IMG/VR virus record: IMGVR_UViG_2671180921_000030 | Location: 1 to 45,744 of that record | Length of the DNA: 45,744 nt | Direction: 5' to 3' (one strand) | Source of the DNA: a virus | Lineage: Duplodnaviria > Heunggongvirae > Uroviricota > Caudoviricetes | Part shown: positions 1-45,744 of the stretch, piece by piece | Position numbering within the stretch: the stretch's first letter is position 1 | Layout of the letters: each line of letters begins with the position of its first letter | The notes under the pieces: model-generated | What the model saw: only the letters and a program-made list of their open reading frames with translations | What the model was told of the DNA's origin: nothing | Databases searched by the model: none | Program-made: the position numbers and the translations under genes

Positions 1-342
1 ATGATGAAAAAAAGTATTCTGGCGTTTCTGTTACTCACCAGTTCTGCAGCGGCGCTGGCTGCACCGCAGGTGATTACCGTCAGCCGTTTTGAAGTGGGTA
101 AAGACAAATGGGCGTTTAATCGCGAAGAGGTGATGCTGACTTGCCGACCGGGTAATGCTTTGTATGTCATCAACCCAAGTACCCTCGTGCAGTATCCTTT
201 AAACGATATCGCACAAAAGGAAGTTGCCAGTGGGAAGACTAAAGCCCAACCCATTTCGGTGATTCAGATTGATGATCCTAACAATCCCGGCGAAAAAATG
301 AGTCTGGCACCGTTTATAGAACGAGCTGAAAAACTCTGTTAA
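1..342 (+). CDS. yebY: YebY-like exported protein, chromosomal flank
   Basis: ORF 1..342 with N-terminal signal peptide ([20 protein letters not shown]); matches my recollection of 113-aa enterobacterial YebY; hairpin terminator follows. Confidence 0.7.
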
Positions 343-375
343 TTACCTAAAATAGCCTTTTGATTTCCAATAAAA

Positions 376-413
376 AAACCGCCTCAGTTCTTTCACCAGA
401 ACGGGCGGTTTTT
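376..413 (+). terminator. Rho-independent terminator after yebY
   Basis: Interrupted GC stem (ccgcc..gttct/agaac..ggcgg) followed by a T run. Confidence 0.5.
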
Positions 414-500
414 AACATTTCAGCTGATGACCACCACGCTTTTTATTGACCATTTTGCACGCAAACTGGAAAACCTGGCGTCGTCATCTATTCTTAAAGG

Positions 501-603
501 GCAAGGCAACTAAGCCTGCATTAATGCCAACTTTTAGCGCATGGCTCTCTCCCAAGAGCCATTTCCCTGGACCGAATACAGGAATCGTATTCGGTCTCTT
601 TTT
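501..603 (+). ncRNA. sdsR: SdsR (RyeB) small RNA
   Basis: gcaaggcaactaagcctgcattaatgcc...ccgaatacaggaatcgtattcggtctcttttt matches my recollection of SdsR, including the terminal hairpin and U tail; lies between yebY and the prophage. Confidence 0.7.
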
Positions 604-604
604 A
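578..604. repeat. attL core (left copy of a 27-bp direct repeat)
   Basis: ACAGGAATCGTATTCGGTCTCTTTTTA here and ACAGGAATCGTGTTCGGTCTCTTTTTA at 44652..44678 (26/27 identical); integrase gene is adjacent. Confidence 0.6.
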
Positions 605-636
605 ATTGTATTTAAAATCAATTAGTTGCAAGCATC

Positions 637-656
637 TCCCCGAAATTCCCCGAAAT
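637..656. promoter_or_regulatory. Tandem TCCCCGAAAT repeats, candidate integrase arm-type sites
   Basis: Two tandem copies between attL core and int; related TCCCGAAATT near attR (44506..44515). Confidence 0.3.
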
Positions 657-734
657 TTACTCGAATTTCTGTATTCCGGTCTTTTTTGGTTATATCACAA
701 CCAATATACATTTAACAATCCATTTACGTTAAAA

Positions 735-1811
735 TCAGAGCAGTAAGTACGTTTTTTCTCGCTCATCAAGATACATTTTTGTTGTCTTCTCCGATGTGTG
801 ACCAAGTAGGCGCTGGGCAAATTCTTCTCCACATGTTTCTTTGTACAATCGTCCAGCCAGACTTCTGATCTCGTGAAAAGTTGGTGGGTTTTCACTGAAC
901 TGAATACCTGTTAATTTTCTGGCTGCGACAAATTTTTTTGTCAGGCCATCCGGGTGAATGCTGCCGTCAGGGCTGTTTTTTCTAATCCCGGCACTGATTA
1001 GATAATCTCCCCGGCTTACCAGGCGGCACCGTTCAACTACTGTACCAAGCCGTAGACCAGCGACAGGAAGGCTGAGTGACAGGGGGATAGCAATCATCAT
1101 TCCTGTCTTAATTTGCCTGATGTGGAGACGATCATCATAAATATCACTGAACCGCATATTCGTTATGTCTTCGCGACGTTGTCCTGTTACAAGGGCTAAA
1201 TCCATAGCTAATGGGAACCATGCCGGAAGTTGATCTGCTGCCTCCCTGATGCAGTTGTATGTCTTTAGTTTCAGTCGTTCTCTTGTAACTACTATTTTCG
1301 GTGCTCTTGTTGGCGTTACTGGATTTTGAGATATACGTCCTTCAACAATGGCCTCGCGAAACATATCAGACAACACAGAACGCATTGATCCTGCCATTGT
1401 GTTTTTCCCTCCTTCAATCCACAAATCAAGAAACTCGGCAATATGGCGAGTGGTTATTTCTGTCAGTAAAATCCCTCCCAATTTTTCTTTTATTGTCTCC
1501 AGTTGATTTACCCGAATTTTATAAGTATTTCTGGACACTTTTCTCCTTATAAGAATCGTTTTGTAACGTTCAATCCAGTCTGCCATAGTAAATGAGTCGA
1601 ACCCTTTAAGCTTTTCAATTAAGGCAGCAGGAGAGTAGTTTTTGTATATATAATGATTTGCTTCAATTGCCTGCGCTACTGCATCTCTTCTTGAAATTTT
1701 ACCTAGTGTAAATTCTTCTTTCGTCAGAGGGTTGCGCCAGTAATATGCTTTGTCCCTCCTTCGATATGTTAAGTTTTTAGGCAAATTGGGATCGTATTTT
1801 TTCCGCTGCAT
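735..1811 (-). CDS. int: Tyrosine integrase (lambda Int family)
   Basis: 358-aa ORF; C-terminal catalytic region with R..HxxR..Y context ([15 protein letters not shown]); adjacent to attL and xis. Confidence 0.9.
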
Positions 1812-2064
1812 GTTTTAACTTCTCCAGTAACGGACTGTCTCTCCCTTGTCGCCCATTAGGCTGATGGTGTGTTATATCGGTATCAACCTTATTTGGGTTG
1901 ATATAGAAAGCCTCCGGAACCACTCTGTAACTCCTCCCGTGTAGTTCAGGTGCAGGATAAATGTTTCCATTCCTTGCCCATCGTCTCAGCGTTGATATTG
2001 ATGGTGGGTTATCCGGATATCTGAGTTTTCCCCACGTTTTGAGTGTCACAAGATTCATTGCCAT
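1777..2064 (-). CDS. xis: Excisionase
   Basis: 95-aa ORF directly upstream of and overlapping int; small basic protein typical of Xis/AlpA-like excisionases. Confidence 0.65.
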   Translation of the reverse strand: MAMNLVTLKTWGKLRYPDNPPSISTLRRWARNGNIYPAPELHGRSYRVVPEAFYINPNKVDTDITHHQPNGRQGRDSPLLEKLKHAAEKIRSQFA

Positions 2065-2164
2065 ACCTCTTACGATATGACCGCCAGTAAATATACAGAA
2101 TACTGGCGGGTGTGGTTGATTTTTAATAATCAGCTATGAAGTTCTAATTTGTATATAATGCAAC

Positions 2165-2353
2165 TCACGAGGACAGAAGTTTCTCGCAATTAAAATTTAT
2201 CAGCTTTACTTTCTGCTCTCTGGACACGCCTGCTTCTTTTTTCCCTGAGAGCATTTTTTCGCATTCTGATTTCGTTAATTTAGATTTTGAATATCTTGTC
2301 CAGTTAGTAGGAGTGCCACCTTCCTTTTCAATAGTGGCAGTAATTTTATACAT
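2165..2353 (-). CDS. YdaC-like small phage protein
   Basis: Start trimmed to the ATG preceded by GGAGGTG; overlaps ralR stop; position as in Rac prophage. Confidence 0.45.
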   Translation of the reverse strand: MYKITATIEKEGGTPTNWTRYSKSKLTKSECEKMLSGKKEAGVSREQKVKLINFNCEKLLSS

Positions 2354-2540
2354 GAACACCTCCATTATTATTTCCAGTAGTTCGTTTATTCCATCTTTCG
2401 AGTGCTTCTTTTTCACTTCCACTATAGCCGGTTCGGGATTCGCATCCGTTACACTTTGCGCGGTAATATCCTGAAATGGCTTTCACCGTAACAGATGGAC
2501 AACCACAAAACGGACATGGTTTAACATCGTCATATCTCAT
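2346..2540 (-). CDS. ralR: Restriction alleviation protein Lar/RalR
   Basis: 64-aa product MRYDDVKPCPFCGC...GGVHV with Cys-rich motif; matches recollection of Rac RalR; start chosen by homology, no strong SD. Confidence 0.65.
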   Translation of the reverse strand: MRYDDVKPCPFCGCPSVTVKAISGYYRAKCNGCESRTGYSGSEKEALERWNKRTTGNNNGGVHV

Positions 2541-2596
2541 AATTTTTGTCATAAAAACTGTCTCACGTTGGCGGTGCATTACACCGCCTGGCTGAA

Positions 2597-3406
2597 TTAT
2601 TCTTCTGAATTATCGATTACACTGTATTCCCCGGTTAATACAGAGGAGTCTGCCGGATCGATTGTCAGTGGTTCCTTTTCATCCATTGATACTGCACGCT
2701 GGATTTCAATTGAGACAGGCAGGTATTTAAACAGGCGACGAATAGCCGTTTTTTTTGCCATTTCTTCCCAGTGAGTTACCCACGGCCCGTTATTACCTGC
2801 CTTACTCTGGCTGCGCACCAGTTCAATCTGTTTGCGCGTCATAACTTCAAACTGAGTCCCTCCGTCTTTCAGTCTTGCGACAGCATAGACGTGGGTCACT
2901 GGTGCATCTTCGTTTTCTCCCGGGCGGTGTATTAACTTTTCATCAAGGCCAAATTCAAAACTAAACTCGTCACCTTCACGGACAACACGGGCTGACAGGC
3001 TGGCGATTTGACCAGAACGGCGAGCCAGATCAATCATGCCGCGATAACCAATGATTAGCTGAACGTTCTTTTTACCGCTCTTTTCGTTTTTATTACCAAA
3101 AGGCAGTAAATATGCGTGGCCGAGGGCGCTACCTGGCTCAAGGCCGAGCTGTGAACACTGAACGATCGCACTGACAAAACTCATGGTGTCACAGTTTCCT
3201 AGCGCCGGAACCTTACGAATTTCTGTAGTGGCGATACGTATCATTCGTTCAGCCGTCATATGGCGTGGGAGAGCTGCTGCCAGTTGCTCTTTCATTGATG
3301 GCTGATTAATAAAGCTGATCACGTCGTTATTTTTTACTGCTGCTGGTGCACGGTTTCCCTGAGTTTTTTGCAGATCGGCTTTTGCGATAGGCGGTTGCTT
3401 AGTCAT
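2597..3406 (-). CDS. recT: RecT single-strand annealing protein
   Basis: Product begins [14 protein letters not shown], 269 aa; ORF trimmed to the second ATG; overlaps recE stop. Confidence 0.9.
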
Positions 3407-6071
3407 TTGCATACTCCTTAGCCCAGCGGGGCAGTGATAACGTTTTAATAGCTGGCCATTCATCGGTATTCAGGCAGTCAGCCAGGGTCCTCAGATTGCG
3501 GTGATATTCCTGCTGGCCTGCCAGTTTTGCTTCTTCGCCCATCATGAAAATCTCAACCGGGTAACGTCCGCATTCAACAGTTGTGCTGGCAACCAGAAAA
3601 ACGAAAGTTGGCAGCACACCAAACTGTGCTTCATAACCGTCACTGTAGAATGCATCCTGAACGTGATAGCGGTAGTCGTAATAAGCCGTTTTGAATCGTT
3701 GAATATCCGCTGTGGTTTTCACGTCCATGATCCAGTGAAATTCAGGAATAATTTTGTCCGGACGGCACCGACACAAAATTCCTGTTTCCGGATCTTCCCA
3801 GTAAATTGATGATTCAGCGTGTCCGGCGCTTTCCACAAGCCATTGACCCAGCGGCAAAGCCATAACGCTCTGATACATGAGTTCAATTTTCCGGCCTTCT
3901 TCGGCAGTGATAACCGTTTTTCCTGTGCTTGCGCATTCCATCAGAAACGCTTTCTCTTCTTCTTTTCCGGCGTTTGTACGGCGGTTAAATTCAGGTGCTA
4001 CGATAAAGCGGTTACTGAATTCTTCCGGTTCAAGTACACGGCAGTGGAAAGCGGTTCCTAAATCGAGCGTTTTTGTCTTTGTGGTGTCCACAGGGGCATT
4101 TTTACGCCACAAATACAGCGCCGGAGTATCAGCAATGTCGTCGAGCTGAGACTTACTGACACCGGGACCCGCGTGGTAATTCTCATTCGAAATTCCGTAA
4201 TAAATACCAGGCTCTATGTCTCCTGCGATTACGGGATCTGCGACTTCGCCAGTTTCATCACTGCAATCGCGATGCAGATCGCTGCCAGCATTCTCATTGT
4301 GCGGATGTTCAGGGCCTTCCATTTCCTCCGGCTCTTTTTCCTGAGATTCATCCAGATTTTCTTCATTAAAGGTTTCCTGATACGTTGCGTCGCCCATCAC
4401 CGCGCCACAGTCAGGACAGTTGCCGCCGCCAGCCTGACCGCAGGCATTGCAGACTTTTTCCAGTTCCTGTTGCGCTTCTGGTTCATTTTGTCGCGCATTT
4501 TGGCCGTTTTGTTCCGATTTTCGGTCGTTCTGTTCTGTTTCTGGCTGATGCTGGTACACAGAATCGCGGGTCTGGATCCCTTTAACCCATTTCGGATCAT
4601 TCGGGTCGCTAATCCCTTCAACAAATTCTCCGCGAGAGGCAGCCAGTAATTTGTCTGCATCGACAGGATTTTTGGGCGGAATGTTTTTCCGGGCTTCATG
4701 GAGTTCTGCCCGCAGTTTCTGATATTTCGCATCAACAGAATTTACCTGTGACTGAGCATCCAGCGGCTGCGTGTCCTGATGATGTTCAGTTGCATCCGGT
4801 TCCACTGTTTCAGCCGTTGCCTGTTCATCTGCCATTGCGCAAGATGGTTGCGGTTTTTCTTCATCATCCTGTTTTTCTTCTTCTGTTACACGCTGCGGCA
4901 TCGGGGCAGAGGAGCGACCGCAGGCAATATCCACGATTTCCGGATCAGGGTTGGCATGATCGGTTTCAGTCAGTACTTTGTTCAGATATTCAGTGACGTG
5001 TGCGGGGATGACCTCGATCCCAATTGGTGCTTCTTTTACGGACGCAACCACGATGGCGCGGGAATAATCCAGCCCGCCAGGCATGGTGATGAATTTGTCG
5101 CGGAAAACAGAAAAGGGCGGTTTATTTTCAGCGATAATTTCCTCGACACGTTTAGCGTGTGCCGGATGAAGGTTATAAATGTCCACGTCCATTGAACGAG
5201 CCAGTACGCCAGTGGCTACGTCGCGCGCCAGTGACGTCAGATCGTGAACGAAACCTTCGCCGCGATCGGTGAGGTTCCCGCCGCCAGCATTAGCGCCGGA
5301 AGCCGTGCGCGTGATGCGTGAAACACGATTTCCTTTTCGCCATTCTTTTGTCAGAAGACTGCGATCAATGTGTTCGGTATCCAGCCAGGCTGAAATGAAA
5401 TTCTTAAATTCATAGGGCTGATGTTTTTTCGTGATAGAGAACACTGCCTTAATTGCATCAGTCAGGCGGAGCAGGGCGGCATTATCCAGAGTTGTCGGTT
5501 CTGCCATGCTGCGTATGGCCAACAGCAGATTCTGGACATAGCTGTTTTCCTGATCCATCTCAAGAGCAGTAATGTGTTTGCGTTGTTCACGGGTGGCATG
5601 ATGCAGGTATTTCCGATCCCCGGCTGCATACGTAAATATGTGCAGAAGACGCTGTGTGAACCGCAAAGTGGCTACAGAGACTTCGCAATCCTGGCAATCC
5701 TCGTGGGCGTCTGCCTGCGCGTTTTCTTCCTGGCCTCCCGCCAGTTCTTTGGTTTCTTGAGCATTATCCTGGTGGTGAACGTCGTCTGGCGCTGCTCCCG
5801 GTTTTAGTTCCCAGGTCATGGAGTCTTTGCTGAGTTGATAGCGGTCACTCCAGGTAAAATCGATCTCACCTTCAGGGGGAAGGTCATTAACGACAGGAAA
5901 ATTCGTGGCAACAGGTTTAAAATAGCTGCTCAGTTTTTTGCCTGACTTAACGAGCAGGTAGTCCAGAGTGGCACAGGTCGATTCAAGATCGTCGCTTGCC
6001 CACAGGACGACGTCAGGTTCACCGGATGATTTTTTCGCTTTCCGTAACAGGAAGAGTGGTTTTGTGCTCAT
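3399..6071 (-). CDS. recE: Exodeoxyribonuclease VIII (RecE)
   Basis: 890-aa ORF beginning [14 protein letters not shown]; acidic linker region; upstream of and overlapping recT. Confidence 0.85.
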
Positions 6072-6201
6072 TGTTTTTTAACCTCAACTCAGATTAAAAT
6101 TCGTTTTGTTCAGTGAATGATCTTGCCGGATACACACTGTTCATAGCCTGCGTATGGCGCAGGCTATTTCTTTCAGATTTCACCGCCTAATTTCATTGCA
6201 A

Positions 6202-6447
6202 TCAGAGTTGCCAGAAATCCGGCTTTTTTTCTGCGGGCAGATTCTTTCCGATGTGAACCAGGCACATTTTTGTGACACCTTCATCAAGTGTTTTTACGTT
6301 GCCTGATGGACCGTCGATATCAACCACAGTGAATGGGGTTTCTTTATTTTCTGTTTTAATCACGTAGCCAATACGCTTTCCTTCCAGATTAACCTCGTGA
6401 ACAATGTCATCGGTCGTTACAACAGTGGCTTCATAACTGGTAATCAT
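6202..6447 (-). CDS. racC: RacC-like protein
   Basis: Start trimmed to MITSYEATVV preceded by AAGGAG; Rac-like position between recE and ydaE. Confidence 0.55.
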   Translation of the reverse strand: MITSYEATVVTTDDIVHEVNLEGKRIGYVIKTENKETPFTVVDIDGPSGNVKTLDEGVTKMCLVHIGKNLPAEKKPDFWQL

Positions 6448-6521
6448 GTTTTTCTCCTTAATTAAGGTTGAGCGAATCCCTGCCATTGCTGGCATAAATT
6501 TAGTTTCGGATAGTCAGTTAA

Positions 6522-6698
6522 TTAAAGTTCGTGTGCCATCTGGTCTTTTTCGGCACAGATTTCACTACAATATTTTTTCATTTCCGTCGTTGGTATAACT
6601 CCACGCATGAAATGAAGTGGTCTTGTAATGATTTTGCTTTCTTCAATTTCTTTATTGCAAAGGTGATAAGCACATTTTATTTTCTTAGTCATCACCAT
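6522..6698 (-). CDS. ydaE: YdaE-like Cys-rich small protein
   Basis: 58-aa ORF not in the track ([20 protein letters not shown]...[15 protein letters not shown]) found by translating the minus strand; overlaps kilR stop. Confidence 0.5.
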
Positions 6699-6913
6699 GA
6701 CTCCGCCTTTACAGGTAAACCATCACGACCGAGGAAGACTTTAATCATGCAGTCAGTAATGCATGTTTTTGTGGTCAGGTTACGAATATAAAGTTTTCGC
6801 TTTTTAATATTGTTTGCCGAGGCAATATATGTCCGGCCTTCATGAAGAACATAATCGCCAGGAGTCACACACTGACGTGGTATTTCATCAGTTCCGAAGT
6901 GATGAGCAATCAT
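6692..6913 (-). CDS. kilR: Killing protein KilR (cell division inhibitor)
   Basis: 73-aa product [30 protein letters not shown] matches recollection of Rac KilR. Confidence 0.7.
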
Positions 6914-7380
6914 AATTATCTCCATTTTTACAAATGAACTTTGTTGATGCGGTGCCTGGTGCCTCCAGGTGACGTTAACCAGTTAACAATTAACGCCGGA
7001 ATACAGGGACCCGCCTGCAAGTACCTACCCATAAGTATTGATACGGAGAACAAATGGCCTTTTAACTGTTCCGCGTGCGCTTAGCCGCATTCACCGCATC
7101 ACAAAATTCACTTTAAAAAGGGCGGACATCAGCCAGCAATGAAACTGATGCCGCCAAAAGGTAATCAACATGGGTTGTTGCAGCGGGGTTGTCACTTAAG
7201 CGTATGGTCAGCCTGACAACCCGGTGTTATCTCGAGGAAAGGATAGCCTCGCCATACTTACCGCCGCGCCATTTCGCGGATTGCCACAACCGGAAGCGCA
7301 CGGTCGAAGAAATTTAACGACAAGCCTTCTAAGGGAAAAACACCTCCTCCGTGCGCTTTCGTGTTGTGCGCCTGTCTTTT

Positions 7381-7409
7381 TTTACCACTTCAGGCTCGGT
7401 GGTATACTG
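7381..7409 (+). promoter_or_regulatory. Sigma70-like promoter (TTTACC, 17 nt, TATACT)
   Basis: Hexamers with 17-nt spacing about 35 nt upstream of ORF 7443..7637. Confidence 0.35.
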
Positions 7410-7442
7410 GAGTTCTCACACAACCAGTAATAAGGTATTCCG

Positions 7443-7637
7443 ATGGATAATAAAGACAAAGCCTGGCTACTTGCTTTAGCTTTCAGCATCAGATCGCAGC
7501 GAGAAACAACTCATCAAGAATTTTTCTCGGAAATCGAGAATGCTGAGAATGAGTTTTTGTCACTACTCAATGAACGTGATGCTAAAAAAAGCGCCGATTC
7601 ACTTAAGGCTTGGGCGAAACTAGGCTCTTCAAAATAA
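7443..7637 (+). CDS. Hypothetical small protein with own promoter
   Basis: 64-aa ORF with non-repetitive sequence and AAGG upstream; convergent overlap with 7603..7821. Confidence 0.35.
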   Translation: MDNKDKAWLLALAFSIRSQRETTHQEFFSEIENAENEFLSLLNERDAKKSADSLKAWAKLGSSK

Positions 7638-7821
7638 TTGCTTCTGTAGCGGCATGAACAACTGTTTTTGCCGCCTCTTCAACTTCCTTGTCTGGACGAC
7701 CAGCCTTTACTTTTTCTGCAATGACCTCCAGCACAGTTGGAAGAACCTTGCTAATAAGCATGGCTGCCACATCTTTGCTGCACAATTGACCGTTAATAAC
7801 AACCAGATCTTCACCAACCAT
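7603..7821 (-). CDS. Hypothetical early-region protein
   Basis: Trimmed to ATG preceded by AAGGGG; lies between the repressor and kilR. Confidence 0.4.
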   Translation of the reverse strand: MVGEDLVVINGQLCSKDVAAMLISKVLPTVLEVIAEKVKAGRPDKEVEEAAKTVVHAATEAIILKSLVSPKP

Positions 7822-8065
7822 CTTTTTTCCCCTTAACGCCGGGTGGCGGAACGTTTTATCTACTGCGCTTTGTATCAATCAACAACTGCCGTCATGTTCG
7901 TATGCCTCAGGCTGGCTACTTAGCCCTGTTCAGTGGCTGGATAACTCGAGGTATTGTCCTGCCGTTCTCTGGTGGAGCGTTGTTTGGATATGACGAATGC
8001 TCACATATCGTGAGTGATTTGTCAACTCAATATGTGAACAATGTTGTTTTTGGATTTTTGATGGA

Positions 8066-8099
8066 CAAAAAAAGCCCTCGCTAATAGCGAGAGCTTTTT
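8066..8099 (-). terminator. Terminator downstream of the repressor gene
   Basis: GC stem gccctcgc/gcgagagc flanked by A7 and T5. Confidence 0.45.
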
Positions 8100-8125
8100 G
8101 ATTGGAATCGAGGGAGATTAAAGGT

Positions 8126-8515
8126 TTAGGAGGATTTTTTCTGTTGCCTGCTTCTTAGATATTTTTCCACATACTCATCAAGCTCTTGAAGACGGATTTC
8201 GAACAGATCAATCATGCGTGCTTGTTCTGATCCCGGGAGCTGATTAAACAGCTCTAGCATTTTTTTCTGGTTATCATTTAACCATGAGTACGTGTTTTCC
8301 TGTTCACCGAACATTAATTCTGCGGGGGAAATGCCTAGTACTTGGCCGAGGATGATCGCATCCTCAGCCCCCACACTCCTGGTGCCAGCTTCGTAGTTAG
8401 CAATACGAGAAGAACCTGACCAACCACATAGTTTTGCCAGGTTTCCCATACTTAATCCTCGATTTAGGCGAGTGGCTTTTAGGCGCTCGCCTATTTGTTC
8501 TGCAATCGTTTTCAT
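8126..8515 (-). CDS. CI-like HTH (XRE family) repressor
   Basis: Trimmed to MKTIAEQIGERLKATRLNRGLSMGNLAKLCGWSGSSRIANYE (helix-turn-helix); divergent from Cro-like gene. Confidence 0.7.
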   Translation of the reverse strand: MKTIAEQIGERLKATRLNRGLSMGNLAKLCGWSGSSRIANYEAGTRSVGAEDAIILGQVLGISPAELMFGEQENTYSWLNDNQKKMLELFNQLPGSEQARMIDLFEIRLQELDEYVEKYLRSRQQKKSS

Positions 8516-8609
8516 AGTTCCGATTTTATCACGATGTGTGAAATTGGCGGTACTCACGTATCTGTAGTTGATCTCACTCACGAAATGTGAATAATAGAAA
8601 CAGGAGGTA
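8516..8609. promoter_or_regulatory. Immunity-region divergent promoter/operator interval
   Basis: 94-bp gap between divergent repressor and cro-like genes with repeated ACTCACG and TGTGAA motifs. Confidence 0.4.
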
Positions 8610-8855
8610 ATGATGAACAAAATTTCAACATATCGAAAACAGCTTGGGCTGTCTCAAAGACAACTTGCTGTTCAGTTAGGGTGGATACAAAGCCGACTGG
8701 CAAATTACGAAGCAAATTTTCGTACCCCTGGGCTAGAGGAGTGCAGAAAAATTGTTTCTACCCTTAATCGGCTTGGTGCTCATTGTGGACTTGACGATGT
8801 ATTCCCCCCTGACGGTAAGCATAGCGAAAACAGCATAGGAGCGGTTGATTCATGA
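8610..8855 (+). CDS. Cro/YdaS-like HTH protein
   Basis: HTH signature QLGLSQRQLAVQLGWIQSRLANYE; AGGAGG upstream; true start may be the second ATG at 8613. Confidence 0.6.
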   Translation: MMNKISTYRKQLGLSQRQLAVQLGWIQSRLANYEANFRTPGLEECRKIVSTLNRLGAHCGLDDVFPPDGKHSENSIGAVDS

Positions 8856-9278
8856 AAATCAAGCATGAGCACATCGAATCAGTGTTGTTAGCCCTGGCAG
8901 CCGAAAAAGGGCAGGCGTGGGTCGCTAACGCAATTACTGAAGAATATCTGCGCCAGGGGGGGGGGCGGCGAATTGCCCCTTGTACCAGGCAAGGACTGGA
9001 ACAATCAGCAGAATATCTATCACCGTTGGTTGAAAGGTGAAACGAAAGCGCAAAGGGAAAAAATTCAGAAACTGATCCCTGCGGTTCTGGCAATTCTTCC
9101 GCGCGAGCTGCGTCACCGACTCTGCATCTTCGATACCCTGGAACGCCGTGCATTACTGGCGGCGCAGGAAGCGTTGAGTACGGCAATTGATGCGCATGAT
9201 GATGCAGTCCAGGCCGTTTACCGGAAAGCACATTTCAGCGGTGGTGGGTCGCCCGGCGATTCTGTCGTAGTGCATTGA
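8852..9278 (+). pseudogene. YdaT-like gene split by a frameshift at a G10 tract
   Basis: ORFs 8852..9040 and 8973..9278 in different frames overlap at the G run 8956..8965; removing one G gives one continuous reading frame. Confidence 0.5.
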
Positions 9279-9322
9279 TTGAAATTAATCGTGCCGGATT
9301 GTTTTGTTCGGTATCAGTTAAA

Positions 9323-9766
9323 TGTAACGCTGCGAGCGTTACAAGGTGAAAACAAATGGCTTCAAACTGGATAAAGCTCGAGGTTATTACGCCGGATAAG
9401 CCGGAAATATTCAGGCTTGCTGAGATTCTGAATATTGATCCAGATGCCGCATTAGGGAAGGTTATTCGCTTCTGGGCATGGGCGGATCAACAAATGATAG
9501 ACGGTAATGCAGATTGTAACGCTCGCGGCGTTACAAAAAGTGCAATAGATCGCATCACTTTTATGGCTGGTTTTGCTGATGCGTTAATTCAGGTTGGATG
9601 GCTGGTCGAAAATGACGGTGGGCTTTCTCTACCTAACTTTGAACGTCATAACGGGAAAAGCTCTAAAAAACGGGCGGTTACAAACGAGCGAGTTACAAAA
9701 ATACGCGAACTGAAACGAAAAGGTAACGCTGGCAGCGTTACACAAATGGATCAAAAAGCGTTACCA
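9323..9766. repeat. Iteron-like TGTAACGC-N5-GCGTTACA palindromes, candidate replication origin
   Basis: Palindromes at 9323..9343, 9515..9535 and 9724..9742 plus extra GTTACA half-sites at about 9675, 9689 and 9758. Confidence 0.4.
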
Positions 9767-10150
9767 GAGGAAGAGGAAGAGGAAGAGGAAGATATAAATA
9801 CTGATCTCCCCCTAAATCCCCCTCGCCAAAAACGAGCGTCTAAAAAATTTGAGCCGGAGGCTATTGAGCTGCCCGATTGGTTGCCGGAAACACTCTGGCA
9901 TGAGTGGGTCCGGTTCAGGCAGGCATTGCGAAAACCGATTCGAACGGAGCAGGGCGCTAACGGGGCGATACGGGAGCTGGAAAAATTCCGCCAGCAGGGT
10001 TTTACACCTGAGCAGGTGATTCGACACAGTATCGCCAATGAATACCAGGGCCTGTTCGCGCCGAAAGGTGTTCGGCCTGAGACGTTGCTCCGACAGGTTA
10101 ACACCGTCTCGTTGCCGGACAGTGCGATCCCGCCAGGCTTCAGGGGGTAA
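9356..10150 (+). CDS. Phage replication initiation protein
   Basis: 264-aa ORF just upstream of DnaC-like loader; internal acidic E8 stretch encoded by (GAGGAA)4; iterons inside its 5' half. Confidence 0.55.
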   Translation: MASNWIKLEVITPDKPEIFRLAEILNIDPDAALGKVIRFWAWADQQMIDGNADCNARGVTKSAIDRITFMAGFADALIQVGWLVENDGGLSLPNFERHNGKSSKKRAVTNERVTKIRELKRKGNAGSVTQMDQKALPEEEEEEEEDINTDLPLNPPRQKRASKKFEPEAIELPDWLPETLWHEWVRFRQALRKPIRTEQGANGAIRELEKFRQQGFTPEQVIRHSIANEYQGLFAPKGVRPETLLRQVNTVSLPDSAIPPGFRG

Positions 10151-10156
10151 CAGGCC

Positions 10157-10903
10157 ATGAAAAATATTGCGACAGGAGGCGTTCTGGAGCGTATCCGCAG
10201 ACTGACCCCACCACATGTAACCGCCCCATTCAGAACGGTTGCGGAGTGGCGCGAGTGGCAACTTGCTGAAGGCCAGAAACGTTGCGAGGAGATCAACCGC
10301 CTGAATCGTCAGTTGCGGGTGGAAAAAATCCTGAATCGCTCTGGCATCCAGCCGTTGCACCGCAAATGCTCGTTTGCGAATTACCAGGTGCAGAACGAAG
10401 GGCAGCGATACGCGTTAAGCCAGGCGAAATCCATCGCCGATGAACTGATGACCGGGTATACAAATTTTGCGTTCAGCGGAAAACCTGGTACCGGGAAGAA
10501 TCACTTAGCGGCAGCTATCGGGAATCGCCTGCTGAAAGACGGTCAGACAGTGATTGTGGTTACCGTGGCTGATGTTATGAGCGCCCTGCACGCCAGCTAT
10601 GACGACGGGCAGTCAGGCGAAAAATTTTTGCGGGAGCTGTGCGAAGTGGATCTGCTGGTTCTTGATGAAATTGGCATTCAGCGCGAGACGAAAAACGAGC
10701 AGGTGGTGCTGCACCAGATTGTTGATCGCCGGACAGCGTCGATGCGCAGCGTGGGGATGCTGACAAACCTGAACTATGAGGCCATGAAAACATTGCTCGG
10801 CGAGCGGATTATGGATCGCATGACCATGAACGGCGGGCGATGGGTGAATTTTAACTGGGAGAGCTGGCGTCCGAATGTTGGTCAGCCAGGAATTGCGAAG
10901 TAA
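10157..10903 (+). CDS. DnaC-like replicative helicase loader (IstB-like AAA+ ATPase)
   Basis: Walker [16 protein letters not shown] and Walker B LLVLDEIG. Confidence 0.8.
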
Positions 10904-10925
10904 TTTTTACCGGGAGGAAATTTTA

Positions 10926-11687
10926 ATGGAGACTGTTTTTGACGCACTGAAAGCAATGGGAAAAGCCACATCCATAGAACTTGCTGCGCGACTTGATATC
11001 AGTCGTGAAGAAGTGCTGAACGAACTATGGGAACTGAAAAAGGCTGGTTTTGTTGATAAAAGCGCGTACACCTGGCGTGTGGCTGATAACAACGTTCAGC
11101 AGGAACAGCCAGCGCAGGCAGAACTGCCGGAAGAAACCACCACAGCAACAGTAGCGAAAATCTCAGAGTGCGATTTAACCGCTACGATTGAACAACGCGG
11201 ACCACAAACGGCTGATGAGCTGGCTACATTGTTTGGTACCACATCACGCAAAGCGGCTTCAACGCTGGCAATGGCAATCAGCAAAGGTCGTCTGATTCGC
11301 GTAAATCAGGGCGGTAAATTTCGTTACTGCATGCCGGGCGGTAATTTACCAGCAGAGCCGAAAGCTGCATCGGTAGCGGAAACAGATGGTAAAGCCTTTC
11401 CTCAGCTAGCCGGTGTTGCGTTACCAGTACAGGAAGCTGCAACACAGGAAGATATTAAAACAGAAACTGTGGCGGACATTGTGCAGTCGTTGCCATCGTT
11501 TACTGAAACGCAAGCGGATAACCTGATTTTACCATCGCTGCATATGGCAAACCGTGAACTGCGTCGGGCGAAAAATCATGTCCAGAAGTGGGAGCGAGTC
11601 TGCGCCGCGCTGCGGGAGCTGAACAAGCACCGGGATATTGTTCGACAGATTTTCGATTCCTCCAGTCGTATTGTGTCGGAAAAGTGA
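10926..11687 (+). CDS. Hypothetical phage protein with two winged-helix-like repeats
   Basis: Start trimmed to [13 protein letters not shown]; repeats [30 protein letters not shown] and [33 protein letters not shown]. Confidence 0.4.
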
Positions 11688-12133
11688 TTGCCGGAGGCAC
11701 CTATGGCAAAGTATTTACACCAGAAGAGCGGGAAAAAATTAAAGGGCAGGTTGTTGAACTTGTACGTCTGAGCGGTCGCGAGACGTTACGGGCTCTGGAG
11801 GCTAAAACCGGTGCATCAAGGTATTACATAAGCACTCTCGCCAGAGAACTGGTCGCCAGTGGTGATGTTTACAATTCAGGCTACGGATTATTCCCGTCTG
11901 AGCAGGCTCGTAAGGACTGGCAAAACGCCCGCAAAAAACTATCCAGGGCAAAGGTGAAAAAAACGGTTGTGGTTGATCCTGACCTTATCTGGTCATTACC
12001 AGACGGAGAAATACGCCGCTACGACAGGCGCCTGAATATAATCTGTCGCGAGTGCCGGAAAAGCGAAGTTATGCAGCGTGTACTGGCATTTTACCAGAGT
12101 AATTTCAGGAGGTTGTCTGGTGAGCACGATTAA
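11684..12133 (+). CDS. Hypothetical protein
   Basis: Open frame beginning at a GTG that overlaps the upstream stop; function unknown. Confidence 0.35.
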
Positions 12134-12158
12134 CTACTAGGGGGGATAACAATAAAAT

Positions 12159-12178
12159 AAAGCCTCCTAGGAGGCTTT
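12159..12178. terminator. Perfect 20-bp palindrome, bidirectional terminator
   Basis: AAAGCCTCCTAGGAGGCTTT with A-rich and T-rich flanks between convergent genes; the methyltransferase stop codon is in its centre. Confidence 0.5.
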
Positions 12179-13207
12179 GATTATATTAAGCAAATGTTTT
12201 CCAATCGTTTCAGACATCTTCGGAGGGACCGCATTTCCTATTTGACGAGCCCGAGATTGCAAAGAACCAATAAATTTATAATCCAAAGGAAATGTTTGTA
12301 GACACGCTGCTTCACGAACCGATATTGCTCGATTTTGTGTTGGATGTCCAAAACGTCCATTTGAATAGCTAATACAACGAGTTGTTAGTCCGCTGGCTGG
12401 TTTGTCCCAACTCAAACGTCCATATACGTCTGTATGCCCTTTATGGTTACGATGGCATTCTAAAATCAATTCATCTGGCCAAAATTCTCGACTTCCACCT
12501 TCAGGAGTGCATTTTATTCTACGTAAATTAAGCTCTGATAAGCGTGCAGCTTCATGATCAGGAATACTATTATGCTTTTCTCCTGCTTCTATCTTCGGTA
12601 AATTAGCGATCCAGTCCTTTACTGTTGAATAGGGAGTATTTCCAACCCCATGTGTAGGAGAAGGCAATGCGACATAAAAATCCTTGGATGCAATGAGCAC
12701 TAATCTTTCTCGCGTCTGTGGTACACCGTACCACGCAGCTGGCATTACTTTATAATCTACACTATATCCCTTTGATGAAAGCATTTCTAAAAACATCATG
12801 AATGTTCCTTCATTTTTGTTAAACTTTTGCATTCCTGGCACGTTTTCAACAAAAATAAAATCAGGCATATAATGCTCTACAAAGCGACTGAATTCCTTTA
12901 ATAGATCTAATCGTGGATCATCATTTTTCTTATTTGAGTTTTGCTTAGAGTACGGTTGACAAGGCGCACATCCTGAAAAAAGAATGTAATCATTACGATG
13001 TTTTTTTACTAACTTGTTTATGGCATTGTTGTCGATTAACCTAATGTCCGAGTTAATAAAAGCAGCCTGCGGGAAATTTGCACGAAATGAACTGGCTGCA
13101 TCAACGTCGAAATCGAGGCCAAAAACAATATCCATTCCAGCTTGATGGAAACCTTGGCTGGTTCCACCACAACCGGAAAAGAAGTCAAACACTTTGATTT
13201 TTTTCAT
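12167..13207 (-). CDS. DNA (cytosine-5)-methyltransferase
   Basis: Motif I FDFFSGCGG, motif IV PCQPYS, ENV, QTRERL, GNAVPP; trimmed to MKKIKVF preceded by AGAGGGA; AT-rich by inspection. Confidence 0.85.
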   Translation of the reverse strand: MKKIKVFDFFSGCGGTSQGFHQAGMDIVFGLDFDVDAASSFRANFPQAAFINSDIRLIDNNAINKLVKKHRNDYILFSGCAPCQPYSKQNSNKKNDDPRLDLLKEFSRFVEHYMPDFIFVENVPGMQKFNKNEGTFMMFLEMLSSKGYSVDYKVMPAAWYGVPQTRERLVLIASKDFYVALPSPTHGVGNTPYSTVKDWIANLPKIEAGEKHNSIPDHEAARLSELNLRRIKCTPEGGSREFWPDELILECHRNHKGHTDVYGRLSWDKPASGLTTRCISYSNGRFGHPTQNRAISVREAACLQTFPLDYKFIGSLQSRARQIGNAVPPKMSETIGKHLLNIIKAS

Positions 13208-13230
13208 TTTTCCCTCTGCATCCAGAATCA

Positions 13231-15060
13231 CTACCTAATGATACCACGGTCAAGAGCCTGAGTAATTATTTTTCTTATTTTTATAAATTCAGGCAATTCA
13301 TTTTTAAGTCTTGCGGTCATCATTTGTTGGAGGCAAAAAATTTCCTCTGCATTTACTTCTTCTTTATCATACAGGTGTTGCGCTAATAATCTTATTTGAT
13401 TCTTATACAGTTCTGGATCATTAGAACTCCAGGTCTGTGAATCAATTATTTCTTTTTCACTTGGCGTAATTGCCTTTTCAATGAGTAATTGTTCGGGAGT
13501 ATCAAATGGTAAATACTGCACTTTATTGAATGCATACTCAAGCACTTGCCTTTTGAGTCTATTAGATTCTTGTTCATTTTTTTTGCCATTACTACCACTG
13601 GCATTGATAATTAACTCGCAACCATAATATTTGCACATTGTATTAACTAAATCAGCATCAGCAATTTCACTAATTCTTACTGGTTTTATTTTTTTGTTGT
13701 TATCACCATCAAGTAAAAACAAAATATCATTGCGTTCTACCACAGCGTAACTGGGAAGATGCTTGCTTAAAATGGTCTCCGAACCACCTGGTATATAACT
13801 TACACTAAATGATAAGCTTAATCTTTCATCATTTTTAATCGCTTTATCTATAATTGCTTTAGCTAATTTATCTTCTACAATTATTGTTTTCTTGTTAATA
13901 TCATGCCCTAGCTCTATAAAAGCTTCATCCGGTGCTATATTTTGAACTATTTTAGCTGTTTCACTCTCTTCATCAAAAACAAATAATTTAATGGCATCTT
14001 TGGGAAGAGTGTTCACAATAACAGGAGAATGGGTTGATATTACCACTTGATGTTTTTTCTGCTCAACAATAGAGTACAGAACATCCATCATCCTTTTTTG
14101 TGCACCAGGGTGAAGTGAAACTTCTGGTTCGTCAAGAAGAATTAATGAATTAGGTTTGGCCGAATAAATATTGAGTATTAGTGAAACTATTGCAAATTCA
14201 CCACTTCCAGCAAACGCTTCTGTATAGTTCAACTTATCAGTTGAAAGTAAAGCGGTTCCTCCTCTGGTTCCAAATAACCGATGCTCAAGAAATTTAATGA
14301 CTTTATATTTTTTCCCTAATATAAATGAGACGTGCTCAACTAGTTCTGGCGCCAAGGTTATATTTTTAACAATGGTTTCCGCCCCCCAGAGTCTTAAATT
14401 ACTTAGCTTTTCATCAAAAGCTTTCTTTATATATTTAGATTTGCTTCTGATATAGTCTTGCTTTGTAATTAATACACCACTCTTCTTCTTTCTTAATTTA
14501 AAATCAGAGTGATACATACATCTATCAAATGCACTTATTTCCGATCTGAAATCTAGGAAAACCAATCCCTTCTTGATTTTTTTCCATCTGGTTGCATTAC
14601 TATTAGCACCCAGATCATCCGAAATACTCTCCATGTTATCACCAACAGATGGTCGACTTGTTTCCCAATAATCGATTGTTTTCTTGGTAGCATTGATACG
14701 TGCTTGGAGTATTTCAACTAAACGGCCATCAGCATTTTTATATCCATATATATATCTAGGTTTAAGAGAACTGCCATCAGCAAGTTTTAGGTCAGGAAAC
14801 TCATCTGTTTCAGTTGTGAACCAATAACGAGTTATATTTTTACCATGTGGGCAACCAAATAGCGCTTTGATAACAGAACTTTTATTAGTTCCATTTTTTC
14901 CTACTAAAGCCGTTATAGGGAACTGAAAATCGATCCTTGCATTCTGCTCTATATTTTTAAAGTATGGAAAACGGATATGTTGTATGAATGGTTCAAATTC
15001 ACCGTTTTTTAACGCGCACTGGAGTGTTCGAATTTTGCTCTTGTATGCGGAAGTGCTCAT
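13231..15060 (-). CDS. OLD-family ABC-ATPase with C-terminal TOPRIM nuclease domain
   Basis: Walker A LVGKNGTNKSS, Walker B/D-loop LLDEPEVSLHP, H-loop ISTHSP, TOPRIM-like IIVEDK and LFLLDGDN; 23-nt gap to downstream methyltransferase. Confidence 0.75.
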   Translation of the reverse strand: MSTSAYKSKIRTLQCALKNGEFEPFIQHIRFPYFKNIEQNARIDFQFPITALVGKNGTNKSSVIKALFGCPHGKNITRYWFTTETDEFPDLKLADGSSLKPRYIYGYKNADGRLVEILQARINATKKTIDYWETSRPSVGDNMESISDDLGANSNATRWKKIKKGLVFLDFRSEISAFDRCMYHSDFKLRKKKSGVLITKQDYIRSKSKYIKKAFDEKLSNLRLWGAETIVKNITLAPELVEHVSFILGKKYKVIKFLEHRLFGTRGGTALLSTDKLNYTEAFAGSGEFAIVSLILNIYSAKPNSLILLDEPEVSLHPGAQKRMMDVLYSIVEQKKHQVVISTHSPVIVNTLPKDAIKLFVFDEESETAKIVQNIAPDEAFIELGHDINKKTIIVEDKLAKAIIDKAIKNDERLSLSFSVSYIPGGSETILSKHLPSYAVVERNDILFLLDGDNNKKIKPVRISEIADADLVNTMCKYYGCELIINASGSNGKKNEQESNRLKRQVLEYAFNKVQYLPFDTPEQLLIEKAITPSEKEIIDSQTWSSNDPELYKNQIRLLAQHLYDKEEVNAEEIFCLQQMMTARLKNELPEFIKIRKIITQALDRGIIR

Positions 15061-15208
15061 TGTTTACTAAAGTCCATAATAGGCTATTAACAGGTTGAGG
15101 ATGACATGATAACGATTTTTAATGCAGATAAAAGAGGTTTGTTGGTTAGCACACAACAGAAAAAGTGACCTTACCGCTTGAACGAAAGGTAAGGGTAAGT
15201 AGGCTGTG

Positions 15209-15361
15209 ATGCAGCAAAAGACGATGTTAACCGCCCTGATCGTCATCTGTTTAACCGTCATTGTTACGGCACTGGTAACGAGAAAAGACCTCTGCGAGGT
15301 ACGAATCCGAACCGGCCAGACGGAGGTCGCTGTCTTCACAGCTTACGAACCTGAGGAGTAA
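15209..15361 (+). CDS. hok: Hok/Gef-family type I toxin
   Basis: 50-aa ORF below the track cutoff: MQQKTMLTALIVICLTVIVTALVTRKDLCEVRIRTGQTEVAVFTAYEPEE, almost identical to my recollection of HokD/RelF. Confidence 0.75.
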   Translation: MQQKTMLTALIVICLTVIVTALVTRKDLCEVRIRTGQTEVAVFTAYEPEE

Positions 15362-15429
15362 GAGACTAGGCGAGGGAGAAATCCCTCGCCACCTCTGATG
15401 AGTCAGGCATCCTCAACGCACCCGCGCTT

Positions 15430-15452
15430 AACCCGTTTCGGCGGGTTTTTTG
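15430..15452 (+). terminator. Rho-independent terminator downstream of hok
   Basis: Stem acccg/cgggt followed by T6. Confidence 0.5.
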
Positions 15453-15483
15453 TTGCGCGCTGAATACGCAGGGTGAAAAATAA

Positions 15484-15556
15484 CCATATATTTGATTATA
15501 TACACAACACAAAATAAAAGTCATTGTACCTGCACATTAAATAATCAAATATATGG
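15484..15556. repeat. Perfect 16-bp inverted repeat pair with 41-bp spacer
   Basis: CCATATATTTGATTAT (15484..15499) and its exact reverse complement ATAATCAAATATATGG (15541..15556). Confidence 0.6.
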
Positions 15557-15636
15557 CGTGAAATAAATATTTTTCAGATTAATATTTTTGTCTCTATGTG
15601 GATATAACCTTTTGTACTTATAAACCTGGAGGCATC

Positions 15637-15849
15637 GTGGAAAAAATAAAGAAACTATTTAGTAGCAAATACGCAGTCATACGTCGTGATGACCTGTCAG
15701 TTATAGTCGAAATGGATTACTTCCCTGAAATCCCAAAATCAATGATGTATCGTAATGGTCGAAAGGCAATTTTTTTACCGATGAGGGTAAGTGACATTAT
15801 GGGAAATGATAAACTGCTGGATGAATTGCGAGTCAGAGCATCCTGTTAG
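15637..15849 (+). CDS. Hypothetical nin-region protein
   Basis: Trimmed to GTG preceded by GGAGG. Confidence 0.35.
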   Translation: MEKIKKLFSSKYAVIRRDDLSVIVEMDYFPEIPKSMMYRNGRKAIFLPMRVSDIMGNDKLLDELRVRASC

Positions 15850-15920
15850 TATTGGCATTAATTCTGGTATACTACATAACGGGCTGAACACCCATTCTAC
15901 TGCGCCAGCGGAGAACTACG

Positions 15921-16520
15921 ATGGCGCATATACAACTGGTCAAACAAACCTCTTCCGGATTACTTCTCCCGGCGACGCCGGAGAGTTGCGATTTTTTGCA
16001 TCAAATCAAAATAGGTGAGTGGATACACGCAGACTTTAAGCGTGTGCGTAACTATGCATTTCACAAGCGTTTTTTCAAACTTCTGCAACTTGGATTCGAT
16101 TACTGGACTCCGGTCGGTGGGGCGATCACACCTCGCGAACGAGAAATGGTGTTCGGCTTCGTTGATTACCTGTGTGAATCAGTAGGCAGGGAACATACGC
16201 CAGCTCTGAGTGATGCCGCGGAACAATATCTGAATACCGTTGCGACACGCAGAACCCAGGATATGGCATTGCTCAAATCATTTGACGCTTTCCGCGAGTG
16301 GGTGACCATTCAGGCCGGCTTCTACACCGAGCATTTTTATCCAGACGGTAGCCGCGGGCGTCGGGCGAAGTCCATTGCTTTTGCGAATATGGACGAAACT
16401 GAATTTCAACAGGTTTATAAAGCTGTACTTAACGTCCTGTGGAACTGGATCCTGTTCCGTAAATTCTCCTCTCTGGAGGAAGTCGAAAATGTGGCCGCGC
16501 AGATACTGGAGTTTGCGTAA
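15921..16520 (+). CDS. Nin-region protein (YbcN/DUF1367-like, tentative)
   Basis: 199-aa ORF with GGAGA upstream; position before YbcO-like gene and Q. Confidence 0.5.
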   Translation: MAHIQLVKQTSSGLLLPATPESCDFLHQIKIGEWIHADFKRVRNYAFHKRFFKLLQLGFDYWTPVGGAITPREREMVFGFVDYLCESVGREHTPALSDAAEQYLNTVATRRTQDMALLKSFDAFREWVTIQAGFYTEHFYPDGSRGRRAKSIAFANMDETEFQQVYKAVLNVLWNWILFRKFSSLEEVENVAAQILEFA

Positions 16521-16810
16521 TGGTGAGTTTACGTAAAGCAGCGCGGGGCCAGATGTGCCAGGTCAGAATCCCTGGCTACTGCAATCACAATCCCGAAACG
16601 TCTGTGCTGGCGCATTACAGGCTGGCGGGGACGTGCGGAACAGCGACAAAACCACACGATATGCAGGCAGCGATTGCCTGTAGCTCATGCCACGATTTAA
16701 TCGACGGGCGGGTAAAAACCAGCGATTACACCAAAGAAGAATTACGCCTGATGCATGCAGAAGGTGTTTTTCGCACACAAGAAATCTGGAGAAAGGAAGG
16801 TTATTTATGA
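16520..16810 (+). CDS. YbcO-like (DUF1364) putative nuclease
   Basis: 96-aa Cys/His-rich product LRKAARGQMCQVRIPGYCNHNPETSVLAHYRL...IACSSCHDLIDGR matches recollection of DLP12 YbcO. Confidence 0.6.
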   Translation: MVSLRKAARGQMCQVRIPGYCNHNPETSVLAHYRLAGTCGTATKPHDMQAAIACSSCHDLIDGRVKTSDYTKEELRLMHAEGVFRTQEIWRKEGYL

Positions 16811-17361
16811 TTTACCCAACAAATACAGGCAAAAGCGGGGAACACCTTCGTCTCACCACGCTGGAAAGTGTCTGGATTCAGGGAAAACTGCGCATGTGGG
16901 GGCGCTGGTCGTATATTGGCGGCGGTAAGACGGGAAATATGTTCAACCAGTTGCTGACCTCTAAAAAGCTGACAAAAACGGCAATTAACGAGGCGCTCCG
17001 GAGGATGAAAAAAGCAGGTCTGGACAAACCTGAACTTGAGGCTTTTTTGCGGGATATGATCAACGGCAAGCAAAAAAGCTGGCTGGTGCATTGTACTGAT
17101 GCAGAGGCGTTATGCATTGATCGGGTGATTAGTGAAGTGCTGGCAGAACACCCAGGATTGATTTGTATCCTCCGGCAACGATATGAAGGGCGGGGGATGA
17201 CTAAGCGAAAAATGGCTGAATTGCTGAATGATTCACACCCTGAGTGGTGTTACGCCACGTGCCGTAATCGCATAGATGCGTGGTTGAAAATGGCAGAGTT
17301 TATGCTCTATCTACCGATGCGTGATGCATTCTCTTCCGGGGATCTAAAAACCGTCTGTTGA
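16807..17361 (+). CDS. Q-like late antiterminator (phage 82/21 type, tentative)
   Basis: Trimmed to MIYPTNTGKSG overlapping the upstream stop; WGRW motif; followed by promoter plus terminator as for pR'/tR'. Confidence 0.5.
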   Translation: MIYPTNTGKSGEHLRLTTLESVWIQGKLRMWGRWSYIGGGKTGNMFNQLLTSKKLTKTAINEALRRMKKAGLDKPELEAFLRDMINGKQKSWLVHCTDAEALCIDRVISEVLAEHPGLICILRQRYEGRGMTKRKMAELLNDSHPEWCYATCRNRIDAWLKMAEFMLYLPMRDAFSSGDLKTVC

Positions 17362-17387
17362 CTCAATCTGTTATCCGGGGCTATATT
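17358..17387 (+). promoter_or_regulatory. Candidate late promoter pR'
   Basis: TTGACT, 18 nt, TATATT immediately after the Q-like gene. Confidence 0.45.
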
Positions 17388-17448
17388 CCTCACGCGCCAG
17401 CAAAATCTGGCGTCGGGATTAGCACCCCGGATGTTTACGGAGCGATAT

Positions 17449-17471
17449 GAGACGCGCCCGCGTCTTTTTTT
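17449..17471 (+). terminator. Candidate tR' terminator
   Basis: GC stem agacgcg/cgcgtct followed by T7, about 60-80 nt downstream of the candidate pR'. Confidence 0.5.
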
Positions 17472-17635
17472 CATATCGTTTGCACAGTCACATTCGCGAT
17501 TTATGGCGGGCTGTGTGGGGGAGCCGAAAGGCTCGCCGGTTTCCGTACCCGGTAGTGCTAACCCCGCACAGTTCGCCACCACGATGATTAGCACCTGACG
17601 GTGGCGATAATGTCCAAATGTACGGAGTTATCGTT

Positions 17636-18217
17636 ATGACCACTCAAATCTCTGTTGAAACTCTCTCCCCGATCACCCATAACCAGATTCCTGTTATTAC
17701 CACCGAACTTTTGGCGCAGCTTTACGGCACTGAGCCGGTGCGTATTCGCCAGAATCATCATGAGAACAAAGTACGCTTCGTTGAAGGGAAACACTTTTTC
17801 AAAGTTGTTGGTAATGACCTTAAAGAATTGCGGGTCGCTTTAAACTACTCACAAAATTTGCAACCATCTTTAAGAGGGTTACAAATTTCCCCGAAAGCCC
17901 GCTCCCTCATACTCTGGACAGAACGCGGAGCAGGCCGTCATGCCAAAATGCTCGAAACCGATCAGGCGTGGGATGTGTTCGAAAGACTGGAAGACTGCTA
18001 TTTCAGACAAAAGGATCCGTCAGCGCCAGTTTCATGCCAGAAAAGTTACGACACGCGAGTTCTCTGTTATCAGCGAGGCGGTGTCACTGTTTCCACAATT
18101 CAGTTGCGGGATGATGATATTGTTATTTCCCTTGAGTCATGGCTGGAACTGGCGAGAGCCAATGGTTGGTTTGTTGTTCGCAGAGATAAACTGGTGGAAA
18201 GGCTGATGCAGCTTTAA
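17636..18217 (+). CDS. Hypothetical protein, possibly KilA-N/ORF6N-like DNA-binding
   Basis: Trimmed to MTTQISVETL; family assignment from memory only. Confidence 0.4.
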   Translation: MTTQISVETLSPITHNQIPVITTELLAQLYGTEPVRIRQNHHENKVRFVEGKHFFKVVGNDLKELRVALNYSQNLQPSLRGLQISPKARSLILWTERGAGRHAKMLETDQAWDVFERLEDCYFRQKDPSAPVSCQKSYDTRVLCYQRGGVTVSTIQLRDDDIVISLESWLELARANGWFVVRRDKLVERLMQL

Positions 18218-18313
18218 AAAAGTTCTTGCAATTTTAGCCATAAACTGCTTCAATCCCGGTACGCTTCGCAAAGCTGTATCGCGAGGCGAACCAAGCGCAT
18301 GAACTTTACCAGA

Positions 18314-18338
18314 ACCCGCCATTGAGCGGGTTTTGTTG
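18314..18338 (+). terminator. Rho-independent terminator
   Basis: Stem acccgc/gcgggt followed by a T run; closely resembles the terminator at 38554..38578. Confidence 0.45.
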
Positions 18339-18450
18339 TTTCTGGTACTGGCGAACCTGATGTTTCATTTCTGGAGCGCGATTCCTGGCGGAATACCTGG
18401 AATCGAGACATTCTGGTAAAATTGTGTTCAGTACAGGATGTGGAGGTGAG

Positions 18451-19020
18451 ATGAGAGAACTACCTAAAGTTTATTTTTTAGGAGTAGATGATGAGCTCGT
18501 CGATTATCTTGAAAAACAAGGGGAAGAGACGATACGAGAGATTCATCTTTCTAACAAAACCAATGTTGAGAATGGATACAAACTTCTGAACATTCAGATT
18601 GTTGGAATTGGCTCATCTTTTTTATTGCTGACACAGAAAACTAATTTCGATTTTCTCACCGCCGGAATTACCACATTTACATTACTATGGACATGGTGCG
18701 CCATTTACTTGGTATGTACTGGTTTATCTGTGAAGGTTAGGGGCCTGATCAATGCCCCTCCTGATCATCTATATCATGAAAAATATAAGGATATGGAGCC
18801 CTCGAGCTTTAAAATATTCGCTGATGCAGGATATTTAGGACCTGATAAGTTATTGCCGCTTATACGAAGGTATCGCCTTGTTGACTTGAGTGATACAGCA
18901 AGAGAGTTACTGTTGGAAAATGAGAAAATCCGCACGAGTCTCGATAAAGCAAGGATGTATACCATCCTTGCTCCAGTAGCTGCGATGTTTATCTCGGCTG
19001 TTTTTTTATATGTTCAATGA
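18451..19020 (+). CDS. AT-rich membrane protein moron
   Basis: Trimmed to ATG preceded by GGAGGTGAG; three hydrophobic segments; AT-rich by inspection. Confidence 0.5.
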   Translation: MRELPKVYFLGVDDELVDYLEKQGEETIREIHLSNKTNVENGYKLLNIQIVGIGSSFLLLTQKTNFDFLTAGITTFTLLWTWCAIYLVCTGLSVKVRGLINAPPDHLYHEKYKDMEPSSFKIFADAGYLGPDKLLPLIRRYRLVDLSDTARELLLENEKIRTSLDKARMYTILAPVAAMFISAVFLYVQ

Positions 19021-19150
19021 CTGAGTCGGCAGAATCTCCAACAAAAACACGACGTGTAGCAAAGTCTGCAGTACTTTGTGTTGGAGTTGGTTTTGGTGCC
19101 ACGGGTTGCTGAGGTTTATTTTCACCTTGTGGCTTGTTTTTTTCAGACAT
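18989..19150 (-). CDS. Small Pro/Gln-rich protein
   Basis: 53-aa ORF MSEKNKPQGENKPQQPVAPKPTPTQ... with AAAGAGGA upstream; convergent overlap with 18451..19020. Confidence 0.35.
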   Translation of the reverse strand: MSEKNKPQGENKPQQPVAPKPTPTQSTADFATRRVFVGDSADSVIEHIKKQPR

Positions 19151-19244
19151 AAAAATCCTCTTTGTTTGAATTGTTACTTTTGGCGATTTAACGATATCAA
19201 ACACGAGTATATACCGCCAGAAGCTTAATCTGGCACTCCATCTG

Positions 19245-29533: not shown

Positions 29534-29733
29534 CCATTACCGGCTTTACGCCGCTTGCTGACAGCACTGTTGAAGCCCGGGCTCGTCGGGGGCGCAAGGG
29601 GGCAACACTGGAACTTGCCCGGCGTGCTGCTGGCGAATCTCCGGGAACCGATCTGGCGAAACCATTAATTGACACCGGGCAATATCGCAGAGCCATTACC
29701 CATGTTGTGAGGGATAAAGATGCCGACTCTTGA
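29530..29733 (+). CDS. Small head-tail region protein
   Basis: 67-aa ORF; the same frame is open upstream from about 29413. Confidence 0.35.
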   Translation: MTITGFTPLADSTVEARARRGRKGATLELARRAAGESPGTDLAKPLIDTGQYRRAITHVVRDKDADS

Positions 29734-30109
29734 TGTAACAGATGTGCTTTTTGACCCCGATTTTTGCGACTTCAATTTGTGGGTAACACGCCGAGTGCAA
29801 ACGGTGGATGAGGACGGGATCGGCAGCGACAGTGAAGTTAAAAAGCAGTTTGCCGGAGTCGTAACTGTTGATCGCTCTCTGGAAAACCGCCGTATGCAGG
29901 CAGGGCAGGTAATCAGTGGTGCAATTCTGATTGTGACGACTGAGCGACTGACGCAGGGACAGACTGGCCGTGATTCCGATATCGTGACGTATCAGGGCCG
30001 TGATTACCGTGTGACCTTCGTTGACCCGTATACAGCTTATGGTGTCGGATTCGTTCAGGCGCATTGTGAGTTGCTGCCGTTTGATGGGGGAACTCCGGTT
30101 GAGCAATAA
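29720..30109 (+). CDS. Tail completion or neck protein
   Basis: 129-aa ORF with GAGGGA upstream. Confidence 0.45.
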   Translation: MPTLDVTDVLFDPDFCDFNLWVTRRVQTVDEDGIGSDSEVKKQFAGVVTVDRSLENRRMQAGQVISGAILIVTTERLTQGQTGRDSDIVTYQGRDYRVTFVDPYTAYGVGFVQAHCELLPFDGGTPVEQ

Positions 30110-30647
30110 CACCAGCACAGAGCGCGGATGGCTGATACCAACCAGTGGCGATCCGGATTATGACGAAGCGCTCGACAGGCTGTTAAGCCAGTGGATGCGT
30201 AACGTTTCCGGTCTGTCTGCCGGGATGGTTCGTCCGCGCTGGCAGAAAGAGCAGCCGCCACTGCTACCGGCTGAAACGAACTGGTGTGCGTTTGGGGTTA
30301 TCGGATGGTCAGGTGATGACAGTCCGGCATTCACCAGACAGACCGATGATGGCTCTCAGCTCTGGCGGCATGAAACGATTGAGTGTATGGCTTCGTTTTA
30401 TGGTCCGGCGGGGATGGTGTATGCGTCCCGGTTTCGTGACGGTATATCTGTACCGCAGAACAACGCAGCACTGAATGCGCTGGGGCTGTCTCTTGGCGAT
30501 TACACAGGTCTGACTCCCTTCCCTGAACTTATTAATCAGCAATGGGGCCGCCGCTACGATATGACGGTGCGTCTGCGCCGGAAGGTTGTGCGCGAGTACG
30601 GTATTAAATCGCTGGTGGAAGCACCAGTCATCTTTTTCGGAGATTAA
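30084..30647 (+). CDS. Tail-region protein
   Basis: Trimmed to internal ATG; start uncertain. Confidence 0.4.
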   Translation: MGELRLSNNTSTERGWLIPTSGDPDYDEALDRLLSQWMRNVSGLSAGMVRPRWQKEQPPLLPAETNWCAFGVIGWSGDDSPAFTRQTDDGSQLWRHETIECMASFYGPAGMVYASRFRDGISVPQNNAALNALGLSLGDYTGLTPFPELINQQWGRRYDMTVRLRRKVVREYGIKSLVEAPVIFFGD

Positions 30648-30650
30648 GCT

Positions 30651-31796
30651 ATGGCACAGGGCTTGCCTGTATCAAACGTTGTTAATGTTGATGTGATCAT
30701 GTCGCCGCGTGCAGCATCAGGGCGAAATTTTGGTGCATTACTCATTCTCGGCCCGTCCACAATCATTCCGGTAAGTGAGCGCATTCGCCGTTATTCTGCC
30801 GCGGAAGATATTGGAAAAGATTTTGGCGTGGAATCACCAGAATATAAGGCTGCGCAGGTGTTTTTCTCTCAATCACCGAAACCTCAGGAGGTTTTTGTTG
30901 GTCGTTGGGTGAAAACGAAGGGAGACAGCGAACAGGCCACGCCTGAGACGCTGGAGCAGGCTGTGAATGCCATGCTCGATTATACTTCATGGTATGGGCT
31001 GGGGATTGCAGACGATGCAGATATTCCGGATGCAGACTGGCTGAAAGTGGCTGCGGCGATCGAATCCTCTTCTGTAAGCCGTATTCTGGCGATTACGACA
31101 AGCGATGAGAAATGCCTGCAGACTGCATCCAGCGATGATTTGGCATCAAAACTGAAAAATGCCGGATATTCACGCAGTTTTATTCAGTATTCATCGGGTA
31201 ATAAATACGCTGCGTTATCTGCATTTGGCCGGGCATTCACGGTTAATTTCAATGGCAGTAATACCGCGATTACGCTCAAGTTTAAGCAGGAGCCGGGTGT
31301 CGGGTATGAAACACTGACAGTCAGCCAGGCATCGGCACTTGATGCAAAAAACTGCAATGTGTTCGTGTACTACCAGAATGATACAGCTATCCTCCAGCAG
31401 GGAGTGATGGCTAACGGCGATTTCTTTGATGAACGCCACGGCCTGGACTGGTTACAGAATTATGTGCAGACCAACCTCTATAACCTGCTTTATACCAGCA
31501 CCACGAAGGTTCCCCAGACTGAAGCCGGTATTACCCGACTGTTATCAAATGTTGAAAAATCACTGGATCAGGCCGTTCAGAATGGACTGATTGCTCCGGG
31601 CGTATGGAACGGTGGCGACCTTGGTCAGTTGTCATCAGGTGACACGCTGCCCAAAGGTTATTACGTATACGCCCAGCCGCTGGATGAACAGGCACAATCA
31701 GAACGTGAAGCCCGTAAGGCTCCGGTGATTCAGGCTGCAATAAAACTTGCAGGCGCGGTTCATTACGCTGACGTACAGATTAACGTTGTTCGCTAA
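30651..31796 (+). CDS. Contractile tail sheath protein
   Basis: 381-aa ORF directly upstream of tube, chaperone and tape measure genes. Confidence 0.7.
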
Positions 31797-31806
31797 GGGG
31801 AAGTGA

Positions 31807-32247
31807 ATGTCTACCTATTCTTTTATGGATGTCACTGCGACGCTGACCGGCCCGACCGGTTCGATTGACCTCGGGTACGGTTCTGCAAGTTCTGAAGAGG
31901 GGATTGTGGTTGCGATGGGCGGTCCTAAAAACACCATGACCATCGGTGCTGATGGCGAAGTGATGCACAGTCTCCATGCAGATAAAAGCGGGACGATTAC
32001 CGTTAACCTTCTGAAGACATCACCGACAAATAAAAAATTGTCGCTGGCGTATAACGCACAGAGCCAGTCTTCTGCCACATGGGGGAATAACGTTATCGTG
32101 ATCCGCAACAAGGTCAGCGGCGACATCATCACGGCACGCAGTGTTGCGTTCCAGAAACAACCGGATAACGCCAACGCTAAAACCGGTAATACGATGCCGT
32201 GGGTGTTTGACTGCGGCAAGATTGACCAGGTTCTCGGGGAGTTTTAA
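31807..32247 (+). CDS. Tail tube protein
   Basis: 146-aa ORF between sheath and chaperone. Confidence 0.65.
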   Translation: MSTYSFMDVTATLTGPTGSIDLGYGSASSEEGIVVAMGGPKNTMTIGADGEVMHSLHADKSGTITVNLLKTSPTNKKLSLAYNAQSQSSATWGNNVIVIRNKVSGDIITARSVAFQKQPDNANAKTGNTMPWVFDCGKIDQVLGEF

Positions 32248-32250
32248 TGC

Positions 32251-32703
32251 ATGGAATTCGAAATCAAAGGCGTGAAATATCGCGTGGCAAAACTCAGCGT
32301 TTTTGACCAGCTGAAAGTGACCCGCAAACTTCTGCCGGTACTGGCGGGAATGATGTCAGATTTCGGGAGCATTCGCTCCCGTTTGCCTGCTGACGGCAAA
32401 ATCGACACCGTGAAATTCGAGCAGTTAAAACCGGTGTTTGAAACCATGCTCCCGCGTATCGCTGAGGAACTGTCTTCCCTGACCGAAGATGACACCGATG
32501 CGATTATTCATCCCTGTCTTGCGGTGGTGTCGCGGCGTCATATGGACGGATGGGTTCCGGTATTTACCCAGGGCGAACTGATGTTTGATGATATTGACTT
32601 GCTGGTCATGCTTCATCTGGTGGCGCGGGTGGTCGCCGATTCGCTGGGAAATTTTTTGCCTACACCCCTTACCAGCACGACGCAGAGCCTGCAACAGGGC
32701 TGA
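32251..32703 (+). CDS. Tail assembly chaperone
   Basis: 150-aa acidic ORF between tube and tape measure genes; slippery site near its 3' end. Confidence 0.7.
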   Translation: MEFEIKGVKYRVAKLSVFDQLKVTRKLLPVLAGMMSDFGSIRSRLPADGKIDTVKFEQLKPVFETMLPRIAEELSSLTEDDTDAIIHPCLAVVSRRHMDGWVPVFTQGELMFDDIDLLVMLHLVARVVADSLGNFLPTPLTSTTQSLQQG

Positions 32704-32891
32704 CGTTTAACAGCCTGCCGGACGGGCTGTCCTACCTTCTCAATCCGGTTGACGCCGGGTTAATTCCCTATACAGCACTTAAAGATGGCTCTGTCGATTT
32801 GTATGACATTGCTCTCTTGAATGACCATCTGGCGGTAAAAGCGGATAACCAGCGGCGCATTGAGAAATGGAGAGAGGATAATGAACGCTGA
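32652..32891 (+). other. Candidate -1 frameshift extension of the tail chaperone
   Basis: Slippery T_TTT_TTG at 32652..32658; the -1 frame is open to TGA at 32889..32891 and overlaps the tape measure start. Confidence 0.5.
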
Positions 32892-34833
32892 AACTATTAA
32901 AGATTTCCTCGTCTCGCTTGGCTTCAGTGTGGATGATGCAGGAGCGAAAAAGTTCGGTTCTGTCCTCGCCGGTACAACTGCAAATGTCATCAAAATGGGA
33001 CTGGCCGTTGAAGGAGCTGCGCTGTCCGTGGTGGCCTTCACGGCTAAGATCGCCTCCGGCCTGGATAATCTTTACTGGGCGTCACAGCGCACCGGCGCGA
33101 CAGTCCAGGGAATTCAGTCTATTGGCTATGCGGTTTCGCAGGTTGGCGGCAGCGTGGACGCTGCGCGCGGGTCACTGGAGAGCCTTGCCCGTTTTATCCG
33201 TAATAGCCCCGGGGCTGAGGGATTTCTGAATCGTCTGGGGGTACAGACCCGTGACGCCAGCGGTAACATGCGCGACATGGCCGCTATCTTTACGGGCGTC
33301 GGCCAGAAGCTCAGCAGCATGCCGTATTACCGGGCTAACCAGTATGCGCAGATGCTGGGCATTGACGAAAATACCCTGATGGCTATGCGTCGCGGAGTGG
33401 GGCAGTTCAGCGCTCAGTATTCAGAAATGGTGAAAGCGATCGGATTTAATGCCGATCAGGCTGCCTTCTCGTCAAACCGGTTTATGACCTCGCTGAAATC
33501 GCTCGGTGAAATGGCCGGGATGGCGCGGGACAAAATCGGATCGAATCTTGCGGACGGACTGGCGGGGCAGATTGATAACCTGCGCAAAAAGATAATTGAA
33601 AATTTTCCCAAAATTGAAGTCACCATCACAAAGGTCATAAAGGGGATCTTCTGGCTGGGTGAGATAGTCGGGCGGGTAGCATTTCGGATAGTCGATGGTG
33701 TCGGAGATATCATCGAGTGGTGGGGGAAACTGGATGCCGAAACGAAAACCCTGATAGAGGTTATCGGCGGTCTGGTTGTCGCCATGCGGATACTTAACTC
33801 TACTTTCTGGATGTCACCTATAGGGCTGATTACCGGTCTGATCGTGGCTCTCGGTCTCTTGTGGGAAGACTACAAAACATGGAAAGAAGGCGGTAACAGC
33901 CTTATCGAATGGGAAAAATGGCAACCGGCAATAGATAAAGCGAAGGATGCGATCACCTGGCTTCGTGATCACCTTCTGGAACTAAAAGATGGTGTTGGCG
34001 GCTGGCAAAATACACTGGAAATCCTCGGTACATTCATCGCGGGTGTCTGGGTATCCAAGGTTCTGGGGGCTTTCGGGAAAATATCTGGTTTGCCGGTACC
34101 GCCATGGTTAAAAGGCTGGATGGCTTATGCTGCGTATTTGTACTCCGATCGCGAAAATATTGGTGCCAGTACGAAGTCATCCTGGGATTACACGAAACAA
34201 AATATTGGAGATTCATTGCGCTGGCTTGGCATTGATACCGATTTTGGTCGTAATCCTCATACCGTAAAAGGCGCAAATATTCAGTCAGATATTCCAGGTA
34301 CTGAGCCGGAACAACATGCGCAGTCTACGAAGCGTACTTTAGCCGATCGGAATAACAATCCAGGGAATATTCGCCCGGTAAGCGGTAAAGGGTTCCGGTT
34401 TTTCGAATCAGCGCTTGAGGGCTGGGAGGCGATGAAAAACCAGCTCATGCGTTACTTTACCGGGAAAACAACCGGACGGGCATTACAGACTATTCAGGAT
34501 ATTGTCAGTACCTGGGCCCCGGCAGGTGATAACAACGATCCGAAAAAGTATGCACAGGATGTTGCGAAATGGATGGGAGTATCACCGAATGCAATATTGA
34601 ATCTTACAGATCCCCGGACTATGGGAGCATTGATGCAGTCGATGGCGCGCAAAGAAGGTTATTCAAACTGGAACAGCCCGCTGGCGTATCAGGCCGCCGC
34701 TGGCAGCCTTAACCAGCAGACTGTTATAAATGTTCATGGAGTTAACAACCCTCAGGAGGCGGCTAATCTGATCGCTGACAAGCAGGGGGCTGTAAATGCC
34801 AGGGCGGTACAGCAATTGAAAGGGCCTGCGTGA
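32881..34833 (+). CDS. Tail tape measure protein
   Basis: Long ORF after the chaperone; start trimmed to ATG preceded by GGAGAGAGGA. Confidence 0.8.
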   Translation: MNAETIKDFLVSLGFSVDDAGAKKFGSVLAGTTANVIKMGLAVEGAALSVVAFTAKIASGLDNLYWASQRTGATVQGIQSIGYAVSQVGGSVDAARGSLESLARFIRNSPGAEGFLNRLGVQTRDASGNMRDMAAIFTGVGQKLSSMPYYRANQYAQMLGIDENTLMAMRRGVGQFSAQYSEMVKAIGFNADQAAFSSNRFMTSLKSLGEMAGMARDKIGSNLADGLAGQIDNLRKKIIENFPKIEVTITKVIKGIFWLGEIVGRVAFRIVDGVGDIIEWWGKLDAETKTLIEVIGGLVVAMRILNSTFWMSPIGLITGLIVALGLLWEDYKTWKEGGNSLIEWEKWQPAIDKAKDAITWLRDHLLELKDGVGGWQNTLEILGTFIAGVWVSKVLGAFGKISGLPVPPWLKGWMAYAAYLYSDRENIGASTKSSWDYTKQNIGDSLRWLGIDTDFGRNPHTVKGANIQSDIPGTEPEQHAQSTKRTLADRNNNPGNIRPVSGKGFRFFESALEGWEAMKNQLMRYFTGKTTGRALQTIQDIVSTWAPAGDNNDPKKYAQDVAKWMGVSPNAILNLTDPRTMGALMQSMARKEGYSNWNSPLAYQAAAGSLNQQTVINVHGVNNPQEAANLIADKQGAVNARAVQQLKGPA

Positions 34834-35483
34834 TGGACTTTTTATCTGTTTTACTGCAGCAGCGAACCCGCTCAATAGGAATCATTATTCCTGATGTGGT
34901 TATTACCGAAAAGCACACAGACGCCCTGGAAATTACGGAACATCCGGTTGAACAGCCCACGAATGCTGGTGCCAGTGGTGAGGGTGCTGGTTACATATCA
35001 GAACACGCATTCAGGCGCCCTTCTGAGGTTGTGATGGAAACCGGTTTTTCCGGAGGCGGATCGCTGCTTGATTTTGCCAGTAACCTGACGGCTACCAGTT
35101 TACTGGGGCTGAGCCCGAAAGAACTGTATCAGGAACTGCTTAACCTGCAGCGGAATCGTATTCCTTTCGATGTGACAACCGGCAAGCGTATTTACAACAA
35201 TATGTTGATAAAAACGCTGGAGGTCACGACCGATAAGAGTAGTGAAAATGTGCTTCTGGCGACACTTACCCTCAGGGAAGTAATTATTACCTCCACGCAG
35301 TCAGTCAGGGTTGCCCAGAAAAACAATATGACCGAGGGAGTCGGAACGTCTGCTGTGCAGAATACAGGCACCAAAACAACGGTGCCGCCGAATAATTCCA
35401 TTCTGAAATCGCTGCCACAGATGGCGCAAGAAGGTATCTCCACTGTTGATGGATATTTGAGCAATTTATTTCTGGAAAGGTGA
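34830..35483 (+). CDS. Tail/baseplate assembly protein
   Basis: 217-aa ORF with ATGA overlap after the tape measure gene. Confidence 0.45.
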   Translation: MMDFLSVLLQQRTRSIGIIIPDVVITEKHTDALEITEHPVEQPTNAGASGEGAGYISEHAFRRPSEVVMETGFSGGGSLLDFASNLTATSLLGLSPKELYQELLNLQRNRIPFDVTTGKRIYNNMLIKTLEVTTDKSSENVLLATLTLREVIITSTQSVRVAQKNNMTEGVGTSAVQNTGTKTTVPPNNSILKSLPQMAQEGISTVDGYLSNLFLER

Positions 35484-35486
35484 TTC

Positions 35487-35789
35487 ATGGAAGCCGTAGA
35501 AATCCCACTGGTTGCTGACAATCAGACTTTTGCCACCACAATTAACGGTTCGGTTTATCACCTGTCTGTCATCTGGCGAGGCGAGTACTGGGTTCTGGAT
35601 CTTGCTGACAGCAATGGCTCCGCCATTATATCAGGTATACCGATGATTACGGGGGCTGACCTGCTGGCACAGTATCGATATATGGATCTGGGTTTTTCTC
35701 TGGTGGTGCTCTGCGACGTGGCGGGGCAGGAGAATCCAACGCAATTCGATCTTGGAACGCTCTCACACCTCTATGTTTTCACGGAGTAA
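35487..35789 (+). CDS. Small baseplate-region protein
   Basis: 100-aa ORF. Confidence 0.4.
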   Translation: MEAVEIPLVADNQTFATTINGSVYHLSVIWRGEYWVLDLADSNGSAIISGIPMITGADLLAQYRYMDLGFSLVVLCDVAGQENPTQFDLGTLSHLYVFTE

Positions 35790-35791
35790 CA

Positions 35792-36826
35792 ATGTCGAAA
35801 AACTGGATGCGTCACTTTGAATTATTGCTTGTTAATGATAAGGGCGACGGGATAAAAATTTCTGAGCTTAAAGTCACTTTCAATATTCAGAAAATGCCTG
35901 CGACCATATTTAATGGATTCGTTGGGAATTTTAAGGTTTATAACCTGTCCCCTACCACTCAGAACCGGATTATGCAGAAGGAGTTTTCGCGTATACAGGT
36001 TATTGCCGGATACAAGGGGCAACCGGATGCAGCAGGTAATTATCCTGATGAAAACGTTGGTATGATATTCAATGGAGATATCCGTTTTACTGTTACTGGT
36101 AAAGATAATGCCACAGACAGTTGGATCATGTTGCAGTGTATTGACAGCTGGGAAGGCCACCTGAACGCAAGTGTGAAAACCACAGTGGCAGCTGGCTGGA
36201 AGTACAGAGATCTTTTCAGTCTGGGTATGAAATCATTCGAACCATATGGCATCGAATCCGGCGCAGTTCCTGACATGCCGGAAACGGTATTTCCCCGAGG
36301 TCGCGTTGTTTATCAAAACACATCAAGGTTGATGAATCATATCGCAGGGCAGTGTAAAGCTAACTGGTGGTATGAAAATAATCTGGTAAATATTGTTCCT
36401 GAAGATAAATATATTGGTGTTGCTACGGTGTTGAATGCTAACACCGGGCTTATCGGTATGCCACAGCAGACGATGGGAGCTGGCGTAAATGTCAGATGTC
36501 TGATTAATCCAAATATTAAGCTCGGTGGGCTTATTCGTCTGGATCAGGCATCTGTATACCGTGCCTCTTTGAGTAATGACCAGGTAGCGAAATCGCCAGC
36601 ACGACTGGATGAGTCTGAAAGCGACGGTAATCTCTACGTTAACGGTCTGCCAGGCATGTCACAGCCTGCCAGCATTAATACTGACGGTGATTACATTGTG
36701 GGCAGCATTGATTATACTGGCGACACCCGAGGGCAGGCGTGGTATATGGACCTGCTTTGCCTGGCTAAAGGTGGCAAAGAACTATTGGCAAAAGGCACTT
36801 TGGACAAAGTCGGAGATGTAGAGTGA
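35792..36826 (+). CDS. Baseplate hub-like protein
   Basis: 344-aa ORF before the spike/W/J genes. Confidence 0.5.
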   Translation: MSKNWMRHFELLLVNDKGDGIKISELKVTFNIQKMPATIFNGFVGNFKVYNLSPTTQNRIMQKEFSRIQVIAGYKGQPDAAGNYPDENVGMIFNGDIRFTVTGKDNATDSWIMLQCIDSWEGHLNASVKTTVAAGWKYRDLFSLGMKSFEPYGIESGAVPDMPETVFPRGRVVYQNTSRLMNHIAGQCKANWWYENNLVNIVPEDKYIGVATVLNANTGLIGMPQQTMGAGVNVRCLINPNIKLGGLIRLDQASVYRASLSNDQVAKSPARLDESESDGNLYVNGLPGMSQPASINTDGDYIVGSIDYTGDTRGQAWYMDLLCLAKGGKELLAKGTLDKVGDVE

Positions 36827-37158
36827 AAAAAGTATTTTTTTGTTTATTCTTGGCCCTGCCGTTAACAGTTTCGGCGGCAACGCAGTGCGGACCATTCCGC
36901 TTTGATGCTGGTAATGATGGCCTCATGCACATCAATGGTCAAAAGCCAGAAACACAAAAAATGACCTTTTTGAAACAAAAAGACGATTTCGATAATGTCA
37001 TGATGCAATGGATGTTACCTGATCCTAATACTGGACGTTGGTTAGGTATGGACTACATCAAACGAAACAAAAAAGCGATCCTCAACGTTGAAGTTATCCG
37101 CAAAAATATGGACGAGCCTCGGGAGTTCTGGACGTATGATTGCCGGAAGGTGAAGTGA
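36823..37158 (+). CDS. Signal-peptide-bearing small protein inside the baseplate operon
   Basis: GTG start overlapping the upstream stop (GTGA) with GGAG upstream; N-terminus MKKVFFCLFLALPLTVSAATQC. Confidence 0.45.
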   Translation: MKKVFFCLFLALPLTVSAATQCGPFRFDAGNDGLMHINGQKPETQKMTFLKQKDDFDNVMMQWMLPDPNTGRWLGMDYIKRNKKAILNVEVIRKNMDEPREFWTYDCRKVK

Positions 37159-37385
37159 ATTACATTGGCGTCCAGCTTCTGCAGAACAGCATGGATGCGC
37201 CGAAAATCATCGAATCTTTCCCTTGTAAAAAAGTGGCTGGGTGAGAGTAAGAAATTTTAACCAGTTCTCCTTTCTCTCCTTAGAAAAGAGCAAAGCATTA
37301 GTCTAGAATATGGATTAATGAATAAAACAACAGGTTGTTGATGATGCCTTCCAATGATAAATTCCTCCGTTAAGGAGGATGATTA

Positions 37386-38159
37386 ATGTCACTTGCACTG
37401 TATAGCAAACTGAATGAAACGCTTGAGATGCTTACTTCACGTATTGATGAAGGGCAGCAACTGGATGCTTTTACGCTAAAGCGAGTTGTCTCTGAAGCAG
37501 GCAAAATCCCTGATGAGCCAGTTAAGTTGATGGTGTTGGCTCTGGCTTATGGAGCTGCGCATCAACATGTTGAAGCTGTCGGTTTTTTTCAGGAGGCAGT
37601 TGCATACCGTGACGAAACAGTAGCCAGAAATTATCTTTCTTACCTCAGTCATACTGGACAGTATGAATTGTACCGAGAAGAGGCTGTGAGGTTAGCTCGG
37701 GAAATTACCAGCCTTGCTTTGTGCATACGAGCAAGGAATGCAGCCTATGCTGACGGCGATGGTGAACTATCACTCTTTTTTGCTCGAAAAGCTCTGTCTA
37801 TGATCGGAAGTGAGAGCGAGCGAGAAAGCATGGAGTCAGATATCATGGAAAAAAAACGGGCATTAGATACATTCATAAGTGTGACTGATTTAAGCACGAA
37901 TGAGATAAATCTTCTTTCCAGAACAATTACTAATGTCGCTAAGAATTATGGTGTTTTAGCTATTTCTCATGACTATGTCACAAGCCCGGATGGGGATGCT
38001 GGCATAGTTTGTGATGTTTTATGTGAGGATGCCGATATGCTTTCCGATATGGATATTGACGTTGCTACTGAAATTGCAATGAATGAGATCTTCGCTGGAA
38101 AGAATGTGACGGCCTGGTTCCGCGGGCGTAATCGGCAGGAGATTCACTTCACGATATGA
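37386..38159 (+). CDS. Hypothetical protein, first gene of an inserted two-gene module
   Basis: 257-aa ORF after a 227-bp AT-rich leader with TAAGGAGG; ATGA overlap with the next gene. Confidence 0.5.
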   Translation: MSLALYSKLNETLEMLTSRIDEGQQLDAFTLKRVVSEAGKIPDEPVKLMVLALAYGAAHQHVEAVGFFQEAVAYRDETVARNYLSYLSHTGQYELYREEAVRLAREITSLALCIRARNAAYADGDGELSLFFARKALSMIGSESERESMESDIMEKKRALDTFISVTDLSTNEINLLSRTITNVAKNYGVLAISHDYVTSPDGDAGIVCDVLCEDADMLSDMDIDVATEIAMNEIFAGKNVTAWFRGRNRQEIHFTI

Positions 38160-38536
38160 GTATCCAAGGAAAAGAGTTCATTGACGCATCCCGTGCATGT
38201 TTAGACACTGGTATTGAGTCTGGTTTCAGAAGTGCTATTTCACGGGCATACTATGCGTTCTACCATGAAACATGTGGCCTTTTGACGTGTTGCCCGCCGA
38301 CAACACATGATGGAGTTGTTCAATATCTTATTTCGGATGCAAGGCGGAAGGATGAACCTTATGAGTTAATGTCTCTTATCCAGTTGGGGGCAGTTCTCAA
38401 ACAGCAAAAAATGAAGCGTAAGCGCGCGGACTACGATCTAACAGAGACTATTTTGCAAACTGAAGCAAGTTCATCTATTGCAGTGGTGAACAAGATGTTG
38501 GACAAAATAGCAGAAATGAAATCCCAAGTAGCCTAG
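38156..38536 (+). CDS. HEPN-like small protein
   Basis: 126-aa ORF with R-x6-H motif (SRAYYAFYHE); terminator follows. Confidence 0.45.
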   Translation: MSIQGKEFIDASRACLDTGIESGFRSAISRAYYAFYHETCGLLTCCPPTTHDGVVQYLISDARRKDEPYELMSLIQLGAVLKQQKMKRKRADYDLTETILQTEASSSIAVVNKMLDKIAEMKSQVA

Positions 38537-38553
38537 CAAAAAGTTTATTTACG

Positions 38554-38578
38554 AACCCGCCATCCGGCGGGTTTTTTG
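38554..38578 (+). terminator. Rho-independent terminator closing the inserted module
   Basis: Stem cccgcc/ggcggg, 4-nt loop, T6. Confidence 0.5.
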
Positions 38579-38596
38579 CTTTCTGGAGACATATGA

Positions 38597-39349
38597 ATGC
38601 CCGTTTCTTTAAGCGCTCAACTTGGTAGCAAAGAACAGGCCGATGTAAGACTTGCTGGCTCTGTCATGTCGGCGCTGCGTGTTTCTATGCCCGGTATCGT
38701 CCAGTCATTTGATCCGGACACGGTAACAGTGGTTGTTCAACCTGCGATTAAAGGCTATGAGCCGGACTCAAATGGAATCAACCAGTCGACGACATTACCC
38801 CTGCTGGTGGATGTGCCAGTGGTATTTCCGCGCGGCGGAGGCTGTACGTTGACTTTTCCAGTTAAAGCCGGTGATGAATGTTTGGTGATTTTTGCCGATC
38901 GTTGTATTGATTTCTGGTGGCAGAGTGGCGGGATACAGGAGCCGGTCGATGACAGAATGCATGATTTATCGGATGCGTTTTGTATTGTCGGTCCCCAGTC
39001 GCAGGCAAGGAAGATTAGCGGTATTAATACCAGTGCCACACAGTTGCGTAGTGATGACGGCAGCACCTATTTTGAGCTTAATCCTGATACCAGGAAAATT
39101 AAAATTGTCGCTCCGGGTGGTCTTGATGTGGTTGCCCCTCTGGCTGATTTTTCTGAGAAAGTAACCATTCATGGCCTGTTAACCTGGATGGGTGGCATGG
39201 TGGGGTCTGTGGTTTCTGGTGTGGCTTCAAAAATCACTGGTGCTGTTGAGTTTTTGGGTAGCGTGAAGGCTAACGGCAAGCCAATTGATGATACGCACAC
39301 TCATGGTGGTGTTCAGCGCGGTGGAAGCAATACCGACGGAGTAAACTGA
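38597..39349 (+). CDS. Baseplate spike protein (gpV-like)
   Basis: 250-aa ORF upstream of W- and J-like genes. Confidence 0.65.
   Translation: MPVSLSAQLGSKEQADVRLAGSVMSALRVSMPGIVQSFDPDTVTVVVQPAIKGYEPDSNGINQSTTLPLLVDVPVVFPRGGGCTLTFPVKAGDECLVIFADRCIDFWWQSGGIQEPVDDRMHDLSDAFCIVGPQSQARKISGINTSATQLRSDDGSTYFELNPDTRKIKIVAPGGLDVVAPLADFSEKVTIHGLLTWMGGMVGSVVSGVASKITGAVEFLGSVKANGKPIDDTHTHGGVQRGGSNTDGVN

Positions 39350-45744: not shown

Follow-up and report, generated by a model that had tools for sequence, protein, structure and literature searches.

A ten-G run frameshifts the CII-like regulator gene ydaT in a Rac-like prophage of Escherichia coli, probably through replication slippage at an expanded tract

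The DNA under study, a stretch of 45,744 nucleotides (hereafter, the window), is a Rac-like prophage of E. coli, approximately 43 kb in length and inserted between yebY and pphA/yebW, whose gene content comprises integrase, excisionase, RecET, Kil, immunity, replication and lysis functions along with myovirus-type morphogenesis genes. Its immunity region (Table 1) consists of a divergent CI/RacR/DicA-like repressor gene, a cro/YdaS-like gene and, translationally coupled to the latter via an ATGA overlap, the gene ydaT, which is broken into two reading frames at a run of ten G; a YdaU/O-like replication-initiator gene and a DnaC/YdaV-like gene follow. The YdaU/O-like gene downstream places ydaT where cII lies in lambdoid phages (i.e., 3' of the cro-like gene, 5' of the replication genes and divergent from the repressor gene), and this repressor–cro–ydaT order bears out the statement, in an earlier note on this DNA, that the split gene adjoins the immunity region. 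The YdaT-box over the ydaT start is the sole zero-mismatch instance in the window; the position was footprinted in Rac, and both motif and place agree (PMC11879457, PMC9986795). A scan of 8100-9400 for promoters and terminators returned none above shuffled expectation.

Table 1. Features of the immunity region and of the split ydaT gene (positions in the window)
Feature	Coordinates	Strand	Description
CI/RacR/DicA-like repressor gene, divergent	8126..8515	-	HTH; 129 aa from ATG; WP_033544642.1
cro/YdaS-like HTH regulator gene	8610..8855	+	HTH_3; 81 aa; annotated neighbour in relatives
YdaT-box TTGATTCATGAAAATCAA	8845..8862	+	perfect match to TTGATT-N6-AATCAA; ydaT ATG inside the spacer
ORF1 (ydaT 5' fragment)	8852..9040	+	ATG start; 62 aa
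G10 homopolymer	8956..8965	+	+1 frameshift site; codes the start of the Gly-rich alpha2-alpha3 HTH loop
ORF2 (ydaT 3' fragment, +1 frame)	8973..9278	+	TTG start; 101 aa
YdaU/O-like replication-initiator gene	9356..10150	+	relatives annotated 'phage replication initiator YdaU family'

Within the YdaU/O-like gene, a GAGGAA hexanucleotide repeat (9766-9790), which encodes a poly-Glu stretch, has a unit count (6 nt each) that is off by one relative to the closest complete genome, whose copy of the gene is disrupted. With this, the early region has two simple repeats that vary in length. The window's 264-aa replication protein was tried as a lineage marker and rejected as too widespread (364 index blocks, nearly all of them beside a ydaT with six G at the tract). 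Among database relatives of the region, PP818812.1 ('Actinobacillus phage vB_Apl-pPE4') has 94% DNA identity to the E. coli Rac-like immunity region (dicA, ydaS, ydaT); it is labelled with Actinobacillus pleuropneumoniae as its host, and either this label or the provenance of the record looks doubtful.

Reading the sequence confirms that a tract of exactly ten G splits ydaT into two frame-offset ORFs, positions 8950-8969 being CGCCA GGGGGGGGGG CGGCG. It is the sole run of eight or more G or C in the 45.7-kb window; shuffled windows contain 0.22 G9-mers on average, and the observed count was matched in 4 of 100 shuffles. ORF1 comprises 38 native residues (helices alpha1-alpha2) and a 24-residue out-of-frame tail, and its exact product is present in Logan assemblies; ORF2 holds the remaining loop, the recognition helix alpha3, alpha4-alpha5 and the tetramerisation helix alpha6. 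When the tract was reset in silico, G6, G9 and G12 each gave one ORF (140, 141 and 142 aa, respectively), and all other lengths from G5 to G14 were out of frame and truncated at 58-63 aa. As in a contingency locus, the G10 of ydaT is thus a coding tract whose length sets an ON or an OFF reading. The earlier note had held that nine G would read continuously, and they do, as a 141-aa ORF; the join that it gave for the nine-G product (QGGG-ELPL) is, however, that of the G6 form, the G9 join being LRQGGGGELPLVPG, with four Gly (QGGGGEL).

The repaired 141-aa protein scores 43.3 bits (threshold 21; E 5e-11) against Pfam family PF06254 (YdaT_toxin), which it matches over residues 50-112. It also matches phrog_163, 'CII-like transcriptional activator' (E 1.9e-36), and aligns end to end with PDB entries 3C4R and 8BT1 (YdaT of CP-933P). 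An equally complete alignment with YdaT (140 aa) from the Escherichia phage Rac record MN652886, whose host is E. coli 442/2, has 124 identical residues. Its H56, R57 and W58 fall, in G6 numbering, at residues 56-58, as in Rac YdaT, and it has the full architecture of the family: a POU-like HTH, a long alpha2-alpha3 loop, the recognition helix and alpha6. The unrepaired sequence lacks this architecture, ORF1 ending before alpha3. The 'YdaT-like' label of the earlier note is upheld by these matches, by which the repaired product is a member of the family, i.e., a YdaT / CII-like transcriptional regulator. Rather than serving as the toxin in a toxin-antitoxin system, YdaT is the functional analogue of lambda CII: on binding TTGATT-N6-AATCAA, it activates a reverse promoter that drives repressor synthesis (PMC8630535, PMC9986795, PMC11879457). 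In its structure, the loop that leads from alpha2 to the recognition helix alpha3 is exceptionally long (PMC9986795); H56 and R57 of alpha3 are essential for DNA binding, alpha6 is required for tetramerisation, and expression of the protein can be toxic and has strong host phenotypes (PMC11879457). The G tract codes for the first residues of the loop (QGGG(G)EL), where the Rac 442/2 allele reads QGESEL, from GGGGGAGAG. Because the loop varies in length, in-frame length changes at the tract would be expected to be tolerated. The frameshift, in contrast, precedes both the recognition helix and the tetramerisation helix, so that the 62-aa product of G10, devoid of alpha3 (H56/R57) and alpha6, should be non-functional, a loss that we infer from published structures and structure-function data on homologues.

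Sequencing or assembly error was one of the explanations offered in the earlier note: the true tract would be G9 (or G6), and the extra G a homopolymer miscall. Because the identical G10 allele is present in independent assemblies, this now appears quite unlikely. Positions 1-19278 of the window are 100% identical to contig LOCS01000139.1 of GCA_001606755.1, from which the window probably derives, positions 7279-11012 are 100% identical to Logan contigs from SRR15366019 (the same contig in 8 samples) and ERR2777517, and a Logan contig from SRR18965773 is 99.6% identical to the latter interval: all carry G10. The allele is thus found in an NCBI assembly and at least three read-set assemblies, at 100% identity over 3.6-19 kb and without neighbouring split genes, although the independent runs could be re-sequencings of a few related isolates. 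ERR2777517 also repeats, at 100% identity, two further frame-changing indels of the window. Assemblers do separate the two lengths, since the G9 form of the same protein, with identical flanks, was resolved in 6 other contigs, and a second, independent G10 lineage is represented by 9 contigs from NCBI, Logan and ENA. For a miscall speak the lack of G10 among the best 60 of 1293 complete RefSeq E. coli genomes with the locus and the frequency of homopolymer errors at this very tract in public data (G5 and G4, in assemblies with other split genes). Given the base-for-base recurrence of G10, which supports the earlier note's alternative of a genuine frameshift or pseudogene allele, we conclude from the assembled sequences that G10 is in all likelihood a true allele of a bacterial lineage.

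The erroneous assemblies merit notice in their own right. One group (e.g., GCA_974493465.1, GCA_974496785.1 and ERR10498147) has G5 at the ydaT tract together with split recE, dnaC-like, DUF977 and DUF1133 genes nearby, apparently as a result of uncorrected homopolymer errors, and such assemblies inflate the count of 'truncated YdaT' proteins in databases, where many truncated products have two or three nearby frameshifts each.

A comparison with orthologues, which the earlier note had called for, found single genes rather than two separate ones, each an in-frame ORF of 140 or 141 aa, such that the two-frame arrangement of the window is not conserved. In a scan of IMG/VR flanks covering at least 120 stretches, G6 was present in all those read but one, which had G9; tracts of G7 or longer were all G9, in 4 IMG/VR contigs and 1 JGI metagenome contig. 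Among the best 60 of 1293 complete E. coli genomes with the locus, 54 had G6, five G9 and one G7, the last being O55:H7 DEC5A, whose ydaT is annotated as 'frameshifted' by PGAP. A scan of GTDB returned no tract of G7 or longer, which says little because GTDB holds one genome per species. Overall, about 99% of the sampled orthologues, among the matches listed, have G6, and a long, hypermutable tract is not conserved in the family. Exact look-up in a collection of 15 billion proteins recovered G9 alleles on five backgrounds (276, 81, 59, 6 and 5 contigs), on two of which the G6 version is almost absent; G9 is thus a sizeable minority class that adds one Gly to the length-variable HTH loop. The same look-up yielded eight different 59-aa products of G8 (about 18 contigs in total), three 62-aa products of G10 (5, 5 and 2 contigs in the cluster table, with 9 contigs read for the second) and one product of G11. 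Out-of-frame lengths hence account for about 31-39 contigs against about 427 with G9, or approximately 7-8% of expanded-tract alleles to about 92% in frame, a rough count that clonal sampling may have skewed.

Close relatives are polymorphic for tract length. A single ydaT haplotype, identical at every base outside the tract, occurs with G9 (loci L003, L027 and L132) and with G10 (L153-L158), and over 13 kb the prophages of L153 (G10) and L027 (G9) share 99.85% identity; G8 and G11 are found as well. This allelic series, G8 to G11 on near-identical backgrounds, supports slipped-strand mutation as the mechanism, and because the repressor of the second G10 lineage differs from that of the window, the step from G9 to G10 occurred at least twice. 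Long mononucleotide runs are indel hotspots in E. coli, in which 8-bp G:C runs are already outliers (K-12; PMC8510543). No usable figure for the rate at which G9-G10 runs slip in E. coli was found in the literature, nor any relevant report on ydaT and frameshifting.

We therefore consider it likely that G10 is a genuine, heritable +1 allele, produced by replication slippage at a tract that expanded recently and is hypermutable, and that the silence of ydaT in the lysogen is why it has been tolerated. In this explanation, whose inferred parts are the succession of lengths (G6, then G9, then G10), the disabling of the product and the neutrality of that change, the common G6 (CAG GGG GGC GGC, read as QGGG) would have expanded in frame to G9 (QGGGG), an expansion tolerated by virtue of the tract coding for a loop of variable length across the family. 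The nine-G run would then have been prone to replication slippage, and the addition of one G would have produced G10, from which translation would leave the native frame after residue 38 and stop at residue 62. With ydaT repressed in the lysogen, and needed only to establish repressor synthesis upon infection, its loss would carry no cost to the host and so could persist. Indeed, since a CII-type function serves the establishment rather than the maintenance of lysogeny, and since expression can be toxic, a null ydaT may be neutral or even mildly beneficial to the host. Reversion of G10 is possible.

The broken frame might nevertheless be bridged, full-length YdaT still being made from G10 by +1 ribosomal frameshifting or by RNA polymerase slippage. 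The ORF1 frame reads the run as GGG GGG GGG and continues with the Arg codons CGG CGA, both rare in E. coli, and if tRNA-Gly slipped by +1 within the run, it would pair again without a mismatch, and the protein made would be precisely that of G9. But no stimulatory element was identified, and, because the orthologues are simply in frame, there is no sign of a selected recoding signal. Rescue by transcriptional slippage was rejected: in genome-wide data, homopolymer insertions in E. coli transcripts all lie in A or T runs, which makes it unlikely at a G tract, G and C runs being described as not slippage-prone (PMC5574713). We regard recoding in either form as very unlikely.

Still less credible, to the point of being negligible, is the proposal that the window carries two functional genes, encoding an N-terminal peptide and a truncated YdaT (alpha3-alpha6) that is translated from the TTG at 8973, with the G run as a Shine-Dalgarno mimic, and that might, for instance, be a dominant-negative partner for the YdaT of other prophages in the same cell. 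The run does end 7 nt 5' of this TTG, many E. coli genomes harbour 2-3 ydaT loci, and the 101-aa ORF is reported by gene callers in 30 contigs. However, this ORF arises with any frameshift at the tract, obvious sequencing errors included, and the orthologues are single genes. Two functional half-genes are improbable because the split cuts the HTH between alpha2 and alpha3, leaving neither half with a complete DNA-binding domain. The split should be recorded as a single ydaT pseudogene with a frameshift rather than as a pair of hypothetical genes.

Slipped-strand phase variation, also raised in the earlier note, is partly borne out: the mechanism is supported by the G8-G11 series, whereas a selected, reversible switch is not. 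Under such a switch, a G9/G10 contingency locus would reversibly toggle the CII-like regulator by slipped-strand mispairing, giving rise to subpopulations that differ in the establishment of lysogeny or in YdaT-dependent effects (RcsA activation, toxicity). The recurrence of G8, G9, G10 and G11 on near-identical backgrounds is as expected of it, nine or ten G are far above the G/C runs typical of E. coli, where even 8-bp runs are outliers in K-12 (PMC8510543), and YdaT expression has strong host phenotypes on which a switch could act (PMC11879457). Moreover, the out-of-frame share of the expanded alleles (the 31-39 contigs beside about 427 with G9) exceeds ordinary pseudogenisation and leaves room for a switching role. 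Against this, nearly all sampled orthologues keep the short G6, the tract is interrupted in Rac 442/2, in-frame lengths dominate within the expanded class, and every sampled assembly of the window's lineage shows G10 and no other length. The ON/OFF state would also rarely be visible to selection, because ydaT is repressed in lysogens, and the prophage bears another inactivating lesion, in its Neck1 gene. Phase variation is hence an unlikely account of the window's allele. That in the G9-expanded Rac-like prophages the tract turns the CII-like regulator ON and OFF heritably and reversibly, as a phage-borne contingency locus of E. coli, strikes us as slightly more doubtful again; were it true, lysogens and phages would form subpopulations differing in the establishment of lysogeny or in YdaT toxicity and activation of the RcsA regulon.

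The other lesion lies at 29192-29740, where a 184-aa Neck1/tail-completion gene (phrog_222, E 6e-49) is frameshifted into ORFs of 113 and 67 aa by a 13-nt deletion between GCCGC direct repeats at about position 29434, a deletion common to about 10 independent contigs. The prophage is probably unable to make infectious particles, and, with the production of infectious virions in doubt, selection on ydaT would have been removed. On sequence grounds the prophage appears to be already decaying and becoming cryptic, a reading that depends mainly on this one further clear lesion, the rest being largely intact. Three indels besides that of ydaT (1-nt, 1-nt and 13-nt) distinguish the window from the closest complete genome and were checked as possible signs of a low-quality assembly; we rejected this, since their reproduction in independent assemblies marks the 1-nt and 13-nt indels as real alleles. 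One of the 1-nt changes, A4 to A3 (11703-11710, at 11708), directly follows the ATG of a DUF977/Ren-like exclusion gene and puts this ATG out of frame; an upstream alternative start gives 148- to 149-aa forms, which are called in identical contigs, and the change may only move the start codon. The other, T4 to T3 at 21106 (gene at 21027-21575, minus strand), alters the last ~30 residues of a 182-aa phrog_30882 protein, now of 168 aa, and is found in 11 contigs, two NCBI assemblies among them. Neither of these two changes is counted as a clear inactivation.

Two further segments set the window apart from its closest relative. Between the DUF977/Ren-like gene and hokD, a two-gene island (12167-15060, minus strand) that is missing from the closest complete genome encodes a 609-aa AAA ATPase resembling OLD/AriA/PtuA/Gabija, whose best PADLOC match is HEC-04 (E 2e-34), together with a C5 cytosine methyltransferase of 354 aa that resembles Type II MTase/DruM (E 1e-96), and, judging from these matches, looks like a prophage-borne defence or moron cassette. 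At 41915-44345, the tail-fibre/tail-fibre-assembly region 5' of a 187-aa ORF (43744-44307) is without megablast alignment to the closest relative, which has pinE in the place of this ORF; this could be an invertible host-range segment of the Pin type that has diverged or lies inverted.

The ydaT G10 is an event of an ordinary kind, a homopolymer frameshift that disables a prophage regulator, and is both genuine and recurrent. Its interest is that public data hold recurrent natural null alleles of ydaT in Rac-like prophages, at one hotspot, in a gene that has recently been argued to stay unmutated. The series G6 to G9 to G8/G10/G11 would constitute a clean natural case in which an in-frame expansion within a tolerant loop creates a mutational hotspot that then hastens the loss of the regulator. 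The tract is a candidate for direct measurement of switching and is otherwise mostly a matter of housekeeping for annotation; if it switched measurably, it would be a rare case, both for E. coli and for a lysis-lysogeny gene of a phage, of phase variation by a homopolymer.

Compared with YdaT of the E. coli K-12 Rac prophage (UniProt P76064) and of CP-933P (8BT1), the window has the same order of repressor, cro-like gene, ydaT and replication genes and the same YdaT-box over the start codon, but the characterised proteins are intact, whereas the window's gene loses its frame beyond residue 38; at the position of the tract, the Rac 442/2 allele shows no more than an interrupted G5. Poly-G/C contingency loci are known in Neisseria, Bordetella and Campylobacter, and ydaT resembles them in having a G tract within the coding sequence where a change of +/-1 toggles the frame, with a series of G8 to G11 alleles. 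It differs in that the tract is not conserved across the family, in-frame alleles predominate, and the gene is a silent prophage regulator as opposed to a surface or restriction function. With cryptic prophages such as Rac, in which frameshifts and deletions build up in the genes that are left, the window's prophage shares a disabled regulator and a disabled virion gene (Neck1), lesions that are lineage-wide and the retention of most genes; unlike those remnants, it is of full length (~43 kb) and most of its morphogenesis genes are open, as befits an early stage.

Follow-up and report, generated by a model that had tools for sequence, protein, structure and literature searches.

A predicted replication origin in and just upstream of the initiator gene of a Rac-like lambdoid prophage

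The region in and just upstream of the initiator gene is probably the replication origin of the Rac-like lambdoid prophage that carries this gene. Binding of this region by the initiator and its activity as an origin are predicted from the sequence. The proposal of the preliminary description that a candidate ori lies inside the initiator gene is supported by selection that acts on the region as DNA, by concerted change of its sites, by covariation of these sites with a helix of the initiator, and by conservation of a polypurine and AT-rich element. The window, that is the whole stretch of 45,744 nucleotides that was analysed, comes from E. coli and represents a Rac-like lambdoid prophage. From 9280 to 10160, it shares 100% identity with the chromosome of E. 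coli strain 8178, and 1,422 of 5,426 complete E. coli genomes match at least a part of this segment with an identity of 80% or higher. The genes are arranged in the order of a racR-like repressor (8126-8620, minus strand), a cro-like HTH gene (8610-8855), cII-like ydaT, the initiator gene (9356..10150, plus strand; 264 aa product) and the gene for a DnaC-like helicase loader, ydaV (10157..10903, plus strand), so that the initiator gene occupies an O-like slot. The loader matches Pfam IstB_IS21 (E 2e-19), NCBIfam PRK12377 (507 bits) and phrog_50, and YdaV is presumed to be the partner of the initiator. The initiator product matches phrog_2509 'replication initiation protein' in a full-length profile match (E 6e-91, residues 1-264), and its match to phrog_678 'O-like' is confined to its C-terminal part. 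The name of phrog_2509 is an annotation and denotes a putative function. Pfam gives no match to the 264-aa product, either as a whole or as either half, up to E 10.

Both the reading of the sequence and a pattern search give three copies of GTAACGC-N5-GCGTTAC, which are located at 9323-9343, 9515-9535 and 9722-9742. These are the three palindromes of the preliminary description, except that the third one starts at 9722 and not at 9724, a shift of two positions. Palindrome 1 (9323..9343, TGTAACGC-TGCGA-GCGTTACA) is perfect and intergenic; it ends 13 bp before the ATG and adjoins the ribosome-binding site AGGTGA. Palindrome 2 (9515..9535, TGTAACGC-TCGCG-GCGTTACA) is also perfect, and is located in codons 54-60 (C-N-A-R-G-V-T) of the N-terminal domain. 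Palindrome 3 (9722..9742, GGTAACGC-TGGCA-GCGTTACA) is located in the linker-coding segment and represents the family-wide core site; its outermost base is mismatched, and its 7-bp arms are perfect at 9723-9741. Palindromes 2 and 3 share a reading frame and encode similar peptides. No copy beyond these three is found in the whole 45.7-kb window when up to 3 mismatches are allowed. The number of the palindromes observed is 3 against 0.16 expected, and none of 100 dinucleotide-preserving shuffles reaches 3, so that the enrichment over shuffled sequence raised in the preliminary description is above chance and a chance origin of the palindromes is excluded. Near-matches to GCGTTACA with at most one mismatch also occur in this region, 8 of the 49 in the window being located in 9323-9765, which represents ~1% of the window. 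The start-to-start spacing of the palindromes is 192 and 207 bp. They are dispersed, and do not form a tight array of iterons like that of lambda. A plasmid-type iteron origin, in which Rep monomers bind to direct repeats of 17-22 bp, was also considered and rejected, because the sites of the window are inverted repeats.

The palindromes were compared in two sets of relatives, a close set of 82 relatives from viral contigs and a diverged set of 27 genomic loci (44-98% amino-acid identity) from Enterobacterales, Planctomycetota, Ignavibacteriae, Saccharibacteria and others. All three palindromes are always present in the close set, in which single-base changes of the arms are only occasional and most of the changes are located in the 5-bp spacer. 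GTAACGC-N5-GCGTTAC recurs in the diverged set, at ~+148 to +160 and ~+337 to +412 relative to the start codon. Its arms do not differ between Enterobacterales, Planctomycetota, Ignavibacteriae and Saccharibacteria, whereas its spacers bear no relation to one another and have ~0 bits of information in a position-weight matrix in which the spacer columns alone are informative, the arms being biased by the pattern-based choice of the sites. The linker palindrome (~+337 to +412) is present in nearly every family member. The equivalent of palindrome 1 is located at -32 to -44 in most of the diverged Enterobacterales relatives and at -55/-58 in two loci (L311 and L312), and is absent in several lineages. 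Palindrome 1 encodes no residues, so that the protein cannot account for its conservation.

The coding sites are also conserved beyond what they encode. In a codon alignment of 21 diverged genes, the normalised synonymous entropy is 0-0.57 for the arm codons, and its median is 0.91 for 48 conserved codons outside the arms, with p = 8e-6 in a Mann-Whitney test. The frozen codons are Asn55 (AAC in 20/20), Ser58 (AGC in 14/16) and Val59 (GTT in 18/19) in palindrome 2, and Asn124 (AAC in 17/17) and Val128 (GTT in 16/16) in palindrome 3. The residue at the edge of the arm varies among Cys, Ser and Gly, yet the bases 'GT' are kept. The half-site at 9758-9765 is read in another frame as A-L-P, in which Leu136 is encoded by the rare codon TTA in 16 of 16 genes and Pro137 by CCA in 17 of 18. 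These results indicate that the palindromes are under DNA-level selection, beyond the encoded protein.

The preliminary description listed three extra half-sites, all of which are present. GTTACA is found at 9677 and 9692, and the third, at 9758-9765, is GCGTTACC and does not end in ACA. This lone right half-site (9758..9765, plus strand) adjoins the polypurine tract. The two GTTACA motifs (9677-9682 and 9692-9697) are parts of a 14-15 nt tandem repeat (9668..9699) that overlaps the codons of the basic helix; they were rejected as core sites, because their DNA is not conserved outside the window's own clade, and their function as sites appears doubtful. A degenerate left half-site, GTAATGC (9504..9510), is located 4 bp upstream of palindrome 2. 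The Gly50 codon is GGT in 15 of 18 relatives, and this half-site is a weak, lineage-specific duplication ('GNA-D-CNA' peptide).

The polypurine tract (9766..9792, plus strand) is 27 nt long and contains an exact (GAGGAA)4 repeat at 9767-9790, which codes for E138-E145, eight Glu of the 264-aa product. This confirms the acidic E8 linker stretch noted earlier. Distinct close relatives have between 1 and 7 perfect GAGGAA copies, most often 3, and all changes are in frame. Thus, the earlier expectation that the copy number of this slippage-prone linker repeat could vary is borne out, but the repeat is more than a microsatellite, because it represents the lineage version of a family-wide polypurine tract. 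A 6-nt unit slips in frame and a 5-nt unit would cause a frameshift, which explains the copy-number variation in the clade of the window. The tract is followed by an AT-rich stretch of ~14 bp (9793..9806, TATAAATACTGATC), which contains GATC, and by a C-rich element (9807..9824, TCCCCCTAAATCCCCCTC). The lowest local GC content is 0.38, at 9740-9799.

The order of the core elements is the same in every palindrome class. The linker palindrome is separated by 5-6 A-rich bases from a right half-site, which belongs to the class of the palindrome and ends with CC. Next come the polypurine tract, which is 13-35 nt long and usually consists of (GAGAA)n, a stretch similar to TATAAA, in which GATC is often found, and a C-run. 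The TATAAA-like stretch is located after the tract in most subfamilies, and the C-run comes next in many relatives. The half-site next to the tract is GCGTTACC, GCGGACC, GCGTCTACC or GCGCCACC, depending on the class. The gap between the palindrome and the tract is 24 nt in the window and 12-13 nt in compact relatives. In the genes that translate the tract as Arg-Glu-Glu-Lys-Arg-Arg-Glu, AGA accounts for 298 of 298 Arg codons of the tract, as compared with 16% elsewhere in these genes, and the tract DNA ACCAGAG... is read in two frames in different lineages. The exclusive use of AGA and the two reading frames indicate that the tract is selected as DNA. When the combination of half-site and tract was searched for in viral contigs, only four chance matches, without a palindrome, were obtained outside the family genes, some of which are frameshifted.

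These results bear on the explanation that the region has no DNA-level function, and that its repeats simply follow from a poly-Glu linker and from the recurrence of one peptide (N-A-x-S-V-T). The similarity of the in-frame peptides encoded by palindromes 2 and 3 is what this explanation predicts, but it does not account for the freezing of synonymous positions in the arms only, the non-coding palindrome 1, the conservation of the half-site and tract across frames, or the invariable AGA codons of the tract. The frozen arm codons, the half-site in the other frame and the non-coding palindrome 1 exclude a repeated peptide as the only explanation, so that absence of any DNA-level function is barely credible.

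The sites that are selected as DNA are located where the protein probably tolerates them. The AlphaFold2 model of the initiator is of moderate quality (mean pLDDT 66). In this model, an N-domain spans aa 7-96 and a helical, DnaT-like C-domain spans aa 162-240, and the two are connected by a disordered linker (aa 97-161). The N-domain is confidently modelled, with four helices and a β-hairpin, and is a predicted winged helix. A candidate DNA-recognition helix, which is basic and encoded by codons 104-117 (9665..9706, plus strand, KKRAVTNERVTKIR), comes after the invariant motif F-x-R-H-N-G-x-x-(A/S)-K-x-R. The model predicts a helix at 107-119 with low confidence, and the pLDDT of the proposed recognition helix is <50. 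The codons of palindrome 2 correspond to a low-confidence loop (residues 54-57), and palindrome 3, the lone half-site and the GAGGAA repeat all encode parts of the disordered linker in this model. The positions of these sites in a loop and a disordered linker suggest that the constraints on the DNA sit where the protein accepts them. The region illustrates how an origin, as predicted here, can be threaded through a coding sequence: its sites are placed in a disordered linker and in a loop at the protein surface, and its polypurine element is translated in differing frames.

Distant family members in phage records have different palindromes at the same positions of the gene. Salmonella phage epsilon15 and Pseudomonas phage phiPSA1 have GTCCGC-N7-GCGGAC, and Ralstonia phage Raharianne has GTAGACG-N6-CGTCTAC. 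Metagenomic viruses have GTGGCGC-N5-GCGCCAC and GTTGCGC-N5-GCGCAAC, a Vibrio phage has GTCACA-N7-TGTGAC, and two Planctomycetota loci have CTAACG...CGTTAG. The separate sites in any one gene belong to one palindrome class. This concerted change of the sites in one gene fits a single trans-acting reader and is not expected of independent hairpins.

When the proteins are aligned by class, the basic segment equivalent to residues 104-117 tracks the palindrome class. The sequence of this helix is R-A-x-T-x-x-R-V for the GTAACGC class, R-R-x-x-(D/E)-A-x-R-K for the GTCCGC class, R-A-x-K-x-x-R-Q for the GTAGACG class, and R-A-L-(K/R/G)-K-x-R-M for the GTGGCGC and GTTGCGC classes. The residue after the invariant Arg, which is V113 in the window, predicts the class with 0 exceptions in 124 distinct proteins, which are phylogenetically related and represent ~5-6 independent class switches. 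Val at this position is paired with GTAAC/CTAAC (55), Lys with GTCCGC/GTCACA/GTCACG (51), Gln with GTAGAC (7), and Met with GTGGCG/GTTGCG (5). The N-terminal background 'NLWDDPRV' is found with two palindromes, GTAACGC and GTCCGC, and the helix changes together with the palindrome. Beyond the clade of the window, the DNA of the helix codons is not conserved, so that this covariation represents a protein-level signal. The covariation of class and helix suggests that the sites are candidate cognate sites of the encoded initiator, with the caveat that the helix codons are 20-60 bp from the linker palindrome, such that linkage in recombination could contribute to the covariation.

The concerted change and the covariation also bear on the explanation that the palindromes function as hairpins of mRNA or single-stranded DNA, either as processing or stability signals or as single-strand initiation or primosome assembly sites read by the DnaT-like domain. 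The palindromes can form stems of 8-10 bp (free energy, -10 to -16 kcal/mol; z-score, -2.4 to -3.6), their arms stay complementary through the changes between subfamilies, and palindrome 3 is overlapped by a weak terminator-like candidate on the minus strand. However, the sequence of the arms itself, beyond their pairing, is invariant across phyla within a class, and a hairpin provides no reason for a single sequence per gene or for its joint switch with the protein helix. Furthermore, the rare mismatches in the arms are A-C and A-G as often as G-U, and the lone half-site cannot form a hairpin. Rfam gives no meaningful match to the region, and a scan for intrinsic terminators gives no terminator-like site on the plus strand of the palindromes. 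A function of the palindromes as hairpins is quite improbable.

Binding by the initiator, as suggested by the covariation, would also be compatible with a role of the palindromes as autoregulatory operators only, with the true origin located elsewhere in the prophage, because covariation indicates who binds and not what binding does. The position of palindrome 1, which ends shortly before the ATG and adjoins the ribosome-binding site, is that of an operator, and the spacing of ~200 bp resembles that of looping operators. This explanation is unlikely, since it leaves unexplained the conserved tract, TATAAA and C-run beside a half-site of the same class in all subfamilies, and since the universally conserved site is located in the linker-coding segment and not near the start codon. 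In addition, a promoter scan detects no promoter-like site near palindrome 1. A dual role of the region as an origin and an autoregulatory site is possible.

The gene is modular. The DNA from ~9789 onward is 86% identical to ydaU of the K-12 Rac prophage over the 3' half of the gene, and ydaV is homologous as well. The N-terminal part of K-12 YdaU is DUF1376 (Pfam), which is not found in the window protein, and membership of the N-domain in YdaU/DUF1376 was rejected by profile comparison with hhalign (probability 0.1%). Because the 3' part matches ydaU and the N-terminal part is unrelated, the junction of the modules is placed at the GAGGAA repeat, and a variant with an insert is also joined at the purine tract. 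The exchange of the N- and C-halves at the purine tract, the start of the match to K-12 ydaU near 9789 and the joint of this variant are the observations expected if the sites mark a recombination boundary between gene modules, or are read by another factor of the host or phage. However, the neighbours differ among the relatives, with a DnaC-like gene, a DnaB-like gene or neither downstream and a methylase, Rha or cII-like gene upstream, and the hosts span phyla. The sole constant partner of the sites across the relatives is the N-terminal module, whose helix covaries with the sites. A reader other than the initiator, or a mere boundary, is therefore highly improbable.

Replication from the predicted origin may be initiated as follows. 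Dimers of the initiator would bind to the three 19-21 bp palindromes GTAACGC-N5-GCGTTAC, and one further initiator subunit would bind to the lone half-site GCGTTACC, both sites being recognized by the winged-helix N-domain together with the basic helix (residues 104-117). The duplex would be opened where the (GAGGAA)4 tract, which adjoins the bound half-site, is followed by TATAAAT, and host DnaB and the DnaC-like loader YdaV would then be recruited by the DnaT-like C-domain. The site would also be traversed by transcription from the early rightward operon. A more tentative possibility, which goes beyond the prediction of an origin, is that the N-domain, the palindromes and (GAGAA)n constitute a self-contained, portable cassette of origin plus initiator with a simple, re-programmable code of recognition, in which one or two residues of the basic helix (T109 and V113) might set bases 3-5 of the half-site, mutually orthogonal pairs might exist across many bacterial phyla, and the polypurine repeat beside a bound half-site might act as a DnaA-trio-like element for strand capture.

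The number of cluster representatives in the N-domain family is 6,886 when matches with E up to 1e-3 are counted, and 4,356 when the limit is set to 1e-10. The N-domain is found in 60 phage records and in only two plasmid records, both of which are phage-circle-like and provide no support for an independent replicon. Salmonella phage epsilon15 and Xanthomonas CP2 are members of this family. The hosts of the family range from E. coli to Planctomycetota, and Rac-like prophages are present in approximately a quarter of complete E. coli genomes. The region provides a testable candidate origin and a candidate recognition helix for this very large initiator family, for which no Pfam model is available, and the natural switches of specificity provide a compact data set on the reading of DNA by protein, which is possibly useful for the design of orthogonal replicons. 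In the searchable literature on YdaU, oriJ, DnaT-like initiators, the motifs and the purine repeat, this origin is not described; most subscription journals are outside this search and an earlier description is possible. An embedded origin is a familiar element in kind, and this version is most likely undescribed in the searchable literature.

The adjacency of a binding site and a purine-biased repeat has an analogue in bacteria. Richardson et al. are said to have described in 2016 that bacterial oriC contains a DnaA box followed by DnaA-trios. The window resembles this arrangement by analogy only, in that its putative binding site adjoins a short-period purine-biased repeat at which the strands would be captured, whereas the proteins are different and the period of the repeat in the window and its family is 5 or 6 nt instead of 3. 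In Gram-positive phages, such as SPP1 (G38P/oriL) and lactococcal TP901-1 (rep), the repeats of the origin are also located within the initiator gene. The initiator of the window shows no detectable sequence relationship to these replisome organisers, its match to phrog_4880 'replisome organizer' giving E 0.0016 only.

The C-terminal tail of the initiator is similar to E. coli DnaT, and the initiator gene is paired with a DnaC-like gene, as is the case for dnaT-dnaC. In contrast, DnaT has neither a sequence-specific N-domain nor its own origin. The similarity of the tail to DnaT is given by NCBIfam with E 0.006 and 16 bits (cut-off 201) and by PDB 2ru8 with E 0.16. The initiator was rejected as a member of DnaT, because it is below both curated cut-offs and the window protein has no Pfam DnaT match. 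The homologue of the initiator from phage epsilon15 passes the Pfam DnaT model. The K-12 Rac prophage (YdaU, YdaV, oriJ) is of the same type as the window and has the same gene order, and an active origin, oriJ, has been reported for it (PMC3945230). It differs from the window in that its N-domain is the unrelated DUF1376 and in that no GTAACGC palindrome is found in K-12 Rac.

[quoted passage not shown] The window differs from lambda in several respects. The initiator is not a homologue of lambda O (no Pfam match), and its loader is DnaC-like and not lambda P. The window has three dispersed sites ~200 bp apart and one half-site, of which only palindrome 3 and the lone half-site are closely packed, instead of 4-6 contiguous iterons of the lambda type, and has a polypurine repeat and ~14 bp of AT-rich DNA instead of a long AT-rich tract. 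Recognition in the window appears to depend on a basic helix that follows the winged-helix domain. The window nevertheless resembles lambda ori/O and the origins of Shiga-toxin phages in that the predicted origin is located in the linker-coding part of the initiator gene, between a predicted DNA-binding N-domain and a predicted loader-binding C-domain, in that candidate inverted-repeat sites for the initiator are located beside a tract that would be easily opened, and in that the region belongs to the early rightward operon and precedes the gene for the helicase loader (PMC7466680; PMC8508860).

The cII-like ydaT gene, which is located upstream of the initiator gene, is broken in the window by a run of 10 G at 8955-8964 into two ORFs (8852-9040 and 8973-9278). 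The corresponding locus of E. coli strain 8178 (L001), which is otherwise identical, contains 6 G at this position and a whole ydaT of 423 bp. The run of 10 G could represent a homopolymer sequencing error, phase variation, or slippage that has truly inactivated the gene.

Palindromes 1 and 2 are nearly the same 22-mer placed in opposite orientations (9323-9344 and 9514-9535), with only one mismatch (95% complementary) even when the spacer is included. The palindrome spacers vary freely among the relatives. The near-identity of palindromes 1 and 2 may reflect recent gene conversion, or may be a coincidence. On the minus strand, palindrome 3 (9741-9723) followed by CTTTTCGTTT is terminator-like by score, and this site could halt antisense transcription that runs into the putative origin.

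The distance from the palindrome to the purine tract in the relatives falls into groups of 12-13, 23-24 and 35-36 nt, spacings that roughly match integral numbers of helical turns and of codons. In the window this distance is 24 nt, and an additional 'acaaatggatc' is present. In the distant relatives L316-L321, the spaced palindromes are replaced by packed, overlapping GTTACG/CGTAAC arrays, such as GTTACGCGTAACGACCGTAACGTTACG at around +390. These arrays may represent another site architecture within the initiator family. The arms of the palindromes in two Planctomycetota loci (L105 and L108) are CTAACG...CGTTAG, in which the outermost base is altered symmetrically. The proteins encoded by these loci are shorter by two residues at the N-terminus, beginning with M-S/T-W-I-K instead of M-A-x-x-W-I-K. 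The combination of an altered outer base and a shorter N-terminus in the same loci is a hint of contact between the N-terminal tail and the outermost half-site base.

An ORF similar to C-5 cytosine DNA methyltransferases is located on the minus strand of the window at 12167-13231, approximately 2 kb downstream. Phage epsilon15 and Vibrio phage 1.211.A (L111 and L118) carry a C-5 methylase gene that lies directly 5' of the initiator gene, the start of which it overlaps.

Many E. coli relatives contain an in-frame insert of approximately 115 aa directly 3' of the AT stretch in the candidate origin (just after 9806 in the window). The insert-bearing relatives are 376-378 aa long, and one cluster of them has 429 members; the insert is represented by proteins P0012 and P0025 and is present in 3 of the 82 close-relative loci. 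The insert has no match in Pfam. It contains a D...E-x-D...K pattern (RIDIVV...IELDRNSPRQK), which recalls PD-(D/E)xK nucleases, and may be a mobile nuclease-like domain sitting in the initiator linker.

The similarity of the window DNA to K-12 ydaU begins sharply at around 9789, where the GAGGAA repeat ends. The region of K-12 Rac (L003) 5' of the equivalent position encodes an unrelated DUF1376 domain and lacks the GTAACGC palindromes. This comparison with K-12 Rac indicates that the purine tract is a recombination boundary separating exchangeable initiator modules.

Follow-up and report, generated by a model that had tools for sequence, protein, structure and literature searches.

A prophage recorded as IMGVR_UViG_2671180921_000030 carries an OLD-family ATPase/TOPRIM nuclease gene followed by a gene for a C5 cytosine methyltransferase (MTase), which raises the question whether the two genes make up one system and, if so, how an OLD-type nuclease and a DNA MTase could work together. 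The window that we analysed is the whole stretch of 45,744 nucleotides of this record, and all coordinates are positions in it.

The two genes and their products

The ABC-ATPase/TOPRIM gene (13231..15060, 609 aa) and the MTase gene (12167..13207, 346 aa) both lie on the minus strand and are separated by a spacer of 23 nt (13208..13230), so that the co-directional pair described in a sequence-only reading of this DNA is confirmed. The spacer carries a GAGGG Shine-Dalgarno-like element ahead of the MTase ATG, and the same 23-nt spacing was also found in the Citrobacter, Serratia and Enterobacter cassettes. The cassette ends at a bidirectional intrinsic terminator (12151..12179, both strands), which it has in common with a convergent DUF977 gene. 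As that reading had it, this element contains a 20-bp palindrome without mismatches, AAAGCCTCCTAGGAGGCTTT, which has the MTase stop codon at its centre; it also has T-tracts, and a terminator scan called it on both strands. At the other end, the intergenic stretch between the ATPase start and a divergent hok/gef gene (15061..15205) is presumably the promoter region of the cassette; a consensus scan upstream of the ATPase gene found no sigma-70-like site in it. Promoter-like sites internal to the cassette were not commoner than in shuffled sequences, and the promoter scan revealed no layout that would secure earlier expression of the MTase. An Rfam search of positions 11000-16500 gave zero matches, Sok/Hok RNA included.

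Next, we consider the 609-aa protein. Profile searches matched it to Pfam AAA_21/AAA_15 and to the PADLOC profiles HEC-04 and ATPase-Toprim_I-B, RefSeq annotates it as an 'ATP-dependent nuclease', and its AF2 model has a pLDDT of 87. The ABC ATPase head (approximately residues 1-375, 13936..15060, minus strand) has family-specific inserts and retains the Walker A (G54-K60-S61), signature/Walker B (D310-E311) and H-loop (H344) motifs. The TOPRIM nuclease core (approximately residues 385-460, 13681..13908, minus strand) retains E396-D397, G426 and D451-x-D453, among them the Glu and DxD residues that are conserved as metal ligands in the OLD family. The remaining residues, 461-609 (13234..13680, minus strand), form a helical region according to the secondary structure of the model; this region is weakly conserved save for P518, E523 and an invariant K553, and it aligns with the helices that come after the TOPRIM in OLD C-terminal structures. 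The protein thus joins an ABC ATPase and a TOPRIM nuclease domain of OLD type in one chain, with its catalytic residues intact, and the OLD-like architecture proposed earlier is borne out by the Pfam and PADLOC matches as well as by structural comparison. In profile searches it had no match to any restriction endonuclease family of Pfam or NCBIfam; its match to TIGR04435, 'restriction system-associated AAA ATPase', is weak (36 bits, where the cut-off is 300), and its nuclease fold, TOPRIM, is not a recognised restriction endonuclease fold. Nor did we observe any part of it that is obviously a specificity domain.

The 346-aa protein matches PF00145 (E 4.9e-61), TIGR00675 dcm and the PADLOC type II MTase profile MTase_II (E 1e-96), and all the C5-MTase motifs are present, so that the Dcm-type assignment made earlier stands and the enzyme is predicted to be a catalytically competent DNA MTase. 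The solved structures closest to it are DNMT1 catalytic domains (E 1e-38), and HaeIII and HhaI are also far better matches than DNMT2-type enzymes. Among 60 partner MTases, the FxGxGG, PCQ, ENV, QxRxR and GNAVPP motifs are at least 95% conserved, which indicates that the methylation chemistry itself is under selection and that the MTase is not a mere scaffold. A lead towards HgiDII came from a 63%-identical MTase that one source labels 'M.HgiDII', and was abandoned because R.HgiDII is a GHKL protein and not an ABC-TOPRIM protein. With 6 sites versus 7.8 expected, GTCGAC shows no depletion in the window.

Linkage across genomes and genomic setting

Whether the pair is conserved as a unit was assessed from the ATPase side at 80 species-level loci from many (more than 10) bacterial phyla, 77 of which were assessable and 3 were not. 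We observed a C5 MTase in or beside the operon at 76 of the 77 assessable loci, and the conservation check that the sequence-only reading had proposed thus favours the pair. None of the observations that this reading had named as refuting it was made in the analysis. The MTase directly abuts the ATPase gene on the same strand at 55 of the 80 loci, lies in the same operon with one or two genes between at 16, and is nearby on the opposite strand at 5; one locus has no MTase. The gene order varies (MTase downstream in 33 loci and upstream in 21), and the two genes often overlap by 1-4 nt, as in selected operons. In a set of seven ATPase homologues from Citrobacter, Serratia, Yersinia, E. coli, Bradyrhizobium and Microbulbifer, 38-83% identical and residing in unrelated contexts, a PF00145 gene was directly downstream in 7/7, while the reciprocal look-up from the MTase side found the ATPase in 5/5.

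The two genes also diverge together (r=0.69, Mantel p=0.001), with a correlation of r=0.61 among the distant pairs. Among 5,426 E. coli genomes, 32 have both genes and none has either gene singly, and the laboratory strain E. coli ATCC 8739 carries the very same cassette. The ATPase family is discrete, with 561 clusters at 50% identity spread over more than 10 phyla. Its partners span at least nine MTase clusters and are exclusively C5 enzymes, never N6/N4. In the only decayed copies seen (EC11 and L022) the ATPase is broken and the MTase is intact, and such nuclease-only decay is what one would expect of a nuclease that is toxic when its MTase is missing. A search of 50,697 phage genomes gave no relative, and 72,556 plasmids yielded just one distant full-length relative, with no MTase close to it. 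We concluded that the two genes are a conserved, co-inherited mobile unit and that their pairing is not accidental.

These data bear directly on the possibility that the genes are two independent neighbouring morons, a stand-alone HEC-04-like defence gene next to an orphan prophage MTase that evades host restriction. Orphan Dcm-like methyltransferases are frequent in prophages, and HEC-04 and IbfA do work as single genes; a second PF00145 gene, found in the Serratia prophage that carries the cassette, can be counted on the same side. However, the pairing at 76/77 loci, the 5/5 reciprocal look-up, the co-divergence, the translational coupling and the fact that the genes never come apart in 5,426 E. 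coli genomes effectively refute this reading, and we rejected it as very improbable.

The setting of the cassette is that of a defence hotspot. In sibling prophages, the slot that it occupies holds IetAS or a C5-MTase/NgoMIV restriction-modification (R-M) system, and elsewhere cassettes are inserted beside a cI-type repressor, beside an integrase, or between Q and holin, i.e. at lysogen-expressed moron and hotspot sites; this agrees with the defence-island setting suggested earlier. Some cassettes at prophage ends, by the integrases, adjoin hok/gef or HicAB addiction loci. The ATPase/TOPRIM protein is also found in larger operons. In some Bacteroidota, an intact copy comes after a complete M/R.HpaII pair, elsewhere it comes after GHKL-type (R.HgiDII/NmeAIP-like) or HK/RR m5C modules, and a subset of relatives resides in Dcm-HEF_HK-Response_reg_2-(ATPase/TOPRIM)-Vsr operons. 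As an intact copy follows systems of these kinds, the nuclease is not simply 'the' restriction enzyme of its MTase, and the sequence-only suggestion that methylation marks self DNA while the nuclease restricts unmodified DNA would cover no more than a part of what is seen.

Comparison with known systems

The best PADLOC profile match of the 609-aa protein is HEC-04 (E 2e-34), which, like IbfA, shares with it an ABC ATPase and an OLD-like TOPRIM. HEC-04 is mobile and toxic when over-expressed or induced (Payne et al. bioRxiv 10.1101/2024.01.29.577857; PMC12111858), and its defence requires the Walker A and the TOPRIM E/DxD residues (Payne et al. bioRxiv 10.1101/2024.01.29.577857); by offset, its metal-site residues E319/D375/D377 would correspond to E396/D451/D453 of the cassette protein. 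However, HEC-04 and IbfA are single-gene anti-phage systems with no MTase (10.1101/2024.01.29.577857; PMC12111858), proteins of ∼494-518 aa acting alone, whereas the cassette family has ∼600 aa, an obligate C5-MTase partner, and N-terminal inserts and a C-terminal helical region of its own. The profile match is confined to residues 232-459, aligned with positions 160-383 of 494, and no IbfA-bearing plasmid matched the cassette protein below a tblastn E value of 1e-6, that is, there is no BLAST-level similarity.

The ABC head and the TOPRIM E/DxD residues are also shared with OLD classes 1-3 (P2 Old/TsOLD; Gabija GajA; retron Eco8) and with PARIS. TsOLD (6p74) is the best solved sequence match, and the TOPRIM fold is nearest to those of BpOLD/XccOLD, TsOLD and AriB; identities to OLD-family structures are 13-16% in structural alignments. 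The published class scheme rests on context, namely solo genes, a UvrD-like helicase, a retron RT/ncRNA, or a split ATPase/DUF4435 arrangement, and a C5-MTase partner is absent from it. The cassette fits no published OLD class among those compared. With a C5 MTase at 76/77 assessable loci it is not a stand-alone gene of class 1; no helicase adjoins it in the window or in the conserved neighbourhoods, as would define class 2, and the GajA profile matches span the ATPase signature region only; no RT gene neighbours it and Rfam found no ncRNA between 11000 and 16500, so that it is not of class 3, the ATPase-Toprim_I-B match reflecting homology only. It also lacks the AriA ATPase plus DUF4435-type TOPRIM AriB, separate or fused, that defines PARIS. 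The earlier statement that known OLD-family systems are solitary or helicase-paired was too narrow, as it omits retron class 3, PARIS, HEC-04/IbfA and MADS. PADLOC 2.0 does not capture the cassette as a system. The statement that no characterised system pairs an OLD-type nuclease with an m5C MTase held in the literature searched, where we found no described OLD/TOPRIM plus cytosine-methyltransferase system (REBASE and one key classification paper lay outside the scope of this search).

Among methylation-based systems, MADS reportedly has eight genes, whereas the cassette has two, and the match to its component MAD3 is weak (PADLOC E 1.5e-13; NCBIfam NF047739 37 bits, cut-off 420). MADS (Maestri et al. 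2024, as cited by others) is likewise methylation-associated, and an association of an ABC ATPase with a TOPRIM is listed for it. TCS-like HEF_HK/Response_reg_2 modules with C5-MTase R-M (PMC8011034) are shared with a subset of the cassette relatives; however, that report describes no ABC-TOPRIM gene (no AAA_15, OLD or TOPRIM), and the cassette in the window has no HK/RR genes. Type II and III R-M systems resemble the cassette in having a linked, co-inherited nuclease and intact MTase, variable gene order, mobility and nuclease-only decay. Their nucleases are of the PD-(D/E)XK, HNH, GIY-YIG, PLD and half-pipe folds, in contrast to the TOPRIM plus ABC ATPase seen here, and TOPRIM is not among the folds of the 2008 restriction endonuclease classification. 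Also unlike an R-M endonuclease, the nuclease of this family is at times accompanied by a genuine one.

Proposed mechanism and its alternatives

We propose, with moderate confidence, that the cassette is a methylation-coupled OLD-family defence and addiction module with R-M logic, in which the MTase most likely supplies target recognition or methylation read-out. The C5 MTase would methylate cytosines of the host and prophage DNA, and its activity would hold the ABC-ATPase/TOPRIM protein, an ATP-dependent toxic effector, off self DNA. Once DNA that lacks the methylation enters the cell, or methylation is lost, the ABC ATPase would be free to switch on TOPRIM cleavage, and the MTase would provide recognition or read-out in the way that Mod serves Res in type III systems. 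We infer DNA to be the substrate, methylation to be protective, and the ATPase and the MTase to interact. For the blocks of the ATPase protein compared with the MTase clade, within/between ratios were 1.0-1.6 and none was outstanding. The lack of a segment clearly co-varying with the MTase clade may argue against intrinsic sequence specificity, and as no region clearly tracks the clade despite at least nine MTase clusters and HpaII-type systems, it is likely that the MTase guides. Generic R-M logic does not predict the C5-only choice of partner, and this counts against the proposal, as do the operons in which the nuclease accompanies a complete R-M or GHKL/histidine-kinase m5C system, the recent evidence that OLD-family TOPRIM effectors are often abortive tRNases, such as P2 OLD and AriB, the MTase-free HEC-04/IbfA, and a promoter scan that yielded neither a promoter nor an MTase-first layout.

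The main alternative is a guard or backup abortive-infection module like PrrC/EcoprrI or PARIS, in which the ATPase would monitor the MTase or its R-M/methylation machinery, and phage inhibition or depletion of that machinery would free the TOPRIM to act on tRNA or bulk DNA, with lethal effect on the cell; the MTase of a two-gene cassette would be both bait and antitoxin. PrrC is a HEPN anticodon nuclease coupled with a type I R-M system; like the cassette nuclease, it is an ABC-ATPase-linked nuclease embedded with a methylation-based system. In a comparative-genomic study, OLD-ABC+TOPRIM modules inside BREX/RM-like systems have been termed 'backup suicidal effectors' (PMC12839542), HEC systems are found within the methylase-containing Hma system (Payne et al. 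bioRxiv 10.1101/2024.01.29.577857), and those OLD-family effectors that have been characterised act abortively, P2 OLD and PARIS AriB being tRNases triggered by phage proteins. This likeness could account for the three- to five-gene operons of the family, where R-M operons that are already complete (M/R.HpaII; GHKL; HK/RR plus Vsr) carry this protein, in intact form, as an addition, and it is consistent with the lack of a clear specificity-like variable domain in the ATPase/TOPRIM protein. However, the majority form differs from PrrC-EcoprrI in being a bare MTase and nuclease, and at 55/77 loci there is no restriction enzyme to watch; the near-invariant MTase motifs point to selection on methylation itself. 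Moreover, type II C5 MTases are not known to have a phage inhibitor that could be a common trigger. On balance, we consider the guard model less likely than the methylation-coupled proposal.

We regard as improbable that the cassette is mainly an addiction module, an R-M-like toxin-antitoxin pair stabilising prophages or islands by post-segregational killing, with defence incidental. Strict co-inheritance, decay of the nuclease gene alone and positions at prophage ends near hok/gef or HicAB loci would fit such a role, whereas validated defence systems fill the same slot in sibling prophages and the closest validated relatives are anti-phage. Addiction and defence can coexist. Least credible is protection and cleavage at the RNA level, with a TOPRIM tRNase of the P2 OLD/PARIS kind and a DNMT2-like enzyme methylating host tRNA: OLD-family TOPRIM tRNases exist and DNMT2/tRNA m5C enzymes share the fold of the MTase, but they match it weakly (4h0n E 5e-11; 9hgm E 5e-6), far behind the DNMT1 and type II MTase matches, and relatives keep company with M.HpaII-type enzymes by R.HpaII and with Vsr, an endonuclease that acts on T:G mismatches in DNA.

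If the methylation-coupled proposal is right, the cassette could, more tentatively, represent a new widespread OLD class, in which a C5 MTase both recognises the target and marks self for an ABC-ATPase/TOPRIM nuclease modular enough to attach to HpaII-, GHKL- and histidine-kinase-type m5C systems. OLD-family ABC-TOPRIM proteins are among the commonest effectors of defence, and their triggers are under active study; this family rides on prophage morons of clinically relevant Enterobacteriaceae. A near-exceptionless tie to C5 MTases would connect the OLD family with the epigenetic distinction between self and non-self. By one outcome, TOPRIM would join the short list of restriction nuclease folds, in an ATP-dependent, MTase-guided type of R-M; by the other, the family would be a guard watching the DNA methylation machinery.

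Organization and products of the cassette

ORF calls placed a 609-aa ABC-ATPase/TOPRIM protein at 13231–15060 and a 346-aa C5 cytosine DNA methyltransferase (MTase) with an ATG start at 12167–13207, both on the minus strand. The pair spans 12167–15060 in one direction with a gap of 23 nt, and its GC content is 34–40% as compared to about 50% in the flanks. A perfect palindrome, AAAGCCTCCTAGGAGGCTTT, is centred on the MTase stop codon and is followed by a T-tract. The terminator scan predicted a terminator here on both strands, so that the convergent DUF977 gene uses it as well; the terminator would, in addition, halt early-right prophage transcription running antisense into the cassette. The palindrome (12158–12179) includes CCTAGG, with CTAG at the centre. 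The sequence-only reading had described two co-directional genes 23 nt apart, an AT-rich operon and a palindromic terminator around the MTase stop, all of which were borne out, and every ATPase, TOPRIM and Dcm-type motif that it quoted was found in the two ORFs. A divergent hok/gef-family toxin gene (15206–15361, plus strand) lies 145 nt from the ATPase start and has matches at 90–95% identity in >4,000 E. coli genomes; no Rfam match to Sok/Hok RNA was obtained there at the gathering threshold.

The PADLOC profiles of HEC-04 (E 2e-34) and of the retron ATPase-Toprim_I-B (E 3e-26) both aligned with the ATPase protein as far as residues 459–464. E396-D397, D451, D453 and the C-terminal K553 were invariant in family alignments of 58 and then 93 members, as were Walker A, Walker B and the H-loop. 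Although the scores are modest, the ranking of the matches is specific, and therefore the OLD-family ABC-ATPase plus TOPRIM architecture proposed earlier is confirmed. As both defining domains tested positive, the protein is an OLD family member in the broad sense. Its family is discrete; a cut-off of E ≤ 1e-30 picks out 561 representatives from 1.84 billion, almost all of them about 600 aa long.

The MTase is closer to the catalytic domains of eukaryotic DNMT1 (E 1e-38, YGRLxWD region included) than to the classical HhaI/HaeIII enzymes of bacteria. Selection acts on the methylation chemistry: the catalytic motifs are ≥95% conserved among 60 partner MTases. Clustered at 50% identity, the partner MTases form at least nine groups, whose target-recognition regions diverge. 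The partners were always C5, never N6 or N4, and comparison of ATPase segments across the partner clusters revealed none that clearly tracked the MTase clade.

Conservation of the pair and larger operons

A PF00145 gene lay directly downstream of the ATPase in 7/7 homologues looked up (83% to 38% identity), which came from unrelated contexts in Citrobacter, Serratia, Yersinia, Bradyrhizobium and Microbulbifer and included two E. coli paralogues. Reciprocally, the ATPase was immediately upstream of 5/5 MTase homologues (60–78% identity). We recovered 80 ATPase loci, using one genome per species, called their ORFs and searched these with an iterated MTase profile. The loci came from Proteobacteria, Actinobacteria, Acidobacteria, Bacteroidota, Firmicutes, Patescibacteria, Nitrospirota, Myxococcota and other phyla. 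The two-gene unit proved to be conserved elsewhere: a C5 MTase abutted the ATPase on the same strand, downstream or upstream, at 55 of the 80 loci, was separated from it by one or two genes of the same operon at 16, and was nearby on the opposite strand at 5. Three contigs were too short to judge, and the MTase was absent at one locus (Agromyces). Pairwise distances between the ATPases correlate with those between their partner MTases (r = 0.69, Mantel p = 0.001), and among 5,426 complete E. coli genomes both genes occur in the same 32, and either alone in none. Decay was asymmetric; in the decayed copies seen (EC11 and L022 only), the ATPase gene is disrupted and the MTase next to it is intact. 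In EC11 (NZ_CP027255.1 4653520–4656414), a 1-nt indel splits the ATPase gene.

Larger operons were also observed. Seven Bacteroidota species have the order MTase–R.HpaII–ATPase/TOPRIM with overlaps of 1–4 nt, where the R.HpaII homologue is PF09561 (E 2e-144); the OLD-like gene is the translationally coupled third gene of a complete type II R-M system in these species. These loci are L062 (1623–5712), L057, L066, L073, L074, L076 and L078, with MTases of about 421 aa. At other loci, a GHKL protein is encoded between the MTase and ATPase genes, an arrangement that has been reported for R.HgiDII and R.NmeAIP. Further loci (L055, 2–7201; L069, L090, L077, L065 and L094) have the operon Dcm–HEF_HK–Response_reg_2–ATPase/TOPRIM–Vsr, with a HEF_HK/GHKL protein of about 1000 aa and a Response_reg_2 protein of about 550 aa. 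A TCS-like R-M-associated system is described in PMC8011034, where the ABC-ATPase/TOPRIM gene is not mentioned; the present operons add it as a component. In all three operon types, the ATPase and TOPRIM domains keep their catalytic residues.

Genomic context

A 99.6% identical copy resides in an E. coli Rac-type lambdoid prophage at ttcA, where RefSeq names the genes 'ATP-dependent nuclease' and 'DNA cytosine methyltransferase'; its neighbours are ydaU/ydaV/DUF1627/DUF977 at one end and hok/DUF1367/DUF1364 at the opposite end. In the window, the cassette lies between DUF977 and nin-like genes. Two sibling prophages carry IetA/IetS in the same slot, and an O157:H7 strain has QueH together with a C5-MTase/NgoMIV-family R-M system there; the slot is a defence hotspot. 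Elsewhere, cassettes immediately follow a cI-type repressor (Pseudomonas, Pasteurella) or sit beside integrases at prophage ends. The insertion sites are those typical of morons expressed in the lysogen. In lambdoid prophages of E. coli and Klebsiella (L007–L012, 5001–7835; L096/L097, 3212–6050), a paralogous cassette, with 39% identity for the ATPase and 62% for the MTase, occupies the gap between the Q antiterminator gene and the holin genes, which is the stx position of Stx phages; the Klebsiella copy adjoins HicAB. Although most contexts are prophages, none of 50,697 deposited phage genomes had an ATPase relative. The 72,556 plasmids gave only one distant full-length relative (L108, Clostridium estertheticum pCEST-001D), with no MTase nearby.

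Mode of action and relation to known systems

The reading that we favour, at roughly an even chance, is an OLD-family module that is coupled to methylation and follows the logic of R-M and addiction systems. It draws on the observed domains, intact active sites, linkage and co-divergence, together with the selection on methylation, asymmetric decay and hotspot context. The MTase would mark self DNA, and the ABC-ATPase/TOPRIM protein would be a toxic ATP-dependent nuclease kept off self by MTase activity. Since the nuclease seems to have no specificity of its own and to be portable from one MTase type to another, recognition probably comes from the MTase, in the way that Mod provides it for Res in type III systems. 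Three steps of this reading are inferred: that the nuclease acts on DNA, that methylation shields this DNA, and that nuclease and MTase interact physically. A simple R-M reading is complicated by the R.HpaII, GHKL and HEF_HK operons with their catalytically intact ATPase/TOPRIM, by the lack of an ATPase segment clearly tracking the MTase clade, by the C5-only partners and by the best-studied relatives, which do not act as restriction enzymes. P2 OLD and PARIS AriB are abortive tRNases, and OLD-ABC/TOPRIM modules embedded in BREX were read as backup suicidal effectors (PMC12839542).

The main rival, a tentative possibility, is a PrrC/PARIS-like guard triggered by inhibition of the MTase or of its R-M system. 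Such a guard fits the multi-gene operons better than the methylation-coupled module, but accounts less well for the dominance of bare two-gene cassettes with catalytically conserved MTases. A tRNA-level protect-and-cleave system is unlikely, because the MTase has DNA-MTase affinities and some of the operons include Vsr or R.HpaII. That the genes are independent neighbouring morons is effectively excluded.

The cassette does not have the context that defines OLD class 1 (solo), class 2 (helicase), class 3 (retron) or PARIS, and MADS membership was rejected, as the score of 37 bits falls below the cut-off of 420. Identity with HEC-04/IbfA was likewise rejected: the profile match is partial, BLAST-level similarity is absent and the MTase partner is obligate here, whereas HEC-04 and IbfA act alone (bioRxiv 10.1101/2024.01.29.577857; PMC12111858). 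In the literature searched, we found no paper describing or testing an OLD-type/C5-MTase pairing. If the cassette is an R-M system, it would, unlike the known ones, have an unprecedented nuclease fold. The family is widespread and cleanly delimited. It is also immediately testable, since the identical cassette is present in ATCC 8739 (NZ_CP043852.1 1004746–1007639), an E. coli strain in common laboratory use.

What the first reader, a model, noticed from the sequence alone, without database searches (positions are those of the whole stretch)
15484..15556. Perfect 16-bp inverted repeat pair between hok and the nin genes
CCATATATTTGATTAT and its exact reverse complement are separated by 41 bp in an AT-rich intergenic region. 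A perfect 16-bp inverted repeat is unlikely by chance. It could be an operator for a dimeric regulator, a large RNA hairpin, or the ends of a tiny mobile or recombination element marking the edge of the accessory island.
Basis: seen in the sequence. Interest (0 to 1): 0.45.

Follow-up and report, generated by a model that had tools for sequence, protein, structure and literature searches.

The report
Leftward RNA hairpin beside prophage hok
The perfect 16-bp inverted repeat is real, but it is a rare allele of a conserved stem-loop that pairs fully only when the opposite (leftward) strand is read as RNA and that ends in a run of U, so it looks like the terminator or body of a small unannotated leftward transcript in a lambdoid prophage rather than an operator or a mobile element.

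Summary
Observation confirmed: CCATATATTTGATTAT (15484-15499) and its exact reverse complement (15541-15556), 41 nt apart. This is beyond chance: 0 of 150 window shuffles and 0 of 5000 local shuffles reach it.

It lies in the 184-bp AT-rich spacer between the hok terminator (15430-15452) and orf70 (15637-15849, phrog_1813), followed by DUF1367, YbcO and a Q-like gene.

It is single-copy: 177 of 5426 complete E. coli genomes carry it, one copy each, always in this prophage context. It has no target-site duplication and no further half-sites, so it is not MITE-like or operator-like.

The perfect form is rare (4 of 77 loci; at most 7 of 177 genomes). Almost all mismatches in relatives are A·C on the + strand and G·U on the - strand.

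As minus-strand RNA, 26 pairs (17 outer, 9 inner) are kept at 25.5/26 on average over 28 haplotypes. The plus strand keeps 20/26. RNAalifold gives -20.2 against -5.7 kcal/mol. UUAUUUUU follows the hairpin on the minus strand, back-to-back with the hok terminator.

Best reading (about 45%): a leftward RNA stem-loop or terminator of a short, OOP-like transcript. No transcript data exist and no convincing promoter was found. Interest is moderate to low.

The parts
15484..15499 (.). Left arm of the perfect 16-bp inverted repeat. It is the 3' arm of the hairpin when the minus strand is read as RNA.
   Evidence: invariant 12-bp core ATATTTGATTAT in three sequence classes
15541..15556 (.). Right arm of the inverted repeat (5' arm on the minus strand). 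It carries the polymorphic sites 15542, 15554, 15555 and 15556.
   Evidence: 15554 is C (on +) in 72 of 77 loci and T only in the window allele.
15475..15557 (-). Proposed RNA element on the minus strand. The outer helix is 15557-15541 paired with 15483-15499 (17 pairs, including G·U at 15557/15483). The inner helix and apical loop follow, then the U-rich tail.
   Evidence: RNAfold -24.1 kcal/mol, z -4.0 to -4.5; RNAalifold consensus of 26 pairs at -20.2 kcal/mol; 97.6% of cells paired
15500..15535 (-). Inner helix and apical loop. 15531-15535 pairs with 15500-15504, 15529 with 15506, and 15525-15527 with 15507-15509. The apical loop is about 15510-15524 (CAAUGACUUUUAUUU), invariant in 77 loci.
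   Evidence: GC<->GU<->AU changes at the 15533/15502, 15529/15506 and 15527/15507 pairs
15475..15483 (-). U-rich tract UUAUUUUUC immediately 3' of the hairpin on the minus strand (GAAAAATAA on +).
   Evidence: Read from the sequence. It is kept in the window, O177:H21 and L160 classes and is weaker in L155/L156.
15430..15452 (+). Intrinsic terminator of hok (GC-rich stem plus T run). It is convergent with the minus-strand hairpin, with about 22 bp between the two tails.
   Evidence: Homology with K-12 Qin hokD ends just after it.
15206..15361 (+). hok-family type I toxin gene, the left neighbour.
   Evidence: PF01848, E 3e-23; PGAP names it hokD in the identical LWY24 locus
15637..15849 (+). 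orf70, a small protein of unknown function with a GGAGG Shine-Dalgarno sequence. It is the first gene of the module to which the hairpin segment is always attached.
   Evidence: phrog_1813, E 3e-32; narrow E. coli/Shigella family
15495..15524 (-). Predicted leftward sigma-70-like promoter P2 (-35 ATGACT 15524..15519, 18-nt spacer, -10 TATAAT 15500..15495). It lies inside the hairpin DNA, so a transcript from it would lack the 5' arm.
   Evidence: 10 of 12 match. It is the best PWM hit on either strand in 15400-15760. The hexamers and the 18-nt spacing are kept in all four classes, including the class without the hairpin. Prediction only.
15566..15594 (-). Weak candidate promoter that could start a leftward RNA about 3 nt before the hairpin (-35 GAGACA 15594..15589, 17-nt spacer, -10 AATATT 15571..15566).
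   Evidence: 8 of 12 match, PWM score 2.7. The flanking blocks are conserved and the spacer is variable between the window and L155 classes. Inference only.

Best explanation
The inverted repeat is the DNA image of an RNA stem-loop that is made from, and selected on, the minus strand. That strand is antisense to the rightward hok and nin genes. It has a 15-nt invariant apical loop and is followed at once by UUAUUUUU. I therefore read it as the 3' hairpin and terminator, and perhaps the whole body, of a short leftward transcript. It would be comparable in layout to lambda OOP RNA, a small leftward RNA embedded in the rightward early operon. It sits tail-to-tail with the hok terminator at the joint between the variable cargo island and the conserved orf70-nin-Q module.

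What is shown: the repeat exists; it is single-copy; pairing is preserved on one strand only, through G·U intermediates and a few double changes; a U tract follows it.

What is inferred: that a leftward transcript crosses it; that it terminates or stabilises that transcript; and that its role is to stop leftward transcription from entering hok, or to yield an RNA antisense to rightward read-through transcripts.

The perfect 16-bp form in this window is one transition (C to T at 15554) away from the common allele and has no special status.
For: - All common mismatches are A·C on the + strand, which is G·U on the - strand.
- **Free folding of each haplotype.** The minus strand gives -19 to -24 kcal/mol, z -2.5 to -4.9. 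The plus strand gives -9 to -11 kcal/mol, z about -0.2 to -1.1, for most alleles (tool folds).
- **RNAalifold on the same 16 haplotypes.** The minus strand gives 26 pairs at -20.21 kcal/mol. The plus strand gives -5.65 kcal/mol, with 10 pairs of the IR core among 13 predicted.
- **Pair counts.** 97.6% of cells are paired. Pairs show CG/UG/UA, AU/GU/GC and GU/GC/AU series. 1 of 500 shuffles reaches the observed covariation score.
- **Counts over 77 loci and 28 haplotypes.** 58 loci have 26 of 26 pairs. The mean is 25.5 on the minus strand, 20.0 on the plus strand and 19.7 Watson-Crick.
- **Allele frequencies.** Structure-compatible variants are common (15, 6, 27, 13 and 4 loci in the window class). 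Disruptive variants are rare (1, 1, 5, 2 and 2 loci).
- **Local composition.** The A/C excess on the + strand is confined to the hairpin (GC skew -0.33). The flanks and the wider region show the opposite or none. This argues against a regional mutational bias.
- **Conservation.** The hairpin segment is conserved as well as or better than its neighbours. Against L155 it is 82%, versus 72% for the adjacent flank. Against L079 it is 68%, versus 44%.
- **Terminator-like layout.** The U tract abuts the stem on the minus strand only, and the hok terminator is convergent with it.
Against: - **No transcript data.** Nothing shows that this strand is transcribed.
- **No convincing promoter.** The two best predicted leftward promoters (P1, P2) would start inside the hairpin. 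The only candidate that would include both arms is weak (8 of 12).
- **Not a canonical intrinsic terminator.** The stem is AU-rich, the structure is long and composite, and the apical loop is 15 nt. The terminator scan does not call it. The U tract is degraded in the L155/156 class.
- **The event-level test is only suggestive.** I counted by hand about 11-12 minus-compatible transitions against 5 plus-compatible ones and 4 transversions, giving a one-sided p of about 0.07. The haplotypes are also closely related.
- **Circularity.** The inner helix was defined by folding the minus strand, which favours that strand.
- **Not universal.** The class with 55% orf70 identity (L077-L087) has no hairpin. 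The P0011 class replaces the segment with a LexA-box promoter. IS1-associated deletion of the segment is tolerated in prophages.
- **No known family or target.** There is no Rfam match on the minus strand. There is no significant complementarity to neighbouring translation-initiation regions.
Confidence: 0.45

Rival explanations
1. A neutral relic. An old inverted duplication or quasi-palindrome in an AT-rich promoter or spacer region is drifting, with no function of its own. The window allele happens to have been made perfect by one C-to-T change, or by hairpin-templated correction.
For: The perfect form is rare and one step from the common allele. The L077 class lacks the repeat, and the L003 class has only 10 of 16 Watson-Crick pairs. 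The segment can be deleted (IS1 loci) or replaced (P0011 class). Polymorphism density is similar in paired and unpaired columns (my count). The event-level strand test gives only p of about 0.07.
Against: Neutral decay should give A·C and G·U mismatches in equal numbers on either strand. The observed means are 5.8 and 0.2 per locus. Disruptive variants are confined to rare alleles. The minus-strand folding z-scores stay at -3 to -5 across three classes that differ at 16-23% of positions in the hairpin. The local composition skew is opposite to that of the surrounding DNA. The segment is more conserved than the adjacent spacer.
Confidence: 0.25
2. A promoter region rather than an RNA structure. 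The arms and spacer carry sigma-70 elements: leftward P2 with its -10 in the left arm and -35 in the spacer; leftward P1 with its -10 in the right arm; and an A/T-rich UP-like tract for a rightward orf70 promoter (-35 GTGAAA at 15558-15563). Sequence conservation would reflect these elements, and the symmetry would be a by-product.
For: P2 scores 10 of 12 and is the best PWM hit in 360 bp on either strand. Its hexamers and 18-nt spacing persist even in the L077 class, which has lost the hairpin. A/T-rich symmetric -10 elements commonly give divergent promoters (general knowledge).
Against: Promoter hexamers explain the conservation of about 12 of 73 positions. They do not explain the one-strand G·U pattern or the compensatory changes at the base of the stem, outside any hexamer. 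In 900 bp of this composition, 1.8 such promoter matches are expected by chance. There is no experimental start site.
Confidence: 0.15
3. A protein-binding site. This would be an operator for a dimeric phage or host regulator, or paired IHF-like bending sites (each arm contains AATCAA-N4-ATG, close to WATCAANNNNTTR), controlling orf70 or the nin operon.
For: The 12-bp core of both arms is conserved in three classes. The position is upstream of orf70. In another class, orf70 relatives are controlled by a palindromic LexA box.
Against: The arm centres are 57 bp apart, which is not an operator geometry. There are no extra copies of the half-site in the prophage, including its immunity region. The outer arm positions change on one arm only and always in the G·U-compatible direction, which a DNA-binding dimer would not favour. 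The common allele (ACG) worsens the IHF TTR match. orf70 has no detectable DNA-binding domain, and its structure model is uninformative (pLDDT 50).
Confidence: 0.08
4. The hairpin works on the rightward (plus-strand) early transcript, as a processing site or terminator. Alternatively, it is the pair of terminal inverted repeats of a MITE-like or recombination element.
For: The perfect allele folds at -15.7 kcal/mol on the + strand. The IR lies within 30 bp of a mosaic joint.
Against: 73 of 77 loci have A·C mismatches on the + strand and fold no better than shuffles. No U tract follows the right arm on the + strand. There is one copy per genome in 177 genomes, no target-site duplication, and no other copies found by BLAST or the covariance model.
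Confidence: 0.05

Closest known systems
Lambda OOP RNA (pO-tO unit)
   Same: A short leftward transcription unit embedded in the rightward early operon of a lambdoid phage. It consists essentially of a hairpin plus a U tail and lies in a short spacer between rightward genes. This comparison rests on my own knowledge and on the review PMC12197685.
   Different: OOP has a mapped promoter and a compact GC-containing terminator, and it overlaps the 3' end of cII, which it represses with RNase III. Here no promoter or transcript is demonstrated, the stem is long and AU/GU-rich, no coding sequence is overlapped, and there is no sequence similarity. Rfam finds nothing on this strand.
Rho-independent (intrinsic) terminators, including convergent or back-to-back pairs at module joints
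   Same: A stem-loop with C-G pairs at its base is followed at once by UUAUUUUU. It is placed tail-to-tail with the hok terminator at a mosaic boundary.
   Different: The stem has 17 plus 9 pairs with only 2-4 G-C pairs, several G·U pairs, an internal bulge and a 15-nt apical loop. It fails a standard consensus scan. No upstream leftward gene is present.
Sok-type antisense RNAs of hok/sok loci
   Same: A small RNA antisense to the toxin operon's direction, in a hok locus, with one long hairpin and a U tail.
   Different: Sok is encoded at the 5' leader of hok/mok and is complementary to it. This element lies downstream of the hok terminator, does not overlap hok mRNA, and shows no significant complementarity to the hok initiation region. 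It also travels with orf70 when hok is absent (L003, L012, L160).
MITEs and other small elements bounded by inverted repeats
   Same: Two terminal inverted repeats of 16 bp enclose a short AT-rich core, 73 bp in all.
   Different: It is single-copy, has no target-site duplication, always sits in the same context, and its arms evolve as an RNA helix.

Membership tests
Intrinsic (Rho-independent) terminator, minus strand | U-rich tract (5 or more U in 8) directly 3' of the stem | tested here: met
   UUAUUUUU at 15483..15476 directly after the last pair. It is kept in the window, L003 and L160 classes and weakened to CAUCUUUC in L155/156.
Intrinsic (Rho-independent) terminator, minus strand | Compact G+C-rich stem (about 5-14 bp) with a 3-8 nt loop | tested here: not met
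   The consensus scan finds no minus-strand terminator here. The stem is AU/GU-rich and composite, with a 15-nt apical loop.
Intrinsic (Rho-independent) terminator, minus strand | RNA 3' ends map to the U tract, at the end of a transcription unit | not testable with these tools
   No transcriptome data are available. No leftward gene lies upstream.
OOP-like cis-antisense small RNA gene | Own promoter placed so that the transcript includes the hairpin | tested here: inconclusive
   Only a weak 8 of 12 candidate (15594..15566) would include both arms. The stronger P1 and P2 would start inside the hairpin.
OOP-like cis-antisense small RNA gene | Structure conserved on the transcribed strand, with compensatory or wobble changes | tested here: met
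   97.6% of cells paired on the minus strand against 77% on the plus strand. CG/UG/UA and AU/GU/GC series are present.
OOP-like cis-antisense small RNA gene | Overlap with, or complementarity to, a target coding region | tested here: not met
   The element lies wholly in the non-coding spacer. Duplex energies with the hok, orf70 and DUF1367 initiation regions are no better than shuffled controls (z +0.95 to -0.79). It would be complementary only to rightward read-through RNA.
Any described RNA family (Rfam 15) | Covariance-model match at or near the gathering score | tested here: not met
   No credible minus-strand match (best is mir-242_2 at 13 bits against 56). The only notable hit is isrK-like at 26.9 against 50 bits, on the + strand over the hok 3' UTR.
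MITE / IS-derived element | Multiple copies per genome or dispersal to different contexts | tested here: not met
   177 of 5426 genomes carry it, median 1 and maximum 2 places, always with the orf70 5' region. There is 1 phage and 1 plasmid record, in the same context. The covariance model finds no other copy.
MITE / IS-derived element | Target-site duplication flanking the terminal repeats | tested here: not met
   The flanks are ...AAATAA| and |CGTGAA... with no direct repeat at the arm ends.
Palindromic operator of a dimeric regulator | Two half-sites one or two helical turns apart, both kept symmetric in relatives | tested here: not met
   The arm centres are 57 bp apart. Watson-Crick symmetry falls to 12-14 of 16 in most relatives while the G·U pattern is kept.
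Palindromic operator of a dimeric regulator | Cognate binding protein, or repeated operators elsewhere in the element | tested here: not met
   The core motif with up to 2 mismatches gives 8 matches against 6.1 expected, none in the immunity region. orf70 has no Pfam domain. Protein binding itself is not testable here.

The most novel reading that the evidence does not exclude
The 15475-15594 block is a self-contained, so far undescribed prophage small-RNA gene: a weak constitutive leftward promoter, a long G·U-rich hairpin with an invariant 15-nt loop, and a U tail. The RNA would pair with rightward transcripts that read through the hok terminator. By RNase III cleavage or interference, it would gate entry of early transcription into the orf70-nin-Q module. 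That would make it an OOP/aQ-like timing device for the lysis decision, sitting at the cargo/nin boundary of Rac-like prophages. In sister lineages a LexA box does the gating instead.
Probability: 0.15. Interest if true: 0.55.

Novelty: new member of a known kind. Interest (0 to 1): 0.35.

Why it matters
If the leftward RNA exists, it adds an unannotated regulatory RNA or terminator to a prophage module present in about 3% of complete E. coli genomes, including O145, O111, O103, O55:H7, some O157:H7 strains and APEC O1. It sits exactly where variable cargo (hok and defence-like genes) meets the conserved nin-Q region that controls late-gene, and in Stx phages toxin, expression.

It also illustrates a general point for genome scans. 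A perfect inverted repeat can be the least informative allele. The imperfect relatives showed which strand is under selection.

If the RNA does not exist, the repeat is an ordinary decaying palindrome in an AT-rich spacer.

Tried and rejected
- **MITE or multi-copy element: rejected.** BLAST of 201 nt and of the 91-nt hairpin alone against 5426 E. coli genomes, the phage collection and the plasmid collection gives one copy in one context.
- **Operator: rejected.** The half-site search in the window is at chance level.
- **Rfam: nothing for the element.** Two evalue-threshold scans found no match. The weak isrK-like hit belongs to the hok 3' UTR. I read the IsrK paper (PMC4825925), and the architecture differs (isrK-orf45-anrP, no inverted repeat).
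- **More distant relatives of orf70, to test conservation.** The genome-contig scan gave only 2 loci. The protein database gave 19 clusters, all E. coli or Shigella. Three look-ups gave classes with a different upstream region: a LexA box and no IR.
- **Metagenome scan: wasted.** The same pattern on viral contigs returned only loci I already had.
- **orf70 as a possible DNA-binding autoregulator: uninformative.** I ran no fold search.
- **Trans targets: none found.** Duplex energies of the putative RNA with the hok, orf70 and DUF1367 initiation regions and the hok 3' end are not better than shuffled targets.
- **Literature: nothing.** Full-text search for the arm and loop sequences found 0 papers. 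Searches on nin-region antisense RNAs and a 2025 review of phage sRNAs found nothing at this position.
- **Regional mutational strand bias as the cause of the G·U asymmetry: rejected.** The skew is confined to the hairpin and is opposite to the flanks.

Full report
**1. The observation.**

The window reads CCATATATTTGATTAT at 15484-15499 and ATAATCAAATATATGG at 15541-15556. These are exact reverse complements with 41 nt between them. With one mismatch the repeat extends to 19 nt.

It is the only perfect inverted repeat of 12 bp or more with a spacer of 100 nt or less in the whole 45.7-kb window. The chance controls are:
- None of 150 dinucleotide-preserving shuffles of the window gives a perfect repeat of 15 bp or more.
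- None of 5000 shuffles of the local 184-bp, 30% GC spacer reaches 16 bp. Three reach 13 bp.
- The 16-mer with up to two mismatches occurs only at the two arms.

**2. Context.**

The left neighbour is a hok-family toxin gene (15206-15361, PF01848) with a canonical intrinsic terminator at 15430-15452. To the right lie:
- orf70 (15637-15849, GGAGG Shine-Dalgarno, phrog_1813, no Pfam domain);
- a DUF1367/NinB-like gene;
- YbcO;
- a DUF1133 Q-like antiterminator.

Further left, on the minus strand, are a C5 DNA methylase and an AAA_21/AAA_15 ATPase (12167-15060). The identical locus in E. coli LWY24 lies in a Rac-like prophage (recE, kilR, ydaT, ydaV).

**3. Not mobile, and not the island edge as such.**

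The 201-bp region occurs in 173 of 5426 complete E. coli genomes, and the 91-bp hairpin alone in 177. Each genome has one place (at most two), always chromosomal and always joined to the orf70 5' region. There is one phage record and one plasmid record, both in the same context.

A covariance model of the element finds no second copy in the window, in 100 or so related loci, or in 160 loci fetched by a loop pattern. No direct repeat flanks the arms.

Homology with K-12 Qin hokD stops just after the hok terminator, at about 15453-15457. K-12 has the unrelated rem gene instead of orf70. Three other left contexts (O177:H21, L012, L160) join at or just left of the same point. The mosaic joint is therefore 27-30 bp to the left of the repeat, and both arms belong to the orf70 module. 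A second joint lies near 15556/15557 in the O177:H21 class, where identity jumps from 82% to 96%. The repeat sits next to boundaries but does not delimit an insertion.

**4. The perfect repeat is a rare allele.**

The set is 77 loci that carry the segment (28 haplotypes; 72 viral contigs, 4 E. coli or Shigella genome loci, and the window itself).
- Only 4 of the 77 have the perfect 16 bp.
- At most 7 of 177 genomes are 99% or more identical over the hairpin.
- 72 of the 77 loci have C instead of T at 15554.
- 34 have C at 15542.
- 21 have A at 15556.
- 12 have A at 15555.

The haplotype of locus L008 differs from the window by the single 15554 change across hairpin, flanks and orf70.

**5. The decisive pattern: pairing is kept on one strand only.**

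The common mismatches are all A·C when the plus strand is read, and G·U when the minus strand is read.

| Class | Standard pairs, minus strand | Standard pairs, plus strand |
|---|---|---|
| Window | 15-16 of 16 | 13-15 (16 in the window allele only) |
| L155/156 | 16 of 16 | 12-13 |
| L160 | 16 of 16 | 13 |

Two pairs show full compensatory series through a G·U intermediate:
- 15484/15556 goes C-G, then U·G, then U-A.
- 15498/15542 goes A-U, then G·U, then G-C (L160).

Free folding of every haplotype gives the same answer (tool folds).
- Minus strand: -19 to -24 kcal/mol, z -2.5 to -4.9.
- Plus strand: -9 to -11 kcal/mol, z about -0.2 to -1.1, for most alleles.
- The window allele is the exception among its own class on the plus strand, at -15.7 kcal/mol.

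The minus-strand fold also extends the helix through the "spacer". This is seen most clearly by comparing classes. The L155 class reads GCGCGGC on the + strand where the window reads ACACAAC. All four G are replaced by A and all three C are unchanged. On the minus strand this turns G-C pairs into G·U pairs.

RNAalifold on the same 16 haplotypes gives a 26-pair consensus at -20.21 kcal/mol on the minus strand. On the plus strand it gives -5.65 kcal/mol, with 10 pairs of the IR core among 13 predicted.

Pair counting on the minus strand gives 97.6% of cells paired. Nine of the 26 pairs vary while staying standard, and 1 of 500 shuffles reaches the observed covariation score. Over 77 loci the mean number of standard pairs is 25.5 of 26 on the minus strand, 20.0 on the plus strand and 19.7 Watson-Crick. 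Fifty-eight loci have 26 of 26.

**6. Cautions on point 5.**

- The haplotypes are closely related.
- The inner helix was defined by folding the minus strand.
- My hand count of independent events is about 11-12 minus-compatible transitions, 5 plus-compatible transitions and 4 transversions. This is suggestive only (one-sided p about 0.07).

Three things argue that the asymmetry is nonetheless real.
- Compatible variants are common (15, 6, 27, 13 and 4 loci), while disruptive ones are rare (1, 1, 5, 2 and 2 loci).
- The A/C excess on the plus strand is confined to the hairpin (GC skew -0.33) and is opposite to the flanks and the wider region. It is therefore not a regional mutational bias. Prophages also sit in both orientations in different genomes.
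- The hairpin segment is as conserved as, or more conserved than, the adjacent spacer (82% against 72% for L155; 68% against 44% for L079).

**7. What follows the hairpin.**

On the minus strand the last pair is followed directly by UUAUUUUUC (15483..15475). On the plus strand nothing comparable follows the right arm. This U tract faces the T run of the hok terminator about 22 bp away, the usual picture where two convergent transcription units meet.

The element is not a textbook terminator. It has few G-C pairs, it is long and composite, and its apical loop is 15 nt. The consensus scan does not call it. The U tract is also weaker in L155/156.

**8. The missing piece: a leftward transcript.**

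All neighbouring genes on the right are rightward, so a leftward RNA would have to start within about 80 bp of the hairpin or inside orf70 in antisense. Three candidate promoters were found.
- P2 (-35 ATGACT 15524..19, -10 TATAAT 15500..495) is the best sigma-70 match on either strand in 15400-15760. It lies inside the hairpin DNA. Its hexamers and spacing are kept even in the class that has lost the hairpin. An RNA from P2 would lack the 5' arm.
- P1 (-10 at 15553..48) would also start inside the hairpin.
- A weak 8-of-12 candidate (GAGACA 15594..89 / AATATT 15571..66) would start about 3 nt before the hairpin and give an RNA of about 85 nt. Its flanking blocks are conserved and its spacer is variable between classes.

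None of these is verified. This gap is why my confidence in the RNA model is about 45% and no higher.

**9. Limits of conservation.**

- The orf70 class at 55% identity (L077-L087) has no hairpin (8-10 of 16 pairs, z about 0). There, a 61-62-bp stretch is bounded by direct repeats and is deleted in some members.
- A further class (P0011/P0013) has a LexA box overlapping a TATAAT in place of the segment.
- Three loci have IS1 together with a deletion of 15453-15585.

The element is therefore lineage-restricted and dispensable for carriage of the prophage.

**10. Comparison with known systems.**

- **Lambda OOP.** In layout the element resembles OOP, a short leftward hairpin-plus-U-tail RNA inside the rightward early operon. 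It lacks OOP's mapped promoter, compact terminator and overlap with a coding target.
- **Intrinsic terminators.** It shares the U tract and position but not the stem type.
- **Sok.** It is not Sok: it lies downstream of hok, has no complementarity to it, and travels with orf70 when hok is absent.
- **Rfam.** It matches no Rfam family.
- **Literature.** I found no paper that mentions its sequence.

**11. Verdict.**

The repeat is real and non-random. The operator and mobile-element readings fail their tests. The RNA-hairpin reading is supported, but on the strand opposite to the genes. The perfect symmetry that drew attention is incidental.

The most likely function is termination or stabilisation of a short leftward transcript at the cargo/nin boundary (confidence 0.45). 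The rivals are:
- neutral relic (0.25);
- promoter cluster (0.15);
- protein site (0.08);
- plus-strand hairpin or MITE (0.05).

I class it as a new, unverified member of a known kind. Interest is moderate to low.

Noticed in passing
L168 1457-1472; L169 265-280; L170 218-233; L171 905-920 (upstream of orf70 homologues P0011/P0013): A canonical LexA box (CTG-N10-CAG, TACTGTATATAATTACAGT) overlaps a TATAAT about 30-45 nt before the start codon of 76-aa orf70 relatives. It takes the place of the inverted-repeat segment. The orf70 family therefore seems to be an SOS-induced moron in some prophages. The window has no CTG-N10-CAG in 15000-16000.
   Followed up: partly
L059 2182-2949 and L064 1895-2662 (window equivalent 15453-15585): IS1 sits between the T run of the hok terminator and the position equivalent to 15586. 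The whole hairpin segment is missing, consistent with an IS1-mediated adjacent deletion. orf70 keeps only 52 bp of its upstream region.
   Followed up: partly
L077 2827-2903 compared with L078/L080/L085: In the orf70 class at 55% identity, the sequence GTCAAAAAATA[AG]CCA occurs twice as a direct repeat 61 bp apart. Three to four loci carry a single copy, a deletion or duplication between direct repeats at the place where the window has its inverted repeat.
   Followed up: partly
window 15370-15451 (+): There is a weak sub-threshold Rfam match of the hok 3' UTR to isrK (26.9 bits against a gathering score of 50). The match is two hairpins, the second being the terminator. The Gifsy-1 IsrK locus (isrK-orf45-anrP) also lies upstream of a Q-like antiterminator, but the architecture differs.
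   Followed up: partly
window 12167-15060 (-): A C5 cytosine DNA methylase (354 aa) and a 609-aa AAA_21/AAA_15 (AbiEii/OLD-like) ATPase form a leftward two-gene cargo unit next to hok. Relatives carry different cargo at the same place: ATPase plus a STAS-like protein in LWY24, and IS903B or ISVsa5 in LA3 and O177:H21.
   Followed up: no
L001 (PP818812.1, 'Actinobacillus phage vB_Apl-pPE4'): A phage record attributed to Actinobacillus pleuropneumoniae is 96% identical to this E. coli prophage segment and has the same gene order (hok, orf70, DUF1367, YbcO, Q-like). It is the only phage record with the element. The host attribution looks doubtful.
   Followed up: no
window 15598-15849 (+): An in-frame GTG 39 nt upstream would give an 83-aa version of orf70. 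One database cluster (P0003, 277 members) is annotated at that length, and the PHROG profile has about 12 extra N-terminal positions. The strong GGAGG before 15637 and the PGAP call favour the 70-aa form.
   Followed up: no
plasmid record CP100067.1 5725-5868: A 47.7-kb 'non-mobilizable plasmid' of E. coli carries the hairpin segment at 95.8% identity. It is probably a phage genome or an excised prophage filed as a plasmid.
   Followed up: no

Follow-up and report, generated by a model that had tools for sequence, protein, structure and literature searches.

A C4-type antisense RNA between an IsrK-type small RNA and an ORF6N antirepressor-like gene in a lambdoid prophage

The window, that is, the whole stretch of DNA analysed here, comprises 45,744 nucleotides of a Caudoviricetes record (IMG/VR IMGVR_UViG_2671180921_000030). 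We focus on a 321-bp stretch flanked by a gene for a Q-like antiterminator and a gene for an antirepressor-like protein. RefSeq annotation of the 100%-identical E. coli strain 300709 has no RNA feature here and gives only the two flanking coding sequences. Similar sequence is present in 623 of 5,426 complete E. coli genomes. The genes, transcription signals and RNAs of the locus are:

16807 to 17361, plus strand: gene for a Q-like antiterminator (Pfam DUF1133, 358 bits; PHROG phrog_753 'anti-termination protein Q-like', 2e-81)
17358 to 17387, plus strand: sigma-70 promoter (-35 TTGACT at 17358-63, 18-nt spacer, -10 TATATT at 17382-87; 10 of 12 consensus positions)
17394 to 17470, plus strand: IsrK-type small RNA (Rfam RF01394 isrK, 74.4 bits against a gathering score of 50, full length)
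17449 to 17472, plus strand: intrinsic terminator of IsrK (stem 17449-17466, GAGACGCG-CCC-GCGTCTT followed by a T run; from the terminator scan)
17499 to 17583, plus strand: C4 antisense RNA (RF01695 match, fold and covariation)
17503 to 17598, plus strand: small ORF of 31 codons, from a conserved AUG at the 5' border of C4 to a TGA at 17596-98
17636 to 18217, plus strand: gene for an ORF6N-domain antirepressor-like protein of 193 aa (Pfam ORF6N, 67.9 bits; PHROG phrog_2379 'anti-repressor', 1e-92)

The Q-like protein also gives a weak match to Phage_antitermQ in Pfam (27.5 bits vs a cut-off of 26), and the stop codon of its gene (TGA, 17359-61) overlaps the -35 of the promoter. The protein encoded downstream is 54% identical over its full length to STM2616/AnrP of the Salmonella prophage Gifsy-1 (2e-64). 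Judged at the sequence level, one promoter precedes the upstream pairing sites a1 and b1 (listed below), C4 and the antirepressor gene; it is the sole plus-strand promoter-like site in 16800-19800, by a crude consensus search which a real PR' could escape. Transcription is predicted to start at about G17394.

Covariance-model search identified the segment 17499-17583 (plus strand) as Rfam RF01695, the C4 antisense RNA of phages P1 and P7, with 78.0 bits (gathering score 45) and E = 1e-13. The match covers model positions 1-87 of 87 and is not truncated, and P1 C4 itself scores 68.8 bits on this model. A closing stem pairs GGCGGGCTGTGTGGGG (17505-17520) with CCCCGCACAGTTCGCC (17562-17577) over 16 bp, three of them G-U, to which ViennaRNA adds U17504-A17578, giving 16-17 bp in total. 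It encloses hairpin 1 (GAGCC-GAAA-GGCTC, 17521-17534) and hairpin 2 ((G)CCGG-UUUCCGUAC-CCGG(U), 17535-17553), the latter with a 9-nt loop. The minimum free energy fold of 17499-17583 consists of this closing stem and the two hairpins and is the structure of the RF01695 model. Its energy of -49.0 kcal/mol compares with -30.2 +/- 3.3 kcal/mol for dinucleotide shuffles (n = 200; z = -5.75), none of which was equally stable, and folding the complete 267-nt read-through RNA (17394-17660) leaves the domain intact. Thus the long-range stem at 17505..17580 that an earlier note had drawn from the letters, enclosing a GNRA hairpin and a second hairpin, is the same as the computed fold, and the GCCACCA in which the note had the element end lies at 17575-17581, where it forms the 3' end of C4. 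The note had also placed a terminator hairpin just upstream, and an intrinsic terminator with its U run is indeed found there. Among the roles it had offered (sRNA, leader, attenuator or part of a Q-utilisation RNA), a structured small RNA other than a tRNA between the terminator and the next ORF was correct, while the C4 identity had been missed. An Rfam search and a covariation analysis, which it had named as checks, placed RF01695, RF01394 and RF03163 all above their gathering scores and gave the conservation pattern described next.

To describe the conservation of the fold, we used 52 distinct homologous sequences from 103 viral-contig loci. Standard pairs occupy 97.6% of the pair cells, vs 33-50% when the partners are slid against each other. 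Compensatory double changes occur at 13 pairs (147 cells, a count that overstates the number of independent events given that the homologues are phylogenetically related), and the observed covariation score was reached by none of 500 shuffles. The double changes fall in 9 of the 17 pairs of the closing stem and in 4 of the 5 pairs of hairpin 1. Hairpin 2 (helix 3) was constrained by the search pattern used to collect the homologues; it is backed independently by P1, which has GCUGG/CCAGU instead of GCCGG/CCGGU. Shuffled folds and covariation together rule out a chance structure. At the edges of the element, 'AUGG' at the 5' side is invariant in the 52 homologues and the tail CC (17579-80) is invariant or nearly so. 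The sequence prerequisites for RNase P are present, namely AU|GG at 17503-06, the stem, and A-C-C-A at 17578-81. By analogy with P1, where such an end is used for RNase P excision of C4, GCCACCA reads as a mimic of a tRNA acceptor stem plus NCCA, and mimicry of an RNase P substrate would account for the conservation of the tail CC. The mature C4 is accordingly predicted to span 17505-17580/81 (76-77 nt), from the G after 'AU' to ...GCC-ACC(A).

Two segments of C4 are unpaired in the minimum free energy fold, and each has exact complements on both sides of the RNA. With site names following the P1 GenBank record, these are:

17542 to 17548, plus strand: b' (UCCGUAC), in the loop of hairpin 2, including an anti-Shine-Dalgarno UCC
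17555 to 17561, plus strand: a' (GUGCUAA), in the single-stranded linker from hairpin 2 to the 3' strand of the closing stem
17419 to 17425, plus strand: a1 (TTAGCAC), exact 7-nt complement of a', duplex -10.6 kcal/mol
17436 to 17441, plus strand: b1 (TACGGA), exact 6-nt complement of b', duplex -8.5 kcal/mol
17588 to 17594, plus strand: a2 (TTAGCAC), exact 7-nt complement of a', a few nucleotides past the 3' end of C4, duplex -9.0 kcal/mol
17620 to 17627, plus strand: b2 (GTACGGA, 17620-26), exactly complementary to b' over 7 nt, with an additional G-U pair, duplex -10.4 kcal/mol

Site b2 overlaps the Shine-Dalgarno sequence (GGAG, 17624-27) of the antirepressor gene, which lies 8 nt from the ATG at 17636. 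The pattern TTAGCAC-N(5-35)-TACGGA has exactly 3 matches in the window vs 0.04 expected by chance, and these are a1-b1, the reverse complement of b'-a', and a2-b2; beyond them, the window holds no further a-b site pair that could act as an extra target in trans. The summed duplex energy was beaten by only 2 of 1000 shuffles downstream and 5 of 1000 upstream.

The same arrangement was followed across the family, whose 52 distinct sequences fall into 33 classes of a'/b' specificity. Cognate partners are complementary over 7 nt or more at the Shine-Dalgarno site in 88% of the classes, at the proximal site in 94%, and at the upstream copies b1 and a1 in 67% and 97%, respectively, as against 1-5% for non-cognate pairings. 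In other words, a' and b' covary with both their upstream and their downstream sites. The position of a2 is the same in 31 of 33 classes and in P1, and in 27 of 33 the SD-proximal target has GGA or GGAA as its last letters and stands 7-11 nt ahead of an ATG. Throughout the family the downstream gene is of antirepressor type (ORF6N/P22_AR_C, Bro-N, P22_AR_N or pRha) or a short ORF at the position of P1 icd. This covariation with all four sites gives strong computational support to the pairing model of P1, and it also supports a view of IsrK as the carrier of target mimics. Each interaction spans just 6-7 bp, so that presentation in loops is probably needed, and perhaps Hfq.

Upstream of C4, the c4-a1b1 family (RF03163; 49.8 bits, gathering score 46.7) matches 17381-17433, overlapping the isrK match. 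In the predicted fold of IsrK, the second hairpin presents a1 in its loop, and the intrinsic terminator is the 3' hairpin of the isrK model. IsrK is predicted to be the terminated 5' product of the operon, bearing the target mimics a1 and b1. Alignment of 13 cassettes shows that most, P1 among them, have a TTGAC-type -35 and a TATAnT-type -10 at an equal distance upstream of the a1/b1 hairpins.

Comparison with the immI region of P1 and P7 places the locus in a known system. In the P1 record the order is promoters P2c4 and P1c4 (former P51a and P51b), a1, b1, C4 (77 nt), a2, b2 and the icd ATG, which is colinear with the window; the hairpin with its U run also stands between b1 and C4 in both. 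The two RNAs have in common the three-helix fold, the size (76-77 nt predicted here vs 77 nt in P1), the 'AU|GG' 5' junction and the GCC-ACC 3' end, the location of b' in the loop of hairpin 2 where it covers the SD, and that of a' in the linker. An antirepressor is the regulated target in P1 and, as its sequence suggests, here. In contrast, a'/b' read GUGCUAA/UCCGUAC here and CUGUCAA/UCACUAAC in P1; icd is absent here, with C4 directly before the ORF6N antirepressor gene rather than before icd-ant1/ant2; the isrK model matches the a1/b1 segment here but not that of P1, which is matched only by c4-a1b1; P2c4 overlaps a C1 operator in P1, whereas no operator was identified here; and P1 is a plasmid prophage whereas this one is lambdoid and chromosomal. 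According to the P1 record and the summary of earlier work (Hartmann 1995) in PMC5320573, RNase P cuts P1 C4 out of its precursor. The same two sources describe experimental processing to a 77-nt RNA that represses icd/ant translation, and repression of antirepressor synthesis by the C4 RNAs of P1 and P7 with an immunity specific to the a'/b' type.

Taken with its family match, fold and pairing sites, the element is an ordinary member of a known family, a P1-type C4 antisense RNA, and the kind of mechanism is known as well. We consider it very probable that it forms the core of a portable cassette (promoter-IsrK, C4, antirepressor gene) homologous to immI and to the isrK locus of Gifsy-1. By extension from these homologues, the cassette would work as follows. 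Transcription would begin at the sigma-70 promoter (17358-87), and the terminator at 17449-72 would stop most transcripts, yielding IsrK, while C4 and the antirepressor mRNA would be carried on read-through transcripts. C4 would fold with its tRNA-acceptor-like stem ending in ACCA and may be cut by RNase P between U17504 and G17505, giving a stable RNA of about 77 nt. Pairing of b' with b2 (17620-26, over the GGAG) and of a' with a2 would then block ribosome entry on the ORF6N antirepressor gene. Transcripts of the prophage itself would be blocked in this way, as would those from an incoming phage that shares its specificity, so that lysogeny and immunity would be kept. IsrK, with a1 and b1, is a possible decoy, which may turn antirepressor translation on either by titrating C4 or by opening a pairing of a1 with a' in cis.

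The closest experimental counterpart is the isrK locus of Gifsy-1 in Salmonella Typhimurium (antQ - IsrK - orf45/STnc1160 - anrP - IsrJ; Hershko-Shalev et al. 2016, PMC4825925), which has the same gene order behind a Q-type gene. Its -35 and -10 and the spacer between them are nearly identical to those here; conservation is good over IsrK, C4 and residues 1-27 of the antirepressor (mean column identity 83% over 310 columns); and the Rfam families isrK, c4-a1b1 and C4 match in the same arrangement. The C4 of Gifsy-1 (69 bits in Rfam) coincides exactly with 'orf45'/STnc1160; the published model does not name the element C4. The loci also differ in that the Q proteins are unrelated, with no significant similarity of the DUF1133 protein to AntQ (which is phage 82-like), in a' (ACGCCAA in Gifsy-1), and in isrJ, which scores 100 bits in Gifsy-1 and has no match at gathering score in the window. 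Experiments in Gifsy-1 showed by compensatory mutations that G28 and G31 of IsrK base-pair with the C4-region residues C162 and C159, and that anrP translation rises more than 100-fold when IsrK is provided in trans (PMC4825925); the published G28A/C162U and G31A/C159U pairs map to a1 and a'. The processed RNA STnc1160 is stable and requires the isrK promoter (PMC4825925), and STnc1160 and IsrK are both highly transcribed in lysogens (bioRxiv 10.1101/787010).

The authors of that work explain their locus by alternative cis structures of a long mRNA and by translation of orf45, not by a processed C4 acting in trans, and constitutive STnc1160 failed to counteract IsrK (PMC4825925). The role of a trans repressor in IsrK-type cassettes is therefore an extrapolation from P1, and the Gifsy-1 account is the principal alternative for the present locus. 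It would have the element act mainly in cis, as a structured leader of the mRNA in which a peptide is encoded as well: pairing of a1 with a' would be the silent conformer, IsrK in trans would open the leader, and ribosomes translating the ORF from the AUG at 17503 would activate the antirepressor gene. Genetics and native gels in Gifsy-1 speak for it (PMC4825925).

At the present locus, the 31-codon ORF is the positional counterpart of orf45, although its status is uncertain. All 52 homologues keep its AUG at the 5' border of C4; no stop interrupts the AUG frame within C4 in 50 of 52 sequences, vs 27-28 of 52 for the other two frames; and this frame reads on into the downstream gene, in phase with it, in 23 of the 33 classes, although counted by independent length classes the in-frame spacings come to about 6 of 11, which is not convincing. 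Whereas orf45 ends at an AUGA that overlaps the anrP start, the ORF here stops at 17596-98, 38 nt ahead of the antirepressor ATG and 22 nt ahead of b2, so that coupling by termination and re-initiation is unlikely and the translational-coupling step of Gifsy-1 cannot work alike here. Mean codon-position entropy over the ORF is 0.46, 0.78 and 0.66 for positions 1, 2 and 3, so that third positions show no excess variation; in P1 the frame is closed by a stop at codon 15; and the substitutions follow the pattern of a paired RNA, as the 13 compensatory pairs attest. In the modelled fold of the full precursor, C4 is predicted to fold alone, with a1 in the loop of its own hairpin. The invariant A-2 and U-1 of C4, presumably, could equally reflect a leader preference of RNase P, which also counts against a coding leader. 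On this evidence we regard a cis-acting coding leader as unlikely to be the explanation here, and it is compatible with, rather than exclusive of, the C4 antisense explanation.

Further C4 cassettes occupy other genomic positions. The record of APSE-7, a Hamiltonella phage (LR794146), annotates an isrK-family sRNA and a C4-family sRNA with a'/b', then a Bro-N protein; the names a' and b' are swapped there relative to the P1 record, and the cassette follows a VRR-NUC gene. The Stx phage VT2-Sakai carries isrK, c4-a1b1, C4 and ant as an unannotated cassette in its nin region upstream of Q. The antirepressor domains of the APSE and Stx-phage cassettes are unlike the one here. The CI RNA of satellite phage P4, with its seqA/seqC pairing, is similar in the account of the Gifsy-1 paper: processing of the operon leader releases this small RNA, which pairs with complements up- and downstream of itself, and the authors of the paper see P4 seqA RNA as a structural homologue of IsrK (PMC4825925). 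P4 CI differs in acting by premature transcription termination, not by covering the SD, whereas b2 here overlaps the SD.

This mobility bears on a second alternative, in which the element belongs to the Q-utilisation system, as the earlier note had suggested. The promoter at 17358 would then be PR', IsrK a 6S-like terminated transcript, 17449-72 the terminator tR', and C4 an attenuator or processing signal in the late transcript, read through by the Q-like protein. The cassette does begin at the stop codon of the Q-like gene, no other plus-strand sigma-70-like promoter lies between that gene and the holin at 19359, and three plus-strand terminator-like sites (17449-72, 18310-35 and 19244-65) stand on the way to the holin. 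However, Gifsy-1 has the promoter-IsrK-C4 cassette, there with a nearly identical -35/-10 spacer, after an unrelated Q; VT2-Sakai has it ahead of Q; elsewhere it comes after AlpA-like or NinH-like genes; and the P1 promoter is P1c4. Since the cassette occurs behind unrelated genes, a Q-specific binding element in its promoter is unlikely, and covariation of the a and b sites accounts for the unpaired elements without Q. Comparison of the Q proteins and the 13 aligned cassette promoters thus weaken the reading as a Q-specific PR'. The note's suggestion of a Q-utilisation RNA is unsupported, its label tR' for the hairpin is unproven in that the promoter belongs to the cassette, and we consider this alternative very improbable.

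The third alternative takes the element for a tRNA, whether whole or a remnant, or for a tRNA-like element used in integration or priming. It could appeal to the acceptor-like stem followed by ACCA, to the location behind Q, a frequent site of tRNA genes in lambdoid phages, and to a tRNA-Arg a few hundred bases downstream of the Gifsy-1 cassette, but it is hardly credible: ARAGORN found no tRNA gene in the whole window and Rfam gave no tRNA (RF00005) or tmRNA match there at gathering score, which together rule out a tRNA or tmRNA and agree with the cloverleaf that the first reading could not build, whereas C4 scores 78 bits, a stem of 16-17 bp with two hairpins takes the place of D, anticodon and T arms, and the conserved tail CC is explained by RNase P substrate mimicry.

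Returning to the C4 cassette, one extension would give it a second function. It may double as the head of the late operon, with the Q-like (DUF1133) protein letting transcription pass the terminator of IsrK and both later terminator-like sites, a proposal that we hold to be quite unlikely. If true, Q would set the ratio of the terminated IsrK decoy to the read-through RNA that carries C4, the antirepressor and the late mRNA, and the lock made of antisense and anti-antisense would couple late-gene antitermination to antirepressor release, perhaps with cross-induction of co-resident prophages. A weaker related reading takes the mix-and-match combinations of a' and b' as an RNA 'barcode' by which the antirepressors of co-resident prophages would be locked independently.

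Covariation across the family leaves the classification unchanged, and the element is of a known kind with a known mechanism. The value of the finding lies mainly in annotation: the 321-bp stretch comprises two small RNAs and four short pairing sites. It also joins two literatures that lack each other's terms, in that Rfam assigns the 'orf45/STnc1160' of Gifsy-1 to the C4 family and the compensatory mutants described there lie in the a1 and a' of the P1 model. Together, the two small RNAs and the four sites probably control antirepressor synthesis and, through it, prophage induction and superinfection immunity.

The entire window was scanned against Rfam at gathering thresholds, and three adjacent matches on the + strand were obtained in this region:

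17381-17433, + strand, c4-a1b1 (RF03163), 49.8 bits (threshold 46.7)
17394-17470, + strand, isrK (RF01394), 74.4 bits (threshold 50)
17499-17583, + strand, C4 antisense RNA (RF01695), 78.0 bits (threshold 45), full model

The structured element for which the earlier note had proposed an Rfam search is therefore a C4-family RNA, and the preceding hairpin, labelled tR' in that note, forms the terminator of a small RNA of the IsrK type. Inspection of the sequence bore out the note's description of 17472-17635, with the following parts:

17505-20 with 17562-77, + strand, closing stem (GGCGGGCTGTGTGGGG with CCCCGCACAGTTCGCC) enclosing two hairpins
17521-34, + strand, hairpin 1 inside the closing stem (GAGCC-GAAA-GGCTC)
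17535-53, + strand, hairpin 2 inside the closing stem (GCCGG-UUUCCGUAC-CCGGU)
17554-61, + strand, single-stranded linker of 8 nt after hairpin 2
17575-81, + strand, 3' end GCCACCA, terminating the element

ViennaRNA folding of 17499-17583 returned exactly this structure at -49.0 kcal/mol, compared with -30.2 +/- 3.3 kcal/mol for dinucleotide-preserving shuffles (n=200; native z = -5.75, none of the 200 equally stable), and the C4 domain was kept in the fold of the entire 267-nt putative read-through RNA. ARAGORN found no tRNA in the window, in agreement with the note's failure to build a cloverleaf.

The note had also proposed covariation analysis, and the fold proved to be conserved in 52 distinct homologues. 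For this, a pattern built around hairpin 2 and the beginning of the 3' strand was searched in IMG/VR and gave 120 loci, of which 103 were true homologues (52 distinct sequences), and pairs were counted on a plain MAFFT alignment using the window's own structure. Standard pairs filled 97.6% of 1,400 pair cells and both-sided changes were found in 13 of 27 pairs (147 cells), cell counts that overstate independent events since the homologues are mutually related. Sliding the partners by 1-3 columns reduced standard pairs to 33-50%, none of 500 shuffles reached the observed covariation score, and RNAalifold, unaided, gave essentially the same consensus structure. Hairpin 2 is invariable in this set because the search pattern fixed it; in phage P1, retrieved independently, it reads GCUGG/CCAGU, a compensated change.

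We named the pairing sites as in the P1 GenBank record (NC_005856), where a' is the C4 linker and b' the hairpin-2 loop. P1 carries, in order, promoters P2c4 and P1c4 (formerly P51a and P51b), a1, b1, a U-run hairpin, C4, a2, b2 and the icd start codon; its C4 is 77 nt long, with a first nucleotide G after 'AU' and a 3' end GCCACC. The window is colinear with P1:

17419-25, + strand, a1 (TTAGCAC)
17436-41, + strand, b1 (TACGGA)
17449-72, + strand, terminator
17542-48, + strand, b' (UCCGUAC), hairpin-2 loop
17555-61, + strand, a' (GUGCUAA), linker
17588-94, + strand, a2 (TTAGCAC)
17620-26, + strand, b2 (GTACGGA), overlapping a GGAG Shine-Dalgarno sequence at 17624-27

The Shine-Dalgarno sequence lies 8 nt before the ATG at 17636. 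The 45.7 kb contain exactly three matches to the pattern TTAGCAC-N(5-35)-TACGGA (chance expectation 0.04): a1-b1, b'-a' (as its complement) and a2-b2. Each site has a predicted duplex energy between -8.5 and -10.6 kcal/mol; when summed, these energies are matched or bettered by only 2-5 of 1000 shuffled targets. When the read-through RNA is folded, b2 and the Shine-Dalgarno sequence are predicted to lie in a local hairpin at 17604-17636 (CGAUAAUG-UCC...GGA-GUUAUCG) with the GUAC of b2 in its loop, which would offer b2 for loop-loop contact with b'; conservation of this hairpin in the Salmonella prophage Gifsy-1 is not obvious. Separately, the a' and b' names are swapped between the APSE-7 record LR794146 (2538-2562 of locus L001) and the P1 record (356-560 of L125): the hairpin loop is a' in APSE-7, whereas the P1 loop is the element that pairs with b2, a trap for anyone comparing the annotations.

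The strongest computational test of mechanism run here is the covariation between a'/b' and their targets. Homologues carry 33 different a'/b' combinations, drawn by free re-assortment from 17 types of linker and 23 of loop. Exact complements of at least 7 nt were scored for cognate and non-cognate RNAs:

Shine-Dalgarno-proximal site: cognate 88%, non-cognate 5.5%
Proximal site directly after C4: cognate 94%, non-cognate 1.3%
Upstream copy, linker target: cognate 97%, non-cognate 3%
Upstream copy, loop target: cognate 67%, non-cognate 4.7%

These rates argue for selection on all four sites to stay complementary to the two unpaired C4 elements. The Shine-Dalgarno-proximal target ends in GGA or GGAA in 27 of 33 classes, with an ATG 7-11 nt downstream in those. 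The window's own combination was found only in near-identical copies (loci L015, L024, L051 and L055).

The flanking genes fit this C4/IsrK reading. The gene upstream encodes a Q-like protein (DUF1133, weak Phage_antitermQ match, PHROG 'anti-termination protein Q-like') and the one downstream a 193-aa ORF6N protein (PHROGs 'anti-repressor', 1e-92), beyond which are a membrane protein, holin, lysozyme, Rz and terminase. Family-wide, b2 is followed either by a gene of antirepressor type (ORF6N with P22_AR_C, Bro-N, P22_AR_N or pRha) or by a short ORF of ~64 aa placed where P1 has icd; neither this ORF nor P1 Icd has a Pfam match. Unlike P1, the window has no icd-like ORF, and the ORF6N gene follows b2 directly. 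E. coli strain 300709 carries a 321-bp stretch of the locus at 100% identity, and related sequence is present in 623 of 5,426 complete E. coli genomes; among the best 12 E. coli matches listed, the annotation under it consists of the two flanking CDS only.

In Gifsy-1, the published arrangement is antQ-isrK-orf45-anrP-isrJ (PMC4825925), and we found an Rfam C4 match of 69 bits exactly over 'orf45', between isrK and anrP. Gifsy-1 and window DNA share 83% mean column identity, and between AnrP and the ORF6N protein of the window the identity is 54%. When the mutants of PMC4825925 were placed on the alignment, IsrK G28 and G31 mapped to a1 and their proven partners C162 and C159 to a', so that 'helix b-I' of that study is the a1:a' pairing. 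Translation of anrP rises by a factor of more than 100 when IsrK is supplied in trans, STnc1160 is a stable RNA processed from the read-through transcript, and the authors liken the system to P4 CI RNA (PMC4825925). Lysogens strongly express both STnc1160 and IsrK (bioRxiv 10.1101/787010). APSE-7 phage records annotate isrK and C4 side by side, followed by a Bro-N gene. On L025, a related viral contig from IMG/VR (features at 1796-2260 and 8004-8178), DicF lies right beside an isrK-C4 cassette and a sok antitoxin RNA ~6 kb from it; this contig shows several prophage small-RNA modules together.

An ORF of 31 codons (17503-17598) starts at an invariant AUG at 17503. It stops 38 nt before the antirepressor ATG, so that coupling in the style of orf45 and anrP, judging from the sequence, cannot work in the same way here. 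This AUG lies at the 5' edge of C4, and in 50 of 52 homologues the frame that it opens crosses C4 without a stop codon (27-28 of 52 for each of the other frames). In 23 of 33 classes this frame is in phase with the next gene and continues into it; in P1 the same frame is closed, and the homologue alignment (A1) has no codon-position signature in this frame over C4. The open frame could reflect dual coding, as in Gifsy-1 orf45, or a leader preference of RNase P for A-2 and U-1.

The Q-like protein has no significant similarity to Gifsy-1 AntQ, yet the two promoters are nearly identical. Hexamers resembling -35 and -10 are equally spaced from a1/b1 in most of 13 aligned cassettes, P1 included, while the upstream gene varies (AlpA-like, NinH-like or Q-like). 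Promoter and terminator are thus components of the cassette, and for the terminator at 17449-72 the name tR' is unproven. A Q-dependent late transcript starting at the cassette promoter is improbable, although our scan found no other + strand sigma-70-like promoter between there and the holin gene, and none within 18200-19800. Hairpins resembling intrinsic terminators are present at 18310-18335 and 19244-19265 (+ strand), between the antirepressor and holin genes; the former occupies the position of isrJ in Gifsy-1, and no isrJ match was found in the window.

Elsewhere in the window, full-length Rfam matches to SraC/RyeA, SdsR/RyeB (core-genome sRNAs) and RalA (antitoxin sRNA of the RalR/RalA type I pair) at 463-607 and 2169-2347 suggest that the window begins in the chromosomal ryeA/ryeB locus and continues into a prophage with ralA. 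A 609-aa ABC/OLD-type ATPase in the early/nin region (13231-15060, - strand; Pfam AAA_21 and AAA_15, ~1.8e-20; best PADLOC matches HEC-04 (2e-34), ATPase-Toprim_I-B, AriA and PtuA) may be a moron that serves anti-phage defence. Another candidate moron is a 300-aa ORF (21068-21970, - strand) that lies between the lysis genes and the gene for the small terminase subunit, runs opposite to them, and has no match in Pfam or PADLOC.

Taken with the C4/IsrK reading, consensus motifs and homology suggest that transcription would initiate at the promoter at 17358-87, that the majority of transcripts would stop at 17472 as IsrK, and that read-through RNA would carry C4 and the antirepressor mRNA. C4 would then mimic an acceptor stem with ACCA for RNase P, releasing an RNA of ~77 nt, by analogy with P1 as summarised in PMC5320573 and in the P1 record. 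Pairing of b' with b2 and the Shine-Dalgarno sequence, and of a' with a2, would block antirepressor translation in cis or in trans, a step that rests on P1 and the covariation computed in the family. IsrK, predicted to show a1 in a hairpin loop and b1 single-stranded, would act either by capturing C4 or by competing against the a1:a' pairing in cis, and would thus release translation, as Gifsy-1 genetics and the covariation suggest. The C4 family itself is long known: it is in Rfam, P1 and APSE records annotate it, and experimental work exists for P1/P7 and, under a different name, for Gifsy-1; what is gained here is the annotation and the joining of the IsrK and C4 literatures. The C4 block would keep the prophage repressed and give the cell immunity to the antirepressor that a newly infecting phage of the same a'/b' type brings in.

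What the first reader, a model, noticed from the sequence alone, without database searches (positions are those of the whole stretch)
32652..32891. Candidate programmed -1 frameshift in the tail assembly chaperone
The chaperone gene contains T_TTT_TTG at 32652..32658 about 45 nt before its stop. The -1 frame is open from there to a TGA at 32889..32891 that overlaps the tape measure start, giving a fusion product about 78 aa longer. This is the conserved chaperone frameshift of tailed phages, here with a U-rich heptamer.
Basis: partly seen in the sequence, partly recalled or inferred. Interest (0 to 1): 0.35.

Follow-up and report, generated by a model that had tools for sequence, protein, structure and literature searches.

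The report
Tail chaperone programmed -1 frameshift site
This is almost certainly a real example of the well-known ribosomal "slip" that lets tailed phages make a short and a long tail-assembly chaperone from one gene; it sits in an E. coli prophage family where databases still annotate the second half as a separate gene of unknown function.

Summary
T_TTT_TTG lies at 32652-32658 in the 0 frame of a 150-aa Phage_TAC_15 chaperone gene (32251-32703), between the tail tube and tape measure genes. The -1 frame is open from 32598 to TGA 32889-32891, which overlaps the tape measure ATG at 32881. That frame has no usable start codon and encodes Pfam DUF6889 (E=1e-20).

In 84 homologous loci, 82 keep the in-phase T-run and nearly all keep a 75-82 aa extension. 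Amino-acid conservation switches from the 0 frame to the -1 frame exactly at the heptamer. Distant relatives encode TAC_15 and DUF6889 as one uninterrupted protein that aligns across the predicted junction.

The heptamer is the one proven for phage P2 E/E+E', but the proteins are not detectably homologous. I found no conserved downstream RNA structure. I did find a conserved Shine-Dalgarno-like GGGUGGU (32627-32633) 12-18 nt upstream, and two more overlapping heptamers (G_GGA_AAT, A_AAT_TTT). The exact slip register is therefore open.

One correction: the fusion is 213 aa, 63 aa (not 78) longer than the chaperone.

This is a new member of a known kind, of modest interest. The practical value is correcting annotation: RefSeq calls a separate CTG-start "DUF6889 family protein".

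The parts
31807..32247 (+). Tail tube gene (146 aa), immediately upstream of the chaperone
   Evidence: Pfam KPP10_Orf10 E=9e-61 and phrog_280. The sheath gene (30651-31796, DUF3383/phrog_205) lies before it.
32251..32703 (+). Tail assembly chaperone, 0-frame product (150 aa); stop TGA at 32701-32703
32627..32634 (+). Conserved Shine-Dalgarno-like GGGTGGTC inside the chaperone ORF; candidate 5' stimulator (inferred)
   Evidence: Together with the tape measure RBS, this is the strongest conserved anti-SD complementarity in a 580-nt profile of 77 loci (mean -6.3 kcal/mol versus -6.0 for the RBS). Observed mean minimum dG is -7.56, against -4.30 when synonymous codons are resampled. It lies 12, 15 and 18 nt 5' of the three heptamers.
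32646..32658 (+).
   Evidence: Codon choice is fixed across 74 unique homologues: GGA 69/74, AAT 69/69, TTT 74/74, TTG 69 plus TTA 1, never CTN. The T-run is present in 82 of 84 loci.
32658..32765 (+). -1 frame linker (first -1 codon GCC 32658-60; 36 codons). Its first 15 codons (32658-32702) overlap the dispensable 0-frame tail (32659-32700) and its stop
   Evidence: Amino-acid pair identity over the first 8 codons after the site is 0.68 in the -1 frame, 0.39 in the 0 frame and 0.36 in the untranslated +1 frame. Model pLDDT is about 60 here, consistent with a flexible linker.
32766..32882 (+). DUF6889 domain, the C-terminal ('T-like') domain of the frameshift product
   Evidence: Pfam PF21829 E=1.2e-20 on extension residues 37-75, and phrog_4364 E=2e-23. 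Helical with pLDDT 91-97.
32889..32891 (+). TGA stop of the -1 frame, overlapping the tape measure start (ATGAACGCTGA)
   Evidence: In most of the ~75 scored loci an ATG lies 8 nt before the -1 stop; the rest show other short offsets (-1, -5, -16, -17).
32869..32878 (+). Ribosome-binding site GGAGAGAGGA of the tape measure gene, embedded in the end of the -1 ORF
   Evidence: Conserved anti-SD complementarity at +214..+219 from the T-run. The rare AGA Arg codon is fixed here in 54/60 sequences.
32881..34833 (+). Tape measure protein gene (650 aa)
   Evidence: phrog_2276 E=3.5e-250. RefSeq CDS start in E. coli E41 corresponds to 32881.

Best explanation
A fraction of ribosomes translating the tail assembly chaperone mRNA slip back one nucleotide on the U6 run (32652-32657) of the cassette G_GGA_AAU_UUU_UUG. 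This happens at the end of the last helix of the chaperone domain. Ribosomes that do not slip read 14 more poorly conserved codons and stop at 32701-32703, giving the 150-aa short chaperone. Ribosomes that slip read the -1 frame through a roughly 23-residue flexible linker (residues 137-159) and a small helical DUF6889 domain to TGA 32889-32891, giving a 213-aa long chaperone.

By analogy with lambda gpG/gpGT and P2 gpE/gpE+E', the shared N-domain would coat the tape measure protein. The rarer C-terminal domain would recruit the tube protein, so that one mRNA sets a fixed short:long ratio. These roles are inferred, not shown.

The most likely register is T_UUU_UUG (P site UUU, A site UUG), as in P2, giving the junction ...GNFL|AYTP. 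Slippage one codon earlier on A_AAU_UUU, or two codons earlier on G_GGA_AAU, would give ...GNFF|AYTP and cannot be excluded.

There is no conserved downstream stimulatory RNA structure. A conserved internal Shine-Dalgarno-like GGGUGGU 12-18 nt upstream is the only candidate stimulator, and that too is inferred.
For: Anatomy: the gene order is sheath, tube, TAC_15 chaperone, 177-nt 'gap', tape measure.

The gap is coding in the -1 frame: it matches Pfam DUF6889 at E=1.2e-20 and phrog_4364 at E=1.8e-23. No ATG, GTG or TTG precedes the domain.

Conservation of the site: 82 of 84 homologous loci keep an in-phase T6 or T7 run. About 72 keep an intact 75-82 aa extension that ends on the tape measure start. 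The third base of codon 134 is T whether the residue is N, S, G or D. Phe135 is TTT in 74/74, while other Phe columns are about 50:50 TTT/TTC. Leu136 is TTG or TTA and never CTN.

Position of the shift: in L035, L068, L070 and L074 a -1-frame stop lies directly 5' of the T-run, so the shift cannot occur further upstream.

Selection: upstream of the site, amino-acid pair identity is 0.81 in the 0 frame and 0.52 in the -1 frame, and the -1 frame has stops in 11 of 76 sequences. Downstream it is 0.68 in the -1 frame and 0.39 in the 0 frame, which equals the +1 background of 0.36. Arg138 of the -1 frame uses six codons, both CGN and AGR.

Natural fusions: seven distant proteins of 191-210 aa carry TAC_15 plus DUF6889 in one ORF and align colinearly through the junction (for example SLARFLAYEP against SLGNFLAYTP). 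In L087 a separate short TAC_15 gene precedes such a long gene.

Precedent: P2 E/E+E' shifts -1 at GGT_TTT_TTG, and its -1 stop overlaps the tape measure gene start.

Structure: the model has pLDDT 86.6, and the last N-domain helix (117-136) ends at the slip codon.
Against: There is no protein or ribosome-profiling evidence.

In E. coli reporter assays each of the three heptamers is weak on its own. Without stimulators UUUUUUG gives 0.118%, AAAUUUU 0.070% and GGGAAAU 0.069%, against a background of about 0.055%. UUUUUUG reaches only 0.77% even with the IS3 pseudoknot (PMC4066793 Table S3).

I found no downstream structure. Single-sequence folds have z = -0.6 and -0.5, and the consensus of 28 sequences is -1.2 kcal/mol. 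No Rfam frameshift element matches.

The SD-like element lies 18 nt from T_TTT_TTG, outside the 9-14 nt range quoted for -1 frameshifting.

One locus (L021) has the run broken (AAT ATT TTG) yet keeps an intact extension.

This particular prophage copy carries a 13-nt deletion in its tail-completion gene, so it may no longer make tails.
Confidence: 0.9

Rival explanations
1. The -1 ORF is an independent small gene, as RefSeq annotates it: a 54-aa 'DUF6889 family protein' starting at CTG 32727. It would be translated by its own initiation, not by frameshifting.
For: PGAP annotates exactly this CDS in E. coli E41 (100% identical over the region) and in all 12 listed records among the 315 E. coli genomes with a match. 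A weakly SD-like GACGGG lies just upstream (position +69..+72). Many relatives have an in-frame ATG about 87 nt after the T-run.
Against: The window has no ATG, GTG or TTG in this frame before the domain. The CTG is not conserved; most relatives have GAA (Glu, 'PDGED') there. The position of the first ATG varies (51, 63, 87, 120, 165, 183 nt, or none). The 23 codons between the slip site and the CTG are conserved at the amino-acid level in the -1 frame, with synonymous variation. The GACGGG abuts the CTG, so there is no normal spacer. Natural fusions join the domain to a TAC_15 domain.
Confidence: 0.04
2. The long form arises by transcriptional slippage. RNA polymerase adds one extra U on the T6 run, and the edited mRNA is then read normally.
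For: The site is a homopolymer. One assembled contig (L085, SRR23924998) carries T7, which fuses the frames (junction GNFFAYTP). Four relatives have T7 in place of T6+G. Variants with T5 also exist (P0018, P0066, L080), showing that run length is labile at the DNA or sequencing level.
Against: Productive transcriptional slippage in bacteria is described for runs of about 9 A or T (PMC5009743); here the run is 6. Selection has not lengthened it in about 80 lineages. The same TTTTTTG in P2 is annotated in the P2 record, and cited in the literature, as a -1 translational frameshift.
Confidence: 0.05
3. The frameshift is real but occurs in a different register from the one the reader named. It would occur on A_AAU_UUU (32649-32655) or G_GGA_AAU (32646-32652), helped by the upstream SD-like sequence, with the extra Ts serving only as -1-frame Phe codons.
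For: In E. coli the best motifs allow cognate A-site re-pairing. AAAUUUU reaches 11.4% with a strong stimulator, against 0.77% for UUUUUUG. GGA, a rare Gly codon, is fixed in 69/74 sequences and AAT in 69/69. The SD-like GGGUGGU is 12 nt from G_GGA_AAU and 15 nt from A_AAU_UUU, nearer the 9-14 nt window than the 18 nt to T_UUU_UUG. L021 keeps G_GGA_AAT but has lost the T6 run.
Against: About 14 loci lack G_GGA_AAT and about 8 lack A_AAT, yet all of these keep T_TTT_TTN and an intact extension. P2 has only GGT_TTT_TTG. Leu136 is held to TTR, which register (b) (T_TTT_TTG) needs, although a -1-frame Phe requirement could also explain it. Without stimulators all three motifs are near background.
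Confidence: 0.3

Closest known systems
Phage P2 gpE / gpE+E' (FETUD operon; -1 frameshift at TTTTTTG)
   Same: The heptamer T_TTT_TTG is identical and in the same phase. Both are in contractile-tail phages of E. coli and lie between the tube gene and the tape measure gene. In both, the -1 stop overlaps the tape measure start by 8 nt (P2 ATGAGTAA; here ATGAACGCTGA). No downstream stimulatory structure is reported for P2 and none was found here.
   Different: No detectable sequence homology: hhalign probability is 0.6%, and the Pfam families here are TAC_15 and DUF6889. The proteins are larger (150/213 aa against 91/142 aa). Here the heptamer sits in a 13-nt triple-heptamer cassette with an SD-like element 18 nt upstream. 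In P2 an AAGGTGGT lies only 3 nt upstream.
Phage lambda gpG / gpGT (G_GGA_AAG) and the conserved chaperone frameshift of long-tailed phages (Levin 1993; Xu, Hendrix, Duda 2004)
   Different: The heptamer, the protein family and the tail type (myovirus against siphovirus) differ. The functions of the two domains are only inferred here.
Proposed -1 frameshift in tail assembly chaperones of Pakpunavirus/Vandenendeviridae and Andersonviridae (invariant GTTTTT; PMC12846349, 2025)
   Same: The tail module shares related families (KPP10-type tube, E217-type sheath and hub). Both have a poly-T slip motif at the 3' end of the short chaperone gene. In both, the downstream piece is routinely mis-annotated as a separate hypothetical gene.
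   Different: Those are virulent Pseudomonas and enterobacterial phages. This one is a temperate SEN34 (Brunovirus)-like enterobacterial prophage group. The motif here is AAT_TTT_TTG. I did not test direct homology of the chaperones.
dnaX and IS911/IS3 -1 frameshift signals (internal Shine-Dalgarno stimulator 9-14 nt upstream)
   Same: An SD-like sequence conserved beyond the needs of the protein sequence lies upstream of the slippery cassette.
   Different: The slippery site is not A_AAA_AAG and there is no downstream hairpin or pseudoknot. Spacing is 12-18 nt depending on the register. The stimulatory role is untested.

Membership tests
G/GT-type tail assembly chaperone with programmed -1 frameshift | Gene lies between the major tail (tube) gene and the tape measure gene | tested here: met
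   Tube 31807-32247, chaperone 32251-32703, tape measure 32881-34833
G/GT-type tail assembly chaperone with programmed -1 frameshift | Second ORF overlaps the 3' end of the first in the -1 frame and lacks its own start codon | tested here: met
   The -1 frame is open 32598-32891. There is no ATG, GTG or TTG before the DUF6889 domain. The position of the first ATG is not conserved in relatives
G/GT-type tail assembly chaperone with programmed -1 frameshift | In-phase slippery heptamer X_XXY_YYZ in the overlap, conserved among homologues | tested here: met
   T_TTT_TTN is present in 82 of 84 loci, with codon choice fixed against the usual usage
G/GT-type tail assembly chaperone with programmed -1 frameshift | Both reading frames carry protein-level constraint, switching at the slip site | tested here: met
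   Pair identity is 0.81 (0 frame) against 0.52 (-1 frame) upstream, and 0.39 against 0.68 downstream
G/GT-type tail assembly chaperone with programmed -1 frameshift | Chaperone sequence family or fold | tested here: met
G/GT-type tail assembly chaperone with programmed -1 frameshift | Short and long products are both made at a set ratio, both are needed for tail assembly, and both are absent from virions | not testable with these tools
   Needs proteomics and genetics
P2 gpE / gpE+E' protein family | Sequence homology to P2 E and E' | tested here: not met
   hhalign of a 22-sequence family profile against P2 E+E' gives probability 0.6%, E=0.096, over 16 columns only
P2 gpE / gpE+E' protein family | Slip site TTTTTTG near the end of the short ORF, with the -1 stop overlapping the tape measure start | tested here: met
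SD-stimulated bacterial -1 frameshift signals (dnaX, IS911 type) | Internal Shine-Dalgarno-like sequence 9-14 nt 5' of the shift site | tested here: inconclusive
   GGGTGGT at 32627-32633 is conserved and enriched over synonymous resampling. Spacing is 12, 15 and 18 nt to the three heptamers, and the quoted range is 9-14 nt
SD-stimulated bacterial -1 frameshift signals (dnaX, IS911 type) | Downstream stem-loop or pseudoknot 5-9 nt after the heptamer | tested here: not met
   Fold z-scores are -0.6 and -0.5. The consensus of 28 sequences is -1.2 kcal/mol with 5 pairs, all far downstream. No Rfam match
Transcriptional slippage sites | Homopolymer run of about 9 or more A/T | tested here: not met
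   The run is T6 (T7 in 4 relatives). The threshold is from PMC5009743

The most novel reading that the evidence does not exclude
The signal may be more than a bare heptamer. It could be a structure-free, composite frameshift signal made of a 13-nt cassette of three overlapping in-phase heptamers (G_GGA_AAU_UUU_UUG) and a conserved internal Shine-Dalgarno-like GGGUGGU 12-18 nt upstream that pairs with 16S rRNA. Ribosomes could then slip in any of three consecutive registers. This might explain how motifs that give only about 0.1% frameshifting singly in reporters could supply enough long chaperone without any downstream RNA structure.
Probability: 0.3. Interest if true: 0.4.

Novelty: new member of a known kind. 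Interest (0 to 1): 0.25.

Why it matters
The mechanism itself is textbook. The value is mainly corrective.

- The region is present in 315 of 5,426 complete E. coli genomes, and in many Salmonella, Citrobacter, Enterobacter, Klebsiella, Pantoea, Photorhabdus and Serratia prophages.
- The related phage records leave the 177-nt stretch blank. RefSeq calls it a separate CTG-start "DUF6889 family protein".
- The evidence here assigns Pfam DUF6889 and phrog_4364 a role: they are the C-terminal domain of the long form of the Phage_TAC_15 chaperone.
- The family also gives a clean natural test case. An intrinsically weak heptamer (UUUUUUG) has no downstream structure but does have a conserved upstream SD-like element, which could be used to study 5' stimulation of -1 frameshifting.

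Tried and rejected
1. Single-sequence folds are not better than shuffles, and the consensus fold of 28 diverse homologues shows nothing within 100 nt. Rejected.

2. A 55-nt block upstream of the heptamer is nucleotide-invariant in four phages that are otherwise about 75% identical. This looked like a long cis element. In 74 diverse homologues most of those synonymous sites vary freely (for example GAT/GAC 40:31, and six Ser codons). Only the GGA AAT TTT TTG cassette and the CGG GTG GT (SD-like) part stay biased. The long-element idea is rejected.

3. Homology to P2 E+E'. Not detected.

4. NCBIfam models for the fused protein. None found.

5. Rfam frameshift elements. None found.

7. Literature on DUF6889, PF21829 or Phage_TAC_15. 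No papers. The SEN34 description paper does not mention a frameshift, a chaperone or a tape measure.

8. Internal initiation driven by the SD-like sequence. There is no start codon of any kind in the -1 frame between 32634 and the T-run (CGA TTC GCT GGG AAA TTT TTT), and several relatives have -1 stops there. Rejected.
Full report
**The observation**

The window reads ...CTG GGA AAT TTT TTG CCT... with TTTTTTG at 32652-32658. In the frame of ORF 32251..32703 (150 aa) the codons are AAT(32650-52) TTT(32653-55) TTG(32656-58), so the phase is T_TTT_TTG as stated.

The 0-frame stop (32701-32703) follows 14 codons later. The -1 frame is open from 32598 to TGA 32889-32891. The tape measure ATG is at 32881-32883, so the -1 stop overlaps it (ATGAACGCTGA).

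One number needs correcting. The -1 part after the slip is 77 codons, and the fusion is 136+77 = 213 aa. That is 63 aa longer than the 150-aa product, not 78.

Two further in-phase heptamers overlap the one named: G_GGA_AAT (32646-32652) and A_AAT_TTT (32649-32655).

On chance, in-phase T_TTT_TTN heptamers are common (11 in about 12,900 codons of the window's ORFs). A 97-codon stop-free -1 stretch is not common: stops occur at 0.08 per codon, P is about 3e-4, and none of 1030 other -1 runs is as long.

**What the genes are**

The neighbourhood is a contractile-tail module:
- sheath: 30651-31796, DUF3383/phrog_205;
- tube: 31807-32247, KPP10_Orf10;
- chaperone: 32251-32703, Pfam Phage_TAC_15 E=7e-31, phrog_1688;
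- tape measure: 32881-34833, phrog_2276 E=3.5e-250;
- baseplate proteins: Dit-like, Pam3_gp18 plug, E217_gp41 hub.

Head genes lie upstream, and tail fibre genes and a DNA invertase lie downstream.

The translated -1 stretch is not junk. It matches Pfam DUF6889 (E=1.2e-20, extension residues 37-75) and phrog_4364 (E=1.8e-23). The frame has no ATG, GTG or TTG before the domain.

**Where it comes from, and how it is annotated**

The region is 98% identical to Escherichia phages vB_EcoM-606R2 and -689R2, 79% to Yersinia phage YP3 and 74% to Salmonella phage SEN34 (genus Brunovirus). All of these records leave the 177-nt stretch between chaperone and tape measure unannotated.

It occurs in 315 of 5,426 complete E. 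coli genomes. In E. coli E41, which is 100% identical over the queried 650 bp, RefSeq annotates a separate 54-aa "DUF6889 family protein". That CDS corresponds to window 32727-32891, and 32727-29 is CTG.

**Comparative test**

A scan of one genome per species gave 80 loci with 38-85% identical chaperones. Together with the window and three phages this makes 84 sequences.

- **T-run.** Eighty-two of 84 have an in-phase T6 or T7 run at the homologous position. The last base varies: G mostly, T in four, and A and C once each.
- **Exceptions.** L021 reads AAT ATT TTG, and L080 is a degraded copy with T5.
- **Extension.** About 72 loci keep an intact 75-82 aa -1 extension. In most, its stop lies 8 nt after the tape measure ATG.
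- **Codon choice is fixed against normal usage.**
  - Phe135 is TTT in 74/74, while other Phe columns are about 50:50.
  - Asn134 is AAT in 69/69. Where the residue is S, G or D the codon still ends in T.
  - Leu136 is TTG (69) or TTA (1) and never CTN, although CTG dominates other Leu columns.
  - Gly133 is the rare GGA in 69/74.
- **Ascertainment.** Part of this is by construction, because I required the T-run to build that table. Searches show that only two loci were lost for that reason.
- **Upstream limit.** In L035, L068, L070 and L074 a -1-frame stop (TAG, TAA or TGA) lies immediately 5' of the run, so the shift cannot occur further upstream.

The strongest single result is the switch in protein-level constraint. 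In the 14 codons before the run, pair identity is 0.81 in the 0 frame and 0.52 in the -1 frame, and the -1 frame has stops in 11 of 76 sequences. In the 8 codons after it, identity is 0.68 in the -1 frame and 0.39 in the 0 frame. The 0-frame value is the same as the untranslated +1 frame (0.36).

So the 0-frame tail is essentially unconstrained, and the -1 frame is under purifying selection from the first codon after the heptamer. Arg138 of the -1 frame, for example, is 97% conserved and is encoded by six different codons.

This also disposes of the RefSeq model. Conservation begins 23 codons before its CTG start, and that CTG is GAA (Glu) in most relatives.

**Natural fusions**

A search of 1.84 billion representative proteins with the fused sequence found seven distant proteins (28-33% identical over the alignment; 34-41% over the matched stretches) of 191-210 aa. 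Each carries Phage_TAC_15 and DUF6889 in one uninterrupted ORF.

They align colinearly with the predicted frameshift product through the junction. For example...DSLARFLAYEP... aligns with the predicted ...DSLGNFLAYTP....

In one such contig (L087) a separate 167-aa TAC_15 gene sits directly before the 209-aa long gene. There the short and long chaperones are made from two genes instead of by recoding.

One E. coli-type contig (L085) has T7, which fuses the frames (GNFFAYTP). Whether that is a real allele or a homopolymer error cannot be told.

**Structure**

An AlphaFold model of the 213-aa fusion has mean pLDDT 86.6 and pTM 0.78.
- The N-domain is confident, and its last helix (117-136) ends exactly at the slip codon.
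- A low-confidence linker spans 137-159.
- A confident small helical domain spans 160-211 (DUF6889).

**Mechanism**

TTTTTTG is the site of the P2 E/E+E' frameshift (PMC3091744). The P2 record annotates it at GGT_TTT_TTG, and there too the -1 stop overlaps the tape measure gene start. P2 and its relatives are reported to lack a downstream structure.

Here too there is none. Folds of the window are no better than shuffles (z = -0.6 and -0.5). A consensus fold of 28 diverse homologues gives -1.2 kcal/mol. Rfam has no match.

Reporter data for E. coli show that all three heptamers are weak alone. Values below are with no stimulator, with the IS911 stimulators, and with the IS3 pseudoknot (PMC4066793 Table S3):

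| Heptamer | No stimulator | IS911 | IS3 pseudoknot |
|---|---|---|---|
| UUUUUUG | 0.118% | 0.247% | 0.765% |
| AAAUUUU | 0.070% | 0.355% | 11.4% |
| GGGAAAU | 0.069% | 0.112% | 1.05% |

Something in the context may therefore matter.

A profile of pairing energy to the 16S anti-SD over 580 nt in 77 loci shows two conserved strong sites of similar strength, plus a weaker third at +69..+72 (mean about -4.9). One strong site is the true tape measure RBS, with a mean of -6.0 kcal/mol. The other is GGGTGGT(C/G) at 32627-32634, with a mean of -6.3.

The protein motif (Arg-Val-Val) accounts for only part of this. Resampling synonymous codons gives a mean minimum dG of -4.30 against -7.56 observed, and 42% against 99% of sequences at or below -5 kcal/mol. 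Because the sequences are related, the nominal significance is inflated.

The element lies 12, 15 and 18 nt 5' of G_GGA_AAT, A_AAT_TTT and T_TTT_TTG. The range quoted for -1 stimulation is 9-14 nt (PMC5009743). I regard it as a candidate 5' stimulator, not an established one.

**Which register**

The comparative data pin the slip to the T-run, because they require that run. They cannot separate two cases.
- A-site UUG with P-site UUU (T_UUU_UUG) gives junction GNFL|A.
- A-site UUU with P-site AAU (A_AAU_UUU) gives junction GNFF|A.

Loci that lack A_AAT or G_GGA still keep T_TTT_TTN, and P2 has only that heptamer. The E. coli rule that cognate A-site re-pairing is best, and the SD spacing, favour the upstream registers. 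Mass spectrometry of one residue would decide it.

**Rivals**

- **Independent initiation.** Contradicted by the absence of a conserved start, by conservation upstream of the annotated start, and by the natural fusions.
- **Transcriptional slippage.** Unlikely for a 6-nt run, since runs of about 9 are described. Only RNA sequencing can exclude it.
- **Chance ORF.** Excluded by the Pfam and PHROG matches and by conservation.

**Comparison with what is known, and novelty**

This works like lambda G/GT and P2 E/E+E'. It is not a detectable sequence relative of P2 E+E' (hhalign probability 0.6%).

A December 2025 paper proposed the same recoding, with an invariant GTTTTT, for chaperones of Pakpunavirus/Vandenendeviridae and Andersonviridae. 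Their tail modules use related families, and the downstream piece is likewise mis-annotated there (PMC12846349).

I found no paper mentioning DUF6889 or Phage_TAC_15. The SEN34 description does not mention a frameshift.

The finding is therefore a new member of a known kind. The practical consequence is that DUF6889 and phrog_4364 should be read as the C-terminal domain of the long Phage_TAC_15 chaperone. It is of modest interest, slightly raised by the possible SD-like stimulator and the triple-heptamer cassette.

**Caveat for this copy**

The prophage in this window has a 13-nt deletion in its tail-completion gene relative to E41 and vB_EcoM-689R2. Experiments should use an intact relative.

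Noticed in passing
window 29192-29733 (deletion junction after about 29434): The tail-completion (Neck1-like) gene is split across two frames by a 13-nt deletion (CCGCAGCTCAAAA/G) relative to E. coli E41 and phage vB_EcoM-689R2, where it is an intact 555-nt gene. This prophage copy may be tail-defective, or the assembly has an error.
   Followed up: partly
L085:1899-1905 (Logan SRR23924998): One contig, 97% identical at the protein level, has T7 in place of T6. The chaperone and DUF6889 are then one 213-aa ORF (P0001, junction GNFFAYTP). This is either a real long-only allele or a homopolymer sequencing error.
   Followed up: partly
L087:1989-3130 (GCA_011800885.1, JAAIGG010337121.1): In a distant relative the short chaperone (167 aa, TAC_15) and the long form (209 aa, TAC_15-like N-domain plus DUF6889) are two adjacent genes. 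This is a two-gene alternative to frameshifting.
   Followed up: partly
L021:1893-1905 (Salmonella enterica s1, CP191473.1): The T-run is broken (GGA AAT ATT TTG), but G_GGA_AAT and a full 77-aa conserved -1 extension remain. This is either a recent inactivating change or use of the upstream heptamer.
   Followed up: no
P0018, P0066; L080:1852-1865: Some database proteins and one degraded locus have T5 in place of T6, so the 0 frame runs into the +1 frame (...GNFCPRSLPARRR...). The run length is labile in assemblies.
   Followed up: no
window 36823-38536: Three ORFs of unknown function (phrog_3443, 17809 and 5176) sit between the baseplate hub and wedge genes. The first starts with a signal-peptide-like MKKVFFCLFLALPLTVSAATQCG. 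They are possibly cargo (moron) genes inside the tail module.
   Followed up: no
window 43744-44307 and 41560-43667: A DNA invertase (phrog_125, E=8e-73) lies next to the tail fibre and fibre-assembly genes, with an oppositely oriented ORF at 43329-43667. This suggests an invertible host-range segment. An inverted-repeat search (minimum 18 nt) found no flanking crossover repeats.
   Followed up: partly
window 463-607, 2169-2347, 17381-17583: Rfam gathering-score matches: SraC/RyeA and SdsR/RyeB sRNAs (chromosomal flank), the RalA antitoxin sRNA, and C4 antisense RNA with its a1b1 targets plus isrK (P1/P7-type immunity region).
   Followed up: no
L086:1668-1685 (phage P2): In P2 an SD-like AAGGTGGT lies only 3 nt 5' of its TTTTTTG. 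The chaperone C-terminal peptide (KVVGFL) loosely resembles RVVADSLGNFL here, although profile comparison finds no significant homology.
   Followed up: partly

Follow-up and report, generated by a model that had tools for sequence, protein, structure and literature searches.

Catalytic sites in the HEPN superfamily do not all follow one pattern. Proteins of the AF0298-like HEPN-T type lack the motif histidine and carry a second conserved histidine in the insert between helices 2 and 3, for which an alternative active site has been proposed (PMC3710099). Other HEPN domains, such as MtlR, are non-catalytic binding modules (PMC3710099). The HEPN protein of Retron-Kva2, described in a preprint, also has no Rx4-6H motif, and its residues H64 and R122 are reported to be needed for both toxicity and defence. 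In the literature that we searched, no paper was found showing RNase activity for any AF0298-type HEPN, and queries on UPF0332 or COG1895 HEPN proteins and on PDB entry 9XBD returned nothing relevant.

The window analyzed here (the whole stretch of 45,744 nucleotides) comes from an E. coli prophage whose tail-baseplate operon, of the Pam3/PhiTE myovirus type with E217-like tail genes, carries two overlapping genes, referred to as A and B. On the basis of fold, gene order and context, we somewhat favor the view that they form an autonomous two-gene conflict module, either toxin-antitoxin-like or abortive-infection, in which the partner of the HEPN protein is not an MNT nucleotidyltransferase. 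The features of the region are as follows.

35792..36826, plus strand: baseplate hub gene, 344 aa (PF22759 E217_GP41, E=1.4e-7; phrog_196 baseplate hub, E=8e-80); left backbone
36823..37158, plus strand: gene for a 111-aa protein with an N-terminal signal-peptide-like sequence (phrog_3443, E=7e-48); conserved backbone, not cargo
37159..37231, plus strand: conserved left junction of the hotspot, homologous to loci L003 and L004
37232..37385, plus strand: cassette-specific leader with conserved block, promoter-like footprint, hairpin and Shine-Dalgarno (SD) sequence
37386..38159, plus strand: gene A, 257 aa, TPR-like; proposed regulator, antitoxin or sensor
38156..38536, plus strand: gene B, 126 aa, HEPN-fold of the AF0298/UPF0332 (HEPN-T) type; proposed RNase effector or toxin
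38306-38308, 38417-38419 and 38429-38434, plus strand: codons of B for H51, R88 and D92-Y93, respectively
38553..38584, plus strand: terminator-like hairpin (38553-38574; 9-bp stem, 6 GC pairs) with T-run; right hotspot border
38597..39349, plus strand: central spike gene, 250 aa (PF18352, E=1.5e-44; PF18946 Apex motif); right backbone

The three open reading frames of the original prediction (36823-37158, 37386-38159 and 38156-38536, encoding 111, 257 and 126 aa) were borne out, as was their predicted coupling: a GTGA overlap joins the stop of the hub gene to the start of the 111-aa gene, and A and B overlap by the 4 nt ATGA.

Comparison with related prophages shows that positions 37232-38539 are an exchangeable accessory cassette, flanked by the hub-linked signal-peptide gene on the left and the spike gene on the right. 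The flanks of these prophages are 98-99% identical while the cargo differs, the module being present in some and absent from others. To the left, homology ends at 37231 against the DUF4282-carrying prophage L003 and at 37161 against L004; to the right, homology to the same two loci resumes at 38540/38554. The signal-peptide gene, which had been taken as part of the insert, belongs instead to the backbone, as L001, L003, L004 and L011 have different cargo next to an identical protein (WP_000755137.1). Other cargo between the same flanks includes DUF4282, a 151-aa reverse gene, an Arc-Arc-antirepressor set and other TPR+HEPN variants. The antirepressor set is immI-like. Near-identical flanks around unrelated cargo support the tail-module hotspot that had been suggested from the sequence.

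A and B form a conserved two-gene unit with an obligate order. An A-like gene lies directly upstream of a B-like gene in 13 of 13 loci, overlapping it by 1-14 nt, and in every case A diverges faster than B. The position at the baseplate hotspot recurs in several genera, and the pair also occurs elsewhere: in L012, a Klebsiella phage, it separates tail genes from the tape measure; in L018 its neighbors are Fic and Ogr/Delta genes; in L021 it adjoins prophage integrases; and L013 is a chromosomal site that is free of phage genes for 5 kb around. These non-tail and non-phage sites indicate that the pair is mobile rather than structural. The idea that A and B serve the baseplate as accessory proteins, in tail assembly or as structural parts, draws on their place between the hub and spike genes and on its recurrence in several genera; it is already contradicted by the close relatives that lack the pair and carry unrelated cargo between almost identical flanks, by the copies found outside any tail operon and by the HEPN fold of B, and we give it next to no credence. 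A and B are accordingly not conserved tail components, an outcome that would have counted against the original prediction had it been otherwise. Distribution is sparse. The module was found in 2 of 5426 complete E. coli genomes, and the B family is limited to Enterobacterales and Aeromonas. Megablast against phage records and tblastn of A against plasmids gave no match, and tblastn of B against phage records gave a single distant one. Taken together, the pair has a conserved overlapping operon, a proposed neutralizer upstream and a mobile, patchy distribution, as toxin-antitoxin-like and two-gene abortive-infection systems do.

B has the HEPN fold and belongs to the AF0298/UPF0332 (HEPN-T) branch; its topology is that of a four-helix up-down bundle with an insert between helices 2 and 3. 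Profiles of the B family match the PDB HEPN proteins 9xbd and 9xbc (E=1e-7 to 8e-10) and 2hsb (E=1.5e-3 to 6e-5); a profile of 17 relatives of B gives E=7.6e-10 for 9xbd and E=5.8e-5 for 2hsb. B alone has no Pfam match, falling below the PF05168 threshold, and weak matches appear in only 5 of 33 close relatives; the B-like partner in L018 passes the PF05168 gathering score (25.4 vs 22 bits). The HEPN assignment made in the original prediction is therefore upheld at the level of the family. The motif on which it was founded has a different standing: the R-x6-H string (SRAYYAFYHE, R30 to H37) is present in B, but it lies in helix 2 rather than at the HEPN catalytic site, and H37 is not invariant, being Asn in the L004 variant. 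At the junction of helices 3 and 4 the canonical Rx4-6H motif is absent from B. The corresponding position at the end of helix 3 reads R88-K-R-A-D-Y, that is R-x3-D-Y, with D92-Y93 in place of the motif histidine, and H51, in the helix 2-3 insert, aligns with the insert histidine of 2hsb and 9xbd. Invariant residues of B are E21, R25, R30, Y32, Y33, P47, H51, L81, R88, D92 and Y93. Among these, a set of 17 diverse relatives shows no variation at H51, R88, D92 or Y93, the four residues that correspond in the alignment to H, R, D and Y of 9xbd and 2hsb, and H51, R88 and E21 are kept across relatives only 27-40% identical to B.

From this pattern of residues we infer that B cuts RNA by means of a split His/Arg site formed by H51 and R88. 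It is also conceivable, although we regard it as unlikely, that A and B are a non-toxic regulatory pair in which a non-catalytic B binds RNA or a nucleotide and modulates expression, for example the timing of lysogeny and lysis, without killing. B is near neutral (pI 6.7) rather than basic, the canonical histidine is missing, non-catalytic HEPN families such as MtlR exist (PMC3710099), and the hotspot can hold a regulatory Arc-Arc-antirepressor set. However, the invariance of H51, R88 and E21 is what would be expected of the alternative active site that has been proposed, not of a decayed one, a split H/R arrangement has been reported as catalytic in the retron type IX HEPN, and a mobile, patchy distribution, with copies near integrases and in islands, is what conflict systems typically show.

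The partner, A, is strongly acidic (257 aa, pI 4.7, net charge -16). TPR-like repeats occupy residues 1-137, followed by a long helix (143-167) and an acidic C-terminal domain (171-248) with an alpha-beta-beta-alpha-beta arrangement that matches no known domain. Searched against 1.84 billion representatives, a profile of A recovered about 90 full-length relatives, all of them 245-290 aa long, none of them a fusion and none with an informative domain. Among 64 relatives not one position is conserved, and this, together with the acidity of the protein, suggests that A is non-enzymatic. A lysozyme-like match of A in a single-sequence PDB search (E=0.02) was rejected because the family profile failed to reproduce it.

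Could A nevertheless be an MNT protein? B belongs to the HEPN branch normally paired with MNT (PMC3710099), A lies upstream as MNT does, and the Tyr next to the motif arginine, Y93, never varies; a Y-to-F change at this position distinguishes the two closest PDB entries, 9xbd and 9xbc, which was also counted in favor. Neither A nor 64 of its relatives match a nucleotidyltransferase family, however, and the GSx10DxD motif is not conserved, chance matches occurring in 2 of 13 loci at different places. There is no invariant acidic residue across the A family, and the predicted topology, helix-hairpin-helix-strand, has no Pol-beta helix between strands 1 and 2. Motif, conservation and topology thus led us to reject an MNT identity for A, which we consider very improbable.

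The region upstream of A could provide the module with its own expression. The full leader measures 227 bp (37159-37385), with a windowed GC of ~0.39-0.42 vs 0.45-0.55 in the flanks, in agreement with the AT-rich leader first described, and the strong SD reported there is AGGAGG (37373-37378), 8 nt before the start codon of A. The promoter-like hexamers did not hold up: a consensus scan found a single weak 9/12 site in the leader (37281-37309), and the 6 promoter-like sites of the region are not above chance (7.3 +/- 2.4 in shuffles). We consider a conserved footprint at 37319-37363, found in four genera, to be better promoter evidence than the hexamer scan, its function as a promoter being suggested by sequence conservation. 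It comprises a 22-nt block (37319-37340) holding the palindrome AACAAC-AG-GTTGTT (37326-37339), a -35-like TTGTTG (37335-37340), a 17-nt spacer and an extended -10-like TGATAAATT (37355-37363). E. coli, Dickeya and C. koseri share the block letter for letter and Klebsiella has a nearly identical copy, and the spacer is variable. An anti-SD/SD hairpin is present at 37363-37379, and the fold of the leader RNA is no more stable than shuffles (z=-0.56). The terminator that had been credited to the module is real by consensus, a hairpin with its T-run, but its sequence is common to L003, L004, L006 and L007, all with other cargo, and therefore marks the right border of the hotspot, as part of the shared flank. 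Of the promoter and terminator proposed for the module itself, the promoter may exist in the form of the conserved footprint, and the terminator is not the module's own.

It is possible that the anti-SD hairpin silences the module in late read-through transcripts, whereas its own promoter would express it in the lysogen. Conversely, a cassette placed in a late operon may be expressed mainly in lytic growth, which would fit a role benefiting the phage as well as host defence. One such role would be counter-defence, with the phage using the module to counter the immunity of its host, for instance through sequestration or degradation of a defence component or signal. Transcription in the same direction within the late structural operon, the possible binding of a host protein by a TPR protein and the rarity of the module among complete E. 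coli genomes would all suit this role. A lytic-cycle gene of this kind would be useless, however, at L013, which has no phage genes nearby, and at the integrase-proximal L021; in addition, the pair has its own conserved promoter-like footprint, and its overlapping, antitoxin-first order is typical of toxin-antitoxin modules. We therefore consider counter-defence improbable.

An autonomous conflict module could operate in the following way. First, A would be translated, coupled to B, and would bind B and keep it inactive. Second, the TPR part of A may detect a trigger, for which a protein of the infecting phage is one candidate. Finally, B, once released, would be toxic by cutting cellular RNA, and would thereby abort the infection or, as half of a toxin-antitoxin pair, stabilize the element. 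A bolder reading, which we put forward tentatively, is that the pair of a TPR and C-terminal-domain protein with a HEPN-T protein represents a new prophage-borne abortive-infection family, and the site a previously undescribed defence or immunity hotspot that swaps such cassettes. In such a family, the non-enzymatic TPR protein would both cage the His51/Arg88 HEPN RNase and sense the protein of the incoming phage.

Scans of A, B and the 111-aa protein against Pfam, NCBIfam and PADLOC gave nothing useful and no match to a known defence or toxin-antitoxin profile, so that the family match sought for the window proteins was not obtained; PHROGs returned only families of unknown function. The accessions of the pair and B-like sequence words are absent from the DefensePredictor supplements, and the NetFlax paper does not cover the pair. 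The two-gene HEPN system DS-28 of DefensePredictor is a different one, its HEPN having the canonical RNSVAH and its partner being unrelated.

If B is an active RNase, it would provide direct evidence for the His/Arg alternative active site predicted in 2013 for AF0298-type HEPN proteins and reveal a non-MNT route of control for this branch, and the TPR partner would be well suited to studying how a trigger is sensed. An inactive B would leave the pair as just another uncharacterized moron. The hotspot itself is a simple finder of accessory and defence genes in widespread enterobacterial prophages, which can be read out between two conserved flanks.

In summary, both the hotspot and the pair resemble described systems and differ from each of them. 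The accessory-gene hotspots, or morons, of P2 and P4 (PMC9122126) likewise have a fixed site, conserved flanks and interchangeable cargo, including a HEPN-domain gene, in near-identical prophages; the site described here belongs to another phage type (Pam3/PhiTE/E217-like), where it lies within the baseplate operon, and its cargo, all of putative function, includes the immI-like antirepressor set. HepS of the Gifsy-1 prophage (PMC13043305), likened to B by description, is also a HEPN nuclease carried by a prophage, with a proposed or demonstrated role in protecting the lysogen from other phages, but it works as one protein that does its own sensing of tail-tip proteins, whereas here a separate TPR protein is always present. 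The type VII system HepT-MntA shares two small genes, a neutralizer upstream of an overlapping HEPN gene and a conserved Tyr beside the motif arginine. B, in contrast, has no RX4HXY but R-x3-D-Y, in which the Tyr is kept and the His is absent, and there is no nucleotidyltransferase partner, no GSX10DXD and no MNT gene among the neighbors, all of which makes neutralization by AMPylation unlikely. The AF0298/UPF0332-type HEPN proteins (HEPN-T, PF05168; 2hsb, 9xbd) share with B the size (~125 aa), the AYYA helix, the His within the helix 2-3 insert and the R-x3-D-Y where helix 3 ends; B differs in never lying beside an MNT gene in the loci examined, its partner being the TPR protein. Finally, the retron type IX HEPN (Retron-Kva2) has no Rx4-6H and a conserved His and Arg on different elements, which we liken to H51/R88 by description of Kva2 H64/R122 rather than by residue alignment. 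B-like variants score weakly against the PADLOC model HEPN_IX (E=1.7e-6 to 9e-3), for the most part over a portion of it, and B itself gives no match; unlike the retron, the loci examined have no reverse transcriptase, ncRNA or winged-helix protein in the vicinity. The HEPN protein of Retron-Kva2 is held inactive by a partner protein that wraps its active site, and A would play a comparable part toward B.

The genes for A and B, a TPR protein and a HEPN-fold protein, lie within the baseplate operon, and re-reading the sequence returned the same ORF positions and overlaps as the original prediction:

35792-36826, + strand: hub gene, matching PF22759 and phrog_196
36823-37158, + strand: 111-aa gene with a GTG start, overlapping the hub stop as GTGA
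37159-37385, + strand: leader, 227 bp
37386-38159, + strand: gene A, 257 aa
38156-38536, + strand: gene B, 126 aa, overlapping A as ATGA
38553-38574 (to 38584 with the T-run), + strand: terminator-like hairpin, then a T-run
38597-39349, + strand: spike gene, matching PF18352 and the Apex motif

The proposed insertion was borne out by gene order in related prophages, which reveals a cargo hotspot where flanks are kept and cargo is swapped; we found no earlier description of a hotspot in this position. Prophages with 98-99% identical flanks hold, between the 111-aa and spike genes, a 79-aa DUF4282 gene (comparison locus L003), pairs encoding 266 and 126 aa (L004) or 243 and 142 aa (L009), a reverse-strand 151-aa gene (L010) or a P22 immI-like Arc-Arc-antirepressor set (L011). 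Among 5426 complete E. coli genomes, the entire 2-kb region is present in 1, the flanks in 195 and the A and B genes alone in 2; a plasmid search found no copy of A and B. GC3 is 0.38 in A and 0.41 in B versus 0.44-0.55 in adjoining genes. In pairwise BLAST, homology ends on the left at 37161 (against L004) or 37231 (against L003) and restarts on the right at 38540 or 38554, which places the cassette proper at about 37232-38539. These borders assign the 111-aa gene and the terminator, both originally counted with the insert, to the backbone instead: the identical protein WP_000755137.1 adjoins different cargo, and the hairpin is common to all cargo variants. Since this hairpin is kept inside the operon, the downstream baseplate genes would need read-through, antitermination or a downstream promoter.

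Several features of the hotspot deserve separate mention. The hairpin is strong, and with its T-run (38553-38584) it lies 12 nt 5' of the spike start codon. The 111-aa protein (phrog_3443, function unknown), translationally coupled to the hub, starts MKKVFFCLFLALPLTVSAA, which reads as signal-peptide-like; a putative exported protein would be a fixed component of this baseplate operon. The DUF4282 protein (L003 3599-3838; phrog_12129, function unknown) is the commonest cargo among the E. coli matches listed, and the 151-aa reverse-strand protein (L010 2130-2585) is phrog_26342, function unknown. In E. coli 5CRE51 (NZ_CP021175.1; L011 3484-5035), two Arc-family genes and an antirepressor with the P22 AR C-terminal domain form an immI-like region within the baseplate operon.

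At 13 of 13 loci the A-like gene immediately precedes its B-like partner, overlapping it by 1-14 nt, and divergence is always faster in A than in B (identity to the window proteins 67% versus 78% in C. koseri, and 18% versus 36% at L018). The pair occupies the equivalent baseplate hotspot in Citrobacter, Klebsiella, Pectobacterium, Pantoea and others, and is also found at other sites:

L013: esterase gene and ABC transporter on either side, no phage genes within 5 kb
L018 and L019: adjoining Fic and Ogr/Delta genes
L021 and L022: prophage end, flanked by two integrase genes; variant indexed in 205 collection blocks
L012: Klebsiella phage ST405-OXA48phi1.3, between tail genes and tape measure
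L005: Dickeya prophage remnant, adjoining an antirepressor

At L005, the pair is followed directly by the antirepressor and an Arc gene. At L012 (4280-5396; MK416008.1), a 245-aa A-like gene precedes a B-like region (tblastn match to B residues 1-103, 38% identity); this region carries an annotation of two short CDS and may have suffered a frameshift or be decaying.

To judge from where its sequences occur, the pair is mobile and forms a unit in its own right, a distribution that fits a conflict module. Because it is found beyond the baseplate hotspot, at non-tail and non-phage sites, the two proteins are not conserved structural tail components, in keeping with the original prediction; a tail structural role, contradicted by genomic context, can be set aside as barely credible. 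A counter-defence function is weakened by the copies at non-phage sites, and we consider it improbable.

B had no match in Pfam, NCBIfam or PADLOC, and its 52 database relatives all belong to Enterobacterales or Aeromonas. A profile of 33 relatives matched PDB entries 9xbd ('HEPN domain-containing protein', E=1.3e-7) and 2hsb (UPF0332 protein AF0298, E=1.5e-3), as did a wider profile of 17 diverse relatives (E=7.6e-10 and 5.8e-5, respectively). The AlphaFold model is confident (pLDDT 92), and the B-like protein of L018, encoded beside an A-family member, lies above the PF05168 gathering score. By predicted fold and profile, B is thus an AF0298/UPF0332-branch HEPN.

The original HEPN assignment therefore stands on these searches and the model, but the motif named for it does not: R30-x6-H37 (SRAYYAFYHE) sits in helix 2 (residues 21-42), and the L004 variant has Asn in place of H37. 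The canonical motif position, at the end of helix 3, reads R88-K-R-A-D92-Y93, without histidine. This absence, together with the existence of non-catalytic HEPN families, would favour a non-toxic regulatory pair, which we regard as possible, albeit unlikely. Invariant in the 17 relatives (27-83% identity to B) are E21, R25, R30, Y32, Y33, P47, H51, L81, R88, D92 and Y93, of which H51, R88, D92 and Y93 align with identical residues in 9xbd and 2hsb. Anantharaman et al. (PMC3710099) report this pattern for AF0298-like HEPN-T proteins: these typically lack the motif His, in whose place Asp is often found, and have another conserved His, contributed by the helix 2-3 insert, which those authors proposed to act together with the motif Arg in an alternative active site. 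According to a 2026 preprint, the Retron-Kva2 HEPN effector lacks Rx4-6H, and its H64 and R122, on separate elements, are both needed for toxicity and defence. HEPN_IX, the PADLOC model for this effector, gives weak matches to B-like variants (L004, E=1.7e-6; L013 and L021, ~1e-3) and none to window B. The closest solved structures, 9xbd and 9xbc, show a Y-to-F difference at the position aligned to Y93 (RNRSDYDL versus RNRSDFDL), which suggests that the depositors probed that tyrosine.

The model of A (pLDDT 92) comprises helical repeats (1-137), a long helix (143-167) and a helix-strand-strand-helix-strand domain (171-248). TPR Pfam models match 11 of 64 relatives, and the family profile found only TPR and PPR proteins in the PDB. 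Among 1.84 billion representatives it retrieved about 90 full-length relatives (245-290 aa), none with an extra domain; its other matches are generic TPR proteins aligned to positions 33-100. A is acidic (pI 4.7, net charge -16, about -8 of it from the C-terminal domain). With no alignment column conserved in at least 90% of the 64 relatives, A does not look like an enzyme; it combines a TPR region with a C-terminal domain for which no match was found. That A is the transferase of a divergent HEPN-MNT system is very unlikely, as the GSx10DxD nucleotidyltransferase motif is not conserved in A-like proteins at the 13 loci.

The consensus scan did not bear out the promoter-like hexamers first proposed for the leader: it gave one weak site (37281-37309), and the whole region had no more sites than shuffled sequence. 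In the closest variants from E. coli, Dickeya and C. koseri, TGAATAAAACAACAGGTTGTTG (37319-37340) is unchanged, and Klebsiella has a near-identical copy; a variable spacer and TGnTAAATT (37355-37363) follow. This footprint (37319-37363) may be a promoter with a -35-like TTGTTG, a 17-nt spacer and an extended -10, and the palindrome AACAAC-AG-GTTGTT within the 22-nt block, overlapping the -35-like element, could be an operator. The SD forms one half of a hairpin, TCCTCC-GTTAA-GGAGGA (37363-37379), no more stable than in shuffles. Transcripts starting at the conserved, putative promoter would be without its 5' arm; late read-through transcripts would keep the hairpin and be translated less.

On balance, and with moderate confidence, we favour a module in which A restrains B until a trigger releases it. 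B would be the effector, a dimeric HEPN RNase working through H51 and R88, and A, translated first, would bind and inactivate it. The TPR domain of A may sense the trigger, freeing B to arrest translation, which would lead either to abortive infection or to addiction to the element.

We found no description of a TPR and UPF0332-type HEPN pair in the literature, and the pair is absent from the PADLOC 2.0 and DefensePredictor tables; DS-28, a two-gene HEPN system of DefensePredictor, proved unrelated to A and B. The module is not HepT-MntA, since it lacks both the MNT partner and the RX4HXY motif, nor is it a type IX retron, as there is no reverse transcriptase nearby. On sequence grounds, we class it as a candidate two-gene conflict module built on HEPN, with a new partner. 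Candidate systems with HEPN are common; the putative split site of B, its new partner and the hotspot offer concrete and readily testable points.

Follow-up and report, generated by a model that had tools for sequence, protein, structure and literature searches.

The stretch of DNA analysed here (45,744 nt, hereafter the window) is an Escherichia coli prophage, 99.3% identical to a prophage of strain PK8241 across the stretch compared, in which a lambdoid early, Q and lysis region is combined with a contractile tail (DUF3383 sheath and DUF3277 tube). In its tail module, a small gene lies directly downstream of the baseplate hub gene, and two cargo genes and a putative intrinsic terminator stand between it and the gpV-like spike gene (Table 1). 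A preliminary description had placed the start of this small ORF within a GTGA, overlapping the upstream stop; coordinates and reading frame agree with that account, and the translation opens with MKKVFFCLFLALPLTVSAATQC, as given there. The tight abutment is kept in diverse relatives, where the start is ATG, GTG or TTG, and in all the relatives examined the start codon of the small gene overlaps or abuts the stop codon of the hub gene. Of 5426 complete E. coli genomes, 195 contain a match to the stretch comprising the hub gene and the ORF; the small protein itself is found with identical sequence on at least 1000 contigs. An Rfam scan of positions 35000-39500 found no RNA family. Two further features of the tail genes can be recorded here. 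The tape measure protein (32860-34833) carries a C-terminal cell-wall hydrolase-type domain according to the RefSeq annotation (“lytic transglycosylase catalytic”), which is a possible target of a periplasmic inhibitor. The tail-fibre region (41560-44307), with tail-fibre assembly genes in opposed orientation and an invertase of the pinE kind (43744-44307), looks like an invertible host-range switch.

Table 1. Features of the hub-spike region of the window, the Q-like antiterminator gene, and genes found in place of the small gene in other viral contigs (locus handle before the coordinates).
Feature	Position	Strand	Description	Basis
Q-like antiterminator gene	16687-17361
Baseplate hub gene	35792..36826	+	344 aa; TGA 36824-36826	phrog_196, E 8e-80; Pfam E217_GP41, 1.4e-7
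Promoter-like element	36690..36718	+	ATTACA-N17-TATACT; hub codons 300-309, ~105 nt upstream of the small ORF	Consensus scan
Shine-Dalgarno	36812..36815	+	GGAG, 7 nt 5' of the GTG start	Read from sequence
Small exported protein gene	36823..37158	+	111 aa; GTG start 36823-36825, stop 37156-37158	phrog_3443, E 7e-48
Predicted signal peptide	36823..36876	+	Residues 1-18 (MKKVFFCLFLALPLTVSA)	Heuristic and family conservation
Mature domain	36877..37155	+	~93 aa, predicted 8-stranded beta domain; Cys22 36886-36888, Cys107 37141-37143
Variable cargo	37232..38539	+	1.3 kb, two genes, between small gene and terminator	Similarity to other prophages ends at 37231 and resumes at 38540
Cargo promoter-like site	37281-37309			Consensus scan
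Cargo ORF, 257 aa	37386-38159	+		phrog_17809
Cargo ORF, 126 aa	38156-38536	+	ATGA overlap with the 257-aa ORF	phrog_5176
Putative intrinsic terminator	38553..38574	+	GAACCCGCC-ATCC-GGCGGGTTT plus T run, 23 nt before the spike gene	Scan
Spike gene, gpV-like	38597..39349	+	250 aa; bounds the slot on the right	Pfam N-terminal spike domain, 1.5e-44, and GpV Apex motif
TNTGTTYC-repeat protein	L041, L043, L048, L050, L051, L069, L088; e.g. L050:4545-4787		First ORF after hub
Slot lipoproteins	L085:6048-6749, L099:6068-6796		233-242 aa; lipoboxes TFGC, LTGC	Mutually homologous

The small protein is a member of PHROG 3443, the match extending over residues 2-111. The protein found at the same position in strain TUM1880 (WP_000755137.1, 99.1% identical to that of the window) is called by PGAP, in newer RefSeq records, a “STY1065/STY2022 family phage-derived protein”. 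Neither family name carries a function; the STY1065/STY2022 family is already named, and it is functionally uncharacterised. The 134 homologues collected all come from Enterobacterales, and the family is narrow, since a profile search among 1.84 billion representatives returned only 56 proteins; two large Gram-positive surface-repeat proteins among these matches (P0159 and P0176) were set aside as irrelevant matches caused by repeats. Scans against Pfam, NCBIfam and PADLOC gave no match, a profile search of the PDB returned nanobodies at chance level only (E 0.025 or worse), and Foldseek found nothing at E <= 0.001 in the PDB and BFVD. A literature search for STY1065/STY2022, together with general searches, found no study of the small gene.

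Several features indicate that the small protein is very probably exported. The signal peptide was called by a heuristic of our own, not by SignalP, which asks for a positive n-region, an uncharged hydrophobic core of nine residues, small residues at -3/-1 and a cleavage site within about 35 residues. The preliminary description had read a signal peptide here: by the heuristic its features are present (charge +3, core hydropathy 3.14, cleavage site TVS|A or VSA|A), and they are kept in 102 of 103 full-length homologues. Cleavage would probably occur after A18 or A19. As a measure of how selective the heuristic is, only 4 of 50 likely genes of the window passed it, namely the small ORF, an Rz-like spanin (a genuine membrane protein) and two weak candidates. 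Conservation is low over residues 1-19, with a majority fraction of 0.37 vs 0.63-0.81 in the mature part; the N-terminus thus diverges across the family yet keeps its basic n-region, uncharged hydrophobic core and small -3/-1 residues. All 48 aligned sequences share Cys22 and Cys107, which fall, in the AlphaFold model, in the first and the last predicted strand, respectively; such a pair would fit a periplasmic disulfide.

One UniRef entry of the family bears the label “Lipoprotein”, and this reading was discarded: the lipobox [LVI][ASTVI][GAS]C is missing, because Gln precedes Cys22 (A-T-Q in the window; M-Q, S-Q, T-S or similar in relatives), and the family cysteine falls 3-14 residues past the predicted cleavage. 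A true lipobox occurs only in rare fusion forms (P0126 and P0134), on a separate N-terminal domain. Such rare relatives, in which the family domain is fused to an N-terminal lipoprotein or signal-bearing domain, include one fusion in the same slot (L107). The AlphaFold model, a confident one, shows a small and compact beta domain of eight strands, for which no functional match was found. A small exported 8-stranded up-and-down beta domain is likewise found in avidin/streptavidin- and lipocalin-like barrels and in the MliC/PliC inhibitors. The small protein has neither a Pfam MliC match nor close structural similarity to MliC, no sequence or structural homology to T4 Spackle, and no sequence or fold match to T5 Llp or to MliC/PliC-type inhibitors in general. 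None of the functions suggested in the preliminary description (superinfection exclusion, or modification of a lysozyme or receptor) is supported by these comparisons. An outer-membrane barrel was also considered and rejected by inference from the short mature part (~93 residues), the strand length in the model (6-10 residues) and the Cys pair; furthermore, the C-terminus is basic (RKVK), not aromatic.

The position of the gene is as characteristic as its product. Five related phages that carry a homologous hub and belong to other lineages have a hub gene that adjoins or overlaps the spike gene: Ralstonia PY059YO380, Acinetobacter Ab105-1phi, Rosemountvirus UPF_BP2, Aaphi23 and the structurally solved Pam3. 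Conservation as a tail component in homologous phages, which would have spoken against the preliminary description, was looked for and not found: the small gene is missing from the homologous baseplate modules of these five phages. The hub was used to retrieve 80 viral contigs, in 71 of which the family stands directly after it. In the remaining nine, unrelated exported proteins or lipoproteins begin 10-20 nt past the hub stop: seven encode a Cys/Thr/Gly-rich exported protein of 80-84 aa with TNTGTTYC repeats and no match to any family, and two carry the lipoproteins listed in Table 1 directly after the hub. In five of these nine, the hub is 91-96% identical to that of the window, so that nearly the same hub is accompanied by an unrelated exported protein, the Cys/Thr-rich one of 80-84 aa, a second line of evidence against a tail part. 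In summary, what follows the hub first is a gene for an exported protein in 80 of 80 contigs, and a slot occupied first by an exported protein in every viral contig sampled is a new observation.

The same tail context was found in all 22 genome loci that were retrieved through the small protein. In two of the loci (L023 and L024), the small gene lies 0.5-1 kb downstream of the hub. In Izhakiella (L027:6001-6150) and Hafnia (L028:6001-6072), only C-terminal remnants of it are left in tail modules that are otherwise complete, which suggests that the gene can be lost or disrupted. Additional signal-peptide proteins were noticed behind the first slot gene, of 136 aa in some contigs (L050:4780-5535, L069:6091-6846) and of 113 aa (phrog_13007) in another (L041:6312-6653); the 136-aa protein is not claimed here as a remote relative of the family, the hhalign probability being only 33%. 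In a distant relative, Burkholderia phage BgManors32, a signal-peptide protein of 152 aa lies on the minus strand between hub and spike (L109:3993-4451). The hub-spike junction may attract exported accessory genes more widely.

Downstream, the small gene and the spike gene are separated by as little as about 65 nt and as much as 3.6 kb, and the interval is occupied by unrelated cargo, the small gene being the head of a variable cargo hotspot. Both cargo proteins of the window belong to PHROGs of unknown function and gave no match in Pfam, NCBIfam or PADLOC. L085 and L099 contain similar pairs (273 aa plus 127-140 aa), and the 126-aa protein has homologues in L022, L024 and L025; the pair may be defence or toxin-antitoxin-like.

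Comparison of close relatives shows that alleles of the small gene have been exchanged independently of the tail genes. In L036-L042, hub and plug are 97-100% identical to those of the window (and so is the spike in five of the six loci), and the small protein is only 60-65% identical; conversely, in L052 a small protein 99% identical to that of the window stands beside a hub only 80% identical. Recombination breakpoints in these loci, relative to the window, lie near the 3' end of the hub gene and within the C-terminal third of the small gene. The alleles differ mostly in their signal peptides and in the N-terminal half of the mature part. Across 94 loci, the divergence of the small protein follows that of the hub (Spearman 0.74). 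Co-evolution of the two proteins was considered and dropped in view of the clear swaps, with 60-65% identity beside 98% identical hubs and 99% beside the 80% identical one, so the correlation is attributed to linkage and not to an obligatory partnership. Two polylysogens each contain two prophages of this tail type, in which the small proteins are 64-70% and the hubs 90-98% identical.

A candidate promoter for the small gene is embedded in the codons of the hub gene. The element ATTACA-N17-TATACT matches the consensus at 9 of 12 positions, which is at chance level for the scan alone, and it was further evaluated through synonymous sites in a codon alignment of 77 dereplicated hubs ranging from 100% to 42% amino-acid identity. 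Almost no synonymous variation was found in only 6 of 208 conserved degenerate codon columns, and four of these six are codons 300, 304, 308 and 309, within the element (GAT in 54 of 54 sequences at codon 300, TAT in 75 of 76 at codon 308 and ACT in 71 of 73 at codon 309). ACT accounts for only 21% of the Thr codons in hub genes, and the codons neighbouring the frozen ones vary freely. Where amino-acid changes do occur at the element, they keep the shape of a -10 box (TATAAT in L093, TATCAT in L090-L092). The Tyr-Thr residues are not conserved in the hubs of phages devoid of the slot, and the element is present whichever exported protein follows the hub. From this pattern we infer that the element acts as a promoter; the synonymous constraint could have another cause. 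A synonymously constrained promoter-like element inside a structural gene is, like the slot, new here. At the other end of the cassette, the predicted terminator of the window stands after the cargo, and in cargo-free loci a terminator with the same stem (AACCCGC-loop-GCGGGTT plus a T run) occupies the gap of 65-80 nt between small gene and spike gene; for the terminator, the evidence is at sequence level only. Taken together, the promoter-like element and the terminator suggest that expression is uncoupled from that of the tail genes.

These features can be compared with those of morons in the sense of Juhala et al. (2000). The small gene is inserted between genes that are adjacent in the five related phages, and the content of the slot varies among close relatives; a putative factor-independent terminator of its own lies downstream. 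As for composition, a difference from the neighbouring genes was not found: with G+C at about 0.45 in the small ORF as in the hub gene, nothing in the base composition hints at a foreign origin. The best explanation of the data is that the small gene opens a moron cassette, of which it is the constant member, located between hub and spike in a contractile-tailed, lambdoid-regulated prophage of Enterobacterales. That the product is an exported, non-structural accessory protein we hold with high confidence; that the gene is an independently transcribed moron is probable, and that the exported moron protein acts in the envelope only slightly less so.

A possible course of events can be outlined. 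In the lysogen, the embedded sigma-70 promoter would transcribe the small gene and the cargo behind it as far as the terminator, so that the protein would be made constitutively and exported to the periplasm; as the terminator precedes the spike gene, a transcript initiated at this promoter in the lysogen would end before it. During lytic growth, the small gene would also be translated by coupling to the hub gene from a Q-antiterminated late transcript that reads through. In the late operon of lambda, antitermination by Q carries late transcription through terminators, and since the prophage encodes a Q-like antiterminator, late transcription would therefore pass the terminator here as well. 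A point against the moron reading is that the small gene is so tightly coupled in translation to the hub gene, which speaks for the importance of expression late in the lytic phase.

In the periplasm, in what is the most speculative step, the protein would act on an envelope-stage step of infection, excluding or blocking the entry of phages with related tails. A hub-type protein exposed in the periplasm could be its target, a speculation that is based on the cryo-EM study of E217, in which after contraction the hub stays on the tip of the tube and the spike is lost. An envelope-stage anti-phage role is the most economical guess, given that the gene is exclusive to this tail module, its product presumably periplasmic, its alleles swapped and its slot filled by exported proteins throughout. 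Nevertheless, superinfection exclusion, which is argued by analogy with T4 Spackle, P1 Sim and the HK97 gp15 moron, is put forward only tentatively. Still more doubtful is the full scheme in which the hub-spike junction is an “envelope slot”, where a promoter in hub codons drives an exported protein, and in which the beta-barrel is an allele-specific periplasmic blocker of the post-spike hub or tape measure that stops DNA entry. Against a moron with an exclusion function, the searches showed no similarity to any known exclusion protein or inhibitor, and the mature protein is strongly conserved across genera, unlike in a classic arms race, although the alleles do vary in their N-terminal half; moreover, any exclusion would not be absolute, because the two polylysogens hold two prophages of this tail type each.

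Other readings of the locus have to be weighed against the independently transcribed envelope moron. The least likely is that the small protein has a role in tail assembly or in the virion, its hydrophobic N-terminus being an uncleaved anchor or a membrane-inserting segment used in hub assembly or in penetration. We consider this very improbable, even if the constant place next to the hub gene, the translational coupling and a divergence that tracks that of the hub would all be expected of a tail protein, since the protein is absent from homologous baseplates, including the solved structures of Pam3 and E217 (the virion parts in the E217 study include the hub gp41 and the tip gp43, and gp42 is never mentioned). 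The replacement by unrelated exported proteins beside closely similar hubs, the exchange of alleles within otherwise identical modules and the survival of mere C-terminal remnants in the Izhakiella and Hafnia loci all speak against it too, while a cleavage region of AxA type and two invariant cysteines are what one would expect of a periplasmic protein. The paper on phage SEN34 does not include virion proteomics.

Two further alternatives share the export of the protein with the reading that we prefer. In one, it would be an envelope factor of the late phase, made mainly from the late transcript and acting during or after lysis, either by masking receptors or entry so that progeny are spared from lysing cells and debris, or by protecting the infected cell from lysis from without. 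The start overlapping or abutting the hub stop, preceded by a good Shine-Dalgarno sequence, agrees well with late translation; profile search and genome loci place the small gene only in this tail module, and Llp of T5 offers a precedent (PMC9586334). As a complete account we regard it as rather unlikely, because both the synonymously frozen promoter-like element and the terminator just after the gene in minimal loci would be left unexplained; late-phase and lysogen-expressed roles are, in any case, not mutually exclusive. The other alternative, to which we give slightly less credit still, is a lysogenic-conversion factor that benefits the host in a way unrelated to phages, for instance a periplasmic protein that inhibits lysozyme or proteases or, like avidins and lipocalins, binds small ligands, or else a stress or virulence factor like Bor or Lom of lambda.

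The independently transcribed envelope moron has counterparts among known systems. In lambda, lom and bor are morons in late or tail operons, and Sim of P1 and Cor of phi80 are exclusion-type phage proteins. Late-operon morons encoding exclusion or defence proteins include HK97 gp15, for superinfection exclusion, and JBD26 Tab, as cited in PMC10884400. As in lom, bor, HK97 gp15 and JBD26 Tab, an extra gene lies here between conserved morphogenetic genes and is absent from relatives, with a candidate promoter of its own, an intrinsic terminator, an envelope-located product and expected read-through under Q. Unlike in these cases, the candidate promoter is inside the upstream structural gene, whose stop the start codon overlaps, composition does not differ from that of the neighbours, and the protein family is unrelated, the proposed role resting on analogy. 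The small gene can nonetheless be placed among the late-operon morons already known.

T4 Spackle (gp61.3), which inhibits the tail lysozyme gp5 in the periplasm (PMC7677548), is likewise a small signal-peptide protein sent to the periplasm by a contractile-tailed phage, and its mechanism is of the type envisaged here; it gave no sequence or fold match with the small protein, and its gene is early and outside the tail cluster. P1 Sim, T5 Llp and phi80 Cor are similar in that they are phage proteins which undergo export and processing and stop an infection at the adsorption step or later (for Llp, PMC9586334), and the genes of Llp and Cor adjoin tail or receptor-binding genes. Llp and Cor are FhuA-binding lipoproteins, whereas the small protein has no lipobox and no homology to them.

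Prophages of this type are common in E. coli, Salmonella and Klebsiella. If the protein indeed blocks infection from the periplasm, the host range of phages and the outcome of phage therapy in these pathogens would be affected, and a new fold would be added to the short list of entry-blocking proteins; a blocker encoded in an envelope slot would represent, for these three genera, a structurally new class of superinfection-exclusion protein. Whatever the function, the fixed synonymous promoter-like element and the slot for exported proteins illustrate how accessory genes may be wired into a structural operon.
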